Notes: generated by a model from the sequence alone, not told the origin. DNA of 64,000 nucleotides from an uncultured bacterium (GCA_963710755.1 CAVQBK010000002.1:160001-224000); one strand, 5' to 3'. Shown: positions 1-64,000, numbered from the stretch's first letter. Numbers and translations: made by a program.

Positions 1-374
1 ATGGCCGCTTCCAGGCTGGCGGCGTTGAGATCCACCATTTTGCTTTGAGCAATTTCCTGAACCATGGCTTTGTTCACGGTGGCAATGGTTTGCCGTCCCG
101 GTGTTTGACTGGCTTTGGCCAAGCCAGCTGCACGTTTTAGCAAAACTGAGGCCGGCGGTGTTTTACAGATGAAGGAAAAGGTCCGATCCTGATAAACCGT
201 AATCACCACCGGAATAATCAAGCCTTCCTGGTTTTGCGTTTGAGCATTGAAGGCTTTACAAAATTCCATAATGTTAACGCCTGCTTGTCCAAGCGCCGGT
301 CCTACCGGAGGCGCTGGATTGGCTTTTCCTGCCGGCACTTGTAATTTAACTGTGGTTTTAACTTGCTTTGCCAT
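1..374 (-). CDS. rplK: 50S ribosomal protein L11 (3' end runs off window)
   Basis: Manual translation from ATG at 374: [44 protein letters not shown]...; GAGGAG RBS upstream; follows nusG. Confidence 0.97.
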
Positions 375-554
375 AGACTTAAGTCTCCTCTTAATACGTC
401 CTCGCGAATTCCCCGCATTTCAACACGGGGACGAAGCGAAAATAAAAATAATGATTTTTTCCTTTATCGTATCAAAATACCCGGCAATTCATTGTGGGGT
501 ATTTTATTGCGTTTACCGTTTTTTCAAGGGCAAGGCGCCCCTGCCGCAGGCGTG

Positions 555-1088
555 CTATTCTTTCTCCACCTGCACGAATTCCAACTCCACTGGTGTCGGC
601 CGGCCAAAGATGGAGACCATCACTTTTAATTTACCCCGTTCCAGATTGACCTCTTCCACCACCCCAGTAAAATTGGTAAAGGGCCCGTCAATAACTTTGA
701 CTTTTTCGCCGTGCTCAAACAACACTTTGGGTTTGGGCTTGGACTTGCGCGCCCCTGAAACCTGGCCCAAAATGCCTTGGATCTCTTCATCGGTTAATGG
801 CGTAGGTGTATTACCTGACCCCACAAATCCCGTAACCTTGGGGGTGTTACGTACCACATACCAGGCTTCATCACTGATATCCATTTCCACCAGCACATAG
901 CCTGGAAAAAATCGTTTGGTGGATATTTTCTTCTTGCCACCGCGGATCTCCGCCACCTCTTCCGAAGGCACCAATACACGGAAGATTTTTTCCTCCATGT
1001 TCATGGATTTTATCCGTTGTTCTAAATTGGTTTTAACCTTATTCTCATTTCCGGAATAGGTATTGATGACATACCATTTGGGAGCCAC
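555..1088 (-). CDS. nusG: transcription termination/antitermination factor NusG
   Basis: [22 protein letters not shown] motif [20 protein letters not shown]. Confidence 0.98.
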
Positions 1089-1100
1089 ACCGTCACCTCA

Positions 1101-1283
1101 TCAAACTAACAATTTAAAGACAATGGTCAACAAAAAGTCAAAAAGGGCTATAAACAACATGATCACTCCCACCACAATAAACACAACTGTGGTGGATCCT
1201 AAAATTTCCTTACGACCGGGCCACGTTACCCGTTTTAGTTCTGCATAGGATTCACGTAAAAATGTCATTAACGTTTTGAACAC
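1101..1283 (-). CDS. secE: preprotein translocase subunit SecE
   Basis: ELKRVTWP motif plus one TM helix; between tRNA-Trp and nusG. Confidence 0.95.
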   Translation of the reverse strand: MFKTLMTFLRESYAELKRVTWPGRKEILGSTTVVFIVVGVIMLFIALFDFLLTIVFKLLV

Positions 1284-1506
1284 CTTGTTACCTCTTCTTA
1301 GCCATGCCTTTTAATAAAATATCGTCCAGCTAACTTTCCGGTACTTTGTCCTGAACTGTTGAAACGCATTATTTTAAAATGCATTTCCTTCCTAAGGCCA
1401 GCTGCGGATATTTGCATTCACGAAATAACTTTAATCCATTCTTGGCCAGTGCGTCTGTGGGCATACCTACCGCTTGTAACGCGTCCTCATCCCCACAAAG
1501 ATTGGT

Positions 1507-1583
1507 TGGCAGGCCAGGTTGGATTCGAACCAACAACACCCGGTTTTGGAGACCGGTGCTCTAGCCGTTGGAGCTACTGGCCT
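1507..1583 (-). tRNA. tRNA-Trp (CCA)
   Basis: Reverse complement AGGCCAGTAGCTCCAACGGCTAGAGCACCGGTCTCCAAAACCGGGTGTTGTTGGTTCGAATCCAACCTGGCCTGCCA; cloverleaf, encoded CCA end. Confidence 0.96.
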
Positions 1584-1678
1584 GTATCAATCAGCATCAG
1601 CAAGCCACCATCCCTGGGCCTGACAACACAAGGCCTGGCCCAGCGCATAGCCGGTGCCAAGCCTTGTGTCTGACTTGG

Positions 1679-1828
1679 TTATTTGGTTTCTTTATGCAGC
1701 GTATGTTTACCGCAAGCACGACAGAATTTTTTTAGCTGTAGCTTGTCCGGTGTTTTACGCTTGTCTTTTCTGGTCACATAATTCCGCCGCTTGCAATCGG
1801 AACATCCTAAATAAATAATTTCACGCAT
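1679..1828 (-). CDS. rpmG: 50S ribosomal protein L33 (Zn-binding form), not in ORF track
   Basis: Manual translation [49 protein letters not shown] (49 aa). Confidence 0.96.
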
Positions 1829-1852
1829 CTGCTTAACCTCGGTTCACGCTGA

Positions 1853-3055
1853 CTATTCAATAATTTCGGAAATAACACCGGCACCGACCGTATGCCCGCC
1901 TTCGCGAATAGCAAAGCGCAGCTCTTTTTCCATTGCGATCGGGGTGATCAATTCCACTTCCATGCTCACATTGTCACCAGGCATCACCATTTCCACACCT
2001 GCCGGCAACTTGATCGAGCCGGTCACATCGGTTGTCCGGAAATAAAACTGCGGACGATAGTTGTTGAAAAACGGCGTGTGACGACCGCCTTCCTCTTTCT
2101 TCAGTACGTACACTTCCCCTTTGAACTTCCGGTGCGGTGTGATCGTTCCCGGTTGGGCAATGACCTGCCCGCGTTCGATTTCTTCCTTATCCACCCCGCG
2201 CAGCAGCACGCCTATATTGTCACCTGCCTGGGCTTCGTCCAACAGCTTGCGGAACATTTCCACGCCCGTGACCACGCTCTTTTTCGTATCCGTGATCCCA
2301 ACGATTTCCACGTTGTCCCCGACTTTCACCTTGCCCCGTTCCACGCGACCCGTGGCCACCGTGCCACGGCCGGTGATCGAGAATACGTCTTCCACCGCCA
2401 TCAAGAACGGCTTGTCCACATCGCGCACCGGCGTCGGGATATACTCATCCACCGCATCCACCAATTTCTGGATCGGCTCCCATTCCGGACCTTCAAACAC
2501 GCCGGTCAGACCTTTTTCCATGGCTTTCAACGCGCTGCCACGGATAATCGGCGTTTCGTCTCCGTCGAATTCGTACTTGTTCAGCAGTTCCCGAACTTCC
2601 ATTTCCACCAAATCCAACAATTCCGGATCATCCACCTGGTCGGTCTTGTTCATGAACACCACGATACGGGGTACGCCCACCTGACGGGCCAGCAGGATGT
2701 GTTCCCGCGTCTGTGGCATCGGTCCATCCGAGGCTGATACCAACAGAATCGCGCCGTCCATCTGCGCTGCTCCGGTAATCATGTTTTTAATATAGTCCGC
2801 GTGACCAGGGCAGTCCACGTGCGCATAATGCCGCTTCTCGGTCTCGTATTCCACGTGCGCTGTGTTGATCGTTATACCACGCGCCTTTTCTTCCGGCGCA
2901 TTGTCGATTTCATCATACTTCTTTACCGACGCCCCGCCCTTGCTCGACAAGTACATCGTGATTGTCGCCGTCAATGTCGTCTTGCCATGGTCTACGTGCC
3001 CGATGGTTCCGATATTAACGTGCGGTTTTGTACGTTCAAATTTTTCTTTTGCCAT
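1853..3055 (-). CDS. tuf: elongation factor Tu (tRNA-linked copy)
   Basis: [18 protein letters not shown] motifs; 400 aa. Confidence 0.99.
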
Positions 3056-3147
3056 CTTTTTTTCCCCCTGTTAGTCTCTCGGCGTTATCCAAAACGCCAC
3101 AACTATATGGACCATTGCCGCTGGTCTGCGAGCGGTTATTGATATCG

Positions 3148-3223
<76 letters not shown>

Positions 3224-3369
3224 GTAACAATTGCCATTTGGTCACCGTGCAACACAAAAAAACCGGAGTTCCGCCAAGCATTGCAGGATGGTGCCAGTGC
3301 AAAGGGCCGGAAATGCAAGAACTGTGGGTGGTCCCCCGGGCTCAGCCCGGAAGCTCTACAGAGGCTAAG

Positions 3370-3398
3370 AAAATAACAAAACACCTAACCAATGTCAA
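3370..3398 (-). promoter_or_regulatory. putative sigma70 promoter for tRNA-Thr-tuf
   Basis: TTGACA-17 nt-TATTTT with TG extension on minus strand. Confidence 0.5.
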
Positions 3399-3500
3399 TG
3401 CTTTTTTCTTAAATAGAAAAAGTTTTTATTGGTTTGGTCCTTTGGATTTAGCCTTAGGACGACTTGGTAAAGGGCTTCCCAATTTTAAGACCGTTCGATT

Positions 3501-4589
3501 TTATTTCATCGCCAGAGGATCATAGGATGGTAAAAAGGACAATGAAAAAGACAGCCGATGGGTCAGCCCCAATTCGCCGTAAGGCACAAAAGCATAATCC
3601 AATTGGTATCGCAGCAATTGGGAAGTTACGGTAATGCCGAATCCTGTTGTCAGACCAGCCAGCGCATCTAGGTCTTTGATGGCTGAACCGACTTTGTACC
3701 CCAGACGAACCGCCACTTGCGCATAGTTTGTTTGATGGGCAAATTCACCGCCAAAAGAAACACTGATGTTGTTGTCATTGGGGATGGTGATATCAGCGGC
3801 CAAAGTGCCCTTGCCCATAGCCGTGAATAAATCCTGGGCAACGTATCCCACACCAACCTTCAAATTGATGGGCAGGGTTTTATCCGTGGTTAAGCCCAAA
3901 TTTTGGGCCACCAGACCGAGCCGCCAACCCTGGTCCCGCACAGCATGCTCCATCACTTGCGCCAGTGTCAAGGTGGAAGCCGAGGTGACAGCGGTTGATT
4001 TTATTTCCTGGGTCTCTTTCCATAACAGGGCTAAATCGACGGCTCCTCCAAAAATAGCCACATCCTGCAAGCTTTCCGTCACCAAGCGCAGATTGGCGCC
4101 CACCAAGACATTTTTCAAGAACTCATCGGTTAGTGGGACCAAATGAGATAATTTTTGACTATAACCGCCAACCAGGGCAAAACTGACTGGCGAAATTTGG
4201 GCGCCTTCACCCGCGTAGGCACCGGTGGAGGTTTCCAATGTTTCCGTAACCGGGCCGCTGTGAAAAATAGTCAGCCCACCGGCCACGGTGCCCAAGCGAT
4301 CCAAAGGCATGCCAAAAGCCAGGTACTCTGCTCCCAGATCCTGGAACCAAAAGGTATGGGCAAAATTGGCGGTCGGTGATTCCAATTGCACCAGTCCCGC
4401 AGGATTCCAATTCAAAGCATCCAACCCATCCCCTAGGGATACATAGGTGTCGGCCATGGCAATGGCGCGCACACCTTGGCCGGCTTTAAGAAAATTGGAG
4501 CTGGTACTGCCGGGACCTTCGGCCAGCAACACCCCATTCAAAAAGATGAAGACCAAGCCGCAAATTATTAGTTTAAGTTGCCTGTTCAT
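3501..4589 (-). CDS. PorV/PorQ-family (FadL-like) outer-membrane beta-barrel protein
   Basis: Signal peptide; FLKAGQGVRAIAMA...ALNWNPAGL N-terminal signature; C-terminal LDYAFVPYGELGLTHRLSFSLSF. Confidence 0.8.
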   Translation of the reverse strand: MNRQLKLIICGLVFIFLNGVLLAEGPGSTSSNFLKAGQGVRAIAMADTYVSLGDGLDALNWNPAGLVQLESPTANFAHTFWFQDLGAEYLAFGMPLDRLGTVAGGLTIFHSGPVTETLETSTGAYAGEGAQISPVSFALVGGYSQKLSHLVPLTDEFLKNVLVGANLRLVTESLQDVAIFGGAVDLALLWKETQEIKSTAVTSASTLTLAQVMEHAVRDQGWRLGLVAQNLGLTTDKTLPINLKVGVGYVAQDLFTAMGKGTLAADITIPNDNNISVSFGGEFAHQTNYAQVAVRLGYKVGSAIKDLDALAGLTTGFGITVTSQLLRYQLDYAFVPYGELGLTHRLSFSLSFLPSYDPLAMK

Positions 4590-4804
4590 ATAACCCCTTA
4601 CCCTCCCTCAATTAAAGCCTTGCCTGTCCGGCAGCAGCCTGAGTAATGAGTCCGTGTTCAATCTAAGTAATTATGAAAAGCAGGACTCGGCCGACAATCA
4701 ATCCGATAGTCTTGCTGGTCCCATCCGTTAATCCGTCAGCAATGTGTCTGAACGTCTAGCTTAACGGTTATTTTTTTATTCGTCACCTTTTTTTTCAAGA
4801 AATG

Positions 4805-5689
4805 TTATTTGCGCCATTGGCGCCAGCGGCGATGCCCCCAAAACCATTGCTCTGGATATCGCCACACCCATTGCGCCACCTGCTGATTGGTGGACCGCAC
4901 AATATGTTCCAAACGCTCTTCATAAGAGCCCGTTGCGGGTACCTCCAGGGCTGGTTCTAAGACCACACGCAACGTGTTTTTTGGTTCGCGATAACAAAAG
5001 GCAGGAACCAGCGCTGCCTGGCTTTTTAAAACCATGTTGCCTGCCCCCAAACTGGACCTAGCCGGTTGTCCCATAAAGTCCACCAGCACCCCACCGCTTT
5101 CCACCTGGTCAATAAGCACGCCTAGCACGCCCTGTTTCTTAAGGTGGGCGTAAGCATGGTAGGCACATAAATGGCGGGGATTGTCGGCAATGGCTTGAAG
5201 GCCAATACGCCCCAGCAACCAATCGTACAGGTCTGCCACCCATGGTTGGGAAGGCCGTCGGTATAAAAACTTGACATGATGCTGGCGGCTTAAAGCTGCG
5301 GCCAGCACATAAAAATTGCCCAGATGCCCGGAGAATATAACCGCGCCATGGCCTGCGCCTAAGGCTTGCGCCAAATGCTGCTGGCCATCCAACTGGACGA
5401 GCCGATCCAAGCGGTTGGGGTTGGCGGCCAGGTACAGCAGTTCCATAGCCCCTGCGCCCAAATGCCTGAAATTGTTTGATGCCAGCTGCTGTTGTTGCAA
5501 AGGTGTCAATTGCTGTCCATAAATCAAGGCCAAATTATCCAGGGCCACTTGAGCCCGGCTTTTCATCAAGCGAAATAACCACCCGCCCAGCGCACGGCCC
5601 AAAAGCAGGCACAATCGATGGGGCACCAGTTTCATAATCCCCAACAACCCCATAATCAAGCCTTTAAGCATATAATATCGAATTTTCAT
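4805..5689 (-). CDS. LpxL/HtrB-like lipid A/lysophospholipid acyltransferase
   Basis: N-terminal membrane anchor, GHLGNF motif, LIDQ, VDFMG, C-terminal PEQWFWGHRRW. Confidence 0.85.
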   Translation of the reverse strand: MKIRYYMLKGLIMGLLGIMKLVPHRLCLLLGRALGGWLFRLMKSRAQVALDNLALIYGQQLTPLQQQQLASNNFRHLGAGAMELLYLAANPNRLDRLVQLDGQQHLAQALGAGHGAVIFSGHLGNFYVLAAALSRQHHVKFLYRRPSQPWVADLYDWLLGRIGLQAIADNPRHLCAYHAYAHLKKQGVLGVLIDQVESGGVLVDFMGQPARSSLGAGNMVLKSQAALVPAFCYREPKNTLRVVLEPALEVPATGSYEERLEHIVRSTNQQVAQWVWRYPEQWFWGHRRWRQWRK

Positions 5690-5696
5690 TATCAGC

Positions 5697-6764
5697 TTAA
5701 TCCTTGACCAGCAGGTGAACAGTGGTCAGTCCCCAGGGATCCGTTGCCATGACCAAAAGCCGCTTGCCGGAAAAGGACTGGGAGCGTTCGCGATGATCAT
5801 AGGGGCTGTCCTGCTTGGGCTGTTGGCCGGGCCAAATGGATGTGGCCAAAATTTGGGTGGCAATCACCGCAGCCATTGTCTCGGCTGCGCCACCCAGTAG
5901 GCCGCACGTACTTTCCACATGGAATACGGGCAGAGAAGACCAATGCTGAAACAGGGTATCTCCCAACATGAAACGATAATCATCCAACCTATGGGTACTG
6001 GTGGACAGAACCACACCATCGATTTGAGGTAGGCTCAATTGGTGACGTTCCAGCAGGGTTAAAATTTTGGTTTCCAGCCCGATGTCAGCCCGATTGGCCT
6101 CGAGTTTACTATAATGAGCGGCATAACCAAGGTACCAGGCCAGTGGTTTTACAGCAGAGTCCGCGGACATTAACAAGGCGGCCGCGCCTTCAGCATTCAC
6201 CAGACCGGAAGCTTTAGTGTCAATTAATTGCTGCTGATAAGATGATAATTCGTCCACCCCAGCTGAAACCATAAGCTGTGCCCGCTTCAACACCAGGGCA
6301 TCAAAGGCTTCACCTAAGGCACCGAATTCTCCCAAGGTATTGTTATACCCTTTGATTTGGCTTTCTATACAGGCATACCCGCTGCAGGCATTGAAGGCAG
6401 TATTAGGATAGTCCATGGGATTAGCCCGACCTGGGCCGGATTTGAAAACACGCATCATGAATTCCATAATACTGTTAAAAATACTGAAATGGGTGCTGGT
6501 GCATATGCCCATGGTTTCCGCGCTGATGGCCGTGGTCTCTCTAAGCCGGTTTACCATTGTTTTGGTACAAAGTGTAAGCAAGCGGGTGACACGGTCCATA
6601 CGGCGCAAACGTTCTTCGGTAATAAGCGCCATTTGCTCCAAAGACTCCAGCACCATGGAAGCAGGATGGTGCCCTTCCAGTACCGCACGCCAGAAAGCGT
6701 CCACGCCCTGGCCCAAGGCATGCAGGACTTCAACCTGAATAATAGCCTTGCGCTCGTGCTTCAT
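5697..6764 (-). CDS. non-catalytic ketosynthase-like subunit (chain-length-factor-like)
   Basis: KS-fold motifs (RRMDR, NPMDYPNT, EGAAAL, GLLGGA) but no TAC cysteine or HGTGT; ATGA overlap with upstream KS. Confidence 0.75.
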   Translation of the reverse strand: MKHERKAIIQVEVLHALGQGVDAFWRAVLEGHHPASMVLESLEQMALITEERLRRMDRVTRLLTLCTKTMVNRLRETTAISAETMGICTSTHFSIFNSIMEFMMRVFKSGPGRANPMDYPNTAFNACSGYACIESQIKGYNNTLGEFGALGEAFDALVLKRAQLMVSAGVDELSSYQQQLIDTKASGLVNAEGAAALLMSADSAVKPLAWYLGYAAHYSKLEANRADIGLETKILTLLERHQLSLPQIDGVVLSTSTHRLDDYRFMLGDTLFQHWSSLPVFHVESTCGLLGGAAETMAAVIATQILATSIWPGQQPKQDSPYDHRERSQSFSGKRLLVMATDPWGLTTVHLLVKD

Positions 6765-7975
6765 TCCCCCTCCTTCTTAAGCAGGTCAGGATGGCCAAAG
6801 ATCAGGCTGGCATCATTACCCCCAAAACCAAAAGAATTGGAAAGCACCACCTTCACTAAGGAAGGTCGGGCTTGATAGGGAACATAATCCAAATCACAAT
6901 CGCTATCTCCCGGCTGGTAATTCAATGTTGGTGGAATGGTTTGGTGAACCAGGGCCAGTACCGAGGCCACAGCTTCCAGGGCGCCGGCAGCACCCATACA
7001 ATGACCAATGGCGGCTTTGATGGACGAGATCGGCAGGGTTTTGGCCGTCTCCCCAAAAACGGTTTTAATGGCCAGCGTTTCCATCTTATCATTCTGAGTG
7101 GTACCCGTACCGTGAGCATTAATATAATCGATGGCATTGGGCTGCAGACCGGCATCCCTTAATGCAGCTTGCATGGCCCGAGCCGCACCCTTTCCTTCCG
7201 GTTCAGGTGAGGTTATATGGTAAGCATCTTCCGACAAGCCCGACCCCAACAAGAGGGCCAAAGGCACAGCCCCTCTTTGCTGCGCATGGGCCGCGCTTTC
7301 CAATATCAAAATCCCCGCACCTTCGCCTATGATCAGGCCTTCCCGACCTTTGGAAAAAGGGCTGCATTGAGTGGCCGCTGCGGAACGAATGGCATTAAAC
7401 CCGGAAAAGGTAATTTGATTAAAAGCTTCCGCCCCACCGGCTACCATGACGTCGGCATGCCCCAAACGGATCAAATCAGCCGCACGGCTGATGGCCGCAG
7501 CTGAGGCTGCGCAGGCAATACCAGAAGTCACTACCGGACCGTTAAGCGCCCATTGAGAGGCCAAAAACCGGGAAAGGCTGGTCATAAGGAAATGAGGATA
7601 AAACGGGGCAACGGCAATATCTTTATGTTGATGGACCTGAGCTTGGACGCCCCATTCTACACTGTTCAAGCCTGCCAATAAAGATCCCAAGGCCACACCG
7701 GTGCGTTGAGGATTAATGCTTAATTTGGCCTGGGCCAGCGCTTCCCCAGCCGCTTGGGCAACCAGGTTAAAGACACGGTCCGCATGATTCTGAATTGGCA
7801 GAGGTTCCTTGACTTCGCAGCCAAGATGGGTCCGCCAGGCTGTGCTGTCAAAAGCCTGAATGGGCGCGGCCGCAGATTGCCCGGCCACCAAAGCTTCCCA
7901 AAAACTGGCGGTATCGTGACCCAACCCATTGATGGCCCCCACTCCGGTAATGACCACAGGTGCATTAGTAGACAT
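6761..7975 (-). CDS. beta-ketoacyl-ACP synthase (FabF/KS-alpha-like)
   Basis: Intact Cys-His-His triad: IACAAS, NAHGTGT, GHCMGAAG; SNSFGFGG. Confidence 0.92.
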   Translation of the reverse strand: MSTNAPVVITGVGAINGLGHDTASFWEALVAGQSAAAPIQAFDSTAWRTHLGCEVKEPLPIQNHADRVFNLVAQAAGEALAQAKLSINPQRTGVALGSLLAGLNSVEWGVQAQVHQHKDIAVAPFYPHFLMTSLSRFLASQWALNGPVVTSGIACAASAAAISRAADLIRLGHADVMVAGGAEAFNQITFSGFNAIRSAAATQCSPFSKGREGLIIGEGAGILILESAAHAQQRGAVPLALLLGSGLSEDAYHITSPEPEGKGAARAMQAALRDAGLQPNAIDYINAHGTGTTQNDKMETLAIKTVFGETAKTLPISSIKAAIGHCMGAAGALEAVASVLALVHQTIPPTLNYQPGDSDCDLDYVPYQARPSLVKVVLSNSFGFGGNDASLIFGHPDLLKKEGE

Positions 7976-8041
7976 AAGTTCAATCCTTCATATGATTTCA
8001 TTTTTCCCAGAAGCTTGCAGCCAAAGACCGTACCTTTTATT

Positions 8042-8126
8042 GTAACTACTCAGGTCTCTTGCGCATCTAAGCCACCAAAGGTGCGTTATCTACACTCAGT
8101 ATGCGTGAAATAACCTGAGTAGTTAC
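8042..8126. mobile_element. 85-bp MITE-like element
   Basis: Perfect 14-bp terminal inverted repeats GTAACTACTCAGGT (8042-8055) and ACCTGAGTAGTTAC (8113-8126), flanked by 8-bp direct repeat CTTTTATT (8034-8041, 8127-8134). Confidence 0.8.
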
Positions 8127-8230
8127 CTTTTATTTAGTTCCTGCTGTGGAAAGGACTTTTTTACAAAACAACTTACTGGTGTTGCAGCAAGAACTATTTA
8201 AATAAAATGAGCCGTCCGCACAGTAGGTCC

Positions 8231-8482
8231 TTAGCTCTTTTTACTTTCCACAAAAGCAGCAATATCCGCCACAGAATTCAGTTGTTGCACTTCATTATCA
8301 GCAATACTGAGATCAAATTTTTCTTCAATGGCCGTGACCAGGGTTAGAATATCCACCGAATCCAGGCCCAATCCGCCACCAAACAGATTATCTTGATCGG
8401 CAATGCTCTCCGGCGCCCGGTTCAATTTGAGTTCTTCCACAATCATTTTTTTGATGGTCATGGCCAGCGATTCTGTCATCAT
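8231..8482 (-). CDS. acyl carrier protein
   Basis: 83 aa, acidic, LFGGGLGLDSVD phosphopantetheine-site motif. Confidence 0.92.
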   Translation of the reverse strand: MMTESLAMTIKKMIVEELKLNRAPESIADQDNLFGGGLGLDSVDILTLVTAIEEKFDLSIADNEVQQLNSVADIAAFVESKKS

Positions 8483-8733
8483 GGGTTGCCTCCGCGCAAT
8501 GGCTTCAATTTGTTATGATGATATTGGGACGATGCATTGAAACCAGAATAAACCTCCAGCCCCAGGAGGCTGGAAAATAAATGATAACTATAAAACAGTC
8601 GGAACCGGACGTCAACTAACGAATCAGGCCCAGCTGGTGATGACATCGGATTCCTGAGGCTAACGAACGCCAAAGACCTGGCCATGGACAAATGATCTCA
8701 TACAGGAACAAGGAAGGCATTTAGAAGTCACAT

Positions 8734-8808
8734 TGGAGCGGGGGACGGGGATCGAACCCGCGACGTTCAGCTTGGAAGGCTGACATTCTACCACTGAATT
8801 ACCCCCGC
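8734..8808 (-). tRNA. tRNA-Gly (TCC)
   Basis: Reverse complement GCGGGGGTAATTCAGTGGTAGAATGTCAGCCTTCCAAGCTGAACGTCGCGGGTTCGATCCCCGTCCCCCGCTCCA. Confidence 0.96.
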
Positions 8809-8869
8809 CAGGCGAGTCGGTAAACTAGAGAGCCTGTAATAAAACAAGCGCCCGCAACCCCTAAATTGA

Positions 8870-8956
8870 TGGTGGACAGGGAAGGATTTGAACCTTCGTA
8901 GGGCGTCGCCCGACAGATTTACAGTCTGTTGCCATTGACCGCTCGGCCACCTGTCC
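8870..8956 (-). tRNA. tRNA-Tyr (GTA)
   Basis: Reverse complement GGACAGGTGGCCGAGCGGTCAATGGCAACAGACTGTAAATCTGTCGGGCGACGCCCTACGAAGGTTCAAATCCTTCCCTGTCCACCA; long variable arm. Confidence 0.96.
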
Positions 8957-9092
8957 CCAATGGTTTAAAAGAGCAAATAGTTTATAAAAAAATCATCACC
9001 CTGTAAAGGATTTTCCTTCACTTTAGAGACGATCAGTGTTCCTGCCGGAAGGCCCCCGGCATGAACATCATCACTATAAGCAGCGATGGGAA

Positions 9093-9168
9093 TGGAGCCA
9101 CCAGTCGGAATCGAACCAACGACCATCCGCTTACAAGGCGGGCGCTCTACCAACTGAGCTATGGTGGC
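9093..9168 (-). tRNA. tRNA-Thr (TGT)
   Basis: Reverse complement GCCACCATAGCTCAGTTGGTAGAGCGCCCGCCTTGTAAGCGGATGGTCGTTGGTTCGATTCCGACTGGTGGCTCCA. Confidence 0.96.
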
Positions 9169-9521
9169 TCGGGCCGGGTAATTATATACACCAAAACAGT
9201 CATTATTGCAATCCTGATCTCGGGTCCTAAGCAGGTGTGAGCTGGATTGAAAAGGAGGAGCACAAAATCTATCGCCAACACCCATTGCCAAGCATGGGTT
9301 TAACAACGGCACAACCCTTGGTTCTGGTGAAGAGCATGACTGTTCGGCCTATAAAACAGGTTTACAGCTTGGTCACCTCAGATTAAGTTTACATTGATTT
9401 TTTCAGTATTTCACGCGACAATAAATCAACCTTCATCACCTTGGTGCCTTATAAACGTCTTACCTTCTTCATCATGGTCGTGGTCAAGCGGCTTGCGCAT
9501 ACTAACGTTGGAGTATTTTAG

Positions 9522-10646
9522 ATGAATAAATTAAAGCGGTTCATTTATCAGGGGCGTTATGCTCTGCTCTTTATTCATCTTGCCTGGTTCTGGCCAGGGG
9601 CAGTTCATGCCTATTTTCAGGATCTGGGCATGGGCGTCAGGCCCGCAGGCATGGGCGAGGCTTTTGTAGCCGTGGCTGATGATTCCAATACCCTTCTTTA
9701 TAATGCCGCTGGTCTGGCCGACCTTCAGCAACAGGAACTCAACTTTATGTATTCCAACCTGCTAACCAATCTTAATGCCCGGCTTTTCACCAGTTACTCT
9801 GATACCCTTGGCTTTCATAATCTCGGAGCAGTTATGCCCTTTGACCGGACCATCGGGTCTTTTGGCGCCGTCTGGACACAATTTTCTTCCGCCTTTTACA
9901 AAGAAAACACTGTCGGTTTAAGTTACGCCCGTACCATTGGTCATGATTTGTTTAATTTGAACGAGGAGCAGGCGCGCATCGACGCAGGCATCAATGTAAA
10001 AAGCTTGTTTTGGTCGGTCAATGCCAACGATTACACAACCGCCAACCCCTTGTTCCAAAAGGAAGGACTCTCTCGGCAAGGGTTCACCGCCGATGTGGGT
10101 CTTTTGGTAAAATTTCCCTTCCATTGGAACTTGGGTGTGTCCTTTGAAAACATTGTGCCTGTTGATCTGGGTTTGGACGCCAGTGAAATCGTACCGCTCA
10201 ATATCCGTCTGGGAACCGCTTACCGCTATGATTGGCCCCATCAAACGCAGCCCAACGGAGATTATGTTATGGCCAGCACGGATTTGGTCTACCGCAACGG
10301 CCTTGGTGATGTGCGCGTGGGAACCGAATGGAGTTTCTTTAACCGGTTGGTAAATGTGCGCCTGGGCACCACGGTGGATCAGTTTTCTCTGGGGTTGGGA
10401 CTAAACACCCCTTTTCAGAATGCGCCACGTGCAGCCAGCCTTGACTATGCTTTTATTTACCCCTATGCCATTAAGGATACCTGGGGCACCCACCGCGTAT
10501 CCCTGATAATTCGCTGGGGACGGATTTCGGAAACCACGATTGACAAGCATCCTAAATTTAAATTGCAAAACCTGGAACTCGATCAACCGTCCTATGAAGA
10601 GTTAGCCCCGGGCACCCAGACCACACCCAACACCCCTGCACCGTAA
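9522..10646 (+). CDS. PorV/PorQ-family outer-membrane beta-barrel protein
   Basis: Signal peptide ending VHA; GVRPAGMGEAFVAVADDSNTLLYNAAGL signature; LDYAF...GTHRVSL final strands. Confidence 0.8.
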   Translation: MNKLKRFIYQGRYALLFIHLAWFWPGAVHAYFQDLGMGVRPAGMGEAFVAVADDSNTLLYNAAGLADLQQQELNFMYSNLLTNLNARLFTSYSDTLGFHNLGAVMPFDRTIGSFGAVWTQFSSAFYKENTVGLSYARTIGHDLFNLNEEQARIDAGINVKSLFWSVNANDYTTANPLFQKEGLSRQGFTADVGLLVKFPFHWNLGVSFENIVPVDLGLDASEIVPLNIRLGTAYRYDWPHQTQPNGDYVMASTDLVYRNGLGDVRVGTEWSFFNRLVNVRLGTTVDQFSLGLGLNTPFQNAPRAASLDYAFIYPYAIKDTWGTHRVSLIIRWGRISETTIDKHPKFKLQNLELDQPSYEELAPGTQTTPNTPAP

Positions 10647-10663
10647 ATCCCTTTGGGTTACGC

Positions 10664-11428
10664 TTACTTGCCCTGCTCTGCTTGGAATTGTTGCCGTTTA
10701 GCCTCAAACAGGGTGATGCCCGTGGCCACCGCCGCATTGAGGGAGTTGACCTGACCAAACATGGGGATGGTCAATAAAAAATCGCAATGTTCCCGGGTTA
10801 AACGGCGCAGACCTTTGCCTTCCCCACCGATGACCAAGGCCAGCGGACGGTTCAAGTCCGACATCCATAGAGATTGGCCGCCCTCCGCCACCAAGCCCGC
10901 AACCCAGATGTTGTTCTTTTTTAAACCCTCCAGAGTGATGGCCAGATTTTTTACCTGAGCCATGGGCAAATGCGCCGTAGCGCCGCCGGACGTCTTAATG
11001 GCCGTGGCCGTAAGCGCGGCACTGCGATGATAGGTCATGATCAAGCCATGGGCACCCGCACCTTCCGCACAGCGCACTATGGCCCCCAGATTTCTAGGAT
11101 CCTCAATTTCATCGGTGACCAGGAGCAACGGCGAGGGGGTTTTGGCCAAGGCTTGGTCCAGCACCTCATGCACTTCCTGAAATTGATGTGCTTTGATAAA
11201 GGCCACTACCCCCTGGCTGACATTGGCCCCGAAAAGCTTGTCCAGATGACGACGTTCCATCCATTCCACGGAGATATTCCGGGCCTGGGCTTCATTTTGT
11301 AATTCCGTAAGAATGGCGCCATGGGTACCTTTAGCCAACATGACCCTTTCCACTTGAGTGTCATGGGATTTTAGCGCTTCCAGCACAGTTCGACGGCCAT
11401 ATATTTTTCTGATCTCACTCATAAACAA
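10664..11428 (-). CDS. rlmB: 23S rRNA (Gm2251) 2'-O-methyltransferase, SPOUT/TrmH family
   Basis: DPRNLGAIVR, GGEGKGL, IPMFGQVNSLNAAVA; follows cysS. Confidence 0.93.
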   Translation of the reverse strand: MFMSEIRKIYGRRTVLEALKSHDTQVERVMLAKGTHGAILTELQNEAQARNISVEWMERRHLDKLFGANVSQGVVAFIKAHQFQEVHEVLDQALAKTPSPLLLVTDEIEDPRNLGAIVRCAEGAGAHGLIMTYHRSAALTATAIKTSGGATAHLPMAQVKNLAITLEGLKKNNIWVAGLVAEGGQSLWMSDLNRPLALVIGGEGKGLRRLTREHCDFLLTIPMFGQVNSLNAAVATGITLFEAKRQQFQAEQGK

Positions 11429-11429
11429 C

Positions 11430-12887
11430 CTATCCTTTGTTAGGATCCTTCCGATCAGATAGCGCGCTGTCCTGGATCGTTTTTAAGGCCAAGGCGCCAA
11501 AAGGCGTATCTTCCACGACAAATCCTTGCGTCTGAATTTGATCACGCAAGCGATCGGAAGCAGCCCAGTCTTTTTGCTGGCGGGCCAGATGACGCTGCTC
11601 CAGCAGCGCCAAAATTTCCGGTGGGGCCAAGCTCAGGTCCGGGTCGATTCCCAAAATAGCCAGCATCTCCAGAAGCTGTTGTTGGGCATGATTTAATGCT
11701 TGAAATAAAGTGTACGATTTTTGAGGACGGCCGGAAAGGATCTTTTTCACCTGATTGGCCAGACTGAATAAATGTCCGAGAGCCCCGGCCGTATTCAAGT
11801 CATCCTGTAGAGCCAGGTGAAATTTCTCCGTGCTGCGGACAGCAGCGGTTTGCAAAGCTTCAGCTTGGGGATCAGCGACACTATCTTGGGGAACAGAAAT
11901 ACGCAAAAGTTCCACCAAACGATGAATGGTATACTGCAACTCCCGGTAGGCGTGATAAGCCGCGTCAAGGTTATCCTGATTAAATTCCAGGGGACTGCGG
12001 TAATGGGCGGACAACATAAACAAGCGCAGCACTTGATAGGGATAATGCCCAAGCAGTTCACGCACCACTTTGAAATTACCCAGTGATTTTGACATCTTTT
12101 GACCATCAATTTTCAGGTAACCGTTGTGCATCCAATAATTAGCCAACGGCTTTCCTGTCACACATTCACTTTGAGCATTTTCATTCTCGTGATGGGGAAA
12201 GATTAAATCTTCTCCGCCACCGTGGATATCAAAAGTGTCGCCCAAATAACGCATAGCCATAGCTGAGCATTCAATATGCCACCCCGGCCGGCCTGCGCCC
12301 CAGGGTGAAGCCCAGGACGGTTCCCCTGGTTTGGCCGCTTTCCAAAGCGCGAAATCCAAAGGATCTTGTTTGCGCTCGTTGATATTAATGCGAGCTCCGC
12401 TTGCCAGCTCGTCGATGGCTTTCCCCGAAATCCGGCCGTAAGCTTTAAAATCCCGGACACGGAAAAAGACATCCCCGTCCACAATATAGGCGTACCCTTG
12501 TTCCAGAATGCGGGAAATCAACTTGATAATTTCGGGTATGTGTTCGGTGGCTTTGGGAAATAGGTCGGCCGGCAAACAGCCCAAGGCTTTATGGTCTTCT
12601 AAAAATGCTTGGGCAAATTCACGAGCCACGTCCTCCGGCAATCGGCCCTCCTTGTTGGCACGGTTGATAATTTTATCATCCACATCGGTAATATTTTGCA
12701 CCAAGGTAACCTTGGGGAAATGGTGCTGCAGCACGCGCCGCAAGGTATCAAACACCACAAAAGCACGGGCATTGCCGACATGAAAATAATCGTAAACCGT
12801 CGGCCCGCAGGCATATATTTTGACATGGTTGGGATCGAGAGGCCGAAAAGTCTCTTTCTGCCGTGTCATGGTATTGTACAGTTGCAT
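11430..12887 (-). CDS. cysS: cysteine--tRNA ligase
   Basis: CGPTVYD, HVGN (HIGH), GRPGWHIECSAM, KMSKS. Confidence 0.98.
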   Translation of the reverse strand: MQLYNTMTRQKETFRPLDPNHVKIYACGPTVYDYFHVGNARAFVVFDTLRRVLQHHFPKVTLVQNITDVDDKIINRANKEGRLPEDVAREFAQAFLEDHKALGCLPADLFPKATEHIPEIIKLISRILEQGYAYIVDGDVFFRVRDFKAYGRISGKAIDELASGARININERKQDPLDFALWKAAKPGEPSWASPWGAGRPGWHIECSAMAMRYLGDTFDIHGGGEDLIFPHHENENAQSECVTGKPLANYWMHNGYLKIDGQKMSKSLGNFKVVRELLGHYPYQVLRLFMLSAHYRSPLEFNQDNLDAAYHAYRELQYTIHRLVELLRISVPQDSVADPQAEALQTAAVRSTEKFHLALQDDLNTAGALGHLFSLANQVKKILSGRPQKSYTLFQALNHAQQQLLEMLAILGIDPDLSLAPPEILALLEQRHLARQQKDWAASDRLRDQIQTQGFVVEDTPFGALALKTIQDSALSDRKDPNKG

Positions 12888-12969
12888 GCTTAACTCCTCA
12901 AAGGTAACCGCGCCGCCTGCGGCCTTGACAAACCCATCAAATTACCCCAAGCGACTTGCAGGGGTGTTT

Positions 12970-12998
12970 ATCATAGCCGTTTGGGCAATTTTTTTCAA
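12970..12998 (-). promoter_or_regulatory. putative sigma70 promoter for cysS-rlmB
   Basis: TTGAAA-17 nt-TATGAT downstream of the rplQ terminator. Confidence 0.55.
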
Positions 12999-13043
12999 TG
13001 TCCATTTCCCGCGGCAGTGTCTCTAAACCCGGTTGCATTGAAT

Positions 13044-13074
13044 AAAAAAAGGCAGGTTGCATTGCAACCTGCCT
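13044..13074 (-). terminator. intrinsic terminator of the alpha operon
   Basis: AGGCAGGTTGCAATGCAACCTGCCT hairpin followed by a T-run on minus strand, just after rplQ. Confidence 0.8.
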
Positions 13075-13108
13075 GGCTTGAACTTATTTGCTTTAAATAT
13101 TTAAATAA

Positions 13109-13846
13109 TTATTGGCTCTTCTTTTTAGCCGCCTTTTTCTTGGCCGCTTTCTTTTGCAAGGTCACTTGGACTGCCAGCTTCTTTTTGGTATTGCGACCGC
13201 TTTTAGCCGCCTTTTTACGGTCTTCTTTACCAGCAGTAATTTCTTTTTTAACTTTTTCCCGCTGGGCGGCTCTTTCTTTCTTCACTTTCTCTTGGGCGGC
13301 TTGGCGCTCACTGATTTTGCTTTGCTGTTCACCACTTTTTGCTACTTTTTTAACCTTCTCTTTTTCCTTGGCGACTTGGCCTGCCGCTTTTTTATCCTTC
13401 TTTTCTTTTTTCAGTCTCTTTTCCTTCTCTTCTTCTGATTCGGCCACCTTAATCTGTTTGGTATGCTGACCGGGCAGAGTTTGACCAGGAACCCAATCGA
13501 CCAATTCCAAAAACGCAGCCTGGGCCCCGTCACCGGCACGATTGCCCACTTTAATAATCCTGGTATAACCACCGGCACGGTCCTTGTACCATTCCACCAT
13601 ATGATCAAAAAGGCGATTGACCACATCTTTTCGGGAGATCAACGCCATGGCTTGGCGGCGATGATGGAGGGTGCCTTTTTTTGCCAGCGTAATCATCTTT
13701 TCGGCCAAAGACTTTGTTTCTTTAGCTCTAGCCAACGTGGTCTGAATGCGGCCATGCAAATAGAGGGCCTCTACCAATTGTTTCATCATGGCTCGACGAC
13801 GATGTTCGGGAACACCCAACCGTCTTCCGCTTGTTCTATGTCTCAT
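13109..13846 (-). CDS. rplQ: 50S ribosomal protein L17 with long Lys/Ala-rich C-terminal tail
   Basis: MRHR start at 13846, IQTTLARAKE, GGYTRIIK, R.GD.A; ~125 extra residues. Confidence 0.96.
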   Translation of the reverse strand: MRHRTSGRRLGVPEHRRRAMMKQLVEALYLHGRIQTTLARAKETKSLAEKMITLAKKGTLHHRRQAMALISRKDVVNRLFDHMVEWYKDRAGGYTRIIKVGNRAGDGAQAAFLELVDWVPGQTLPGQHTKQIKVAESEEEKEKRLKKEKKDKKAAGQVAKEKEKVKKVAKSGEQQSKISERQAAQEKVKKERAAQREKVKKEITAGKEDRKKAAKSGRNTKKKLAVQVTLQKKAAKKKAAKKKSQ

Positions 13847-14055
13847 TGCGTTTACCTTCCTTAGTCGTTCTTGAACCTCCAATTACTTTCAGCTCAGGGC
13901 CAGCTCGAAAGATGGTGTTCATGATAATAGATGCGGTCCTGGACCAGGGCCGGCCGTCATTGAAGGCGTTTAATTGCATTCCATTTATCCCTGAGGACTA
14001 GGACTTATAACGTTCCACTTGTGCCAAATCATCTTGTGGTTTGACGTAAAATAAA

Positions 14056-15051
14056 TTAATTTTGTTTGCCGGATTTCTCCGGGGATTCGGCAAAACTCAA
14101 GTCCATCCCCAATCCGAGTCCCATCTGCGTCAAACTTTCCTTGATTTCGTTCAGTGATTTCCTTCCGAAATTACGGTAGCGCAGCATTTCATTGTCCGAT
14201 TTGCTGACCAACTCCCCGATGGTTTTAATATTGGCCGTTTTCAAGCAATTGCTGGAACGAACGGAAAGCTCCATTTCTTCCACACTGCGGTTGAGCAGTT
14301 CGCGCAGCTTTTCCCGTTCCTCGTCAACTTCTTCTACTTCTTCCACCGGTTCTTCTTCGAAGTTAATGAAGATGGGCATTTGGTCTTTTAAAATTTTAGC
14401 GGCATGCGCCAAGGCATCATCCGGCCGAATGCGTCCATCGGTCCAGATCTCGATAATGAGTTTATCATAATCTGTCATCTGGCCAACCCGGGTATTCTCC
14501 GAGTCGATCTTGACCTTAGTTACCGGCGTAAAGATGGAATCCACCGGAATGGTGCCCACCGGATGATCTTCCCGCCGATTACGGGCCGCATCCACATAGC
14601 CACGGCCGGCATTAATTTCTATTTCCATTTCCAACTTGGCATCACGGTCATTCAAGGTAGCGATATGCAGTTCTTTGTTGATAATTTCCACAGCGCTGTC
14701 GGCTTCAATATCCGCGGCTGTCACTTCACGCTCACCGGTGACGTTGATGCGCACAATTTTCGGTCCGTCTTCATGCAACTTAACCTTCAATTGCTTGAGA
14801 TTAAGTACGATCTCCATGGCATCTTCCATAACATCCTGCAACGAGGCGTATTCATGAACTGCACCATTGATGCGTACTGCCGTTACTGCGGCTGCCTGGA
14901 TCGAAGAGAGCAAAATCCGACGTAGTGAGTTACCGATGGTCAATGCGAACCCACGTTCAAACGGCTCTGCAATGAATTTGCCGTAAAAATCCGTTAAGGT
15001 CTCACGATCACAGTCAAGACGTTCGGGTTTAACCAAGCTTTTCCATTTCAT
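14056..15051 (-). CDS. rpoA: RNA polymerase alpha subunit
   Basis: EPFERGF, GNSLRRILLSS, ELSVRSSNCL, NFGRKSL. Confidence 0.99.
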   Translation of the reverse strand: MKWKSLVKPERLDCDRETLTDFYGKFIAEPFERGFALTIGNSLRRILLSSIQAAAVTAVRINGAVHEYASLQDVMEDAMEIVLNLKQLKVKLHEDGPKIVRINVTGEREVTAADIEADSAVEIINKELHIATLNDRDAKLEMEIEINAGRGYVDAARNRREDHPVGTIPVDSIFTPVTKVKIDSENTRVGQMTDYDKLIIEIWTDGRIRPDDALAHAAKILKDQMPIFINFEEEPVEEVEEVDEEREKLRELLNRSVEEMELSVRSSNCLKTANIKTIGELVSKSDNEMLRYRNFGRKSLNEIKESLTQMGLGLGMDLSFAESPEKSGKQN

Positions 15052-15200
15052 TCGTCCACACCCCTTTGGTGGTTAAAATAACCCGCTCCAACGAGCGGCA
15101 CTGATAGTCGCTATAACTCCGATTGGCCGGCAAGGACTGCGATCCACCACCGCGCAAGCCCTGTATTCCTGCTCTCGGGCTTTGGGCCGGCCAGTCACGG

Positions 15201-15830
15201 TTATTTTGAATACAACTCTACAATCAATTGTTCCTGCACCGGCAAGGCCAATTCTTCGCGATTGGGTATTTTCGTAAAGGTACCCATGCATTTTTCCGCG
15301 TCTACTTCCATCCAGGCTGGTACACCGCCGCGGCGTTGCAGACTGTCCAAAGCAAGCACCACTGGTTTTAACTTTCTGCTTTTTTCCTTAATCTCAACCC
15401 GATCGCCGACACGCACCAAATAAGAAGAAATATTCACTTTGCGCCCGTTAACCAGGACATGCCCATGATTAACCAGTTGCCGTGAGACCAGGCGGTTGAT
15501 GCCATAGCCCATTCTGTAAACAACATTGTCCAATCGGCGTTCCAACAATTGCAGCATGATTTCGCCGGTGACACCCTCTTTGCGGTTGGCAATTTCATAA
15601 TAACGGCGAAATTGACTTTCCAGCAGTCCATACATGCGGCGCAACTTTTGTTTTTCCCGCAGCTGTTTGGCATAATCGGACAATTTGCTTCGCGTATCTT
15701 TGTGCTGCCCGGGCGCATAATTGCGCCGTTCGATGGCACACTTATCGGTGGTGCACTTATTGCCCTTTAAAAACAATTTCATGCCTTCACGCCGACATTG
15801 TTTACATTCCGGACCAACATATCTGGCCAT
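15201..15830 (-). CDS. rpsD: 30S ribosomal protein S4
   Basis: [31 protein letters not shown]. Confidence 0.98.
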
Positions 15831-15850
15831 AAGTTAGTTCCTCCTTCGCG

Positions 15851-16243
15851 TTAAACCCGGCGCCGTTTCGGCGGACGGCAGCCATTATGGGGTATAGGGG
15901 TTACATCTTTAATAACGGTTATTTCCAGACCAATGGCTTGAAGACTCCGGATAGCCGCTTCCCGGCCCGCTCCAGGCCCTTTGACAAAAACTTCAACTTC
16001 TTTCATACCTGCTTCCAAGGCCCGCTTCCCAGCGGATTCGGCCGCCATTTGCGCTGCAAAGGGCGTGCTCTTCCGGGATCCTTTAAAGCCCACCTGCCCG
16101 GCCGATGCGAACGCAATCACCGCACCGGTGCGGTCAGTGATAGATACAATGGTATTGTTAAAGGTCGATTGAATATGGGCTTGCCCCTCCAGGGGGGCTT
16201 TCTTCATTTTTTTCTTGCTTCGGCTTGAGCCTTTCTTAACCAC
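15851..16243 (-). CDS. rpsK: 30S ribosomal protein S11
   Basis: [34 protein letters not shown]. Confidence 0.98.
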
Positions 16244-16299
16244 GTGTATGCCTCCTTATTTGCTCACGTGAAGCCTTTCGACGATCAGGCTGTCATCAA

Positions 16300-16680
16300 T
16301 TATTTCTTGCCCGGCATTTTCTTGCCGGCGATGGCCTTACGCGGCCCTTTTCTGGTTCTGGCATTGGTATGCGTCCGCTGTCCGCGCACTGGCAGGCCGC
16401 GACGATGTCGGGTTCCACGATAAGATCCTATGTCAATGAGACGCTTAATATTCTGGCTGATCTCCCGTCTCAAATCCCCTTCCACCTGATAACTCTTGTT
16501 GATCACTTCCTGGAGGCGGTGGGTTTCATCTTCCGTCAGGTTCTTAACCCGCACTTCCGGTGAAACTTTGGCTTCACTCAATATTTTTTTTGAAAATGCG
16601 GGACCAATACCATAAATATAGGTCAATGCCGTTTCAATTCGTTTATCTTTGGGTAAATCGACGCCGCTAATGCGAGCCAT
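16300..16680 (-). CDS. rpsM: 30S ribosomal protein S13
   Basis: [28 protein letters not shown]. Confidence 0.98.
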
Positions 16681-16822
16681 AACGTCCTCCTTAATCTAGT
16701 AACCGTTTGTGCGGATGTGGTCAGATGCTTGCAAACGGAATAACACATGCCATCGGAAACAAAAGTCGTGGCCTTGCTTATAAACATGCCCCAACGATAC
16801 CTGGGCTTGGTCAAGACAGCCT

Positions 16823-16936
16823 TCACCCTTGGCGTTGTTTATGTTTGGCGTTTTCGCAAATAATGCGCACAATGCCTTTGCGTTTGATGACTTTGCATTT
16901 TTCGCACATCGGTTTCACTGATGCCCGTACTTTCAT
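16823..16936 (-). CDS. rpmJ: 50S ribosomal protein L36, not in ORF track
   Basis: Manual translation [37 protein letters not shown]. Confidence 0.97.
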
Positions 16937-17003
16937 TGGAAATTCCTCACTTTCCTGCGCTTGAAATCCCATCCAAGCTCAAGGCCATCGGCCCTGGCCG
17001 TCG

Positions 17004-17303
17004 TTATTTGTAGCGATAGGTTATGCGCCCGCGCTGCAGATCGTAGGGCGACATTTCCACCGTCACTTTATCCCCTGGCAAGATCCGGATAAAATGCATG
17101 CGCATTTTCCCGGAAATATGGGCCAGAACCACGTGCCCATTATCCAATTCCACACGGAACATGGCATTAGGCAAAGCCTCCAGCACCTTGCCCTCCAATT
17201 GAATAGAGTCTTCCTTGCCGGAAGGATTGACTGCTTCCCGCTGAGCTTTTCTTTTTTCGTACTTATCCTTGTCGCTTTGTTTCTTCCGATGCTGCGCTTT
17301 CAT
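17004..17303 (-). CDS. infA: translation initiation factor IF-1 (N-terminally extended)
   Basis: [34 protein letters not shown]. Confidence 0.95.
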
Positions 17304-18043
17304 TGAGTTAAAACCTCCGCCTCATCATCTGAGACTACAATCGTGTTTTCAAAATGGGCTGATCGGGATCCATCCTGCGTCACCACGGTCCAATGATCGT
17401 CCAAGGTTCTGACATGATAGCTGCCCTTATTGACCATGGGTTCAATGGCCAAAACCATACCTTTTTTTAACCTCACCCCTTGATCGGCTTCTCCAAAATT
17501 TGGGATTTGCGGTTCTTCATGCAACTGCCGCCCAATCCCATGGCCAACGAAGTCCCGCACCACAGAGAAGCCCGCAGCTTCTACATGCCTTTGGATGGCA
17601 TGGCCGATATCTGAAAGGCGGCGGCCAGCTTTAGCTTGGGCGATACCTAGCACCAGAGCCGTTTGGGTAACTTCGATTAAACGGTGTTCTTCCTGTGGAA
17701 GGTCACCCACCGCAAAAGTCCGGGCAGCATCACTGAACCAACCTTCCAGCTGAACCCCGACATCAATGCTGATTAAATCCCCGGCCTTTAGTTTAACCTT
17801 GCCGGGAATGCCATGCACCACTTGATTATTAAGGGAAGTGCACAACGTGGCCGGATAGCCATGATACCCTTTAAAGGCCGGTTTTCCACCATGGTCCCGG
17901 ATAAAATGCTCTGCCCAATGGTCCATTTCCAACGTGGTGACACCCGGTCTGATGAAGCTTTCCAACTGTCGCAGCAACTCGGCCGTGATGCGCCCTGACT
18001 GCTGTAGTACTGCTATTTCATCAGCTGTTTTAATGGGGATCAA
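17300..18043 (-). CDS. map: methionine aminopeptidase type I
   Basis: [31 protein letters not shown]. Confidence 0.97.
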
Positions 18044-18699
18044 TTATGTTTTTCCCATTCAATGGCAGCTTTAATGGTTGCTAAGATGTCAGGAATATCG
18101 CCTTCTGCACTGACGGAACGCAACAGATCCATTTTGCGGTAATAATCAATCAGCGGTGCTGTTTGCTGGTTGTAAACCTCCAGGCGGTTGCTAATGGTCT
18201 CGGCATTGTCATCGGAACGCTGATAAAGTTCACCACCGCATTTGTCGCAAATGCCTTCTTGCTTGGGCATTAAGTTGGTGTTGACATTATAACCAGCGCC
18301 GCACTGTTTGCACATACGCCGCCCGGTCAAACGCAGGATAATCACATCCTTGGGAACATCGATATTGACTACCGCGTTTAAATGCTGACCTAACTTTTCC
18401 AAAATCCCATTCAGGGCCTCGGCTTGTTGAATGGTGCGGGGAAACCCGTCAAGGATAAAGCCCTTCTCCGCATCCGCTTGCCCCAAACGCTCTTCCACCA
18501 TTTTGGTGACCAAGTCATCGGGCACCAAGCCGCCCTGGTCCATATAACGTTTGGCTTCGCCACCCAAGGCCGTACCTTGCTTAACATTGGCACGCAGAAT
18601 ATCACCTGTGGAAATGGTAGGGATCCCCAATTCCGAACTCAATGGTCCTGCATAAGTACCTTTACCGGCACCAGGTGCACCTAAAAAGATAAGCCGCAT
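18040..18699 (-). CDS. adk: adenylate kinase (Zn-lid)
   Basis: GAPGAGKGT, LDGFPRT, CxxC...CxxC lid. Confidence 0.98.
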   Translation of the reverse strand: MRLIFLGAPGAGKGTYAGPLSSELGIPTISTGDILRANVKQGTALGGEAKRYMDQGGLVPDDLVTKMVEERLGQADAEKGFILDGFPRTIQQAEALNGILEKLGQHLNAVVNIDVPKDVIILRLTGRRMCKQCGAGYNVNTNLMPKQEGICDKCGGELYQRSDDNAETISNRLEVYNQQTAPLIDYYRKMDLLRSVSAEGDIPDILATIKAAIEWEKHN

Positions 18700-18824
18700 A
18701 GTTTTCCACGCCCCATTTCATCATTATATTGTTTTACAGCCTTATTACCAACCTCTGTCAGTACTTAACCTCGGAGATCTTCTCCGGCCAAAAGGAGGTT
18801 TGTGCTGTATGATCGCTAATATTT

Positions 18825-20168
18825 TTAAAATGAACCCCGGCCTTTTAATTTGCCCTGCTTCATGAACCCTTCATAATGGCGGGTCAATAAATGGGATTCA
18901 ATTTGTTTCATAGTATCCAGGGCCACACCGACCACAATCAGGAGCGTTGTGCCCCCGAAATACCAACCGATGGACATTTGTTTGGCCAACATATCAGGAA
19001 TAATGGCAATGATCACAATGGCCAAGGCTCCACCCAAAGTAATTTTTGACAACGTCTGGTCAATATAGTCCGCCGTTGATTTGCCTGGCCTTAATCCTGG
19101 AATGAAGCCCCCATATTTTTTCATGTTATCCGCTACATCGGAGGGGTTGAAGGTAATCGATGTGTAGAAATAACAGAAAAAGACAATTAAAAAGGCATAC
19201 AGTAACGTATGCACAATGGTCCCCGGGGTTAAGTAGGCCACGATAGTCTGCAGAATCGTCTGTCCTATGCCGGTAGAATCAGGATTCTCAAAATATTTGG
19301 CCAAAGTCGTCGGTGTAACCAGCACGGAACTGGCAAAAATTACCGCAATGACTCCGGAATAATCAACTTTCAAGGGCAACTGGGTGGACTGGCCACGATA
19401 AACTTTTCTTCCCACCACCCGCTGGGCATACTGCACGGGGATCTTGCGGTAGGATTGCTGAATAATGACGGTTAAGGCAACCAGCGCCGCTAACACGGCC
19501 AGAAATAGTGTCATCTGAACCAAATTAACCGAACCGGCCTGGAATAAGGCCCACATGGAACCAATTTCCATGGGCAGACGTGCCACAATACCCGCAAAGA
19601 TGATGATCGACATGCCGTTGCCAATGCCCCGTTCCGATATCTGCTCTCCCAGCCACATAATGAAGATCGTGCCACAGGTCAAGGTCAACACCGTGGTTAA
19701 TTGAAAACCCAGACCCCAATTAATTACGATGGATTGACCTGTTCCCCCGCCGGGATTAATGTTATGTAGCATGTAGGTCATGCCCAATGACTGGACAATG
19801 CAAAGCAGCACCGTGCCATAGCGTGTATATTGGGTTATTTTCTTGCGGCCTTGTTCCCCTTCTTTTTGCAGTCGCTCCAAATAAGGGACCACCGAAGTAA
19901 GCAATTGAAGAATAATGGAGGTGGAAATATACGGCATAATACCCAAGGCAAACACCGAAAATTTGCTTAACGCGCCCCCGGTGAATAAATCTAAAAAGCC
20001 CAAAACCCCGCCGGCCTGGCTCTGCATCATGGCCTGCATGGCCGCCGCATTGATACCTGGGGTGGGCACATGGGATCCAATTCGGTAAACAAAAATCATG
20101 GCCAGTGTAAACAGAATTCGGCGTTTTAGTTCGGGAATGGAAACAGCATTCTGAAATGCACCAATCAT
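18825..20168 (-). CDS. secY: preprotein translocase subunit SecY
   Basis: LGIMPYISTSII, GIGNG.S, FIPGLRPG, GGTTLLIVVGV. Confidence 0.98.
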   Translation of the reverse strand: MIGAFQNAVSIPELKRRILFTLAMIFVYRIGSHVPTPGINAAAMQAMMQSQAGGVLGFLDLFTGGALSKFSVFALGIMPYISTSIILQLLTSVVPYLERLQKEGEQGRKKITQYTRYGTVLLCIVQSLGMTYMLHNINPGGGTGQSIVINWGLGFQLTTVLTLTCGTIFIMWLGEQISERGIGNGMSIIIFAGIVARLPMEIGSMWALFQAGSVNLVQMTLFLAVLAALVALTVIIQQSYRKIPVQYAQRVVGRKVYRGQSTQLPLKVDYSGVIAVIFASSVLVTPTTLAKYFENPDSTGIGQTILQTIVAYLTPGTIVHTLLYAFLIVFFCYFYTSITFNPSDVADNMKKYGGFIPGLRPGKSTADYIDQTLSKITLGGALAIVIIAIIPDMLAKQMSIGWYFGGTTLLIVVGVALDTMKQIESHLLTRHYEGFMKQGKLKGRGSF

Positions 20169-20602
20169 TATAGCACCTCGACTTTACCGCCCGCTGCCGT
20201 TAACTTCTCAGCCGCACTCTTTGAAAATTTATGAGCCCGAATGGTAATGCCTTTAGGAGCATCCCCGGTTCCGAGAATCTTAACTTTCATGTCCTTTTTA
20301 ACCAAGCCCTTTTCATGTAAGCGTTTGGGATCCACTTCACTACCTTCAAAAGGGGCCAAATCCCTAAGATTTAGAACTTCATAAGTTGTCTTAAAAATAT
20401 TGTGGAATCCCCTTTTGGGCATGCGTTGGGTCAACGGCATTTGGCCACCTTCAAAGCCTGGACCTTTTCCTCGGCCGCTGCGGGATTTTTGTCCGTCTTG
20501 ACCGTAAGAACTGGTTTTGCCCCATCCCGAACCAATTCCCCGCCCAACTCTATGTCTACTCCTCCGTGCACCTTTAGCTGGTGCCAGTTCACCAATCTTC
20601 AT
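20168..20602 (-). CDS. rplO: 50S ribosomal protein L15
   Basis: Start MKIGEL at 20602 after AAGGAG; GRGIGSG.GKT, GFEGGQMPL. Confidence 0.96.
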   Translation of the reverse strand: MKIGELAPAKGARRSRHRVGRGIGSGWGKTSSYGQDGQKSRSGRGKGPGFEGGQMPLTQRMPKRGFHNIFKTTYEVLNLRDLAPFEGSEVDPKRLHEKGLVKKDMKVKILGTGDAPKGITIRAHKFSKSAAEKLTAAGGKVEVL

Positions 20603-20862
20603 CGTGGTCCAACTCCTTTCACTCGCAAGCAAAGCCTCTTGCTCATCCTCAAATGCACTCCCAAAAGGGTTGTGCTCTAGCATCAGACCCATGACCCGGC
20701 TGAAATGGGTTTTCAAAAGGCGTCTATTATACCGATACTTTACAGCCTTGAAAAGCTTTTAATACCTTTTCATTCATTTTAGCGATGAATGGAATATAAA
20801 AATTAAATGGCTTCTGGTAGCCTCTGTATCACCCGTTGCGGTCGTACATTCTATCATTAATC

Positions 20863-21051
20863 TTAAGCGTCTACGGATTCAATGGCTACCAAATGGCGTA
20901 CTACGGTGAGCATGCCCGTGATTTCCGGACGTACCGTCAGAATATTGGAAGATCCAATTTTACCCAACCCCAAAGCTTTGACTGTTCCCCTTTGTTTTTG
21001 AGAGGTACCGGCCATACCCCGTGTCAAGGTTACCTTAACTTTTTCTGTCAT
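20863..21051 (-). CDS. rpmD: 50S ribosomal protein L30
   Basis: 62 aa, TVKALGL.K, GML..V.HLV; between rpsE and rplO. Confidence 0.93.
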
Positions 21052-21578
21052 GATTTAAAGGCCTCCTGCTCTCTGGCAACCGTCGTAGCACCGCCGGGCA
21101 ATTTCCCGCGCAAACGCAATACTTCCTCTTTGCTAAGCAGGTTTTTGAAGCCTTCGAAAGTGGCATGCAACACATTGTGGGGATTATTGGTCCCGATAAT
21201 TTTAGTCAAAATATCATGGATGCCAACCACATCCATAACTGCCCGCACCGCACCACCGGCAATGACACCGGTACCGGGAGAAGCGGGTTTCATCAGCACT
21301 TTCGCCGAACCAAAACAACCCAAGACTTCATGAGGAATGGTTTTACCTTTCAAGGGTACTTGGATCATATTTTTTTTGGCTGCCTGAACGGCCTTGGCAA
21401 TCGACTCGGGTACTTCATTGGCCTTTCCCAACCCAAAGCCCACCTTGCCGTTGCCATCGCCAACCACCACCAGGGAGGAAAAATTGAAACGCCGGCCACC
21501 TTTGACGACTTTGGCCACCCGGTTGATTTTAACCACCCGATCTTTTAGTTCTGTCGTGTTATCCTGTTTTTGACTCAA
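21048..21578 (-). CDS. rpsE: 30S ribosomal protein S5
   Basis: [26 protein letters not shown]. Confidence 0.98.
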
Positions 21579-21608
21579 AATGAATCTCCTCCTCAGCGCG
21601 CCTGGCGG

Positions 21609-21974
21609 CTAAAATTCCAGACCCGATTCGCGCGCTGCTTCAGCCAGCGCTTTAATGGCACCATGATAACGATGACCGCCCCGGTCAAAAACGATTTTCT
21701 TGATCCCTTTGGCTTGCGCCCGTTCCGCCACCATGGTGCCAACCTTTTTGGCGGTTTCAACATTGGCACTGCCCTGCAGCTGTCCTTTTAAGGCTGCTTC
21801 CTGGGTACTGACAGATGCCAGGGTATTGCCCTTGCTGTCGTCAACAACCTGGACAAAAAAGTGTTTGTGACTTTTAAACACGTTCAAGCGTGGACGCTCA
21901 CTGGTGCCAATAATCTGGCGCCGGATGCGTTCATGTCTCATGTTTCTCTCTTTTTTTCTATCAACTTTAGGCAT
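21609..21974 (-). CDS. rplR: 50S ribosomal protein L18
   Basis: RPRLNVFKS, VFDRGG.RYHG. Confidence 0.97.
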   Translation of the reverse strand: MPKVDRKKERNMRHERIRRQIIGTSERPRLNVFKSHKHFFVQVVDDSKGNTLASVSTQEAALKGQLQGSANVETAKKVGTMVAERAQAKGIKKIVFDRGGHRYHGAIKALAEAARESGLEF

Positions 21975-21996
21975 TGTTCAAAGCCCCACCTTTCTC

Positions 21997-22548
21997 CTAC
22001 TTCTTGCCGCCTGCGCCGGCTTTGCCGACTTTCTGTTTAACCACTTCTCCGTCATAACGAATACCTTTACCTTTATAAGGTTCGGGTTTACGAACGAAAC
22101 GAAGATCAGCGGCTACCGATCCCACCAACTCCTTATCAATGCCTTTGACCACAATTTGGGTGGGCTTGGGAGCTTCCAGGGCAATGCCGGCAGGCGCTAT
22201 ATATTCCACAGGATGGGAATAGCCGACATTCAGGGTTAACTTATTCCCAGCCACTTGGACGCGATAACCGACGCCGCGCACTTCCAGCGATTTTTCAAAA
22301 CCGTCGGTCACGCCTTTAACCATATTATAAATCAAGGTTCTGGTCAAACCGTACAGCCCTCGAAAAATCTTATCATGGCTCTCCGGTTTTTTAACGACAA
22401 TCCGTTCACTGTTCACGTCAATTTCCATACTGGGATGGAGATCACGTTCTAATTTGCCTTTGGGTCCTTTGACCACCAAATGGTTGCCTTTTAAGTCCAC
22501 CGATACCCCTTGGCCTATTGGAACCGGCAATTTACCAACACGTGACAT
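21997..22548 (-). CDS. rplF: 50S ribosomal protein L6
   Basis: MSRVGK.P, GVGYR, PEPYKGKGIRY. Confidence 0.98.
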   Translation of the reverse strand: MSRVGKLPVPIGQGVSVDLKGNHLVVKGPKGKLERDLHPSMEIDVNSERIVVKKPESHDKIFRGLYGLTRTLIYNMVKGVTDGFEKSLEVRGVGYRVQVAGNKLTLNVGYSHPVEYIAPAGIALEAPKPTQIVVKGIDKELVGSVAADLRFVRKPEPYKGKGIRYDGEVVKQKVGKAGAGGKK

Positions 22549-22560
22549 GGGTTCTCCTCC

Positions 22561-22959
22561 TTACCACAAATAGCAGAGCACTTCGCCGCCAACAGAGGCC
22601 AGCCGTGCTTGTCGGTCTGTCATAATACCCTTAGACGTTGAGAGGATCGCTACGCCAAGTCCCCCAAGCACGCGCGGGATTCGGTCAGCGCTGGTGTACA
22701 CACGGCACCCCGGCCGGGACACGCGTTTGACGTCTTTAATGACTCGTTCCCGGTTGGGACCATATTTCATAAAGACCCGGATCGTTCCCTGGCGTTTATC
22801 CTCCAGCAACTTGAAGTTCTTGACAAACCCTTCTTCCTTGATGATCCGCACGATTTCCTGCTTAATTTTGGAAAAAGGAATGTCGACTTTCTCGTGATTC
22901 GCCCGGTTGGCATTGCGTAACCGAGTTAGCAAATCTGAAATTGGATCAGACATTGACAT
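22561..22959 (-). CDS. rpsH: 30S ribosomal protein S8
   Basis: [25 protein letters not shown]. Confidence 0.98.
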
Positions 22960-22997
22960 ATTTTTTCACCCTCTCTTATCAGGTAACATTAATCGAA

Positions 22998-23183
22998 CTA
23001 CCAGCTGGCTTTAATCACGCCGGGAATTTTACCCTGGCTCGCCAAATTTCGAAAACAAATCCGGCAGATTCCAAATTTCCTTAAATAACCGCGGGGACGA
23101 CCACACAACATGCATCGATTGTATTGACGTACCTTGAACTTTTGCTCTTTTTTTTGCTTATTGATCATACTTAATTTTGCCAT
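22998..23183 (-). CDS. rpsN: 30S ribosomal protein S14 (Zn-binding type Z)
   Basis: MAK start at 23183; [22 protein letters not shown]. Confidence 0.96.
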
Positions 23184-23196
23184 GAATGCCTCCAGC

Positions 23197-23739
23197 CTAA
23201 CGTTTGGCAAAGGGCATGCCGTATTCCGAAAGCAACGCCTCTGCCTCTGCATTAGTTTTCGCTGTGGTCACAAAGGTAATATTCATCCCATGCAACCCCA
23301 TGATTTTATCAAAGTTGATCTCCGGAAAAATAATCTGCTCTTTGATACCCAGATTATAATTACCGCGACCGTCAAATCCCTTTTTGGAAATACCTCGAAA
23401 GTCCTTGATCCGTGGCAGGGCCAAATTGATAAACCGGTCCATGAATTCATACATCATGGTGCCCCGCAAAGTTACCCGTGCACCGACCGGATTATTTTCC
23501 CGTAATTTAAAATTGCTGATAGACTTTTTGGCGCGGGTAATGACCGGACGTTGGCCGGTAATCTGAGCCAGTTCTTCCGCCGCGGTCTCCAGTAATTTAA
23601 TGTTTTCTGTGGCCCGCCCCATGCCCACATTGAGCACAACTTTTTCAACCCGCGGCACACTATTGGCATTTTTATAACTAAATTTTTCCTTCAGGATCGG
23701 GATGATTTCCTTGAGATATTTATCCTTCAAACGCACCAT
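23197..23739 (-). CDS. rplE: 50S ribosomal protein L5
   Basis: [33 protein letters not shown]. Confidence 0.97.
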
Positions 23740-23850
23740 TGCCTTTTCCTCCATCATTAGTGACCGAAAATAGGTCAACCCTTCCGCTGTCCTGCTGCCA
23801 TGATCACTCTGGTCATAACCAACATTCTTGATGACCTGCCGGTGTCCCAG

Positions 23851-24180
23851 TTAATCGATCATTTCCTTGCACTTTTTACACACTCTTATAAATTTCTTAT
23901 TGTCCCCGACCTGCTGGTATCGGACCTGGGTGACTTCATTGCATTTATTACAAATCAGTTTGAGTTTAGCCAATGCCAAGGGAGCTTCCTTTTCCAAGAT
24001 ACCGCCCTGTGGCATTTTTTGCGTAGGCCGGCTATGACGTTTCACAAAATTAATCTTCTCCACGACCGCTTGGCCTTTTTTCGGGAAAACCTTCAAGATT
24101 TTCCCACTTTTTCCTTTGTCCTTGCCCGAGATAACGGTTACGATGTCATCTTTGTGCAATCTAGGTTTAACGGCGTCCAT
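23851..24180 (-). CDS. rplX: 50S ribosomal protein L24
   Basis: KOW motif VISGKDKGKSG, GGILEKEAP. Confidence 0.97.
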   Translation of the reverse strand: MDAVKPRLHKDDIVTVISGKDKGKSGKILKVFPKKGQAVVEKINFVKRHSRPTQKMPQGGILEKEAPLALAKLKLICNKCNEVTQVRYQQVGDNKKFIRVCKKCKEMID

Positions 24181-24196
24181 GATCCTATTCCTTTCT

Positions 24197-24565
24197 CTAC
24201 AGCACTTCCGGTGCTAGCGACACAATTTTGGCAAAATTCCGTTCCCGCAATTCCCTGGCCACAGGCCCAAAGATACGCGTGCCCCGCGGGTTCATTTGAT
24301 CATTAATAATTACAGCGGCATTTTCATCAAAGCGGATATAAGACCCGTCCGCCCGGCGATGGTTTCTGGCCACCCGGACAATAACTGCTTTGACCACGTC
24401 TTTTTTCTTGACTTGGGCTCCGGGAATGGCCTCTTTAACCGCACCAACTATAATATCTCCCAAACCGGCATAGCGCCGACGCGTGCCCCCCAATACTTTT
24501 ATACATTGGATGCGTTTGGCCCCGGAATTGTCCGAAACCTTCAGCATGGTTTGAACTTGAATCAT
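24197..24565 (-). CDS. rplN: 50S ribosomal protein L14
   Basis: MIQ start at 24565, [19 protein letters not shown]. Confidence 0.98.
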
Positions 24566-24588
24566 TGTCTCCCCGCCTCCTTGGACGC

Positions 24589-24852
24589 TTACTGAACTTT
24601 TGCGCGTTCGATAATTTCCACCAATGTGTGATATTTTTCTGCCGACTGTGGGCGGGTTTCCCGGATACGCACGGTGTCTCCAATACCACATTGGTTCTGC
24701 TCATCATGAATTTTATATTTTTTTGTCCTCCGGATATAACGTTTATACCGAGGATGTTGCATCATACGATCGATCCGCACGACCGCAGTTTTATCCATTT
24801 TATTACTCACCACAATGCCCACTTTATCTTTACTGGTGATCAGCCCTGCCAT
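24589..24852 (-). CDS. rpsQ: 30S ribosomal protein S17
   Basis: [19 protein letters not shown]. Confidence 0.97.
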
Positions 24853-24880
24853 GGCTTCTCCTCCTTCTGCAAATTAAAAA

Positions 24881-25108
24881 CTAGTTCTGGCTTTCAGCCG
24901 CCGCGGTTGTCGCGATTCCTTTAATCGTCATCTCCCGCAACAGTGTTTTGATGCGGGCGATATCTCTGCGTTTCACCCTGACTTGGGCGGTATTTTCCAT
25001 TTGTTTGGTCTGGACCTTGATGTTTAATTTGAAAAGCTCGTCCTGAAGACCGGCCAATTTCCGTTCCAGTTCCTCTTTATTCATTTCCCGCAGTTGTTCT
25101 ATTTTCAT
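24881..25108 (-). CDS. rpmC: 50S ribosomal protein L29
   Basis: ELFKL, RRDIARIKT. Confidence 0.95.
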   Translation of the reverse strand: MKIEQLREMNKEELERKLAGLQDELFKLNIKVQTKQMENTAQVRVKRRDIARIKTLLREMTIKGIATTAAAESQN

Positions 25109-25111
25109 TGC

Positions 25112-25531
25112 TTAAACCCCCAATTCGTCACGTGTTACAAACTTGGTGGCAATGGGCAGACGATGGGCTGCCAACAGAAAAGCTGCTTTGGCGATGTCTT
25201 CATTAACCCCTTCCAATTCAAACATGACACGTCCCGGTTTAACCACAGCCACCCAGCCTTCCGGGGCCCCTTTACCTTTTCCCATACGCGTTTCCGCAGG
25301 TTTTTTGGTGAAAGGTTTGTCCGGGAAAATACGAATCCATATTTTCCCACCTCGTTTCAAACGGCGGTTAATGACCACACGGCAGGCTTCGATCTGGGCA
25401 CTGGTAATCCAGGCCGGTTCCAGCGCCTTAAGGCCAAAACTTCCAAAACTCACTTTATTACCCCGGTGGGCCAGGCCTCGCATGTTCCCCCGTTGGACTT
25501 TACGATGTTTTACTCTCTTAGGCAGCAGCAT
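25112..25531 (-). CDS. rplP: 50S ribosomal protein L16
   Basis: [11 protein letters not shown] start, [15 protein letters not shown]. Confidence 0.97.
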
Positions 25532-26180
25532 GACGTTTTCCACTCCGTTGTTTTTCTTCTTTGGGGGTATCGGCAAACAGCCAAACTTTTACCCCAATGC
25601 ACCCGTAGGTGGTATTGGCCGTGGCAGTGCCAAATTGAATATTGGCCCTCAGTGTGTGCAGAGGGATCTGGCCTTCACGATACCATTCGCGTCTGGCAAT
25701 TTCTGCCCCTGCCAAACGGCCGGAACAGGCGATCCGAATGCCCTTTGCTCCAGCTTCCATGCTGGTGGTAACGGAACGTTTCATAGCCCGGCGGAATGCA
25801 ATCCGCCTTTCCAGTTGGCGGGCAATATTTTGGGCCACCAGTACTGCATCCAATTCAGGGCGTTTAACTTCCATAATGTTGACCGCGACTTGCTTGCCGG
25901 TCAGTGTCTGCAAATCCTTGCGCAGGGCATCAATTTCAGAACCTTTTTTCCCGATAATAATACCCGGCTTAGCGGCATAAATGGAGATCGTAGCCCGCTG
26001 GGAAGCGCGCTCGATTTCGATTTTGGAAATGCCGGCATGACTTAACCGTTTATCCAGAAACGTCCTGATTTTGTTATCTTCCATCAGAAGATCCGCAAAA
26101 TTTTTCTTCGCAAACCATTGCGAATCCCAGGTACGTGTGATGCCCAACCTCAAGCCAATGGGATTGACTTTTTGACCCAC
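25518..26180 (-). CDS. rpsC: 30S ribosomal protein S3
   Basis: [31 protein letters not shown]. Confidence 0.98.
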
Positions 26181-26191
26181 AATAAGCCTCC

Positions 26192-26560
26192 TTATGCCTT
26201 CACTTCAGTGGTTTCGGTTTTACCATCGGAAACCACCAAAGTGACATGCGCTGTATGATTATGAATTTTACTGGCCCGCCCCATGGCGCGTGGTACAAAC
26301 CGTTTGGCATTACGCTGCAAAGGTCCTTGGTCGGCACGGCATTCCTTGATGAACAATCTATTGGCATCCACATTGGGACGCTGGCCGGCTGCCGCAATAG
26401 CTGACTTGAGCAACCTGGTTAAAATCGGCGACGCTGCCTTAGGCACAAACTGCAACACATTGAGGGCCTCATTCACATTCTTATTTCTGATGAGTGCGGC
26501 CACGATGCCTACTTTCCGGGGTGCGATTCTTAGGTGGCGCGCCATGACTTTCTGATCCAT
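26192..26560 (-). CDS. rplV: 50S ribosomal protein L22
   Basis: RIAPRK, LLKSA.A.A, PRAMGRA. Confidence 0.95.
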
Positions 26561-26601
26561 AATCTCCTCCTAAAGCCCTGACCTTAACGGTCAATCAGGC
26601 C

Positions 26602-26880
26602 TTATTTACCTGTGGTTTTTTCACTAGCCTTATGGCCTTTAAAGATACGGGTGGGAGCGAACTCACCCAGTTTATGTCCCACCATGTTCTCTGACAAAAA
26701 AATGGGGAGAAATTTTTTACCATTATGGATGGCCAGGGTGTGACCGACCATTTCCGGGGTAATGGTGGAGCTTCTTGCCCAGGTCTTGACAACTTTTTTT
26801 TCATTTACCTCATTCATGGTCTCAATTTTTTTCATCAGCTTGAGATCCACATAGGGGCCTTTTTTGAGCGAACGTGCCAC
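26602..26880 (-). CDS. rpsS: 30S ribosomal protein S19
   Basis: [24 protein letters not shown]. Confidence 0.98.
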
Positions 26881-26895
26881 TTAGTCAGCCCTCCC

Positions 26896-27726
26896 TTATT
26901 TGGAATTGCGTCGCCGGATGATCATGCGATCGCTTTCTTTGTTTTTCTTGCGGGTCTTAAATCCCTTGGTCGGAATACCCCAAGGCGTAACCGGATGCCG
27001 TCCCCCTGAGGTCCGACCTTCACCACCGCCGTGGGGATGGTCCACAGGATTCTTGGCCACACCACGGGAGCGGGGTTTGAACCCCAGCCAGCGGTGACGG
27101 CCAGCCTTACCCAAGGTGATATTTTCGTGTTCCCGGTTGCCCACCTGGCCAATGGTGGCTTTACAATCCAAATGAATCAAACGCACTTCCCCGGAAGGCA
27201 GTTTCACATGCCCGTAGTCGCCTTCCTTGGCCATCAACTGGGCACCACTGCCCGCGGAACGAACCAATTTGGCACGAGTACCGATCTTTAACTCGATGTT
27301 ATGGATAGTGGTACCAGCCGGAATTTTTCGAAGCGGCAGCGTATTGCCGGTTTGAATGTCCGCTTCTTCACCGGCATAGATTATTTGGCCAACTTGCAGG
27401 CCTTCCGGTGCCACGATGTAACGCTTTTCTCCGTCTAGATACTGGAGCAGGGCGATCCGGGCTGTGCGATTAGGATCGTATTCAAGTCGTTCCACCCGCG
27501 CCGGCACCGCAATTTTATCGCGCATGAAATCCACTATGCGGTAACGGCGCTTGTGGCCGCCTGATTTACGTCGTGCCGTGTAACGTCCGTTAACATTATG
27601 GCCACCGCTCTTGGTTAGTTTGGCTACCAATTTCTTTTCCGGTTTGCCTTTGCCCAGATCACTAAAATCATACCCCGTCATTTGACGGCGCCCTGGACTG
27701 GTAGGACGATAGATTTTCAATGCCAT
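26896..27726 (-). CDS. rplB: 50S ribosomal protein L2
   Basis: [28 protein letters not shown]. Confidence 0.98.
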
Positions 27727-27745
27727 CGCTATTCTCCTTTAAACC

Positions 27746-28033
27746 TTATGCGCCTTCGTAAACTTCTATCCGGTCGCCGCTTTTTAATTTTGCCACCGCT
27801 TTTTTCCAACTCCGTTTTGGAGACAGGTGGGCTCCAAAGCGCCGGCTTTTACCGGGCATAGTGGTGGTATTCACATCAAGCACTTTTACATTGAAGATCT
27901 TTTCAATAGCTTGTTTGATCTGAATTTTATTAGCCCGCCGGTCAACTTCAAAAGCATAACAATTACCGGCCTCTTTGCTGACATTGGTTTTTTCCGTGAT
28001 CAAAGGACGCTTCACAATTTGATAGGGATTCAT
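27746..28033 (-). CDS. rplW: 50S ribosomal protein L23
   Basis: PLITEK, ANKIQIKQA.E.IF.VKV, WKKA. Confidence 0.97.
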   Translation of the reverse strand: MNPYQIVKRPLITEKTNVSKEAGNCYAFEVDRRANKIQIKQAIEKIFNVKVLDVNTTTMPGKSRRFGAHLSPKRSWKKAVAKLKSGDRIEVYEGA

Positions 28034-28656
28034 TTGCCAAAAGTCTCCTCAATTTTTGTTACGGCCGCTTTGGTCATCAAGAGATTATCGCAATTGATCA
28101 AGTCATAAGTATTGATATTGTCTGAATTCAATATCTTCAGATTCGTGATGTTACGGCCGGAGAGACGGATAGTGTCATTCTTCTCTCCCAACACAAAGGT
28201 GATTTTACCCTCTAAGTTCAGGTTTTTTAATACGGCCACCATGGCTTTGGTTTTGATTTCATTGAGGGTAAGGTCCTCAAGAACTACCATTTCATTATCT
28301 TTCAGCTTGGCGCTGAGAGCACTGCAAACGGCCTGACGACGCATTTTTTTAGGCATCTCCCAGCTATAGTCCCGGGGTTTAGGACCAAACGTGATGCCCC
28401 CTTTATACCATAGGGGTGACCGGTTGCTGCCGGCCCGGGCACGGCCCGTCCCTTTTTGCTTCCACGGCTTTACGCCACCCCCGGAGACCTCTCCCCGCGT
28501 TTTGGTGGAATGGGTTCCCCGCCGTTTATTGGCTAAGTGGCTGTTGATGGCTTCCCAAATCAAGTGTTGATTGATAGTGGTACCAAAGACTTTATCTGAT
28601 AACGCCAATTCCCCGGAAGGTTGGTTTTCCTGATTGACTATTTTAATCGTCGGCAT
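28030..28656 (-). CDS. rplD: 50S ribosomal protein L4
   Basis: TKTRGEVSGGG.KPWKQKGTGRARAG. Confidence 0.98.
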   Translation of the reverse strand: MPTIKIVNQENQPSGELALSDKVFGTTINQHLIWEAINSHLANKRRGTHSTKTRGEVSGGGVKPWKQKGTGRARAGSNRSPLWYKGGITFGPKPRDYSWEMPKKMRRQAVCSALSAKLKDNEMVVLEDLTLNEIKTKAMVAVLKNLNLEGKITFVLGEKNDTIRLSGRNITNLKILNSDNINTYDLINCDNLLMTKAAVTKIEETFGK

Positions 28657-29297
28657 TAGCGTTTACCTCCCCGGTTACTTTTCCTAATCAACACCAGCTC
28701 ACGGTTAGCGCCCGGGATAGCTCCCTTGATAAGAAGTAGGTTTTTTTCTTTATCTACTTTAACCAACTTCAATTTAATCGCCGTGGTTTCGACATTCCCC
28801 ATTTGGCCAGGAAAGCGCATACCTTTGAGTACGCGCGAAGGCTGCGAAGACGCTCCGATGGAGCCAGGCGCCCGGTGGAACATGGACCCGTGGGTATTGC
28901 GCCCGCCGGAAAAATTGTGGCGCTTCATGACGCCCTGAAACCCTTTTCCCTTGGAGGTGCCGCTGACATCCACCCACTTCACTTGATCCAGCACTTCCAC
29001 ACCGAAAGTCTGACCTACCTTCATCTGGGCTTCGTCATCCAAACGTATTTCTTTTAAGACACGCTTGGGTCCAAGATTACGTTTGGTAAATTGCCCTAAT
29101 ACCGGCTTGGTGAGCCGTTGGGGTTTCTGGTCTTCCAAGCCGACTTGCACGGCTGCGTAGCCGTCTTTTTCCTTGGTCTTAACCTGAACCACGGTGCAAG
29201 GCTCGGCCGCCACCACGGTGACAGGGATAATTTTACCCGTCTCATCAAAGATCTGGGTCATCCCTACTTTTCTGCCTAAAATGGTACTTATCATCAT
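28656..29297 (-). CDS. rplC: 50S ribosomal protein L3
   Basis: LGRKVGMTQ, SKGKGFQGVMKR, HGS..HR.PGS; start placed after GGAG RBS. Confidence 0.97.
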   Translation of the reverse strand: MMISTILGRKVGMTQIFDETGKIIPVTVVAAEPCTVVQVKTKEKDGYAAVQVGLEDQKPQRLTKPVLGQFTKRNLGPKRVLKEIRLDDEAQMKVGQTFGVEVLDQVKWVDVSGTSKGKGFQGVMKRHNFSGGRNTHGSMFHRAPGSIGASSQPSRVLKGMRFPGQMGNVETTAIKLKLVKVDKEKNLLLIKGAIPGANRELVLIRKSNRGGKR

Positions 29298-29386
29298 TCC
29301 ATCTCCTAATGCCGGGTTGATTGTCGCTCCCGGCTTCACTTCCCCGCGCTTAAAGACGGGGCATTGGAATACGCTGCCTATTAAAC

Positions 29387-29695
29387 TTAGAGCTTAATCT
29401 CCACATCCACACCTGCCGGCAAGTCCATCTTCATTAACGCATCAATAGTCTTGGGCGTGGGATCTACAATATCCATTAGTCGTTTGTGAGTTCTCACTTC
29501 AAACTGCTCCCGCGATTTTTTATCCACATGCGGACTGCGCAGCACAGTCACACGATTGATACGCGTAGGCAGGGGAACAGGCCCGAACACACGCGCCCCC
29601 GTCCGTTTGGCGGTCTCAATAATATCGCTGGCCGAACGGTCTAAAAGCTTATAATCGTAGGCCTTCATCCTAATTCTGATTTTTTGCTGATCCAT
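29387..29695 (-). CDS. rpsJ: 30S ribosomal protein S10
   Basis: [29 protein letters not shown]. Confidence 0.98.
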
Positions 29696-29715
29696 GGGTT
29701 CCTCCGCCTTGCCCC

Positions 29716-30918
29716 TTATTCAATAATTTCGGAAATAACACCGGCACCGACCGTATGCCCGCCTTCGCGAATAGCAAAGCGCAGCTCTTTTTCCATTGCG
29801 ATCGGGGTGATCAATTCCACTTCCATGCTCACATTGTCACCAGGCATCACCATTTCCACACCTGCCGGCAACTTGATCGAGCCGGTCACATCGGTTGTCC
29901 GGAAATAAAACTGCGGACGATAGTTGTTGAAAAACGGCGTGTGACGACCGCCTTCCTCTTTCTTCAGTACGTACACTTCCCCTTTGAACTTCCGGTGTGG
30001 TGTGATCGTTCCCGGTTGGGCAATGACCTGCCCGCGTTCGATTTCTTCCTTATCCACCCCGCGCAGCAGCACGCCTATATTGTCACCTGCCTGGGCTTCG
30101 TCCAACAGCTTGCGGAACATTTCCACGCCCGTGACCACGCTCTTTTTCGTATCCGTGATCCCAACGATTTCCACGTTGTCCCCGACTTTCACCTTGCCCC
30201 GTTCCACGCGACCCGTGGCCACCGTGCCACGGCCGGTGATCGAGAATACGTCTTCCACCGCCATCAAGAACGGCTTGTCCACATCGCGCACCGGCGTCGG
30301 GATATACTCATCCACCGCATCCACCAATTTCTGGATCGGCTCCCATTCCGGACCTTCAAACACGCCGGTCAGACCTTTTTCCATGGCTTTCAACGCGCTG
30401 CCACGGATAATCGGCGTTTCGTCTCCGTCGAATTCGTACTTGTTCAGCAGTTCCCGAACTTCCATTTCCACCAAATCCAACAATTCCGGATCATCCACCT
30501 GGTCGGTCTTGTTCATGAACACCACGATACGGGGTACGCCCACCTGACGGGCCAGCAGGATGTGTTCCCGCGTCTGTGGCATCGGTCCATCCGAGGCTGA
30601 TACCAACAGAATCGCGCCGTCCATCTGCGCTGCTCCGGTAATCATGTTTTTAATATAGTCCGCGTGACCAGGGCAGTCCACGTGCGCATAATGCCGCTTC
30701 TCGGTCTGATACTCCACGTGCGCTGTGTTGATCGTTATACCACGCGCCTTTTCTTCCGGCGCATTGTCGATTTCATCATACTTCTTTACCGACGCCCCGC
30801 CCTTGCTCGACAAGTACATCGTGATTGTCGCCGTCAATGTCGTCTTGCCATGGTCTACGTGCCCGATGGTTCCGATATTAACGTGCGGTTTTGTACGTTC
30901 AAATTTTTCTTTTGCCAT
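29716..30918 (-). CDS. tuf: elongation factor Tu (str-operon copy)
   Basis: Near-identical to 1853-3055; follows fusA. Confidence 0.99.
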
Positions 30919-30987
30919 TGGCAAACCTCCTTGTTGAGGATATTTTTTTGTTCAATTCACCAAAACTTCAACCCCGGCTACGCCGAA

Positions 30988-33072
30988 TTAGTTGCCCTGC
31001 ACCTTGGCAATGACCGCCTCGGAAATGCTCTTGGGTACTTCATCATAGTTGGAAAATTGCATGCTGAAAGTGGCCCGGCCTTGAGACATGGACCTGAGGT
31101 CCGTAGCATAGCCGAACATTTCCGCTAAGGGCACCTTGCCTTTGATGATCTGGGCATTGCCCTCTTTTTCCATACCTTCAATGCGGCCGCGCCGGGAATT
31201 CAAATTGCCCAGCACATCACCCATATATTCTTCCGGGGTCGTAACCTCGATTGCGAAAATAGGCTCCAAGAGCACGGGGCTTGCTTTTTTGCAGGCTTCC
31301 TTGAAGGCCATGGAGCCGGCAATTTTAAAGGCCATTTCCGAAGAATCCACTTCATGGAAGGAGCCATCATACAGAGCCACTTTAAAGTCCACCACTTGAT
31401 ATCCTGCCAACACCCCGGCCTGGCAGGCTTCTTCAATCCCTTTATTGACCGCCGGGATGTATTCCTTGGGAATGGAACCACCTTTAATTTCATCCACAAA
31501 GGTATAGCCTTTGCCGCTCTCCTGTGGTTCGAGTCGGATGTATACGTGACCGTACTGCCCGCGTCCTCCGGACTGCCGGGCGAATTTTGATTCTTGCTCC
31601 ACCGTTTTGCGGATGGTTTCACGATACGCCACCTGCGGCTTACCCACATTGGCTTCCACTTTGAATTCCCGCATCATGCGGTCCACAATGATTTCCAGAT
31701 GGAGTTCCCCCATTCCCCAAATCAGGGTTTGTCCGGTTTCCTCTTCCGTGCGTACCCGGAAGGTGGGATCTTCTTCCGCCAATTTTTGCAAGGCCATGCC
31801 CATTTTTTCCTGGTCCACTTTGGTCTTGGGTTCAATGGCCACGGAAATCACGGGTTCAGGGAAGGTCATGGACTCGAGCAGAATCTGAGAACCTTCCTGC
31901 GTTAAGGTGTCACCAGTGGTGGTGATTTTCAAACCCACGCCCGCCACAATATCCCCAGCTGAGGCCACCTCAATCTCTTCGCGTTTGTTGGCGTGCATCT
32001 GTAAAATACGGGCAATGCGTTCCCGTTTGCCTTTGTTGACATTCTCTACGTAAGAACCAGAGGCAACATTACCCGAGTAAATACGGAAATAGGTCAATTT
32101 ACCGACATAGGGATCGGTCATGACTTTAAAAGCCAAAGCAGAGAACGGTTCGTTTTCATCTGCCTTGCGCAGCTCTTTTGTTTCCGTTCCAGGAATGGTG
32201 CCTTCCACCGGCGGCACATCCAAGGGTGAGGGCAAATATTCCACCACCGCGTCCAACAAGGGCTGGACTCCCTTGTTTTTAAAAGCCGTCCCGCAGAGCA
32301 CTGGGGTCAACTTGCCCGTCAATACCGCTTTACGCAAGGCGGTCTTTATTTCCAGGGAAGTCACGTCTTCCCCGCCCAGAAATTTTTCCATCAAGGTATC
32401 ATCAAAATCCGCCAGCGCTTCAATGAGTTTTTCCCGTTTGTCACGGGCAATAAAAAATACCGTTTCATCTATTTCGTCGGAAATCTCAAACTCAGCGCCC
32501 AGACTTTCATCCTTCCAAATGATCTGTTTCATTTCAATCAGATCCACCACACCTTGAAAATCCGCTTCCGCACCAATGGGCACCTGAATAGGCACTGCCC
32601 TGGCTCCAAGTTTTTCGCGAATGCTTTTAACGGACTTCATAAAATCAGCGCCGAGACGATCCATCTTGTTTATAAAAGCCAGACGGGGGACACGGTATTT
32701 GTCGGCTTGGCGCCAGACTGTTTCCGATTGGGGTTGAACGCCGCTGACACCATCAAAGACTGCGACCGCACCATCAAGTACGCGCAGCGATCGTTCCACT
32801 TCCACCGTAAAATCCACGTGTCCGGGCGTATCAATGATATTGATACGATGGTGGTTCCAGAAGCAGGTGGTCGCCGCCGAGGTAATGGTAATGCCCCGTT
32901 CCTGTTCCTGCTCCATCCAGTCCATGGTTGCCGCGCCATCATGCACTTCCCCGATTTTATGAGAACGACCGGTATAGTACAAAATACGTTCCGTAATCGT
33001 GGTTTTACCAGCATCAATGTGCGCCATGATCCCGATATTCCGGGTCTTGGATAAATCGCTTCCTTTGGACAC
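30988..33072 (-). CDS. fusA: elongation factor G
   Basis: [26 protein letters not shown]. Confidence 0.99.
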
Positions 33073-33095
33073 GTTAATAACTCCTTATCTGCTGA

Positions 33096-33566
33096 TTACC
33101 ATCGGTAATGGGCAAAAGCCTTGTTGGCATCTGCCATGCGATGGGTATCGTCTTTTTTCTTGACAGCTGCGCCTTGATTGTTGGCAGCTTCAAAAAGTTC
33201 CGAGGCCAAGGCTTTTTCCATACTTTGTCCACTGCGAGCCCGGGCTGCATCCAACAGCCAGCGAATAGCCAGGGAAATCTGACGTTCCGGCCTGACTTCT
33301 ATGGGCACCTGGTAGTTGGCGCCGCCCACGCGCCGCGACTTGACTTCCAGCTGAGGCTTGACATTTTCCACGGCTTGTTTAAAGGTGTTTAGGGTGGGGT
33401 CGCCGTTTTTCTCTTTGATAATGTCCAAAGCATTATAAAAAATGCCTTCGGCAATGTTCTTTTTACCATCTTTCATGATGTTGTTGATAAACTTGGTGAC
33501 CAGGCTGCTGTTAAAGCGATAATCCGGATCAATGGCCCGTTTGGCTACTTCTTTTCTTCTAGGCAT
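33096..33566 (-). CDS. rpsG: 30S ribosomal protein S7
   Basis: [25 protein letters not shown]. Confidence 0.98.
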
Positions 33567-33579
33567 GGAGTACTGCCTC

Positions 33580-33954
33580 CTATTTCTTGGGCTTTTTCAA
33601 GCCGTATTTGGATCGCCCTTGTTGGCGTTTTTGAACACCAGCCGTATCCAGCGTTCCCCGAACAATATGGTAGCGAACACCAGGCAGATCTTTCACACGT
33701 CCGCCACGGATAAGCACAATCGAGTGCTCCTGTAAATTATGGCCTTCGCCTGGGATATAACAGGTCACTTCCATGCCATTGGATAAGCGCACACGCGCTA
33801 CTTTACGCAGGGCAGAATTAGGTTTCTTGGGTGTCACCGTATACACGCGGACACAGACCCCACGTTTTTGCGGGCATGATTTCAAAGCCGGGGAGTCGCT
33901 TTTGCTTTTAATTTCCGCACGCCCTTTTCGAACCAACTGACTAATGGTCGGCAT
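33580..33954 (-). CDS. rpsL: 30S ribosomal protein S12
   Basis: [23 protein letters not shown]. Confidence 0.99.
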
Positions 33955-34019
33955 ACTCGACCTCCATAATATTTTCTATCCGGTGCTAATCCCCGCCGGG
34001 ATGGTCGGATAGTAGATAC

Positions 34020-34050
34020 AAAAAAAAGGCGGAAAACATCCGCCTTTTTG
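34020..34050 (-). terminator. terminator-like hairpin within the rpsL leader
   Basis: AAAAAGGCGGA-TGTTT-TCCGCC followed by T8 on minus strand, ~65 nt before the rpsL start. Confidence 0.65.
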
Positions 34051-34263
34051 AATAACCGCTTCAACCGCATGTGCAGCTAAAGTGTTAGCAAAACCAGTAC
34101 TTTGGGAAGACCTTCGATCTGGACATCAAGTCAAAATCGCGGTTTCTTCTTAACCATTGGCTGACAACCAATGAAGTGATGAAGCCTCCCGAGTACAATC
34201 GGATGTTACTTATCATTCAGTTTTAAATTACAGCCCCTTATGAGTGTTCACAAGGGAGTCGAA

Positions 34264-34292
34264 ATTATATTAAAATCGCAATTTAATGTCAA
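34264..34292 (-). promoter_or_regulatory. consensus sigma70 promoter upstream of the str operon
   Basis: Perfect TTGACA-17 nt-TATAAT with AT-rich upstream sequence. Confidence 0.85.
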
Positions 34293-34419
34293 TAACAATT
34301 TTATTTTTTCGGCCTCTAATTGTTATTTTTCCAAACCAAGGTTTGGGCTCGCCATAAGCCGTGACTGGCGTCACACTGTTAACGCATGGAACTAGTGCCA
34401 TTTTCCCAAAGGAGTCGCT

Positions 34420-34880
34420 ACGGTTATTTATCTAGTGCAGCACGGTACGGCCTCGCCTAAAGACCTCGATCCCAACCAGCCCCTCTCTCCCCCAAAGACG
34501 GGATGAGGTGCAGCGTTTGGCCCACATCACCAAGTCTGCTCTGCGAGATGTAAGCCACTTTTGGCCCAGTCCCAAAACCAGGGCCCGGCAAACCGCCCAA
34601 CTCCTGGTTGAATCTTGAGGTTGGCCCGTAAACCTGCCCGCGAAGGAAACCTTGATTCCCTTGGCAGAAATTGATCCCATCCTACAAGCTCTCCAGGACA
34701 ACTTGCGGCATTGCGTAGTCGCGGGCCACTTGCCTTTTCTACAGCACCCGAACAGCTACTTGATGACAGGCGCTATGTCATTAAGCCCCCTGCAGTTTTC
34801 GCCGGGTACTCTGCTAGCTTTTAAAAAAATCTTCCGGTGCCTTTTGGAATCCGAGATGGATGTTGCCACCAGGTTTGATA
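34420..34880 (+). pseudogene. sixA: SixA-like histidine phosphatase pseudogene
   Basis: AAGGAG RBS then ACG-VIYLVQHGTASPKDLDPNQPLS; frameshift in C5 run (34489-34493) to QRRDEVQRLA...SPKTRARQTAQLL; in-frame TGA at 34616; VVAGHLPFL; second frameshift in A7 run (34823-34829) to WNPRWMLPP. Confidence 0.8.
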
Positions 34881-34942
34881 CAAGCCCAAGCTGACTGGGA
34901 AAATACAACCCGCGACCCATGTCAAAAATGGCCAGGCTCTGG

Positions 34943-34984
34943 ATAAAAAAACACCCGCCTTAATCAAGACGGGTGTTTTTTTAT
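34943..34984 (-). terminator. rpoBC intrinsic terminator (bidirectional-looking)
   Basis: ATAAAAAAACACCCG...CGGGTGTTTTTTTAT inverted repeat right after the rpoC stop. Confidence 0.8.
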
Positions 34985-35013
34985 TGACAGTTAATTAACG
35001 ATGGAATTTAGCG

Positions 35014-38000
35014 TCAGTTTTGGGAAACTTCCAACACTTCTTCCGTTGTGACGGGTTTGACTTTTTCCAATTCGACACGCAACGCCTGATATTCAGGCAT
35101 GCCTGTTCCAGCGGAGATCAAATGCCCCATGATAACATTTTCCTTAAGGCCACGCAGTTCATCCACCTTGCCGGCAATGGCTGCTTCTGTCAGCACCCGG
35201 GTAGTTTCCTGGAAGCTGGCCGCGGAGATAAAGCTCTCCGTCCCCAAACTGGCTTTGGTAATTCCCAGCAAAATGGGACGGGCCGTGGCCGGACGTCCTC
35301 CGGTTTTGACCACCCGTTCATTTTCATCCTTGAAGGCAAAACGGTCCACCTGAGTGCCTACCAGGAAGGTGGTGTCCCCGGCATCTTCAATCACCACTTT
35401 GCGTAGCAACTGACGCACAATGATTTCAATATGCTTGTCATTGATGGTCACGCCTTGTAGACGATACACTTCTTGAACCTTGTTGACTAGGTATTCCTGC
35501 ACTTCATTCTCCCCTTTAATTTCGAGAATGTCATGAGGATTGATGGGGCCGTCGGTCAAGGGTTCCCCAGCTTGCACCCGGTCGCCTTCGCGAACATTAA
35601 GGTGGCGGCCTTGCGGAACCAGATATTCTTTCTCGATCCCGGTTTCATGCTTGACCATGACTTTGCGCATGCCACGGACCATGCCGCCGAAATGCACGCT
35701 GCCGTCGATCTCGCTGATGACAGCCGCGCCCTTGGGTTTACGCGCTTCAAATAACTCGGCCACCCGTGGTAGACCGCCGGTGATGTCGCGGGTTTTGGAA
35801 ATTTCCCGTGGAATTTTCGCCAGGATGTCCCCGGCATTGATGGTCTGACCATTATCTACGGTAAAGTAGGCTCCGGTCGGAATGGCGTAAGTGTTAAGCA
35901 CATTGCCTTCTTTGTCGCGGATTACAATTTGAGGATGCAATTCTTCTTCTTTATGATCAATAATAACGCGACCGATAAGACCGGTGGTCTCATCGGTCTG
36001 TTCCTTCATGGTCTTGCCTTCTACAATGTCTTCAAAGTCCACCACCCCGGTGACTTCCGAAAAGATGGGCACATTGTAAAGATCCCAGAGGGCCACCACA
36101 TCGCCTTTTTTTACCTTGGCATTGTCTTCGACTTTTAAGATGGTGCCGTATGGCAAAGGATAGAGTTCCCTTTCCGAACCGCGTTCATCGTAAATCGCCA
36201 TTTCCGCGTTGCGGTTAAGCACGATGTTGGTGCCATCCTGAGCCTTAATCACTCGGGCATTGTGCAGACGCACAACGCCATCATTTTTGATCTCGACCTT
36301 GGAAATTTCCAATACACGGCTGGCCGTACCACCAATGTGGAAAGTCCGCAGGGTCAGCTGCGTGCCCGGCTCACCGATGGATTGAGCAGCCACGATACCT
36401 ACGGCTTCGCCGACTTCCACCATGCGGTTATTGGACATGCTGCGGCCGTAACACTTGGCGCAAACGCCGCGACGGCTTTCACAAGTTAAGACAGAACGGA
36501 TGCGGATGCGTTCCACCACCGCGTTCTCGATTTTTTCCGCAATCTCTTCGGTAATCTCCTGTCCGGAGCGGACCAACACTTCGTCGGAGAGCAGGTCAAC
36601 AACGTTGTCCACCGCCACCCGTCCCAGAATCCTTTCCTTTAGGGGTTCAATGACTTCCGAGCCTTCGCGAATAGCCCCGATGGAAATACCATTAAGAGTA
36701 CCGCAATCCGTTTCGGTAATAATCACGTCCTGGGCCACATCCACCAAACGTCTGGTCAGGTACCCGGCATCGGCTGTTTTCAGGGCAGTGTCCGCCAGAC
36801 CTTTACGAGCGCCGTGAGTGGAAATGAAATATTCCAGTACGTTCAACCCTTCCCGAAAGTTGGCGATAATGGGCGATTCAATGATTTCGCCGGTGGCGCC
36901 GGTGATTTTCTGCTGCGGCTTGGCCATCAAACCACGCATACCAGCCAGCTGCCGGATTTGCATTTTAGAACCGCGAGCGCCGGAATCGGCCATCATGAAG
37001 ATGGGATTGAAGCCATCGCGATCATTGGCCAGTTCACCCATCATGACCTCAGCCACGTAATCCGTGGTATGGGTCCAGATATCGATGACCTTATTGTAAC
37101 GTTCCCCATCGGTGATTACACCTTGTTGGTATTGACGTTCAATAGAGGCTACATCCTTCTTGGCTTGGTCAATGAATTTGGATTTGTCGCCGGGGATGAT
37201 AATGTCGGCCACAGCTACGGTAATGCCGGCGAAGGTGGCAAATTGAAAGCCCATTTCCTTCATCCGGTCCAGCATGATCACCGTGTCGTAGGTGCCCAGT
37301 TCTTTAAAACACCTAGCCACCAACTGGCCCAGTTCCTTTTTATTCATCACTTTGTTAACATAACGCAGCTTTTCCGGAACGACTTCTTCATTGAAGTAAA
37401 TTCTTCCCGGCGTGGTTTCCAGCAATTTCCCATTAACCCTCACCTTGACCTTGGCATGATAATCCACCACACCTGCATCAATGGCCACCATGACTTCCTC
37501 AGTATTGGAGAAAACCTTGCCTTCCCCCGCAGCACCCGGTTGTTCCTTGGTCAGGTAATAATTTCCCAACACAATATCCTGGGAAGGTACCATAATAGGC
37601 TTGCCGCTGGCCGTGGAAAGGATGTTGTTGGTGGAGAGCATCAGCAGTCTGGCTTCCAATTGAGCTTCCGCCGAGAGGGGCACATGCACGGCCATTTGGT
37701 CCCCGTCAAAGTCGGCGTTGAAAGCCGAGCAGACCAGGGGATGGATTCGAATAGCTTTACCTTCCACCAAAACCGGCAGAAAGGCCTGGATGCCCTGGCG
37801 ATGCAGCGTCGGGGCGCGGTTTAAAAGAATGGGATGATTTTCCAGCACTTCTTCCAGAATGTCCCAAACTTCCGGTTTAACACGCTCCACCATCTTCTTG
37901 GCACTTTTGATGGTATGGACGTAACCGCGATCTTCCAGTTTTTTAATAATGAAGGGCTTAAATAATTCCAAGGCCATTTTTTTAGGTAGTCCACATTGCC

Positions 38001-39131
38001 ACAATTTCAGTTCCGGCCCCACCACAATGACCGACCGGCCGGAATAATCCACGCGTTTACCCAGCAGGTTTTGACGGAACCGCCCTTGCTTGCCTTTGAG
38101 CATATCGGATAAAGATTTCAGAGGCCGGTTACCCGGACCCTTGACCGCATGACCGCGACGGCCGTTATCAAAGAGGGCGTCCACTGCTTCCTGCAGCATG
38201 CGCTTCTCATTGCGTACGATTACATCAGGCGCCTTTAAATCCATTAATTTCTTCAACCGGTTATTACGGTTGATGACGCGGCGATAAAGGTCATTCAAAT
38301 CGGAAGTAGCAAAACGGCCGCCATCAAGGGGTACCAAGGGGCGTAGTTCCGGCGGAATAACCGGAACGGCTTCCAAGACCATCCATTCCGGTTTGTTACC
38401 GGACTTGCGGAAGGCTTCCACTACTTTAAGACGTTTGACCACTTCTTTTTTCTTTTGCAGCGAAGCGGTTTCCATGTCAGCATGGAATTTTTCGGCCATT
38501 TCATCCAGATCAATTTCGCGTAACAAATCCCGGATAGCCTCAGCACCCATCTTAGCGGTAAAGGCCGTGCCGTATTGCTCCCTGAATCCGCGGTACTCCT
38601 CATCATTGAGCAGCTGCCGTTTGGCCAGGGGGGTATCCCCAGGATCAGTCACAATATAATTTTCATAATAAATGACTTTTTCCAGCGCCCGGGAAGGAAT
38701 GTTCAATAAATAGGCAATACGGGAAGGAACTCCCTTAAAGTACCAGATGTGGGTAACCGGCGCTACCAGCTCAATATGTCCCAGCCGTTCCCGACGTACC
38801 TTGGCTTGGGTAATCTCCACATTACAGCGATCACAGATCACCCCTTTGTAGCGAATGCGTTTGTACTTGCCGCAAGCACATTCCCAATCCTTAACCGGTC
38901 CGAAAATGCGTTCACAAAACAAGCCGTCCCGTTCCGGTTTAAAGGTACGATAATTAATGGTCTCCGGTTTTTTGACTTCCCCGTGGGACCAGCCGCGAAT
39001 GACTTCCGGAGAAGCCAAGGATATACGGATGGCGTCAAACATCCCTGCAGCCCGGGATTCATAATATTCCCGCTCTTCTTCACGCTCCCGTTGGAGCACT
39101 GTCATTTTTTCACCAAAGCCGCCTTCCACTC

Positions 39132-39135
<4 letters not shown>
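35014..39135 (-). CDS. rpoC: RNA polymerase beta' subunit
   Basis: [12 protein letters not shown] active site, Zn-finger, SI3-type insert after TFHIGG; ATGA overlap with rpoB. Confidence 0.99.
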
Positions 39136-42908
<3,773 letters not shown>

Positions 42909-43034
42909 GCAGTCTCCTCCTCACCCCAAAACGGAACTGGAATAAAAGATAATAGAATAGATCAAGGGTCATTGACCCCGACCGCGTAAAAAAGATTTGG
43001 ACACACTAATCCCATTGACAAATGTAGAGTAAAG

Positions 43035-43063
43035 AAGATATGACAGCATGGTTTATTTGTCAA
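43035..43063 (-). promoter_or_regulatory. putative sigma70 promoter for rpoBC
   Basis: TTGACA-17 nt-TATCTT. Confidence 0.55.
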
Positions 43064-43080
43064 GGTTAATTTTGCCTAAT

Positions 43081-43830
43081 TTATCCTGAGGTGACCACCA
43101 GTCCGTTATTTTTCAAAACCCGGGCAGCTGCCTGCCATTGCCTAAAGGTAGGCGGTTTTAAGCTCGCCAATGGATAGGTCAATCCCAGCTCCTGCCATTT
43201 GTGTGCCCCCAAGCGATGATAACTGATCATTTCAATTTCAGGCAGATGAGGTAAACTGCGGGCATAATCAGCCAGCGCCTGCAGCTCGCCCGGCGCATCA
43301 TTGATGCCGGGCAGGAGCACGCGGCGAATCAGCAACCGCCCTGCTTGTCGGGCCGCCAAGCGGCCAAAGGTCAGCACATCATCATTAAATTTCCCGGTTA
43401 TTTGCTTATGCAGGTCGCGATCACAGGCCTTGACATCAAGCATAACCAAGTCCGTCACAGCCAAGAGGTTATTTTGATTTTTCACATGACAAGTCCCATT
43501 GGTGTCCAGGGCTGTGCTGAGACCCAGACGATGGGCGCATTTAAACAAGCCTACTACAAAGTCAGGTTGAAGGCTTGGTTCTCCACCGGAGACCGTTACG
43601 CCGCCGTGATGTTTGGCCAAATAAGGCACCAAAGTTGTCAACCGTTCTTCCGCTTCGGCCAGACTGATTTTTTGCGATCCTTTGATTGACCAGGTATCCG
43701 GATTCTGGCAAAAGGTACACCGGTAGTTGCAACCGGCTAGAAAAAACACGCACCGCAAGCCCGGCCCATCACGTGTGCCCAGGGTTTCAATGGAATGTAC
43801 CCGTCCTATAATCTTATTTTTACGAGGCAT
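43081..43830 (-). CDS. pflA: pyruvate formate-lyase activating enzyme (radical SAM)
   Basis: DGPGLR, CNYRCTFC (CxxxCxxC), SGGEP, LDTNG; probable start MPRK at 43830. Confidence 0.94.
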   Translation of the reverse strand: MPRKNKIIGRVHSIETLGTRDGPGLRCVFFLAGCNYRCTFCQNPDTWSIKGSQKISLAEAEERLTTLVPYLAKHHGGVTVSGGEPSLQPDFVVGLFKCAHRLGLSTALDTNGTCHVKNQNNLLAVTDLVMLDVKACDRDLHKQITGKFNDDVLTFGRLAARQAGRLLIRRVLLPGINDAPGELQALADYARSLPHLPEIEMISYHRLGAHKWQELGLTYPLASLKPPTFRQWQAAARVLKNNGLVVTSG

Positions 43831-43932
43831 GCTGTCCCCCTTTATTCCATCAAAGGCACTTAAACGCTGCCAAGGCGCAAGCAAGGCAGGAGTTCACACC
43901 GGTGAAATATTATTGACGCCGAGTTGGCCTGC

Positions 43933-46170
43933 TTAGATCATCTCATGGAAAGTGCGGCGAAGTATTTCTTCCTGATGCTCCCGGGAAAGCTTGGTGAAGT
44001 GGACCGCATAACCGGAAACGCGAATCGTCAGCTGGGGATAATTTTCCGGATGCTTCATGGCATCACGCAGCAAGTCTCGATCCAGCACATTGACATTGAT
44101 GTGATGGCCGCCTTTGGTGAAATAGCCATCAAGCAAATCATTTAAGTTGTCCTGGCGGACCTGACCGTCACGTCCCAGGGCTTGGGGCACAATGGAAAAG
44201 GTATTGGAGATACCGTCCATGGCCGCATAATAGGGCAATTTGGAAATGGAGTTGAGGCTGGCCAGAACACCATTTTTCTCCCTGCCAAACATGGGATTGG
44301 CGCCAGGTGCAAAGGGCTCCCCTTTTTTTCGGCCATCAGGAGTGGCGCCGGTTTTCTTACCATAAAGCACATTACTGGTGATGGTTAAAATGGACAAGGT
44401 CGGTGTGGCCCGGCGATAAATGGGATGCTTGCGCAGCTCGGTGATAAAGGTGATGATCAAATCGCGGGCGCGGTTATCAGCCCGTTCATCATCATTGCCA
44501 AAAGCAGGATAGTCGCCTTTAATAATGAAGTCCGTGGTTAACCCTTGTTTGTTCCTCACAGGCTCCACCTTGGCGTAGCGGATGGCACATAGCGAATCCA
44601 CCACCACCGATAAGCCGGCTATGCCAAAAGCCATTAACCGGTCCACCTCCGTATCCAGCAGGGCCATTTGTGAACTTTCGTAATAGTAGCGGTCATGAGA
44701 CCAATGGATCACATTCATGATATTGACATATTTTTCCGCCAACCAGGATAAGACCAGGACAAAATTTTCATGCACCTCGTCATAGTTTAAAAATTTACTC
44801 TTTAGTTTGGGCACATGGGGAACCACCAGTTCCCCATGAATCTCATCGCGGCCCTCGTTGAGGGCCAGTAACAAGGCTTTGCCCAGATTGCAACGGGCTC
44901 CAAAATATTGCATCTGACTGCCCATTTTCAAGAGAGACACACAGCAGGAAATGCCGTAATCATCACCGGCAATGGGGCGCATTAAATCGTCATTTTCATA
45001 CTGCAAGGAACTGCTTTTAATGGCCATTTGGGCAGCAAAATTCTTCCAACCCTGGGGCAGGCGTGGCGAATAAAGAATGGTTAAATTAGGCTCCGGTGCG
45101 GGACCCAGATTATTAAGGCTTTGCAGAAACCGGAAATCCGTTTTGGTTACCTTGGACCGGCCATCGCTGCCCATGCCGCCCAACACCAGGGTCACCCAAA
45201 CAGGATCACCGGCAAATATCTCATCATACTCAGGCGGCCGCAATTGCCTGATCATGCGCAGCTTGATCACGAAATCATCAATTAATTCCTGGGCCCCGGG
45301 CTCGGTCAACCGGCGGGCTTTAAAGTCACGCTCAATATAAATATCAAAAAAAGCCGAGAGATGGCCAATGGACATGGCGGCACCATCGGATTCCTTGGCT
45401 GCCGCCAGGTAGGCCAAATAGGTCCACTGAATGGCTTCCTGAGTGTTTTTGGCAGGCTGGTTCAAATTAAATCCATACCGTTTCCCCAGTTCGTTTAATT
45501 CCTCCAAGGCCTGGATTTGCTGGGCCACCTCTTCGCGCAGACGAATGGTCTTGGTGTCCATGCTCTCGTGGTCAATCTTGATTAAGTCCTTTTTCTTTTC
45601 CGCGATGAGATACTCCAGCCCATAGAGGGCCACGCGTCGATAATCCCCGATGATCCGTCCCCGGGCATAATTATCAGGCAGGCCGGTAATGATGCCCAGC
45701 CGTCTTAATTTTTTCATTTCTTCCGTATAAATGGCGAAGACCGCATCATTATGGGACTTGCGGTACTTGGTGTAAATTTCAGTGATTTTGGGGTCCAGTT
45801 CAAAGCCATGGGCTTGACAGGCTTTTTGCACCACCCGGACGCCGCCGACCGGTTTAATGGACCGCTTAAGCGGCTTGTCGGTCTGCAAGCCCACGATTTT
45901 TTCCTGTTTCCGGTCAATATAGCCGGCCTGATGGGAAATAATACTGCTCGGGGTTTTGACATCAATGTCCAACACGCCGCCGCGATCCCGTTCCTGAGTC
46001 ATGAGGGCCGTTACTTTTTTCCACAGTTTGGTGGTACGGGGAGTGGCGGAAGCCAGGAAGGCTTCGTCGCCATCATAGGGTTTATAGTTGCGGTAAATAA
46101 AATCCTGCAGATCGGTCTTAACACACCAGCGCCCGGATTTGAATGTTTGATGCTGTTTGACAGTAGCCAT
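43933..46170 (-). CDS. pflB: pyruvate formate-lyase (glycyl radical enzyme)
   Basis: [19 protein letters not shown] double Cys, IRVSGYAV glycyl-radical motif. Confidence 0.97.
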
Positions 46171-46233
46171 TATTAAGCCCCTTTCTTGAGCCTAAACGAA
46201 AAACGCCCAGACTCCCACTTTGATAAAGCGGAT

Positions 46234-46314
46234 AGCCCAGGCGGTCGGCTACAACGCAATGCCTTGTGTCACAATGCTCCCTGATGGTCTTCCATCCGGC
46301 GCCAGTCGCATTGG
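46234..46314 (-). ncRNA. ZMP/ZTP (pfl motif) riboswitch
   Basis: Minus strand AATGCGACTGGCG...ATGG..ACCATCAGGGAGCATT...GCCGACCGCCTGGGC matches the pfl-motif consensus; overlapping terminator GCCTGGGC...GTCTGGGCGTTTTT (~46195-46243). Confidence 0.9.
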
Positions 46315-46371
46315 TCAAGGTAATTCCTGCTATTCTTTTATCAAAAAGAGACTCCAACTGTCAAGCCCATT

Positions 46372-46390
46372 ATTAGGAATCATTCCTAAT
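46372..46390. promoter_or_regulatory. perfect 9-1-9 palindromic operator upstream of the pfl promoter
   Basis: ATTAGGAAT-C-ATTCCTAAT, 7 bp upstream of a minus-strand TTGACA (46359-46364). Confidence 0.6.
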
Positions 46391-46429
46391 TTAATAAAAT
46401 TGGCCTCAACTTTTGCTTAATATCCGGGA

Positions 46430-47056
46430 TTATTCAAAGACCAGGGCTGTGGGCCGAATCCATTTATCTCCAACCATGACCCATTGCCCCTGGCGCAATT
46501 CAAAATAAAAAGTAACCGGTTGCCAAACATAAGTCTCTTTCACCGCATCATCAAGGTGATAGGTAATCTGCAGTTCATAATGAGCGGCTGTATGTTTTTT
46601 ATTTTCGTATTTGATATCCACCTTAGTCTCATCGGTTTCCATCAGCAACTCTTCCGGAAAACGTGAAGGCAAACGATGTTTCATCTGCTCGCGCCCCCAA
46701 TCCAGTTTTTCAGGGAGCATTTCTTTGACCATGACTTCAAACTGGCCGGCCACTGCCGGTTCAACTTGCATGGATTTAGGCTTGTTGGCCTCTGGTTCCA
46801 ACAATCTCATGACAGCCCTGGTGCCCCAGAATAAGGTTAGTGCCCCAGCCACCACATAAAAGGTCATAAGCCAGAAACGCCTGGACCTGCTCAGGCTGTG
46901 CAAGATCGTCAAGAGTTGGCGGCCTTTGCCATTTTGTGCAGGCAATGGCCCGGGAGCGCCGGCTTCTACTGTATTCGGGTTAACCGTTTTTCCACAAAGA
47001 GAACAGATGACCGCTTCATCATCCAGCGGTTGGCCACAGTGAGGACATGATTGCAT
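46430..47056 (-). CDS. hypothetical zinc-ribbon membrane protein
   Basis: N-terminal CPHCG...CSLCG, one TM helix, soluble C-domain; GGGAG RBS and own TTGACT-17-TAGGCT promoter. Confidence 0.7.
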   Translation of the reverse strand: MQSCPHCGQPLDDEAVICSLCGKTVNPNTVEAGAPGPLPAQNGKGRQLLTILHSLSRSRRFWLMTFYVVAGALTLFWGTRAVMRLLEPEANKPKSMQVEPAVAGQFEVMVKEMLPEKLDWGREQMKHRLPSRFPEELLMETDETKVDIKYENKKHTAAHYELQITYHLDDAVKETYVWQPVTFYFELRQGQWVMVGDKWIRPTALVFE

Positions 47057-47244
47057 AGGCTTTCTCCCTTTTGGGCAGCATTAAGGACTTAACTTAACTA
47101 AGACGGCAAAGCTGGGAAGGCCGTTGCTCACGCATACCCGTACCGGGCCCAGGCAGCCCAAAGGGTACAAAGTTGCAGATGTTATGAAACTGACCTCTTA
47201 TTATTAAGTTTAGCCTATGGATACAGCTGATGCAAGTCAAGGTC

Positions 47245-48297
47245 TTAACGGACTCTTTTTAATTTCCATAATTCAAAAGCTTTGACCAGGACCTCATCAA
47301 CGGTTAAGTCATCCAGGCAGGTACGGGCAGGTTGGCTGCATTTTTCCTGATGACAGGGACGGCAAGGCACATCGCGATAAATGGCCACATGAAAGGGTGA
47401 TTTGGGATTATTGTTGATGAAATCAGTGGGTCCGTAACAGATCAAGGTGGGCACTTGAAAAGCTTCCGCAAAATATTTGGGACCCGAGTCATTGCCAATG
47501 AACAGCGCAGCCCCGCTGATGGCGGCCGCCGCCTGACGCAGGGGAAAGTTGATCATCTTCACCACCGGATGGGTCATAGCCGCAGCACAGGCCTCAATTA
47601 AACCAGCTTCCGCCTCGGTTCCTGAAAGCACTATTTGGCAACCTGTTTCCTGAGCCAGGCGCTGTCCCACGGCGCCAAATTTTTCGGGTGCCCAACATTT
47701 TAAAGGCCAGCCGCCACCAGGAGAAATGATCACATAAGGCCGATGGCTGTCCCATTTTTGCACCTTTAGCTTGGCCGTGGCCTGGCGATGGTCCTCCTTG
47801 GAGAGAAAGAATTCCAGCTGTTGATCAGTTCCGGTCCAACCCAAGGTCCGGGCAAATTGCAAATTTAAGGCCACCACATAACGCTGTTCAGCCACAATGC
47901 GGTCATGGTAAAAATGACGCCGGACCCGCAAATTAAAGCCCATCCGCCGGGGCACACCCGCCATGGCGCCCCACAAAGCGGTGCGCAGGCTTCCATAAAG
48001 GTCGATATAAAGATCCACTTTTTTTTGTTTAATGGCCTGTACCATACGAAAATGATGCTGCGCCTGAGCCCAAGCGCCGCCTTGGCGCAAGGCTTGAACC
48101 GGATGGGCCCAAAAAGCATCCACCCGGGGATGATGAGCAAAGAGCTCGGCATAGGTCTCGTCGGCCACCATGGTCAGTTTGGCCTGCGGAAAGCGTTCTT
48201 TAAGCGCACGCAGCAAAGGAAAAGCCGTCAGCACATCGCCCAAAGCCCGTAGTTTGACCACCATGATTTCCTGAACAGTTAGTTCATCCCATTTCAT
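47245..48297 (-). CDS. GT9 (heptosyltransferase-like) glycosyltransferase
   Basis: LRALGDVL, PGGGWPLKCW, GNDSGP, CRPC. Confidence 0.9.
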   Translation of the reverse strand: MKWDELTVQEIMVVKLRALGDVLTAFPLLRALKERFPQAKLTMVADETYAELFAHHPRVDAFWAHPVQALRQGGAWAQAQHHFRMVQAIKQKKVDLYIDLYGSLRTALWGAMAGVPRRMGFNLRVRRHFYHDRIVAEQRYVVALNLQFARTLGWTGTDQQLEFFLSKEDHRQATAKLKVQKWDSHRPYVIISPGGGWPLKCWAPEKFGAVGQRLAQETGCQIVLSGTEAEAGLIEACAAAMTHPVVKMINFPLRQAAAAISGAALFIGNDSGPKYFAEAFQVPTLICYGPTDFINNNPKSPFHVAIYRDVPCRPCHQEKCSQPARTCLDDLTVDEVLVKAFELWKLKRVR

Positions 48298-48336
48298 TGT
48301 TTGCCCATACCTGCCCTGTAAATTCTAAATACTTTA

Positions 48337-48443
48337 TCACAGCAAGGTGGGAAGCACAGGAAGAAGATCAAAATAGTTTTTATATTTAGGATCTATTAAT
48401 AATATCTTAGATCTTTCCTACCGTGCTTCCCGCCTTCCTGTGA
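48337..48443. repeat. long imperfect inverted repeat with AT-rich spacer
   Basis: TCACAGCAAGGTGGGAAGCACAGGAAGAAGATC (48337-48369) pairs with GATCTTTCCTACCGTGCTTCCCGCCTTCCTGTGA (48410-48443). Confidence 0.7.
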
Positions 48444-48499
48444 AATATTTTTTCAGTTATGATGCTCTAAAAAAAACGCAGCTCTTGCCGGCATAAGAC

Positions 48500-50773
48500 C
48501 TAAACGGTGTCCTTATTTTTTTTATCATGGGGTTCTTTCTTTTTTATCACCTGCTTGAGCAGATCCATGATTCCGTCCGGGGTTACTTCCATCCAGCAAG
48601 CCAGCTCATTGCATACATCTTTATGGCAGGGCCAACAAGCCGGTGCGGCATGCACCGCCCGGTGTCCTGATTTCTCTGGATAAGGAAACCAAATAGCCGG
48701 ATCACTGGGGCCGAACAACCCGATGGTGGGCGTACCAGCTGCCGGGCCTAAATGCATGGGAAACGCATCATTGGACACCACGGCTGCGCACCGGCGCCAC
48801 AAGGCGGCCAAACGGCTGGGCGGCAAGCCTTCCACGCTTAAAGAAAGCTTGCCGGCTGCGTGCATGTAATCCAGTTTCAGCTCTTTTTCCAAAGGTCCGA
48901 AAACAAAAATACATTTCATGCCCAGTTCTTTGGGTGTGCGCTGGGCCAGCTCCAAAAAGTTTTTAAGCGGCCACCGTTTGGCTTGGTGGCTGCCACCGGC
49001 AAACAGCCCGATAATTTTCCCCGGCGTGACCTGCCGTTCTTTCAGGAAGCTGGTGATCCATAAATCATCTTCCTCGGTGATCACCCAGCGTGGCCGTAAT
49101 GACAATTGACGCATGCCAAAAGTTCTTAAAATATCATAAAACGATTCCCAGGCCGGCCGGACGCCCGGCTGATCAGCTTCGGTACGATAATCATAGAGCA
49201 GATCCCAAGCTGTGACCTTGGGTCCGATCCGGAAGCGTGCGCCGCTGACCAACGTCAGCAGGACCGTGCGGGGATTGCCGAAAAGATCACAGACCGCATC
49301 ATAATTTTGTTGGCGCAGAGTCCTGACCATGTTCCACCATGCCAAGAGTCCTTGCCTGGGCAAAGAGTAGACATGATCCCACAACGGCTCCCCTGCCGAC
49401 GCCCCCACGGAAGAAGGCTCCGTTAACAAGTCCACCCGGCTTCCGGGATAATCCCGTTTGACCAGACGGGCTACAGGAGAGGCCAGCAGCACGTCCCCGC
49501 GAAAACGGGGGCGCAAAAATAGAAGATTTGGTTTTTCCGGCAAACGCCATACCGGACCTGGCCCTGCATTCTCAAAATAAGCCGGCAGTAAGCCGCTTAG
49601 AAAATAAACAATGGTGATGACCTGGGAAGTCCCAAAATTGAATTCAAACAACCCATTAATCAGGAATCCCAGCATACCGGCGGTAATGCCCAGCACCACA
49701 GCTGCCTGATCGGGCTTTTGCTGCCGCAGGCGTTGCCAAGCAGCATAGCCATAAAGCAGCAGCACAATCATCCACCACAAGTACAGGCCTGCAGCTAACA
49801 AACCGCCATTGATGGCCATTTGCAGGATGGTGTTGTGTACATGCGGAGGCCGCTGTTCAATGGCTTTGGGGTTGGCTACCGGTCCGTAGTGCACCGATAA
49901 ATTGTCTACCCCATACCCGCGCAAGGGGCGCTGCTTGATCAGCTTCAAGGCGCTTACCCACATAAAGCGGCGCTCCACATTGCTCGATTGGTATTTGGAG
50001 TTGATGGAAAACACCCGTTGAGCTACAGGTGTATGTGGAAACAGGGCCAACAACATTACGGCCACGGCTAACAGGAGAGCAGGTAAACGCCAATTCTTCA
50101 GGGCGCCCACCACCAGCAAGGCCACGGCTGCGCCGATCCAGGAAGAGCGGGTATAGGTGAAAACCAGTGCCAGGCCCAACACCAAGGAAAGTCCCAAATA
50201 ACGCCAAGGGCGAACTTTTTTGGCATATAAGAAACGACTGACACTAATAACCAGACTAAGCATGTACATCCCACCGGCAGCCATATAATCACCGGAAAAG
50301 GAATGAGCCCGGCCACCATCCCAACCCAACAGATGGCTGATGATGGACCAAACCGCGCAGATGCCGGCGCCCACGAGAAAAAGGTTTACGGCGCGATCGG
50401 CTTTTAAGGGATGGCGAATCACATTGGCGGTCATGAAAAAAATAAGCATAAGCCCGACCTTGCGCACGCCGAAAAGACTGCTATTAAGCCTTCCTTCCCA
50501 AAGCGAAGCGCCGATCAGGACGACCGCCAGCAGGATCAAGGGCCAATTGATGGGTGTTTTAATAAAAAAAGGTCGTCTTGTAAGCAGCACCCACACCACC
50601 CAGGCCGCCAGACCTAAATAGATGATATTTTGCATACTGATACTGGCCACCGCTACGAGGGCAAAAAAAGGAACGCTCCAGCGGGCAATCCGTTCTGTGA
50701 TCAACGCCCAAGCTGCGCTTTTGGGCGTGAGTTGGGAAGATTGGTCCGGGACGGTATCCGACTCTTGGTTCAT
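48500..50773 (-). CDS. O-antigen ligase (WaaL/Wzy_C) fused to a C-terminal GT9 domain
   Basis: Multi-TM N-half with TYTRSSW, SNVERRFMW, GYG, HVHNTILQ; C-half RFRGDVLL, AKRWP, SNDAFPMHL, CWPC; ATGA coupling to upstream gene puts start at 50773. Confidence 0.85.
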   Translation of the reverse strand: MNQESDTVPDQSSQLTPKSAAWALITERIARWSVPFFALVAVASISMQNIIYLGLAAWVVWVLLTRRPFFIKTPINWPLILLAVVLIGASLWEGRLNSSLFGVRKVGLMLIFFMTANVIRHPLKADRAVNLFLVGAGICAVWSIISHLLGWDGGRAHSFSGDYMAAGGMYMLSLVISVSRFLYAKKVRPWRYLGLSLVLGLALVFTYTRSSWIGAAVALLVVGALKNWRLPALLLAVAVMLLALFPHTPVAQRVFSINSKYQSSNVERRFMWVSALKLIKQRPLRGYGVDNLSVHYGPVANPKAIEQRPPHVHNTILQMAINGGLLAAGLYLWWMIVLLLYGYAAWQRLRQQKPDQAAVVLGITAGMLGFLINGLFEFNFGTSQVITIVYFLSGLLPAYFENAGPGPVWRLPEKPNLLFLRPRFRGDVLLASPVARLVKRDYPGSRVDLLTEPSSVGASAGEPLWDHVYSLPRQGLLAWWNMVRTLRQQNYDAVCDLFGNPRTVLLTLVSGARFRIGPKVTAWDLLYDYRTEADQPGVRPAWESFYDILRTFGMRQLSLRPRWVITEEDDLWITSFLKERQVTPGKIIGLFAGGSHQAKRWPLKNFLELAQRTPKELGMKCIFVFGPLEKELKLDYMHAAGKLSLSVEGLPPSRLAALWRRCAAVVSNDAFPMHLGPAAGTPTIGLFGPSDPAIWFPYPEKSGHRAVHAAPACWPCHKDVCNELACWMEVTPDGIMDLLKQVIKKKEPHDKKNKDTV

Positions 50774-51498
50774 CGCTTCCTCCAAGCACGGTATTTAAGA
50801 TACCACGGTGATACTTTGCGTTTAAAATCCATGAGTTGATCTGACCCCTTCACATAAATACGCCGCAGGGCCCAGGGATCCTCAGTCACTGAGGCTGTGC
50901 CCGGCGAAATAGCGCAGGCTGTCTCGTAGCCCGCCTTTTTTACTTCGGCACGGGCATTTTTATCCCAGGCACCGTAAGGATAGCAAAAACTCTTAATCGC
51001 GCAGTCAAAAAGCTGCTCCAAGGTGATCTTGGAGCCTTTGACCTCATCCTTCAAAGCTATCGGCTCCATTTCCGGCAACGATTGATGGGTCAAGCCATGG
51101 GACCCCAGCTCCCAGCCGTCATCTACCAAGTGCTGACAGGATCTTCGGTCCATACAAGGCAGAATGGGTACTGACTGGTGCTGGTCCCAAAGATTGTGCT
51201 TGCCTAAAGCATGGGGCACTAAGAAAACGGTAGCTGTAAAGCCATGTTGGTCCAGGACGGGTTTGGCAAGATCAGCCACGCTCTGATAGCCATCGTCAAA
51301 AGTGATGACCACCGGTCTCGACGGTAATTCATCCTTTTCTTGCAAAAATGCCGCCAGACGCTCCATGGAAACCGTGTTATAACCCTTGCGTTTTAACCAC
51401 GCCATTTGACGCTCAAAGGCCTTAATCGAGACCACCAGATCCGAGTGGACTGAGCCCTCAGCCTGGAGATGATGGTACATTAAAATAGGTATATTCAT
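50770..51498 (-). CDS. polysaccharide deacetylase (NodB/CE4)
   Basis: PILMYH, TFDDGY, GSHGLTH, FCYPYG. Confidence 0.92.
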   Translation of the reverse strand: MNIPILMYHHLQAEGSVHSDLVVSIKAFERQMAWLKRKGYNTVSMERLAAFLQEKDELPSRPVVITFDDGYQSVADLAKPVLDQHGFTATVFLVPHALGKHNLWDQHQSVPILPCMDRRSCQHLVDDGWELGSHGLTHQSLPEMEPIALKDEVKGSKITLEQLFDCAIKSFCYPYGAWDKNARAEVKKAGYETACAISPGTASVTEDPWALRRIYVKGSDQLMDFKRKVSPWYLKYRAWRKR

Positions 51499-51734
51499 GA
51501 TCCCTCAGTCGCCCTGCGCTGTTATAAAAACAGCCTTTTGTAATAAGCTCTGCTGTCCCCCTCAGACCCGGTGACGCTCGGTAAGCCCCCCCTGCAACAC
51601 CCTGGGCAGACTTTATCCCTGGGTAAAGGCGGAGCCGTTGCACGGTAAAAAGCTTGAATAAACCAGGAAGATTAGCATAATTCCACTAAAAACGGAAGGC
51701 TTTAAGCGCATTTTTTATCGGTTAACCCTTGGAC

Positions 51735-52736
51735 TCAAAGCCCCAACCCTTTAAAGTGATCCTTAGCTTTCTCCAGGACCTTGGTGGGATCAAGGTCTGC
51801 CACCACGCCGCTTGGAGAAATGATCACCTCATGCTGCTGCCGGTCATAGGGATGCCATTCAGCCAGAGGCTCGTCAGTCCACAGGGTCAAGGTGGGTGTG
51901 CCCAGGGCACAGGCCATGTGCTTGGGCCCCGAGTCCGCAGTAACCATGCCGGCAGCCTGTTTGATCAGGGCTGCCGCTGCTTTGAGACTGCCTTGAAATA
52001 CAGCCAAATGATCACCCAGCACTTGTTGAACCTCTGCTGTCAGGATTTTTTCCTGCGGTCCGGCCAGTAGTACCCAGGGCACCGGACTTTCGTGCCTGGC
52101 CAATTGGACAAAGCGGATCACCGCAGCAGCAGGCCAGCGTTTTCTGGCCGTGCCGGCGCCGGGAGCCAACAGCATAAATGGCCGGGAGCTGTCCAGATGC
52201 CGGTGTTTTAAAAAAACCTGCATTTCCTGTTCCGCTGCAGTGGTCAACCTCAAGGTTAATGAGGACGCCCCGGGGGTGATGCCCAAGGCCCGTACTGCAT
52301 CCAAGTCGCGTTCTATGCTGGACTTGGCTTCTTTGCGGGCAGTGATGGGGATGGTGCCAAAATAATTGCGGCCGCTATGATTGTGCACCACCCGCTGGGC
52401 ACAGCCGGAAAGCCAGGCCAGCAAAGCTGTCCGGAAAGAGGCATGCAAGGCCACCACCAGATCAAAACGGGCTTGTCTCAATTGGAGCAGAAACCGCAGG
52501 TAGGTGATGGGGCCCATATGCTTATCAAAACACCAGATACGGTCCACATCAGGATTATCAGCGAGCATGGGGGCGGCCGCAGGACTGACCAAGGCGGTGA
52601 TGGTTGCCTGAGGAAAGGCTTGGCGCAAGCTGGCACAGGTTGGCGTGGCCAGGAGGGTATCCCCGAGAGCGCGAATTTTTATAATCAAAATACGGTGATA
52701 ATCCATGGAACGCTGGGTTTTCCTAGTTCTTTTCAT
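51735..52736 (-). CDS. GT9 glycosyltransferase
   Basis: IRALGDTLL, PGAGTARKRWP, DSGPKHMA. Confidence 0.9.
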   Translation of the reverse strand: MKRTRKTQRSMDYHRILIIKIRALGDTLLATPTCASLRQAFPQATITALVSPAAAPMLADNPDVDRIWCFDKHMGPITYLRFLLQLRQARFDLVVALHASFRTALLAWLSGCAQRVVHNHSGRNYFGTIPITARKEAKSSIERDLDAVRALGITPGASSLTLRLTTAAEQEMQVFLKHRHLDSSRPFMLLAPGAGTARKRWPAAAVIRFVQLARHESPVPWVLLAGPQEKILTAEVQQVLGDHLAVFQGSLKAAAALIKQAAGMVTADSGPKHMACALGTPTLTLWTDEPLAEWHPYDRQQHEVIISPSGVVADLDPTKVLEKAKDHFKGLGL

Positions 52737-52742
52737 ACCAGC

Positions 52743-53759
52743 TCAAGCCCGGGCCGGCAGCAGGCGCTGCACTTGGGTCCATACCTGCTCCACGGTGATA
52801 GTTTGCATGCACTGCATATTTTTTAAAGGACATTCATTTTTAACGCAGGGAGCACAGCTCAACTGTTCGTTGCGGATATAAACGCTTTGGGATCCAAAGG
52901 GGCCGGTCACCCGGTGATCAGCCGCGCCTTGCAATACCAGCACCGGCACCTGCTGAGCATAGGCCATGTGCATGGCACCTGAATCATTGCTGATGACCAA
53001 ATCCAATTTCTCAATGACCGCCAGGCCCGTATCCAGATCGGTTTTGCCGGCCGTGATGATCACCTCGCCCCCGGCTTGTCGGGCTACCTGCTCAGCCAGG
53101 GGTAAATCAGCCGGTGACCCGAGCAGCACGACTTGCACCCCTTGGGCTTGAAGCAGGGTGGTCAGTTGGGCATAACGTTCCCAGGGCCAGCGTCTGCTGG
53201 GCGCTACCGAGCCGGGGGCCAAGCCTACCCTCACCCCAGTGGTGGCCGGCAACATGGTCTCAGCCGCAGCCTGAGCATGGCTGGAAGGTGCAGCAGCAAA
53301 ACCCCAGGCAGAGGCTGTTCCCGGATCGACCTTCAGGACACTCAACAGATGCAGATAACTTTGTGGCCTCGACCCCTGGCGCAGCGCTTTGGTCCAAGAC
53401 AGACCACGGGATAACAAAAGTGCCCGGCCTTGGGTACGGTAGCCAATGCGTTTGGGTATGGCAGCCCAAAAAGCCATCCAGGCGGCAGAGAAGGAATGAG
53501 GCAAAATCAGGACCACATCATACCGGCCCTGCCGCAGACGTTTGACTGTACTCAGCCAGGACCGTAACTTCCCGTGCCCATGGGAAGGTAATGGGATCAC
53601 CGTGGATACCTCAGGCAGGTTCTCCCATACTGCGGCCACCCAGGGTTTGGCCAAAATGTGGAGATCACATTGGGGCCAGCGTTTTTTTATAGCCTTGGCC
53701 AAAGGGGTGGCCATGATGGCATCACCCACCCAGTTGGGGCTTCTTAACAATAGTTTCAT
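52743..53759 (-). CDS. waaF: LPS heptosyltransferase II-like (GT9)
   Basis: PNWVGDAIM, PHSFSAA, SNDSGAMH, CAPC. Confidence 0.8.
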   Translation of the reverse strand: MKLLLRSPNWVGDAIMATPLAKAIKKRWPQCDLHILAKPWVAAVWENLPEVSTVIPLPSHGHGKLRSWLSTVKRLRQGRYDVVLILPHSFSAAWMAFWAAIPKRIGYRTQGRALLLSRGLSWTKALRQGSRPQSYLHLLSVLKVDPGTASAWGFAAAPSSHAQAAAETMLPATTGVRVGLAPGSVAPSRRWPWERYAQLTTLLQAQGVQVVLLGSPADLPLAEQVARQAGGEVIITAGKTDLDTGLAVIEKLDLVISNDSGAMHMAYAQQVPVLVLQGAADHRVTGPFGSQSVYIRNEQLSCAPCVKNECPLKNMQCMQTITVEQVWTQVQRLLPARA

Positions 53760-53812
53760 TTTTTTCCTATCTATCCATTCCTAAACCGGCAAAGCCGGAA
53801 TTAAATGCTATT

Positions 53813-53949
53813 TTTCATGCCAAGTTCGCGAAGGCGTCCCTTTATAATAACAGCTAACCAGTGGGGCAAAGAAAGATTAAAACCTTCAAAGGTTAGCTGC
53901 TTTATGTATCTTATGTTTATTTTGTTCTCCTTGCCGCCTTGACGTGAAA
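53813..53949. repeat. nested imperfect inverted repeat in intergenic region
   Basis: Outer TTTCATGCCAAGTTCGCGAAGG / CCTTGCCGCCTTGACGTGAAA; inner perfect CAGCTAACC (53851-59) / GGTTAGCTG (53891-99). Confidence 0.55.
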
Positions 53950-53993
53950 TGATTTTTTTTAAGAAACTTATCCGACCTTGATCCAGCAGGAGG

Positions 53994-54797
53994 CTATACT
54001 TTTTTAGCACGTTTAAACAAGGTTCTTAAGACCGGCAGGAGCTGCCCCTGCTGCTGATAAGCTTCCCAGACCTTGAGTTCCGTCACCAGCACATAGAGCG
54101 CGGAAAAACTGTGAAACATCCACCCTTCCGCGCCATCCTTAAAACCGCCTTGAAACAAGAAGGCTTTGATAAACCGGTGCAAGGGTTTGATCAATAAATC
54201 ATACCCCGTGGGATGGTGCTGTTTTTCCAGTAACCGCTGCGCTTCCACGGTGGTGTAGGTGTTGAGTTTTTGGAAGTAATGGGCAATATTACGATAGGAA
54301 TAATGCAGGATGTCGTGCTGCAGCCGCTCCACCGAGCCGTCCACCACAATCCCCCGATGCAGGCCGACTTCCGGATAACCGCCTTTTTGCCTTTTAAAAA
54401 AGCGCAGATGCAAATCAGGGTATAAATTGCCATGCTGAAGCCATTTGCCAAAGTGATAATTGCGAATGGGCACCCAATAGCCGTCGGCAGCCGCAGGCTG
54501 TGCAGCCACGGTCTTGATCTCACGAGCCAGCTCCTCGGTCACCCGCTCATCAGCATCCAGAATAAAAACCCAATCCCCGGTCAGGCAAGAGAGCCCAAAT
54601 ACACGGGCTGGTTCCGGATAGCCGTGATGACCTCGGAAGGTTTCAATACGCGCTCCGGCTTCGCGGGCCAAGGCCACCGTATTGTCCGTGCTTTCATTGT
54701 CCACCACCACCACTTCATCGGCAAAACTCAGGGACTTAAGGCAGGCCTCAATGTGGTAGGCTTCATTGTAAGTATGAACCACAGCGGAAATGGTCAT
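53994..54797 (-). CDS. GT2 glycosyltransferase (KdtX/WaaE-like)
   Basis: TYNE, STDNT, LDADE, HYSY. Confidence 0.9.
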   Translation of the reverse strand: MTISAVVHTYNEAYHIEACLKSLSFADEVVVVDNESTDNTVALAREAGARIETFRGHHGYPEPARVFGLSCLTGDWVFILDADERVTEELAREIKTVAAQPAAADGYWVPIRNYHFGKWLQHGNLYPDLHLRFFKRQKGGYPEVGLHRGIVVDGSVERLQHDILHYSYRNIAHYFQKLNTYTTVEAQRLLEKQHHPTGYDLLIKPLHRFIKAFLFQGGFKDGAEGWMFHSFSALYVLVTELKVWEAYQQQGQLLPVLRTLFKRAKKV

Positions 54798-55579
54798 GCC
54801 CGGCCTGTGATGGTCTTTAAATAAAACTGTTCATATGCTTTGACCATATCCTGCTTATTAAACATTTTGCGTACTTGATATTTGGCGCTCTCTCCCATCT
54901 GCATCCTTTTAAGGGGATTGCAAATGAGGTGGTAAATGGCATCAGCCATAGCACTGGCATTTTGCGCAGGCACCAACAGACCGGTTTCATTGTGTTTGAC
55001 GATTTCCGGCACACCACCTGCATTGGTGGCCACCACCGGCAGGCCGTGGGCCATGGCCTCCACCAGCACCAGGCCAAAAGGTTCGCAATCACTGGGCAGC
55101 ACGAAAATATCCAGCGCTGACATAAAGCGGCTCACCTCTTTCTGATAACCGGGAAAAAAGATAGCATTGAGGGCACGCAATACCCGGGCCCGCATGATGA
55201 TGGTGGTGGAATAGGACGAATCCTGACGATAAGCCTTGCCCCCCAGTAAAAATTTCACACTGGGGTTCCAGCGCATGATCATTTCTCCAGCAGCAATGAA
55301 TTGGGGGAAGCCTTTATTGGGCCGCCAAATGCCGGTGGTACCCACCACCGGCGCACCCACGTCAATGCCCAACTCCTCGCGCAGGCTGGAAGGAAATTCT
55401 TTTTCCACTTCCACATTGGTGGAGCAATAGATGCGTTCGGTTTTGGCTTCATCAATACCGTAACTTTGCACCAATCGTTTCACATAATCGGAAATGCAGA
55501 TAAAGGTATGGGTTTTATCGGCCATGCGGGCCATGTTGCGGGCCACGTATCCCGGCCGGTTCTTCATTTTCTCACTCAT
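54794..55579 (-). CDS. GT4 glycosyltransferase, C-terminal part
   Basis: NKG, EPFGLVLVEAM, GGVPEIV. Confidence 0.8.
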   Translation of the reverse strand: MSEKMKNRPGYVARNMARMADKTHTFICISDYVKRLVQSYGIDEAKTERIYCSTNVEVEKEFPSSLREELGIDVGAPVVGTTGIWRPNKGFPQFIAAGEMIMRWNPSVKFLLGGKAYRQDSSYSTTIIMRARVLRALNAIFFPGYQKEVSRFMSALDIFVLPSDCEPFGLVLVEAMAHGLPVVATNAGGVPEIVKHNETGLLVPAQNASAMADAIYHLICNPLKRMQMGESAKYQVRKMFNKQDMVKAYEQFYLKTITGRA

Positions 55580-55965
55580 GGGGCCACCAGCCAAACCATG
55601 GGAATTTTGGCCCAATGACAGGGATAGGCCGCCAATTTGGCTTCCTGTAAACCACTGACATGAACCAACTTAAATGGAATCTGCTTGATATAGCGATAAA
55701 ATTTCCAAAGCGCAGGAATGGACCGGTGGAGATTGCGCCATTTGGCTTTGGGAAAAGGGATGATTTTCGGCTCCAACCCTTTTTGCCTCAAGCTGTCCGC
55801 GAACAGGCCCTCTTCACAGCACACCACATAAGGCGTGAAGCGCGATCTGTCCAAGCCTTCGAGCAAGGTAAGCAAATGAATCTGTCCGCCGCCAATGGTC
55901 CCGTGGTAATTGACGAAAAGAATGGGATAGGGTTCCATGAGCTGCGTTTGGATGTTCTTGGACAT
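55576..55965 (-). CDS. GT4 glycosyltransferase, N-terminal part
   Basis: ILFVN...IGGGQIHLLTLLEGLDRSRF typical GT4 N-terminus; ends at ATGA overlap with the C-terminal part. Confidence 0.7.
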   Translation of the reverse strand: MSKNIQTQLMEPYPILFVNYHGTIGGGQIHLLTLLEGLDRSRFTPYVVCCEEGLFADSLRQKGLEPKIIPFPKAKWRNLHRSIPALWKFYRYIKQIPFKLVHVSGLQEAKLAAYPCHWAKIPMVWLVAP

Positions 55966-56058
55966 GGTAGAGTCCCTGCTTTTACTAAGGTGTGTCAGAG
56001 TTTAACAACAAACCGGCCTGGGATCAATGGAGAAATGACCCTCCCGGACGGTGGCGCG

Positions 56059-57216
56059 TCAAGGCCTGCCGACTACCAGACAGGCGGCTTTTTGATCCTC
56101 CTCCAGGGCCAGGATCATCACTGTGCGCATCTCTAAAGACCGGACTTGACGGTCCAGCTGGACGTGGTCATAAATTTCGGGATGGCTTAAATTAACTGTA
56201 GGCGGCAGTTTCCCTTGTCTCATGGCTTCCAGAGCCACCACCGTGGCCATGGCACCAAAGGCATGGCCTGTCTCTCCCCAGGCGCCTTTCAGAGCCACCG
56301 CCGGCAACCGTGGGGGCAAAACTTTTTTAAGGGCTGCATTTTCCATGTCATCTTGTTGGACATACCCATTGGCTGCCAATAACAAGGCATCAATCTCCTG
56401 CGGTTGGCAGCGGGCCATGGCTAGGGCCTGGTTCATGGCTCTGACCGCAGCCTCCGGCCCATGGGCGCCATATTGACTGGCCAAACCAAACCCCTGCAAC
56501 TCACCCAACAAAGGCATACCCAAAGCCATGGCTTGCTGACGCTCCATTAATTGCATCAAGCCGCAACCTTCACCTCCAGCTACCTGACCTGATGGAACAT
56601 GGCTAAAAAGGGATGGGCGCCGGTCTTCCTTATTATACACAGCCAGACCTTGCAGTTCCTCCGGTGATTGCTGCTCTGTGGCCCCTGCCCATATTAGTCG
56701 GCTCCGTTTGGTGACCAGGGCCTGGGCCCCAAAAAACAGGGCTTCCAAACCAGCCGTAGGGCCTGACGACAAGGTCAGGCTCATAGCGGCAAGGCCATGT
56801 CTGATCGCGCTGTGAGCGGCTGGAGCATTGCTGGGCAGATTGATAAACATCTGGGGATGAATTAAATTGAGCTGTCTCTGATGAAGGGCATGGAGGATTT
56901 CATCAGGATAAGGATTGATCTTGCAGGCCACCACCATGCCCTGTTCCTGAAGGGGCACGGCCGTCGTTGGGCTTTCCCCAAGCCTTTGGGCCGCATAGCC
57001 GAGCATAAGGCTTTCTTTTTGAGCTTGCCGCCAGCCGGTGCCCTGCAATTGGGTTTTAATCTCAGTGGTCACCAGGCCCGCAGGGAAGGTTACCGGTCCC
57101 AGAGACAGGGCCCTAAAGGCCTGCTCACCGGCAAAAAGCCTGTTGACCGCCTGCTCATGGTCAATCCCTAATGAACAAATAATATGGGCATGGGTAATGA
57201 CAATGCTGTCCTGCAT
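56059..57216 (-). CDS. non-catalytic ketosynthase-like subunit (chain-length-factor-like)
   Basis: KS fold; SSGPTAG at the catalytic Cys position, AANG instead of HGTG, WGE instead of GH. Confidence 0.8.
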   Translation of the reverse strand: MQDSIVITHAHIICSLGIDHEQAVNRLFAGEQAFRALSLGPVTFPAGLVTTEIKTQLQGTGWRQAQKESLMLGYAAQRLGESPTTAVPLQEQGMVVACKINPYPDEILHALHQRQLNLIHPQMFINLPSNAPAAHSAIRHGLAAMSLTLSSGPTAGLEALFFGAQALVTKRSRLIWAGATEQQSPEELQGLAVYNKEDRRPSLFSHVPSGQVAGGEGCGLMQLMERQQAMALGMPLLGELQGFGLASQYGAHGPEAAVRAMNQALAMARCQPQEIDALLLAANGYVQQDDMENAALKKVLPPRLPAVALKGAWGETGHAFGAMATVVALEAMRQGKLPPTVNLSHPEIYDHVQLDRQVRSLEMRTVMILALEEDQKAACLVVGRP

Positions 57217-57295
57217 GGGATGCTCCGTAATTAGGCTGATACCTTCAACCGTTTCGACAAGCCCGGCGGCCGGAGTAAGCCAATGACTTATGAAC

Positions 57296-58528
57296 TTAGT
57301 TTTCCACAGCCTTAAACACTACCGCGCAATTGGCGCCGCCAAAGGCCGCGGCATTGGTCAAACACGTACGCAAGGTCCCTGGCCGCGGCTGTTTACTCAC
57401 CACATTCACCGGACATTGGGGATCGGGCTGCTCATGATTAACGGTTGGCGGCAGCACCTGCTGGTTAAGACTGGTAATAGCCAGACAGGCTTCAATCAGG
57501 CCGGCAGCAGCAATAGTATGCCCGACAGCCGCTTTGGCCGCGGTTACAGGCACAGCACGACCGCCAAAAACCTGGACCAGGGCGTTGGCTTCAATCATAT
57601 CATTGGCGATGGTGCCTGTCCCGTGGGCAAAAACACCATCCACCTCATCAGGACCGAGCCGGCTATCCTTCAAGGCCTGACTCATGGCTTGGACCATGCC
57701 CTGACCTTGCGGTTGCGGAGCCACCAGATGATAGGCATCATTGGACCAACCGTACCCCAGCACTTCCGCCTTGGCTTGGGCCTGTCGTCTTTTCAGACTG
57801 CTTTCAGTCTCCAAAAGCAAAGCCGCGCAGCCATCGCCCAGAACCAAGCCCTGACGGTGGCGATCAAAGGGTCTACAAAAATCAGGCGCCAAAACACGCA
57901 AACTGCAAAAACCTGAAAAAATGTAAGGCGAGGTAATATCCACACCTACACACAACGCTTGCGCGCTTAAGCCCTGGCGAAGATGGGCCACAGCACTGGC
58001 CAAAGCATACCCTCCGGCAGCACAGGCGTTGCTGTTGAGGACCAACCAGCCTTGCAGGCCCAAGGCCCGGGCGGTTTGTGTCAATACGCTGCTGGTTGGA
58101 TAACCAGGCCGATGAACCGGCAAATTTTCCTCTTCACCAAGGGCAGGAGCGTCGTTTAGCCAGGTTTTCTGCAAGTGTTGGATATGGGCCAGAAAATCAC
58201 CCTGAGTCGTGGCCAGAAATAATGGGAGCTGTGGTTGGCCGGCCTTACCGTCAGGCATTAATAAAGCCGCCTGCGCCAATACGCTGCGACTGCACGCCAG
58301 AGTTAATTGCACCGCCGGATCAAGGGCGTGGTTTTCTTCCGGAGTTAACTGCGGCCATTGGCTAAATGTTTTAATCTCGGCTGCCCGATGCATTGGCAAC
58401 CACTGGGTATCAAAATGCTCGACCGGCGCAATTCCGCATTGCCCCTTCAGCAGGGCCTGCCATAGGCTATGCTGATCCCGTCCCAAGCTGGTAATACTTT
58501 CCAAAGCTGTAATAAATAGGCGTTCCAT
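57296..58528 (-). CDS. beta-ketoacyl-ACP synthase (FabF/KS-alpha-like)
   Basis: Intact SNACAAG, AHGTGT, GHTIAAAG; AFGGAN. Confidence 0.92.
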   Translation of the reverse strand: MERLFITALESITSLGRDQHSLWQALLKGQCGIAPVEHFDTQWLPMHRAAEIKTFSQWPQLTPEENHALDPAVQLTLACSRSVLAQAALLMPDGKAGQPQLPLFLATTQGDFLAHIQHLQKTWLNDAPALGEEENLPVHRPGYPTSSVLTQTARALGLQGWLVLNSNACAAGGYALASAVAHLRQGLSAQALCVGVDITSPYIFSGFCSLRVLAPDFCRPFDRHRQGLVLGDGCAALLLETESSLKRRQAQAKAEVLGYGWSNDAYHLVAPQPQGQGMVQAMSQALKDSRLGPDEVDGVFAHGTGTIANDMIEANALVQVFGGRAVPVTAAKAAVGHTIAAAGLIEACLAITSLNQQVLPPTVNHEQPDPQCPVNVVSKQPRPGTLRTCLTNAAAFGGANCAVVFKAVEN

Positions 58529-58562
58529 CAGGGTCCTTTTTTCTTTGGTTCAGCAGCCCACA

Positions 58563-58988
58563 TTAGGTACGCTGATTAAGGCCGACAACTGTTTGCCCAA
58601 AATAAAAATCGCCCTCAGTTAGCAGCTCGTCGTTTGAGGTGACCTGCACATGGTAGGCGGCCTGATGCTCCATGGCTTTAAGCAAGCGGGCCTCAATTAT
58701 TAGTGCTTCCCCGGGATAGGCTGGCCGTTGCCAGTGCACATTATGCAGGCGGGTAAGAAAAGACTGATACTGAAAACCACCGCGGTATTCATCCAGCCGT
58801 CCGGCCGTTTGAGCCATGGTCTCCACCAACACAAACCAGGCTAAACAAGGGGCACCGGTCTGGTCCGGGTATAAGGACCATTCATTGGTTGTCACCATTT
58901 TTATAACCCGGCAGGACGTTTGATCACGCGTCAAGAGGCGATCGATAAAATCAAAAGGATAGACTTGGGACTTGCCTTCCTGGGCCAT
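58563..58988 (-). CDS. FabZ-like hot-dog dehydratase (catalytic His apparently absent)
   Basis: YPFDFIDR, KMVTTNE, LVETMAQ, PAYPGE; probable start MAQE at 58988. Confidence 0.75.
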   Translation of the reverse strand: MAQEGKSQVYPFDFIDRLLTRDQTSCRVIKMVTTNEWSLYPDQTGAPCLAWFVLVETMAQTAGRLDEYRGGFQYQSFLTRLHNVHWQRPAYPGEALIIEARLLKAMEHQAAYHVQVTSNDELLTEGDFYFGQTVVGLNQRT

Positions 58989-59016
58989 TAGCCGCTGCTT
59001 TCCTGCTCCGGGCAAA

Positions 59017-60693
59017 TCAGGCCGATGGCTTGGCCCGAAACCAGTGCCAAGCAGTAAGAGCGCTAAACAACACCACAATAATCAGGCAGAGCCAGGCAAA
59101 TACATCCCCCAGGCGGACATAGACCGACGTGCCCCGCATGGCCGGCATATCCGTGACCAGTACGCTTTTGGTGAGATAAGGCGTGGATTTGCGCACCAAG
59201 CCCAGGGCGTCAATAACCACCGTGCCGCCCATACTGGCATTTTTGGCCACCCAGCGTCTGGTTTCAATGGCCCGGAAACGGGCATTGATGACATGTAAAT
59301 AATAATCGGTGGGTTTACGGAACCAATTGTTGGCGGAAGGACAGAAAAACATTTCCGCCCCTTTTTTAGCGGCTTCCCGGAAATAAGTTGAATAAAACAC
59401 TTCAGCACAAACTTTAGGGCTCACTTTAACACCTGCCATATTAAAAAGCTTCTCTTCCTGCCCCCGGTTCAGATCATAAATATCCTCCCTGGGCGAGGAG
59501 AGGGCGCGCAAATCCATTCCCCGGTGGGTCAGACGATGGTAACCATCACTCAGCATGGTCATCAGTCCGCGCATGGGCATATATTCTCCAAAGGGTGTCA
59601 AGTAGCGCTTGATATAATAATTAAGCACATGGCCGTTTTGATCCACATAATACCAGACATTGTAATTACGATGGTCGTCACTGATGGACAACAGGCCCAG
59701 CATGGCCGGCATATGCACTTCTTCAAAAATGGATTTCAGGTCATACCACAAATTAACCGATTCCGGCAAAAAACCGGGTACAGCATTTTCCGTTAGCACC
59801 AACACATCGGCTTTTTGGCTTGCAGCTTCCAGGGCCATTTCCCTAAGCATGCGGGTGACCCGGTATTCCGTGCCCCGGTCCCAGCGTTTTTCCATGGATA
59901 CATCGTGATTGGTCTGTAAAAAAGCCGGCTTGATCATGGTGTCGCTTTGCGCCTGTTGTGCAGCGGCCCTGCCGGCATCAAGGTTGCCGAACAAAACAAG
60001 CAGCGCCATGAGGGCCGTAAGCCCCAGGCCAAGTCTCATGGCCTTGTGCCGCTCGTCAGAAGTCAAGGGCTGGACTTTGGGCCTTAGCCCCAGCCAGACC
60101 CTGGCCTTTTCCCAGCCCAGCAGCTTGTCATAGATCACCAGCACGCCGGCGGCACTGGCCAGGAGTCCCAGAAAAGCCGGACCGTAAATACCGGTAATGG
60201 AGGCCATTTGTACCAAGGGTAAAATGCCGGCCATGGGAATGGCAAAAAAGATGCTCGGCGGCGGAGAGAACCACAGGCTCTGGGACAAAGAAATGCGCAC
60301 GAATTCCTGGGTTACCAACAAGGCGGGCATGACCAGGATAAATGCCCAGCGGTAGCGCTGGGTAATCCAACTGGCCAGCCATCCCGTGAGGCCATACATA
60401 AGAAAAAGGACCACGCCCAGGAGGCCGTAAATCATCCAGGCAATGGCCGGGAAATATTCCATTTGGGTAAGGAAAAACGCGACCGGCATCATGATGGCCA
60501 AGCCGCTGAGCCCGCACCACAAAAAGGCTTTGCGGCCGTGATAACGAAGGGTTAAAAACATGAAGGGCGCCATGCATAATAAAAAAGAAAGGAGCGAAAA
60601 CCAAGTGGGCTCAAGAAAGGTATTGTTGGGCCAGGCAAAATAAGCATACAGGGCTTGCAGTGCAAACATCAGAAATAAATAACGTTTCTTCAC
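59017..60693 (-). CDS. apolipoprotein N-acyltransferase (Lnt)-like membrane nitrilase-fold acyltransferase
   Basis: Multi-TM N-domain, QMASITGIYG, Glu-Lys-Cys triad in LTENA / KRYLTPFGEY / VCAE, RAIE, Y.RLGD. Confidence 0.85.
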   Translation of the reverse strand: MKKRYLFLMFALQALYAYFAWPNNTFLEPTWFSLLSFLLCMAPFMFLTLRYHGRKAFLWCGLSGLAIMMPVAFFLTQMEYFPAIAWMIYGLLGVVLFLMYGLTGWLASWITQRYRWAFILVMPALLVTQEFVRISLSQSLWFSPPPSIFFAIPMAGILPLVQMASITGIYGPAFLGLLASAAGVLVIYDKLLGWEKARVWLGLRPKVQPLTSDERHKAMRLGLGLTALMALLVLFGNLDAGRAAAQQAQSDTMIKPAFLQTNHDVSMEKRWDRGTEYRVTRMLREMALEAASQKADVLVLTENAVPGFLPESVNLWYDLKSIFEEVHMPAMLGLLSISDDHRNYNVWYYVDQNGHVLNYYIKRYLTPFGEYMPMRGLMTMLSDGYHRLTHRGMDLRALSSPREDIYDLNRGQEEKLFNMAGVKVSPKVCAEVFYSTYFREAAKKGAEMFFCPSANNWFRKPTDYYLHVINARFRAIETRRWVAKNASMGGTVVIDALGLVRKSTPYLTKSVLVTDMPAMRGTSVYVRLGDVFAWLCLIIVVLFSALTAWHWFRAKPSA

Positions 60694-60759
60694 GTTGCTC
60701 GTCCTTTCCTCGCCTGAAAAGCAGCATGGTTCTGCCGGCCAGGCTGATGGCGCCTCGTT

Positions 60760-61002
60760 TTATTGGATCTTCTTTTCGATCAACTCAACCAAATCCTGTA
60801 AGGTATTAACGGTTTTGAATTCCGCTTCTTTGATCTCAATTTTAAAGGTACGTTCCAGGGCCACCAGGATTTCCAAAATCATCACGGAATCTGCCTGCAT
60901 GAATTCATTCAGATTTTTGTCCAGGCATATGTCTTCAACCGGCAACTCCAGAATCTCAGCAATAATGGTCGTTAATTGATCGGCAATAACGGACATGCCC
61001 AC
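60760..61002 (-). CDS. acyl carrier protein
   Basis: 80 aa, acidic, ADSV motif, LERTFKIEI. Confidence 0.9.
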   Translation of the reverse strand: MGMSVIADQLTTIIAEILELPVEDICLDKNLNEFMQADSVMILEILVALERTFKIEIKEAEFKTVNTLQDLVELIEKKIQ

Positions 61003-61072
61003 ACTCCCCTGGAGGTTTGGTCCTTTTAGGAACCCTTAATACCATACACTAGCAAAAGTCCAAATGCAATCC

Positions 61073-61831
61073 TTAAGCCTTGGCCTGCTTCAGCAGTTCC
61101 CAATGCTTGCTGTGCTTGATGAGGGTATTGTAACTGGACAACAAACAGAGCACCAGTCCCGGAAACCCGTCACGCCAACCGGCTTTGAGCAAATACATTT
61201 TTAAAAAAGTCCACAGGGGATCACCCCACCAGCGCAGGCGGGTGAGCTTTTTGCCTCTGGCCATACGGTCCTGCGCGGCCAAGCTGGTGTAATGATTAAG
61301 CCGCTCCATATAAGCAGTAAGATCGGGATAGGAATAATGGTTGAGCAGTGCCTTGAGCCGGCCCATCTGCCCCTGCACCAGCAGGCGCTCATGCACTGCC
61401 TTTTCTTCGAAGCGCCCCTGACCGGCTTTGAAAAGACGCAGCTGATAATCAGGGGCCCAACCGCAGCCTTTGATGGCGCGGTTAAGAAAAAAATTGCGCC
61501 GTGACAGCCAAAAGCCGGTACACCCTTTGGGATTGTCCACACGTTGCCGGATTTCCCGGGCCAGCTCAGGAGTGACGATTTCATCGGCATCAATGGACAA
61601 AACCCAACCATCATGAACCTCGCCCACCAGATGGTTCTTGGTGATACCATACCCTTCCCAGGCCACGGTTTTGACCAGGGCGCCCTGCGCTTCTGCCAAT
61701 GGCACTGTTTCATCAGCAGACCCGTTCTCACCCACCACCACCTGATCACAAAAGGATAAGGCCTGCACGCATTGGGCAATGGTGCGCGCTGCATTTTTGG
61801 CAATGATGATAGCCGTTATTTTTTCGGACAT
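61073..61831 (-). CDS. GT2 glycosyltransferase (KdtX/WaaE-like)
   Basis: IIAKN, GSADET, IDADE, VHE, HYSY. Confidence 0.9.
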   Translation of the reverse strand: MSEKITAIIIAKNAARTIAQCVQALSFCDQVVVGENGSADETVPLAEAQGALVKTVAWEGYGITKNHLVGEVHDGWVLSIDADEIVTPELAREIRQRVDNPKGCTGFWLSRRNFFLNRAIKGCGWAPDYQLRLFKAGQGRFEEKAVHERLLVQGQMGRLKALLNHYSYPDLTAYMERLNHYTSLAAQDRMARGKKLTRLRWWGDPLWTFLKMYLLKAGWRDGFPGLVLCLLSSYNTLIKHSKHWELLKQAKA

Positions 61832-61968
61832 AGGGCAATCCCTCGTTTGAAAATAGGATCCTTTAACCTTTTTTTATTGCAGGTAACCGGCTGCTTGTCC
61901 GGCGCCTGCCGGCATAACCATGCCTATTAAATAGGGGCAAATTAAAACTGCCGTTTACGCCAAAGAAA

Positions 61969-62985
61969 CTAATTGTTTTTTGTCACAGAGCCCTGCTCCA
62001 ATTGCTCCATTGCCTCCAGCACCTGCTCCACCGTAATGCCGGTCATGCAGGCATGATGACCCAAGGGGCATTGTTTGCTGCCGTGGACCGCGCAAGGCCG
62101 GCAAGGCAGCTCCACACTAAGCACGCGGCAGCGAGCGCTGCGCGGCATAAAACCAAAGGCTCCTACCGTGGGACCAAATAGTGCCACTGCTTTGGTGCCG
62201 CTGGCCAGTCCCAGATGCAAGGGGCCTGAATCATTACTGATCAGGACCATGGCCTGCGACAGCAGCACCGCCAATTTGGTGAGCGAGGTTTTGCCGATCA
62301 AGGACAGCACGGGTTTGGAGGTTTGGGCCTTGATGCGCTGGCCAATGGGAAATTCATCATGATCCCCAATCAACACCACCTGAACCCCGCGTTCCGTCAG
62401 ACGATCGGCCAGAGTGATAAACCGTGTTTCCGGCCAGCGTTTGGTTGCCCACTTGGCGCCCGGTGCCAGCACTGCCACATCACGGTTAAGGTCCAGGCCA
62501 TCGGCCTGCAACTGGTCCAGATAGGCTTCCCGGTCAATACCATCGAAAGAAAGCCTGGGCTCGCGAGAGACCAAGGCATATCCCACCTGCCGGGCGGCTT
62601 CACCATACCAGTCTACCACTGAAGATCGCTCATCCAAAAGCGGCCAGCGGTGCCACCAACAGCGCCTGCCCTGAGGCCGCACCAATAGCCTTCTGGCCAA
62701 GGCATGCTTGGGGTAGTGGACCAGGCTTTTTCTCCGTATATGACGCAGCACCTTGGCCGAACGTCCGGTTCGGTGCAGATCGAGCACGACATCAAAGGTA
62801 TACTTGGGTTTTTGATTGGGTAACAGAATATGATCCGCCCCCGGCAATATGCTGCCCAAAGCTTTATAGGCATCCTGCACCATCAGGGTGACTTCATCCC
62901 CGGCCGCGTGCACAGCCTCCAATACCGGTTGGGTTAAAATAATATCTCCCAACGAACTTAAGCGGGCGACCAGAATTTTTTTCAT
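61969..62985 (-). CDS. GT9 glycosyltransferase
   Basis: RLSSLGDIIL, APGAKWATKRWP, SNDSGPLHL, CRPC. Confidence 0.9.
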   Translation of the reverse strand: MKKILVARLSSLGDIILTQPVLEAVHAAGDEVTLMVQDAYKALGSILPGADHILLPNQKPKYTFDVVLDLHRTGRSAKVLRHIRRKSLVHYPKHALARRLLVRPQGRRCWWHRWPLLDERSSVVDWYGEAARQVGYALVSREPRLSFDGIDREAYLDQLQADGLDLNRDVAVLAPGAKWATKRWPETRFITLADRLTERGVQVVLIGDHDEFPIGQRIKAQTSKPVLSLIGKTSLTKLAVLLSQAMVLISNDSGPLHLGLASGTKAVALFGPTVGAFGFMPRSARCRVLSVELPCRPCAVHGSKQCPLGHHACMTGITVEQVLEAMEQLEQGSVTKNN

Positions 62986-64000
62986 AGGTGTGAGGGTCCT
63001 TTAGCCAGGGGCTGCAGAAATGTTTGCCAAGGTGTTTCTTGAGACGGTGTTTGCACCTGGAAGCGAACCGCCAGGGCCCAGGCTTCGATGGAACTGGCAG
63101 CAGGCCAGTTAACCTTAACCATATCTTTGGTGGTCATCACCACAGCTGCATGATGACGTCTGGCCAATTTTTCCCATTGGCGGAGTTGGTCCGGGCGGTA
63201 CCAAAAATGATCGGGATATCGCTGGTGATGACAAACCACGGCCCCGCAGGCTTCCAGGGTATTGATAAAAGCCTGCGGTTTAGCTATACCCGACACGGCC
63301 ACCACCCGTTGACCCTTCAGTACCTCCACAGGCCTGACGGTGTTGGTTTTAACATCCACCAGTTGGTAAGCCTTGTGACTGGCGTGATAAACCGGTTTGC
63401 TCTGGCCAATAGTCCGCCGGATCAGCTGCTCCAGAGGCTGGGGATCAACCTGGTCGCTGCGGGTAATGATGATCATATCCGCATCCGCCATGGCTGTAAG
63501 CGGTTCACGGTAAGGACCGGCCGGCAGCACCCTGCCCGACAGCGCTTGTTTATCGCTGGCATCCATAAGCAAAATCTCCAAATCGCGAAACAGTTGGAAG
63601 CGCCGTTGAAAGCCGTCATCAAGAATCAAGATCTGGCAACCTAATTGCTCCACCGCCAGCATCCCGGTTTGGAAGCGATCCCGCCCCACCACCACAGCTG
63701 CCTGGCCCAGGAAACGCTGGGCCAGGGCATAAGGTTCATCACCACCGGCCCGGGGATCAGCCCGCAACGTTTGCCCATCAGATACCACTACCAAGGGGTC
63801 GCGGCTATGACGCCGGTAACCGCGCGACAGGATGGCTGGTTTGAGGCCGGCCTTAACCATCTGATCGCAAACCCAGGCCACGGCTTCAGTCTTACCTGTG
63901 CCGCCCACGGTCAGATTGCCTATGGAAATCACAGGAACAGGACATTTGCGCGGAGGTTGTTGTTGGGCTTTGACCTGCTGACGTTCAAGACCCCAGGTGT
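62982..64000 (-). CDS. lpxK: tetraacyldisaccharide 4'-kinase (5' end runs off window)
   Basis: PVISIGNLTVGGTGKT, LSRGY, GDEP, LDDGFQ, LPAGPYREP, TTKD. Confidence 0.95.
   Translation of the reverse strand, partial: TWGLERQQVKAQQQPPRKCPVPVISIGNLTVGGTGKTEAVAWVCDQMVKAGLKPAILSRGYRRHSRDPLVVVSDGQTLRADPRAGGDEPYALAQRFLGQAAVVVGRDRFQTGMLAVEQLGCQILILDDGFQRRFQLFRDLEILLMDASDKQALSGRVLPAGPYREPLTAMADADMIIITRSDQVDPQPLEQLIRRTIGQSKPVYHASHKAYQLVDVKTNTVRPVEVLKGQRVVAVSGIAKPQAFINTLEACGAVVCHHQRYPDHFWYRPDQLRQWEKLARRHHAAVVMTTKDMVKVNWPAASSIEAWALAVRFQVQTPSQETPWQTFLQPLAKGPSHL

What the first reader, a model, noticed from the sequence alone, without database searches (positions are those of the whole stretch)
56059..61002. 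ACP - Lnt-like acyltransferase - FabZ-like - KS - CLF cassette embedded in the LPS core locus
Seen: five co-directional genes (ACP with DS motif, Lnt-like protein, hot-dog protein, KS with intact Cys-His-His, KS-like partner lacking the triad) lie between LPS glycosyltransferases downstream of lpxK. Established: KS plus non-catalytic CLF heterodimers with their own ACP are the core of type II PKS and specialised FAS systems (aryl polyene Ape, ladderane-type, polyene type II PKS). Housekeeping Lnt takes its acyl chain from phospholipid and is not normally encoded with a PKS. Inference: a dedicated pathway builds an unusual (very long or polyene) acyl chain, and a repurposed Lnt N-acylates an envelope acceptor with it (lipoprotein, or an amino sugar of LPS, possibly one freed by the CE4 deacetylase in the same locus). 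I know of no described system with this composition.
Basis: partly seen in the sequence, partly recalled or inferred. Interest (0 to 1): 0.85.

Follow-up and report, generated by a model that had tools for sequence, protein, structure and literature searches.

The report
Custom lipid-chain factory with Lnt-like transferase
A small group of uncultured bacteria keeps an extra, divergent copy of the enzyme that adds the third fatty chain to lipoproteins next to its own private set of fatty-chain-building genes, which points to an undescribed way of putting a custom-made lipid onto the cell envelope.

Summary
Five co-directional minus-strand genes at 56059-61002 encode an ACP, an Lnt-like protein, a FabZ-fold hot-dog protein, a KS with Cys-His-His, and a KS-like partner without the triad. 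They sit inside an lpxK/heptosyltransferase LPS-core locus.

New here:
- The Lnt-like protein is a third, divergent paralogue; the genome has two better-scoring Lnts.
- It belongs to a narrow subfamily: 10 of 99 genomes of the phylum, all in one order, and about 15 clusters among 1.84 billion representatives.
- In this genome those two lie at a second locus (AT-KS-CLF-KR).
- The Lnt-like catalytic domain is predicted periplasmic, so it cannot take the chain from ACP directly.
- The hot-dog protein lacks the FabZ catalytic His.
- The LPS context is confined to one genus. A separate ACP-KS-LpxL-type set elsewhere in the window is the better candidate for lipid A.

Best reading (inferred): a custom chain is built on the private ACP, loaded onto a phospholipid by the acyltransferase, flipped, then moved by the Lnt paralogue(s) onto a periplasmic amine, most likely lipoproteins. 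My four literature searches on this combination found no description of it.

The parts
60760..61002 (-). Dedicated acyl carrier protein (78-80 aa)
   Evidence: PF00550, 51.9 bits. All NCBIfam ACP models score below their cut-offs, including the AcpXL-type NF005079 (22.1 against 83). The Ser of the DS motif aligns with E. coli AcpP Ser36. It is the only copy of this ACP type in the genome. The housekeeping AcpP is on contig C6.
59017..60693 (-). Divergent Lnt paralogue (558 aa): 8 predicted TM helices plus a periplasmic nitrilase domain with an intact Glu302-Lys362-Cys429 triad
   Evidence: TIGR00546 149.4 against 132.9. The triad was seen in the alignment to P. aeruginosa Lnt 5n6m and is invariant in 15 of 15 subfamily members. 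AF2 model pLDDT 93.4. The best fold match is E. coli Lnt 8b0l, TM 0.74/0.81. Topology follows from the positive-inside rule. It forms a separate clade from ordinary Lnts.
58563..58988 (-). FabZ-fold hot-dog protein (141 aa from Met31 of the 171-aa ORF 58563-59078) lacking the FabZ catalytic His
   Evidence: TIGR01750 46 bits against 155. AF2 model pLDDT 84.9. The listed fold matches are almost all FabZ, led by the anammox amxFabZ 8ayd and E. coli FabZ 6n3p. There is a His at the FabZ His54 column in 0 of 10 members and a Glu68 equivalent in 10 of 10.
57296..58528 (-). Ketosynthase (410 aa), FabF-like, catalytic Cys169-His302-Lys332-His337
   Evidence: PF00109 and PF02801. TIGR03150 280.5 bits against 493.75. 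The best PDB sequence match is 9s5h_B, 232.4 bits. The active-site columns are kept in 11 of 11 cassette KS. The cassette KS form their own clade against the genome's two other stand-alone KS paralogues tested (support 95).
56059..57216 (-). KS-like non-catalytic partner ('CLF-like', 385 aa)
   Evidence: PF02801 48 bits and PF00109 24.8 bits. The Cys column is F/Y/H/N/W/P in 11 of 11, never Cys or Gln. The first His column is A/S/N and the second is E/D. A heterodimer with the KS is predicted: ipSAE 0.95, best of 3 controls 0.01 (solved KS-CLF complexes exist, so this may reflect likeness).

Best explanation
The five genes are one half of a lineage-specific, seven-component envelope-lipid tailoring system. 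The components are:
- a private ACP;
- one or two KS/KS-like heterodimers;
- a FabG-like ketoreductase;
- a His-less FabZ-fold protein;
- a PlsC-type (HX4D) acyltransferase;
- one to three copies of a divergent Lnt paralogue.

In this genome the set is split. The window holds ACP-Lnt-hotdog-KS-CLF. Contig C3 (573236-577171) holds AT-KS-CLF-KR.

Proposed mechanism:
1. In the cytoplasm the KS/CLF pairs, the KR and the hot-dog protein extend a chain on the private ACP. Housekeeping FabD, FabZ and an enoyl reductase may help. No enoyl reductase is ever encoded in the cassette. The chain type is unknown: very long, hydroxylated or polyunsaturated.
2. The PlsC-type acyltransferase moves the chain from ACP onto a lysophospholipid or glycerol phosphate. 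This parallels the acyltransferase half of Aas and ApeD.
3. [quoted passage not shown]
4. The Lnt paralogue takes the chain onto Cys429 and transfers it to an amine at the periplasmic face, most likely the N-terminal Cys of (a subset of) apolipoproteins. The lysolipid is then re-loaded.

Shown here: the gene content, the conservation, the paralogy, the intact catalytic residues and motifs, the Lnt and FabZ folds, and the predicted topology. Inferred: all four mechanistic steps, the donor and the acceptor.
For: Paralogy. The genome holds three Lnts and the cassette copy scores lowest. It also scores lowest against E. coli Lnt: 67.8 bits against 135 and 107 for the other two. The subfamily (28 rows) is one clade with support 100, apart from 43 other Lnts and the genome's own two (FastTree).

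Narrow distribution. At E<=1e-60 the subfamily is found in 10 of 99 genomes of the phylum. All ten are among the 15 genomes of the order; 0 of the 84 outside it have it. Among 1.84 billion representatives, 15 score >=301.8 bits and the next scores 209.2.

Linkage. In nine relatives (G001, G003, G004, G005, G007, G009, G012, G013, G014) the subfamily Lnt lies beside hot-dog and AT genes. Where the contig allows, ACP, KS, CLF and KR are there too. In G007 an Lnt gene and the next KS gene overlap by 4 bp.

Co-occurrence. The cassette-type CLF (>=343 bits) occurs in 11 of 99 genomes. These are the same ten plus G006, which has an Lnt-like N-terminal fragment at a contig end. The four genomes of the order without the CLF also lack the Lnt subfamily.

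Complementarity within this genome. The ACP and the hot-dog type occur only in the window. The AT and KR types occur only at C3. Housekeeping FabZ, AcpP, FabG and FabF lie elsewhere.

Competence of the parts.
- The Lnt triad is invariant in 15 of 15.
- The AT has HX4D and the downstream PlsC-like motif; His84 and Asp89 are invariant in 10 of 10. It scores PF01553 70.3 bits, and its second NCBIfam hit is acyl-[ACP]--phospholipid O-acyltransferase.
- The KS residues are intact.
- KS-CLF binding is predicted at 0.95, best control 0.01. The mark was reached by 58 of 80 solved complexes and 2 of 110 mismatched pairs; the runs agree in >=92% of contacts; partner pLDDT >=90. This may reflect likeness to solved KS-CLF complexes.

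Topology. The model superposes on full-length E. coli Lnt. K/R-rich N-terminus, loop 194-211 and C-terminus place residues 249-530 in the periplasm.

Precedent. Lnt takes the sn-1 chain of PE and leaves lyso-PE. Aas re-acylates lysophospholipid from acyl-ACP on the cytoplasmic face (PMC11416262, passages read).

Negative control. 0 of 80 ordinary-Lnt metagenome loci (879 kb) have KS, CLF, ACP, AT or KR neighbours.
Against: - No experiment, no product and no expression data exist.
- Gene linkage does not show that the Lnt paralogue uses the cassette's product.
- The hot-dog protein lacks the FabZ catalytic His in 10 of 10 members, so a dedicated dehydration step is unproven and its role is unclear.
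- No flippase, LplT or Aas homologue was found in the genome with E. coli queries at E<=1e-4. The shuttle's return leg therefore has no candidate.
- One to three Lnt copies per cassette is hard to explain if the only acceptor is the single amine of lipoproteins.
- No acceptor gene is conserved beside the cassette.
- Among the 28 subfamily rows, two depart from Glu302 and two from Cys429 (one Gly, one Asn and two not listed; 26 of 28 kept in each column; which rows was not checked).
- The AT scores below the NCBIfam PlsC domain cut-off (53.9 against 102.95).
- All relatives are MAG-type assemblies of one order, so the instances are not independent.
Confidence: 0.45

Rival explanations
1. The acceptor is LPS. 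The Lnt paralogue N-acylates a free amino sugar of the core or of lipid A, perhaps one exposed by the CE4 deacetylase, using the cassette's chain.
For: In this genome and in G001 the cassette sits between lpxK, GT9, GT2 and GT4 genes, with a CE4 deacetylase 4.5 kb downstream. LPS core passes through the periplasmic leaflet, where an Lnt-type active site could reach it. Several Lnt copies per cassette would fit several amines.
Against: Among the 8 relatives' loci tested, only the same-genus G001 locus has LPS genes beside the cassette. Nine LPS-locus proteins hit only L019 among L016-L023. The neighbours that were annotated elsewhere are Band7/NfeD, PPDK, a response regulator and CinA. The window also has its own ACP-KS-KS-like-LpxL-type set, the usual way to give lipid A a special chain.
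Confidence: 0.12
2. The acceptor is a membrane lipid head group. The Lnt paralogue(s) N-acylate PE (giving N-acyl-PE) or another aminolipid, making a new bulk or signalling lipid rather than modifying proteins.
For: The Lnt active site already binds PE (entry titles). No acceptor protein gene is conserved beside the cassette. Tandem copies could handle different head groups or chains.
Against: The residues shared with ordinary Lnts are kept: Glu302, Lys362, Cys429, Glu431 and Glu370. Only 7 subfamily-specific positions were found.
Confidence: 0.15
3. There is no functional coupling. The Lnt-like gene is simply a spare lipoprotein N-acyltransferase that uses ordinary phospholipid. The ACP/KS/CLF/KR/AT genes make a special membrane fatty acid on their own. 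The genes travel together only as a 'membrane lipid' operon.
For: The Lnt fold, triad and TIGR00546 score all fit an ordinary reaction. This order commonly carries several Lnt genes: 3 to 6 matches per genome in most genomes that carry the cassette.
Against: The Lnt subfamily and the cassette CLF co-occur strictly: the same 10-11 genomes, and none of the other 88. Linkage persists through rearrangements, duplications and 30-40% sequence divergence. The genome has two other Lnts. Ordinary Lnt loci show no such neighbours.
Confidence: 0.15
4. [quoted passage not shown]
For: It shares parts with these systems: ACP, KS plus non-catalytic partner, KR, a His-less hot-dog protein (as ApeP) and an LPLAT-type acyltransferase (as ApeD; PMC8253772 Table 1). 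It also shares ACP, FabZ-like and two FabF-like genes with acpXL-lpxXL (PMC11901934).
Against: - BLAST against the E. coli CFT073 Ape proteins gave no CLF hit to ApeC and no hot-dog hit to ApeI or ApeP. The AT hit ApeD at only 29.6 bits. The KS is as close to FabF (171 bits) as to ApeO (155).
- None of the adenylating enzyme, methyltransferase, thioesterase, LolA-like or MMPL genes appeared among the cassette neighbours that were annotated.
- The AcpXL and FabF1XL models score far below cut-off: 22.1 against 83, and 181.8 against 470.
- The CLF has no active-site Gln.
Confidence: 0.05

Closest known systems
acpXL-fabZXL-fabF2XL-fabF1XL-adhA2XL-lpxXL cluster of Rhizobiales (very-long-chain fatty acid on lipid A)
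   Same: A private ACP, a FabZ-type protein and two FabF-type proteins are encoded together with a dedicated acyltransferase, and the product decorates an envelope lipid (PMC11901934, passages and the Fig. 1 legend read). In that cluster, as here, no enoyl reductase is among the listed genes.
   Different: The transferase there is LpxL-type and acts on lipid A. Here the transferases are a PlsC-type AT plus a periplasmic Lnt paralogue, and a KR is present. The AcpXL-type and FabF1XL-type NCBIfam models are not met (22.1 against 83; 181.8 against 470). An LpxL-type set does exist in this window, but at 4805-8482 and apart from the cassette.
Aryl polyene (APE) biosynthetic cluster, e.g. E. coli CFT073 apeA-R
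   Same: It has ACP(s), a KS with a chain-length-factor partner, a FabG-like KR, a His-bearing and a His-less hot-dog protein, a lysophospholipid-acyltransferase-family protein (ApeD) proposed to fix the chain to a lipid anchor, and an outer-membrane destination (PMC8253772 Table 1 and discussion passages; for the His column).
   Different: The cassette has no acyl-ACP synthetase, methyltransferase, thioesterase, glycosyltransferase or LolA/MMPL export genes. The CLF here is 385 aa against 240 aa for ApeC and gives no BLAST hit to it. The AT hits ApeD at only 29.6 bits. APE clusters have no Lnt.
Housekeeping Lnt with the LplT-Aas lysophospholipid cycle of E. coli
   Same: The fold is that of Lnt (TM 0.74/0.81 to 8b0l) with the same Glu-Lys-Cys triad. 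In E. coli, Lnt takes the sn-1 chain of PE and leaves lyso-PE, and the PlsC-like domain of Aas re-acylates lysolipid from acyl-ACP (PMC11416262, passages read). The cassette likewise pairs an Lnt with a PlsC-type AT and an ACP.
   Different: The Lnt here is a separate, narrow clade at 21% identity to E. coli Lnt over the aligned part. The AT is a stand-alone protein without the acyl-ACP synthetase half. The ACP is private and is fed by its own KS/CLF. No LplT or Aas homologue was found in the genome.
KS-CLF heterodimers of type II polyketide synthases (e.g. actinorhodin 1tqy, ishigamide-type 6kxd, AntDE 6smo) and the unnamed pair 9s5h_B/C
   Same: An active KS is paired with a KS-like protein without the catalytic Cys. 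The KS matches 9s5h_B at 232.4 bits and the CLF matches 9s5h_C at 51 bits. A heterodimer is predicted.
   Different: There is no Gln at the CLF active-site position (that aromatic CLFs carry Gln there is recalled, not tested here). No cyclase, aromatase or other PKS tailoring genes were seen. I could not find out what 9s5h is: 0 papers mention it.
Anammox-specific FabZ (amxFabZ, 8ayd/7qv0)
   Same: It is the best structural match of the hot-dog protein (TM 0.74-0.77).
   Different: The match is at fold level only, at 23% identity. That amxFabZ has a catalytic His follows from the title of the 'H48N mutant' entry. The cassette protein has none.

Membership tests
Apolipoprotein N-acyltransferase (Lnt; TIGR00546, PF20154+PF00795) | Multi-pass membrane domain plus a nitrilase-fold domain with the overall Lnt architecture | tested here: met
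   AF2 model pLDDT 93.4, pTM 0.93. The top 20 listed Foldseek matches are all Lnt structures, the best being 8b0l at TM 0.74/0.81.
Apolipoprotein N-acyltransferase (Lnt; TIGR00546, PF20154+PF00795) | Catalytic Glu-Lys-Cys triad | tested here: met
   Glu302, Lys362 and Cys429 align with the triad motifs of 5n6m. They are invariant in 15 of 15 subfamily members from genomes. Among 28 subfamily rows, Glu and Cys are each kept in 26.
Apolipoprotein N-acyltransferase (Lnt; TIGR00546, PF20154+PF00795) | Score above the curated equivalog cut-off | tested here: met
   149.4 bits against 132.9. This is marginal compared with 264.6 and 257.2 for the genome's other two Lnts.
Apolipoprotein N-acyltransferase (Lnt; TIGR00546, PF20154+PF00795) | Orthology with housekeeping Lnt (same clade, sole or main copy) | tested here: not met
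   It forms a separate clade with support 100 (FastTree; the IQ-TREE run did not finish). It is the third copy in the genome.
Apolipoprotein N-acyltransferase (Lnt; TIGR00546, PF20154+PF00795) | [quoted passage not shown] | not testable with these tools
   This needs biochemistry or complementation.
Type II PKS / specialised FAS KS-CLF pair | KS with Cys-His-His, and a partner that lacks the catalytic Cys | tested here: met
   11 of 11 KS keep Cys, His, Lys and His. 0 of 11 partners have Cys.
Type II PKS / specialised FAS KS-CLF pair | KS and partner form a heterodimer | tested here: inconclusive
   ipSAE 0.95, best of 3 controls 0.01. The mark was reached by 58 of 80 solved complexes and 2 of 110 mismatched pairs. 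Solved KS-CLF complexes exist, so the pass may reflect likeness.
Aromatic type II PKS chain length factor | Gln at the position of the KS active-site Cys (feature recalled from the literature) | tested here: not met
   The residues at that column are F x5, Y x2, H, N, W and P.
Aryl polyene (APE) cluster | Orthologues of ApeC, ApeI/ApeP, ApeD and ApeO/ApeR, plus the adenylating, methyltransferase, thioesterase and LolA/MMPL genes | tested here: not met
   BLAST against the CFT073 Ape proteins gave no hit to ApeC, ApeI or ApeP, ApeD at 29.6 bits, and ApeO at 155 bits against 171 for FabF. None of the accessory gene types appeared among the cassette neighbours annotated.
[quoted passage not shown] | AcpXL-type ACP, FabF1XL/FabF2XL-type KS, and an LpxL-family transferase in the cluster | tested here: not met
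   NF005079 22.1 against 83. NF006587 181.8 against 470. NF005084 gave no hit for the window KS or CLF. No PF03279 protein lies in the cassette. That these NCBIfam models stand for the XL proteins is my recollection, not a tool result.
FabZ 3-hydroxyacyl-ACP dehydratase | Hot-dog fold of the FabZ type | tested here: met
   The listed Foldseek matches are almost all FabZ, at TM 0.72-0.80. Model pLDDT 84.9.
FabZ 3-hydroxyacyl-ACP dehydratase | Catalytic His (E. coli His54) and Glu (Glu68) | tested here: not met
   His at that column in 0 of 10. One member has a His in the adjacent column, and one member has no His at all. Glu is present in 10 of 10. TIGR01750 scores 46 against 155.
PlsC/LPLAT acyltransferases (PF01553) | HX4D motif and the conserved downstream motif blocks; score above the Pfam cut-off | tested here: met
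   His84 and Asp89 are invariant in 10 of 10, and the FPQG-R-RD and VP-VPV blocks are conserved. PF01553 scores 70.3 against 23. The NCBIfam PlsC domain scores 53.9 against 102.95, so it is not an equivalog.
FabG 3-oxoacyl-ACP reductase | SDR of the FabG subfamily | tested here: met
   NF009466 scores 226.5 against 222. TIGR01830 scores 264.6 against 297.75, which is below cut-off. It is 38% identical to the housekeeping FabG on C6.

The most novel reading that the evidence does not exclude
The cassette is a trans-membrane acyl relay of a kind not described. A polyketide-like or very long chain is made on a private cytoplasmic ACP. A PlsC-type enzyme parks it on a phospholipid carrier. A dedicated clade of Lnt enzymes (one to three per cassette) picks it up on the periplasmic side and fixes it by an amide bond to lipoproteins or other envelope amines. 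Lipoprotein N-acylation would then be programmable with a bespoke lipid, and the Lnt fold would have a second, specialised use.
Probability: 0.3. Interest if true: 0.85.

Novelty: new variant of a known kind. Interest (0 to 1): 0.68.

Why it matters
Lnt is treated as a housekeeping enzyme that uses bulk phospholipid. A conserved Lnt clade found in the sampled genomes only alongside its own ACP, KS/CLF, KR and PlsC-type acyltransferase genes would change that view. The third acyl chain of lipoproteins, or an amide-linked chain on another envelope molecule, could then be custom-built.

Three things would follow. It would give a worked example of how a cytoplasmically made acyl chain can be delivered to a periplasmic transferase. 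It would widen the known uses of the Lnt fold, which is an antibiotic target. It would also add a third design to the known 'private ACP + KS pair + dedicated transferase' envelope-lipid systems (acpXL/LpxXL and APE/ApeD).

The single-operon versions in relatives (seven genes, about 7 kb) are small enough to test directly by heterologous expression.

Tried and rejected
- **Word-index protein search** with the Lnt-like protein found only 3 proteins at E<=1e-30 among the 8000 candidates scored (100, 85 and 50% identity). That was too few for a distribution, so I used the profile search and the genome searches instead.
- **Genome-contig scan** returned 1 locus, an unnamed MAG contig with the same length (15,881 bp) and gene content as the G001 contig.
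  - The Atlas look-alikes 'commonest Spirochaetota' are only feature look-alikes of Lnts.
  - A search for the spirochaete flagellar sheath family PF04620 found nothing in the genome. It also rang in none of the controls, so it says nothing.
- **Metagenome scan.** The best 80 loci are all ordinary Lnts (22-32% identity), so the scan says nothing about the rarity of the subfamily. I used those loci only as a neighbourhood control.
- **Plasmid tblastn** with the CLF gave only <=31% identity hits to assorted FabF-like, NodE-like and PKS genes. It was not used further.
- **KS/CLF phylogeny against curated references** (ApeO/C/R beyond E. coli, FabF1XL/2XL, ladderane, polyene PKS) was not done, because no such reference sequences were available from the tools. 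I did pairwise BLAST against the E. coli CFT073 Ape and K-12 FAS II proteins instead.
- **Identity of PDB entry 9s5h** (best KS match): 0 papers mention it.
- **Lnt tree.** The IQ-TREE 'quick' run did not finish in 288 s. The FastTree result was used, which joins long branches more readily.
- **Promoter and terminator scan** of 53500-64000: 8 promoter-like sites (shuffles 8.3) and 10 terminator-like sites (shuffles 14.8). This is no better than chance and was not used.
- **Rfam.** No RNA family lies in or beside the cassette.
- **Sequencing runs.** No RNA holder is listed. This is no evidence either way on expression or habitat.
- **Large neighbouring ORFs.** I looked at the N-termini of two large ORFs beside Lnt-like genes in G003 as possible acceptors. 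Neither showed an obvious signal peptide or lipobox, and I did not pursue them.
- **Rejected reading: the cassette is the lipid A very-long-chain system.** The XL-type models are not met and the window has a separate LpxL-type set.
- **Supplementary files** of the papers were not opened. None bears on a claim made here.

Full report
**1. Observation.** Five minus-strand ORFs occupy 56059-61002 exactly as described.
- 60760-61002 is an ACP (PF00550, 51.9 bits). Its Ser aligns with E. coli AcpP Ser36.
- 59017-60693 carries the Lnt N-terminal and CN-hydrolase domains. It passes the NCBIfam Lnt equivalog marginally: 149.4 bits against a cut-off of 132.9.
- 58563-59078 is a hot-dog protein with only sub-threshold FabZ/FabA/4HBT matches. 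Its likely start is residue 31, giving 58563-58988.
- 57296-58528 is a FabF-like KS with Cys169, His302, Lys332 and His337.
- 56059-57216 is a KS-like protein in which those positions read Pro, Ala, Lys and Glu.

Upstream lie LpxK, a GT9 heptosyltransferase and a GT2. Downstream lie a GT4 (two ORFs), a GT2, two GT9, a CE4 deacetylase and an O-antigen-ligase/GT9 fusion.

**2. The Lnt-like gene is a specialised paralogue.** The genome (13 contigs, 98% complete) has three Lnt matches. Two score 264.6 and 257.2 bits and the cassette copy scores 150.1. Against E. coli Lnt the three score 135, 107 and 67.8 bits.

A profile of 15 cassette-type Lnts finds the subfamily in 10 of 99 genomes of the phylum. 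All ten lie in the window's order (15 genomes). None of the 84 genomes outside the order has it. In a library of 1.84 billion cluster representatives, 15 proteins score 301.8-810.5 bits, after which scores drop to 209.2 and below.

In a FastTree tree of 73 Lnts, the 28 subfamily rows form one clade (support 100). It is separate from 43 other Lnts and from the genome's own two. The IQ-TREE run did not finish.

The Glu-Lys-Cys triad is present and invariant in the 15 genome-derived members. Seven positions distinguish the subfamily from the 43 other Lnts in the alignment. One is Trp to Phe two residues before the catalytic Glu.

Around the subfamily Lnt, nine relatives carry the same genes:

| Genome | Gene order |
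|---|---|
| G012 | ACP-Lnt-hotdog-AT-KS-CLF-KR |
| G009 | ACP-Lnt-Lnt-hotdog-AT-KS-CLF-KR |
| G007 | ACP-KS-CLF-Lnt-Lnt-Lnt-KS-CLF-hotdog-AT-KR |
| G003 | ACP-Lnt-KS-CLF-Lnt-hotdog-AT-KS-CLF-KR, plus a third Lnt-like gene elsewhere |
| G014 | Lnt-AT-ACP-hotdog-KS-CLF-KR |
| G005 | KS-CLF-ACP, about 8.6 kb of other genes, then Lnt-hotdog-AT-KS-CLF-KR |
| G001 (same genus) | ACP-Lnt-hotdog-AT-KS-CLF, in the same LPS locus |
| G004, G013 | Lnt-hotdog-AT, on short contigs |

AT is a PlsC-type acyltransferase: PF01553 at 70.3 and 50.5 bits, with the HX4D His and Asp invariant in 10 of 10. KR is a FabG-like SDR. No enoyl reductase is in any cassette.

In this genome the window lacks AT and KR. Contig C3 carries AT-KS-CLF-KR followed by CinA, and CinA also follows the cassette in G003, G005 and G007. 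The cassette-type ACP and hot-dog occur only in the window. The AT and KR occur only at C3. The two loci are therefore complementary halves.

Housekeeping FabZ, AcpP, FabG and FabF are elsewhere, at 50-74% identity to E. coli.

The cassette-type CLF (>=343 bits) is found in 11 of 99 genomes of the phylum. These are the ten with the Lnt subfamily plus G006. G006 is 87% complete and has an Lnt-like N-terminal fragment at a contig end. The four genomes of the order without the CLF also lack the Lnt subfamily.

As a control, 80 metagenomic loci with ordinary Lnts (879 kb) have no KS, CLF, ACP, AT or KR homologue. One has a hot-dog gene 8.5 kb away.

**4. The parts.**
- *KS and CLF.* Cassette KS and CLF each form one clade against the genome's two other stand-alone KS paralogues tested (support 95 and 100). 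The duplications are lineage-specific, and the window pair with its G001 orthologue sits on a long branch.
- *Heterodimer.* A KS-CLF heterodimer is predicted at score 0.95, with the best of 3 controls at 0.01. The mark was reached by 58 of 80 solved complexes and 2 of 110 mismatched pairs. The runs agree in at least 92% of contacts and the partner pLDDT is at least 90. Solved KS-CLF complexes exist, so this shows likeness rather than proof.
- *CLF active site.* It never has Gln or Cys at the active-site column.
- *Hot-dog protein.* It folds like FabZ. The best match is the anammox-specific FabZ 8ayd, followed by E. coli FabZ. It has no His at the FabZ His54 column in 10 of 10 members, and one member has no His at all. 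The Glu68 equivalent is kept in 10 of 10. E. coli ApeP shows the same pattern, while ApeI has the His. Its role is open: partner subunit, thioesterase or something else.
- *Lnt paralogue.* It models with pLDDT 93.4 and superposes on full-length E. coli Lnt at TM 0.74/0.81. The K/R-rich N-terminus, loop 194-211 and C-terminus put the nitrilase domain (249-530) in the periplasm, as in E. coli Lnt.

**5. Mechanism.** The active site is periplasmic and ACP is cytoplasmic, so the Lnt paralogue cannot take its chain from ACP directly. The conserved PlsC-type AT offers the missing link. In E. coli, Lnt removes the sn-1 chain of PE and leaves lyso-PE. The PlsC-like domain of Aas then re-acylates lysophospholipid from acyl-ACP on the cytoplasmic face (PMC11416262, passages read).

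I therefore propose the following route. The chain is made on the private ACP. The AT loads it onto a lysophospholipid. The lipid reaches the outer leaflet. The Lnt paralogue transfers the chain to an amine. All of these steps are inferred.

The acceptor is unknown. Lipoproteins are the default for this fold. The one to three Lnt copies per cassette, and the absence of a conserved acceptor gene, keep lipid head groups and LPS amines open. No LplT or Aas homologue was found.

**6. The LPS context.** Only this genus has the cassette in an LPS locus. Nine LPS-locus proteins hit only the G001 locus among eight relatives' loci.

The window also holds, at 4805-8482, an ACP, a FabF-like KS (389.7 bits against 387), a degenerate KS-like protein and an LpxL-family acyltransferase (PF03279, 125.9 bits). 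This is the acpXL/lpxXL design (PMC11901934). It is the more likely source of any special lipid A chain.

**7. Comparison with known systems.** The cassette shares its logic with acpXL/lpxXL and with APE clusters: a private ACP, a KS pair, a dedicated transferase and an envelope lipid target. It is a member of neither.
- The XL-type NCBIfam models are far below cut-off.
- BLAST against the E. coli CFT073 Ape proteins gives no match for ApeC, ApeI or ApeP, and 29.6 bits for ApeD. The KS is as near to FabF as to ApeO (gene list from PMC8253772 Table 1).

Four literature searches that combined Lnt with chain length factor, ketosynthase, paralogues or polyketide clusters found no description of such a system. 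They returned 0, 0, 19 and 3 papers, and none of the listed titles or abstracts is on this topic.

**8. Verdict.** This is a real, conserved, lineage-restricted gene system in which a distinct Lnt clade is tied to a private type II FAS/PKS-like chain factory and a PlsC-type acyltransferase. Its LPS link, its parts list and its implied direct ACP-to-Lnt transfer need correction. The chain type, the donor lipid and the acceptor remain to be found by experiment.

Noticed in passing
window 3501-8482 (minus strand): A second private lipid set. It comprises an ACP (8231-8482), a FabF-like KS (6761-7975; PRK07314 389.7 against 387) and a 355-aa degenerate KS-like protein with no Pfam match (5697-6764). 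It also has an LpxL-family lipid A acyltransferase (4805-5689, PF03279 125.9 bits) and then a PorV/PorQ-family outer-membrane protein (3501-4589). It resembles the acpXL/lpxXL design for a special lipid A chain.
   Followed up: partly
G000 contig C3:573236-577171 (locus L025 9237-13175): This is the other half of the system: a PlsC-type acyltransferase, a second KS-CLF pair and a FabG-like KR, followed by CinA. Nearby, between pyrimidine genes, lie a PAP2 phosphatase and a second CE4 deacetylase.
   Followed up: yes
window 54794-55965; also L019 3481-4700 (G001): The GT4 glycosyltransferase just downstream of the cassette is split into an N-terminal ORF (129 aa) and an overlapping C-terminal ORF (273 aa). 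The same split is present in the same-genus genome, so it is either a conserved two-gene arrangement or a shared frameshift.
   Followed up: no
window 48500-50785: A 761-aa fusion of an O-antigen-ligase (Wzy_C) membrane domain with a GT9 heptosyltransferase-type domain.
   Followed up: no
window 43081-46319: A pyruvate formate-lyase-like glycyl radical enzyme and its radical-SAM activase, preceded by a ZMP/ZTP (pfl motif) riboswitch at 46228-46319.
   Followed up: no
G000 contig C4:200496-207051: A 2184-aa ORF that holds a KS domain, like a type I PKS or PUFA synthase. A further KS hit lies at C4:194540-195559.
   Followed up: no
G009 C1:297824-299275; G007 and G003 generally: Genomes of this order carry many Lnt genes, up to 6 matches. 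In G009 one Lnt domain lies in a 1285-aa open frame, which suggests a fusion protein.
   Followed up: no
L016 17249-19445 and L017 4916-7545: In G007 and G009 an SPFH/Band-7 protein and an NfeD protein lie directly upstream of the cassette's ACP.
   Followed up: no
window 1853-3055 and 29716-30924: Two ORFs of 400 and 402 aa have the same pattern of nested ORFs. They look like a duplicated gene, possibly the two tuf copies next to tRNA and ribosomal/rpoBC genes. They were not annotated.
   Followed up: no
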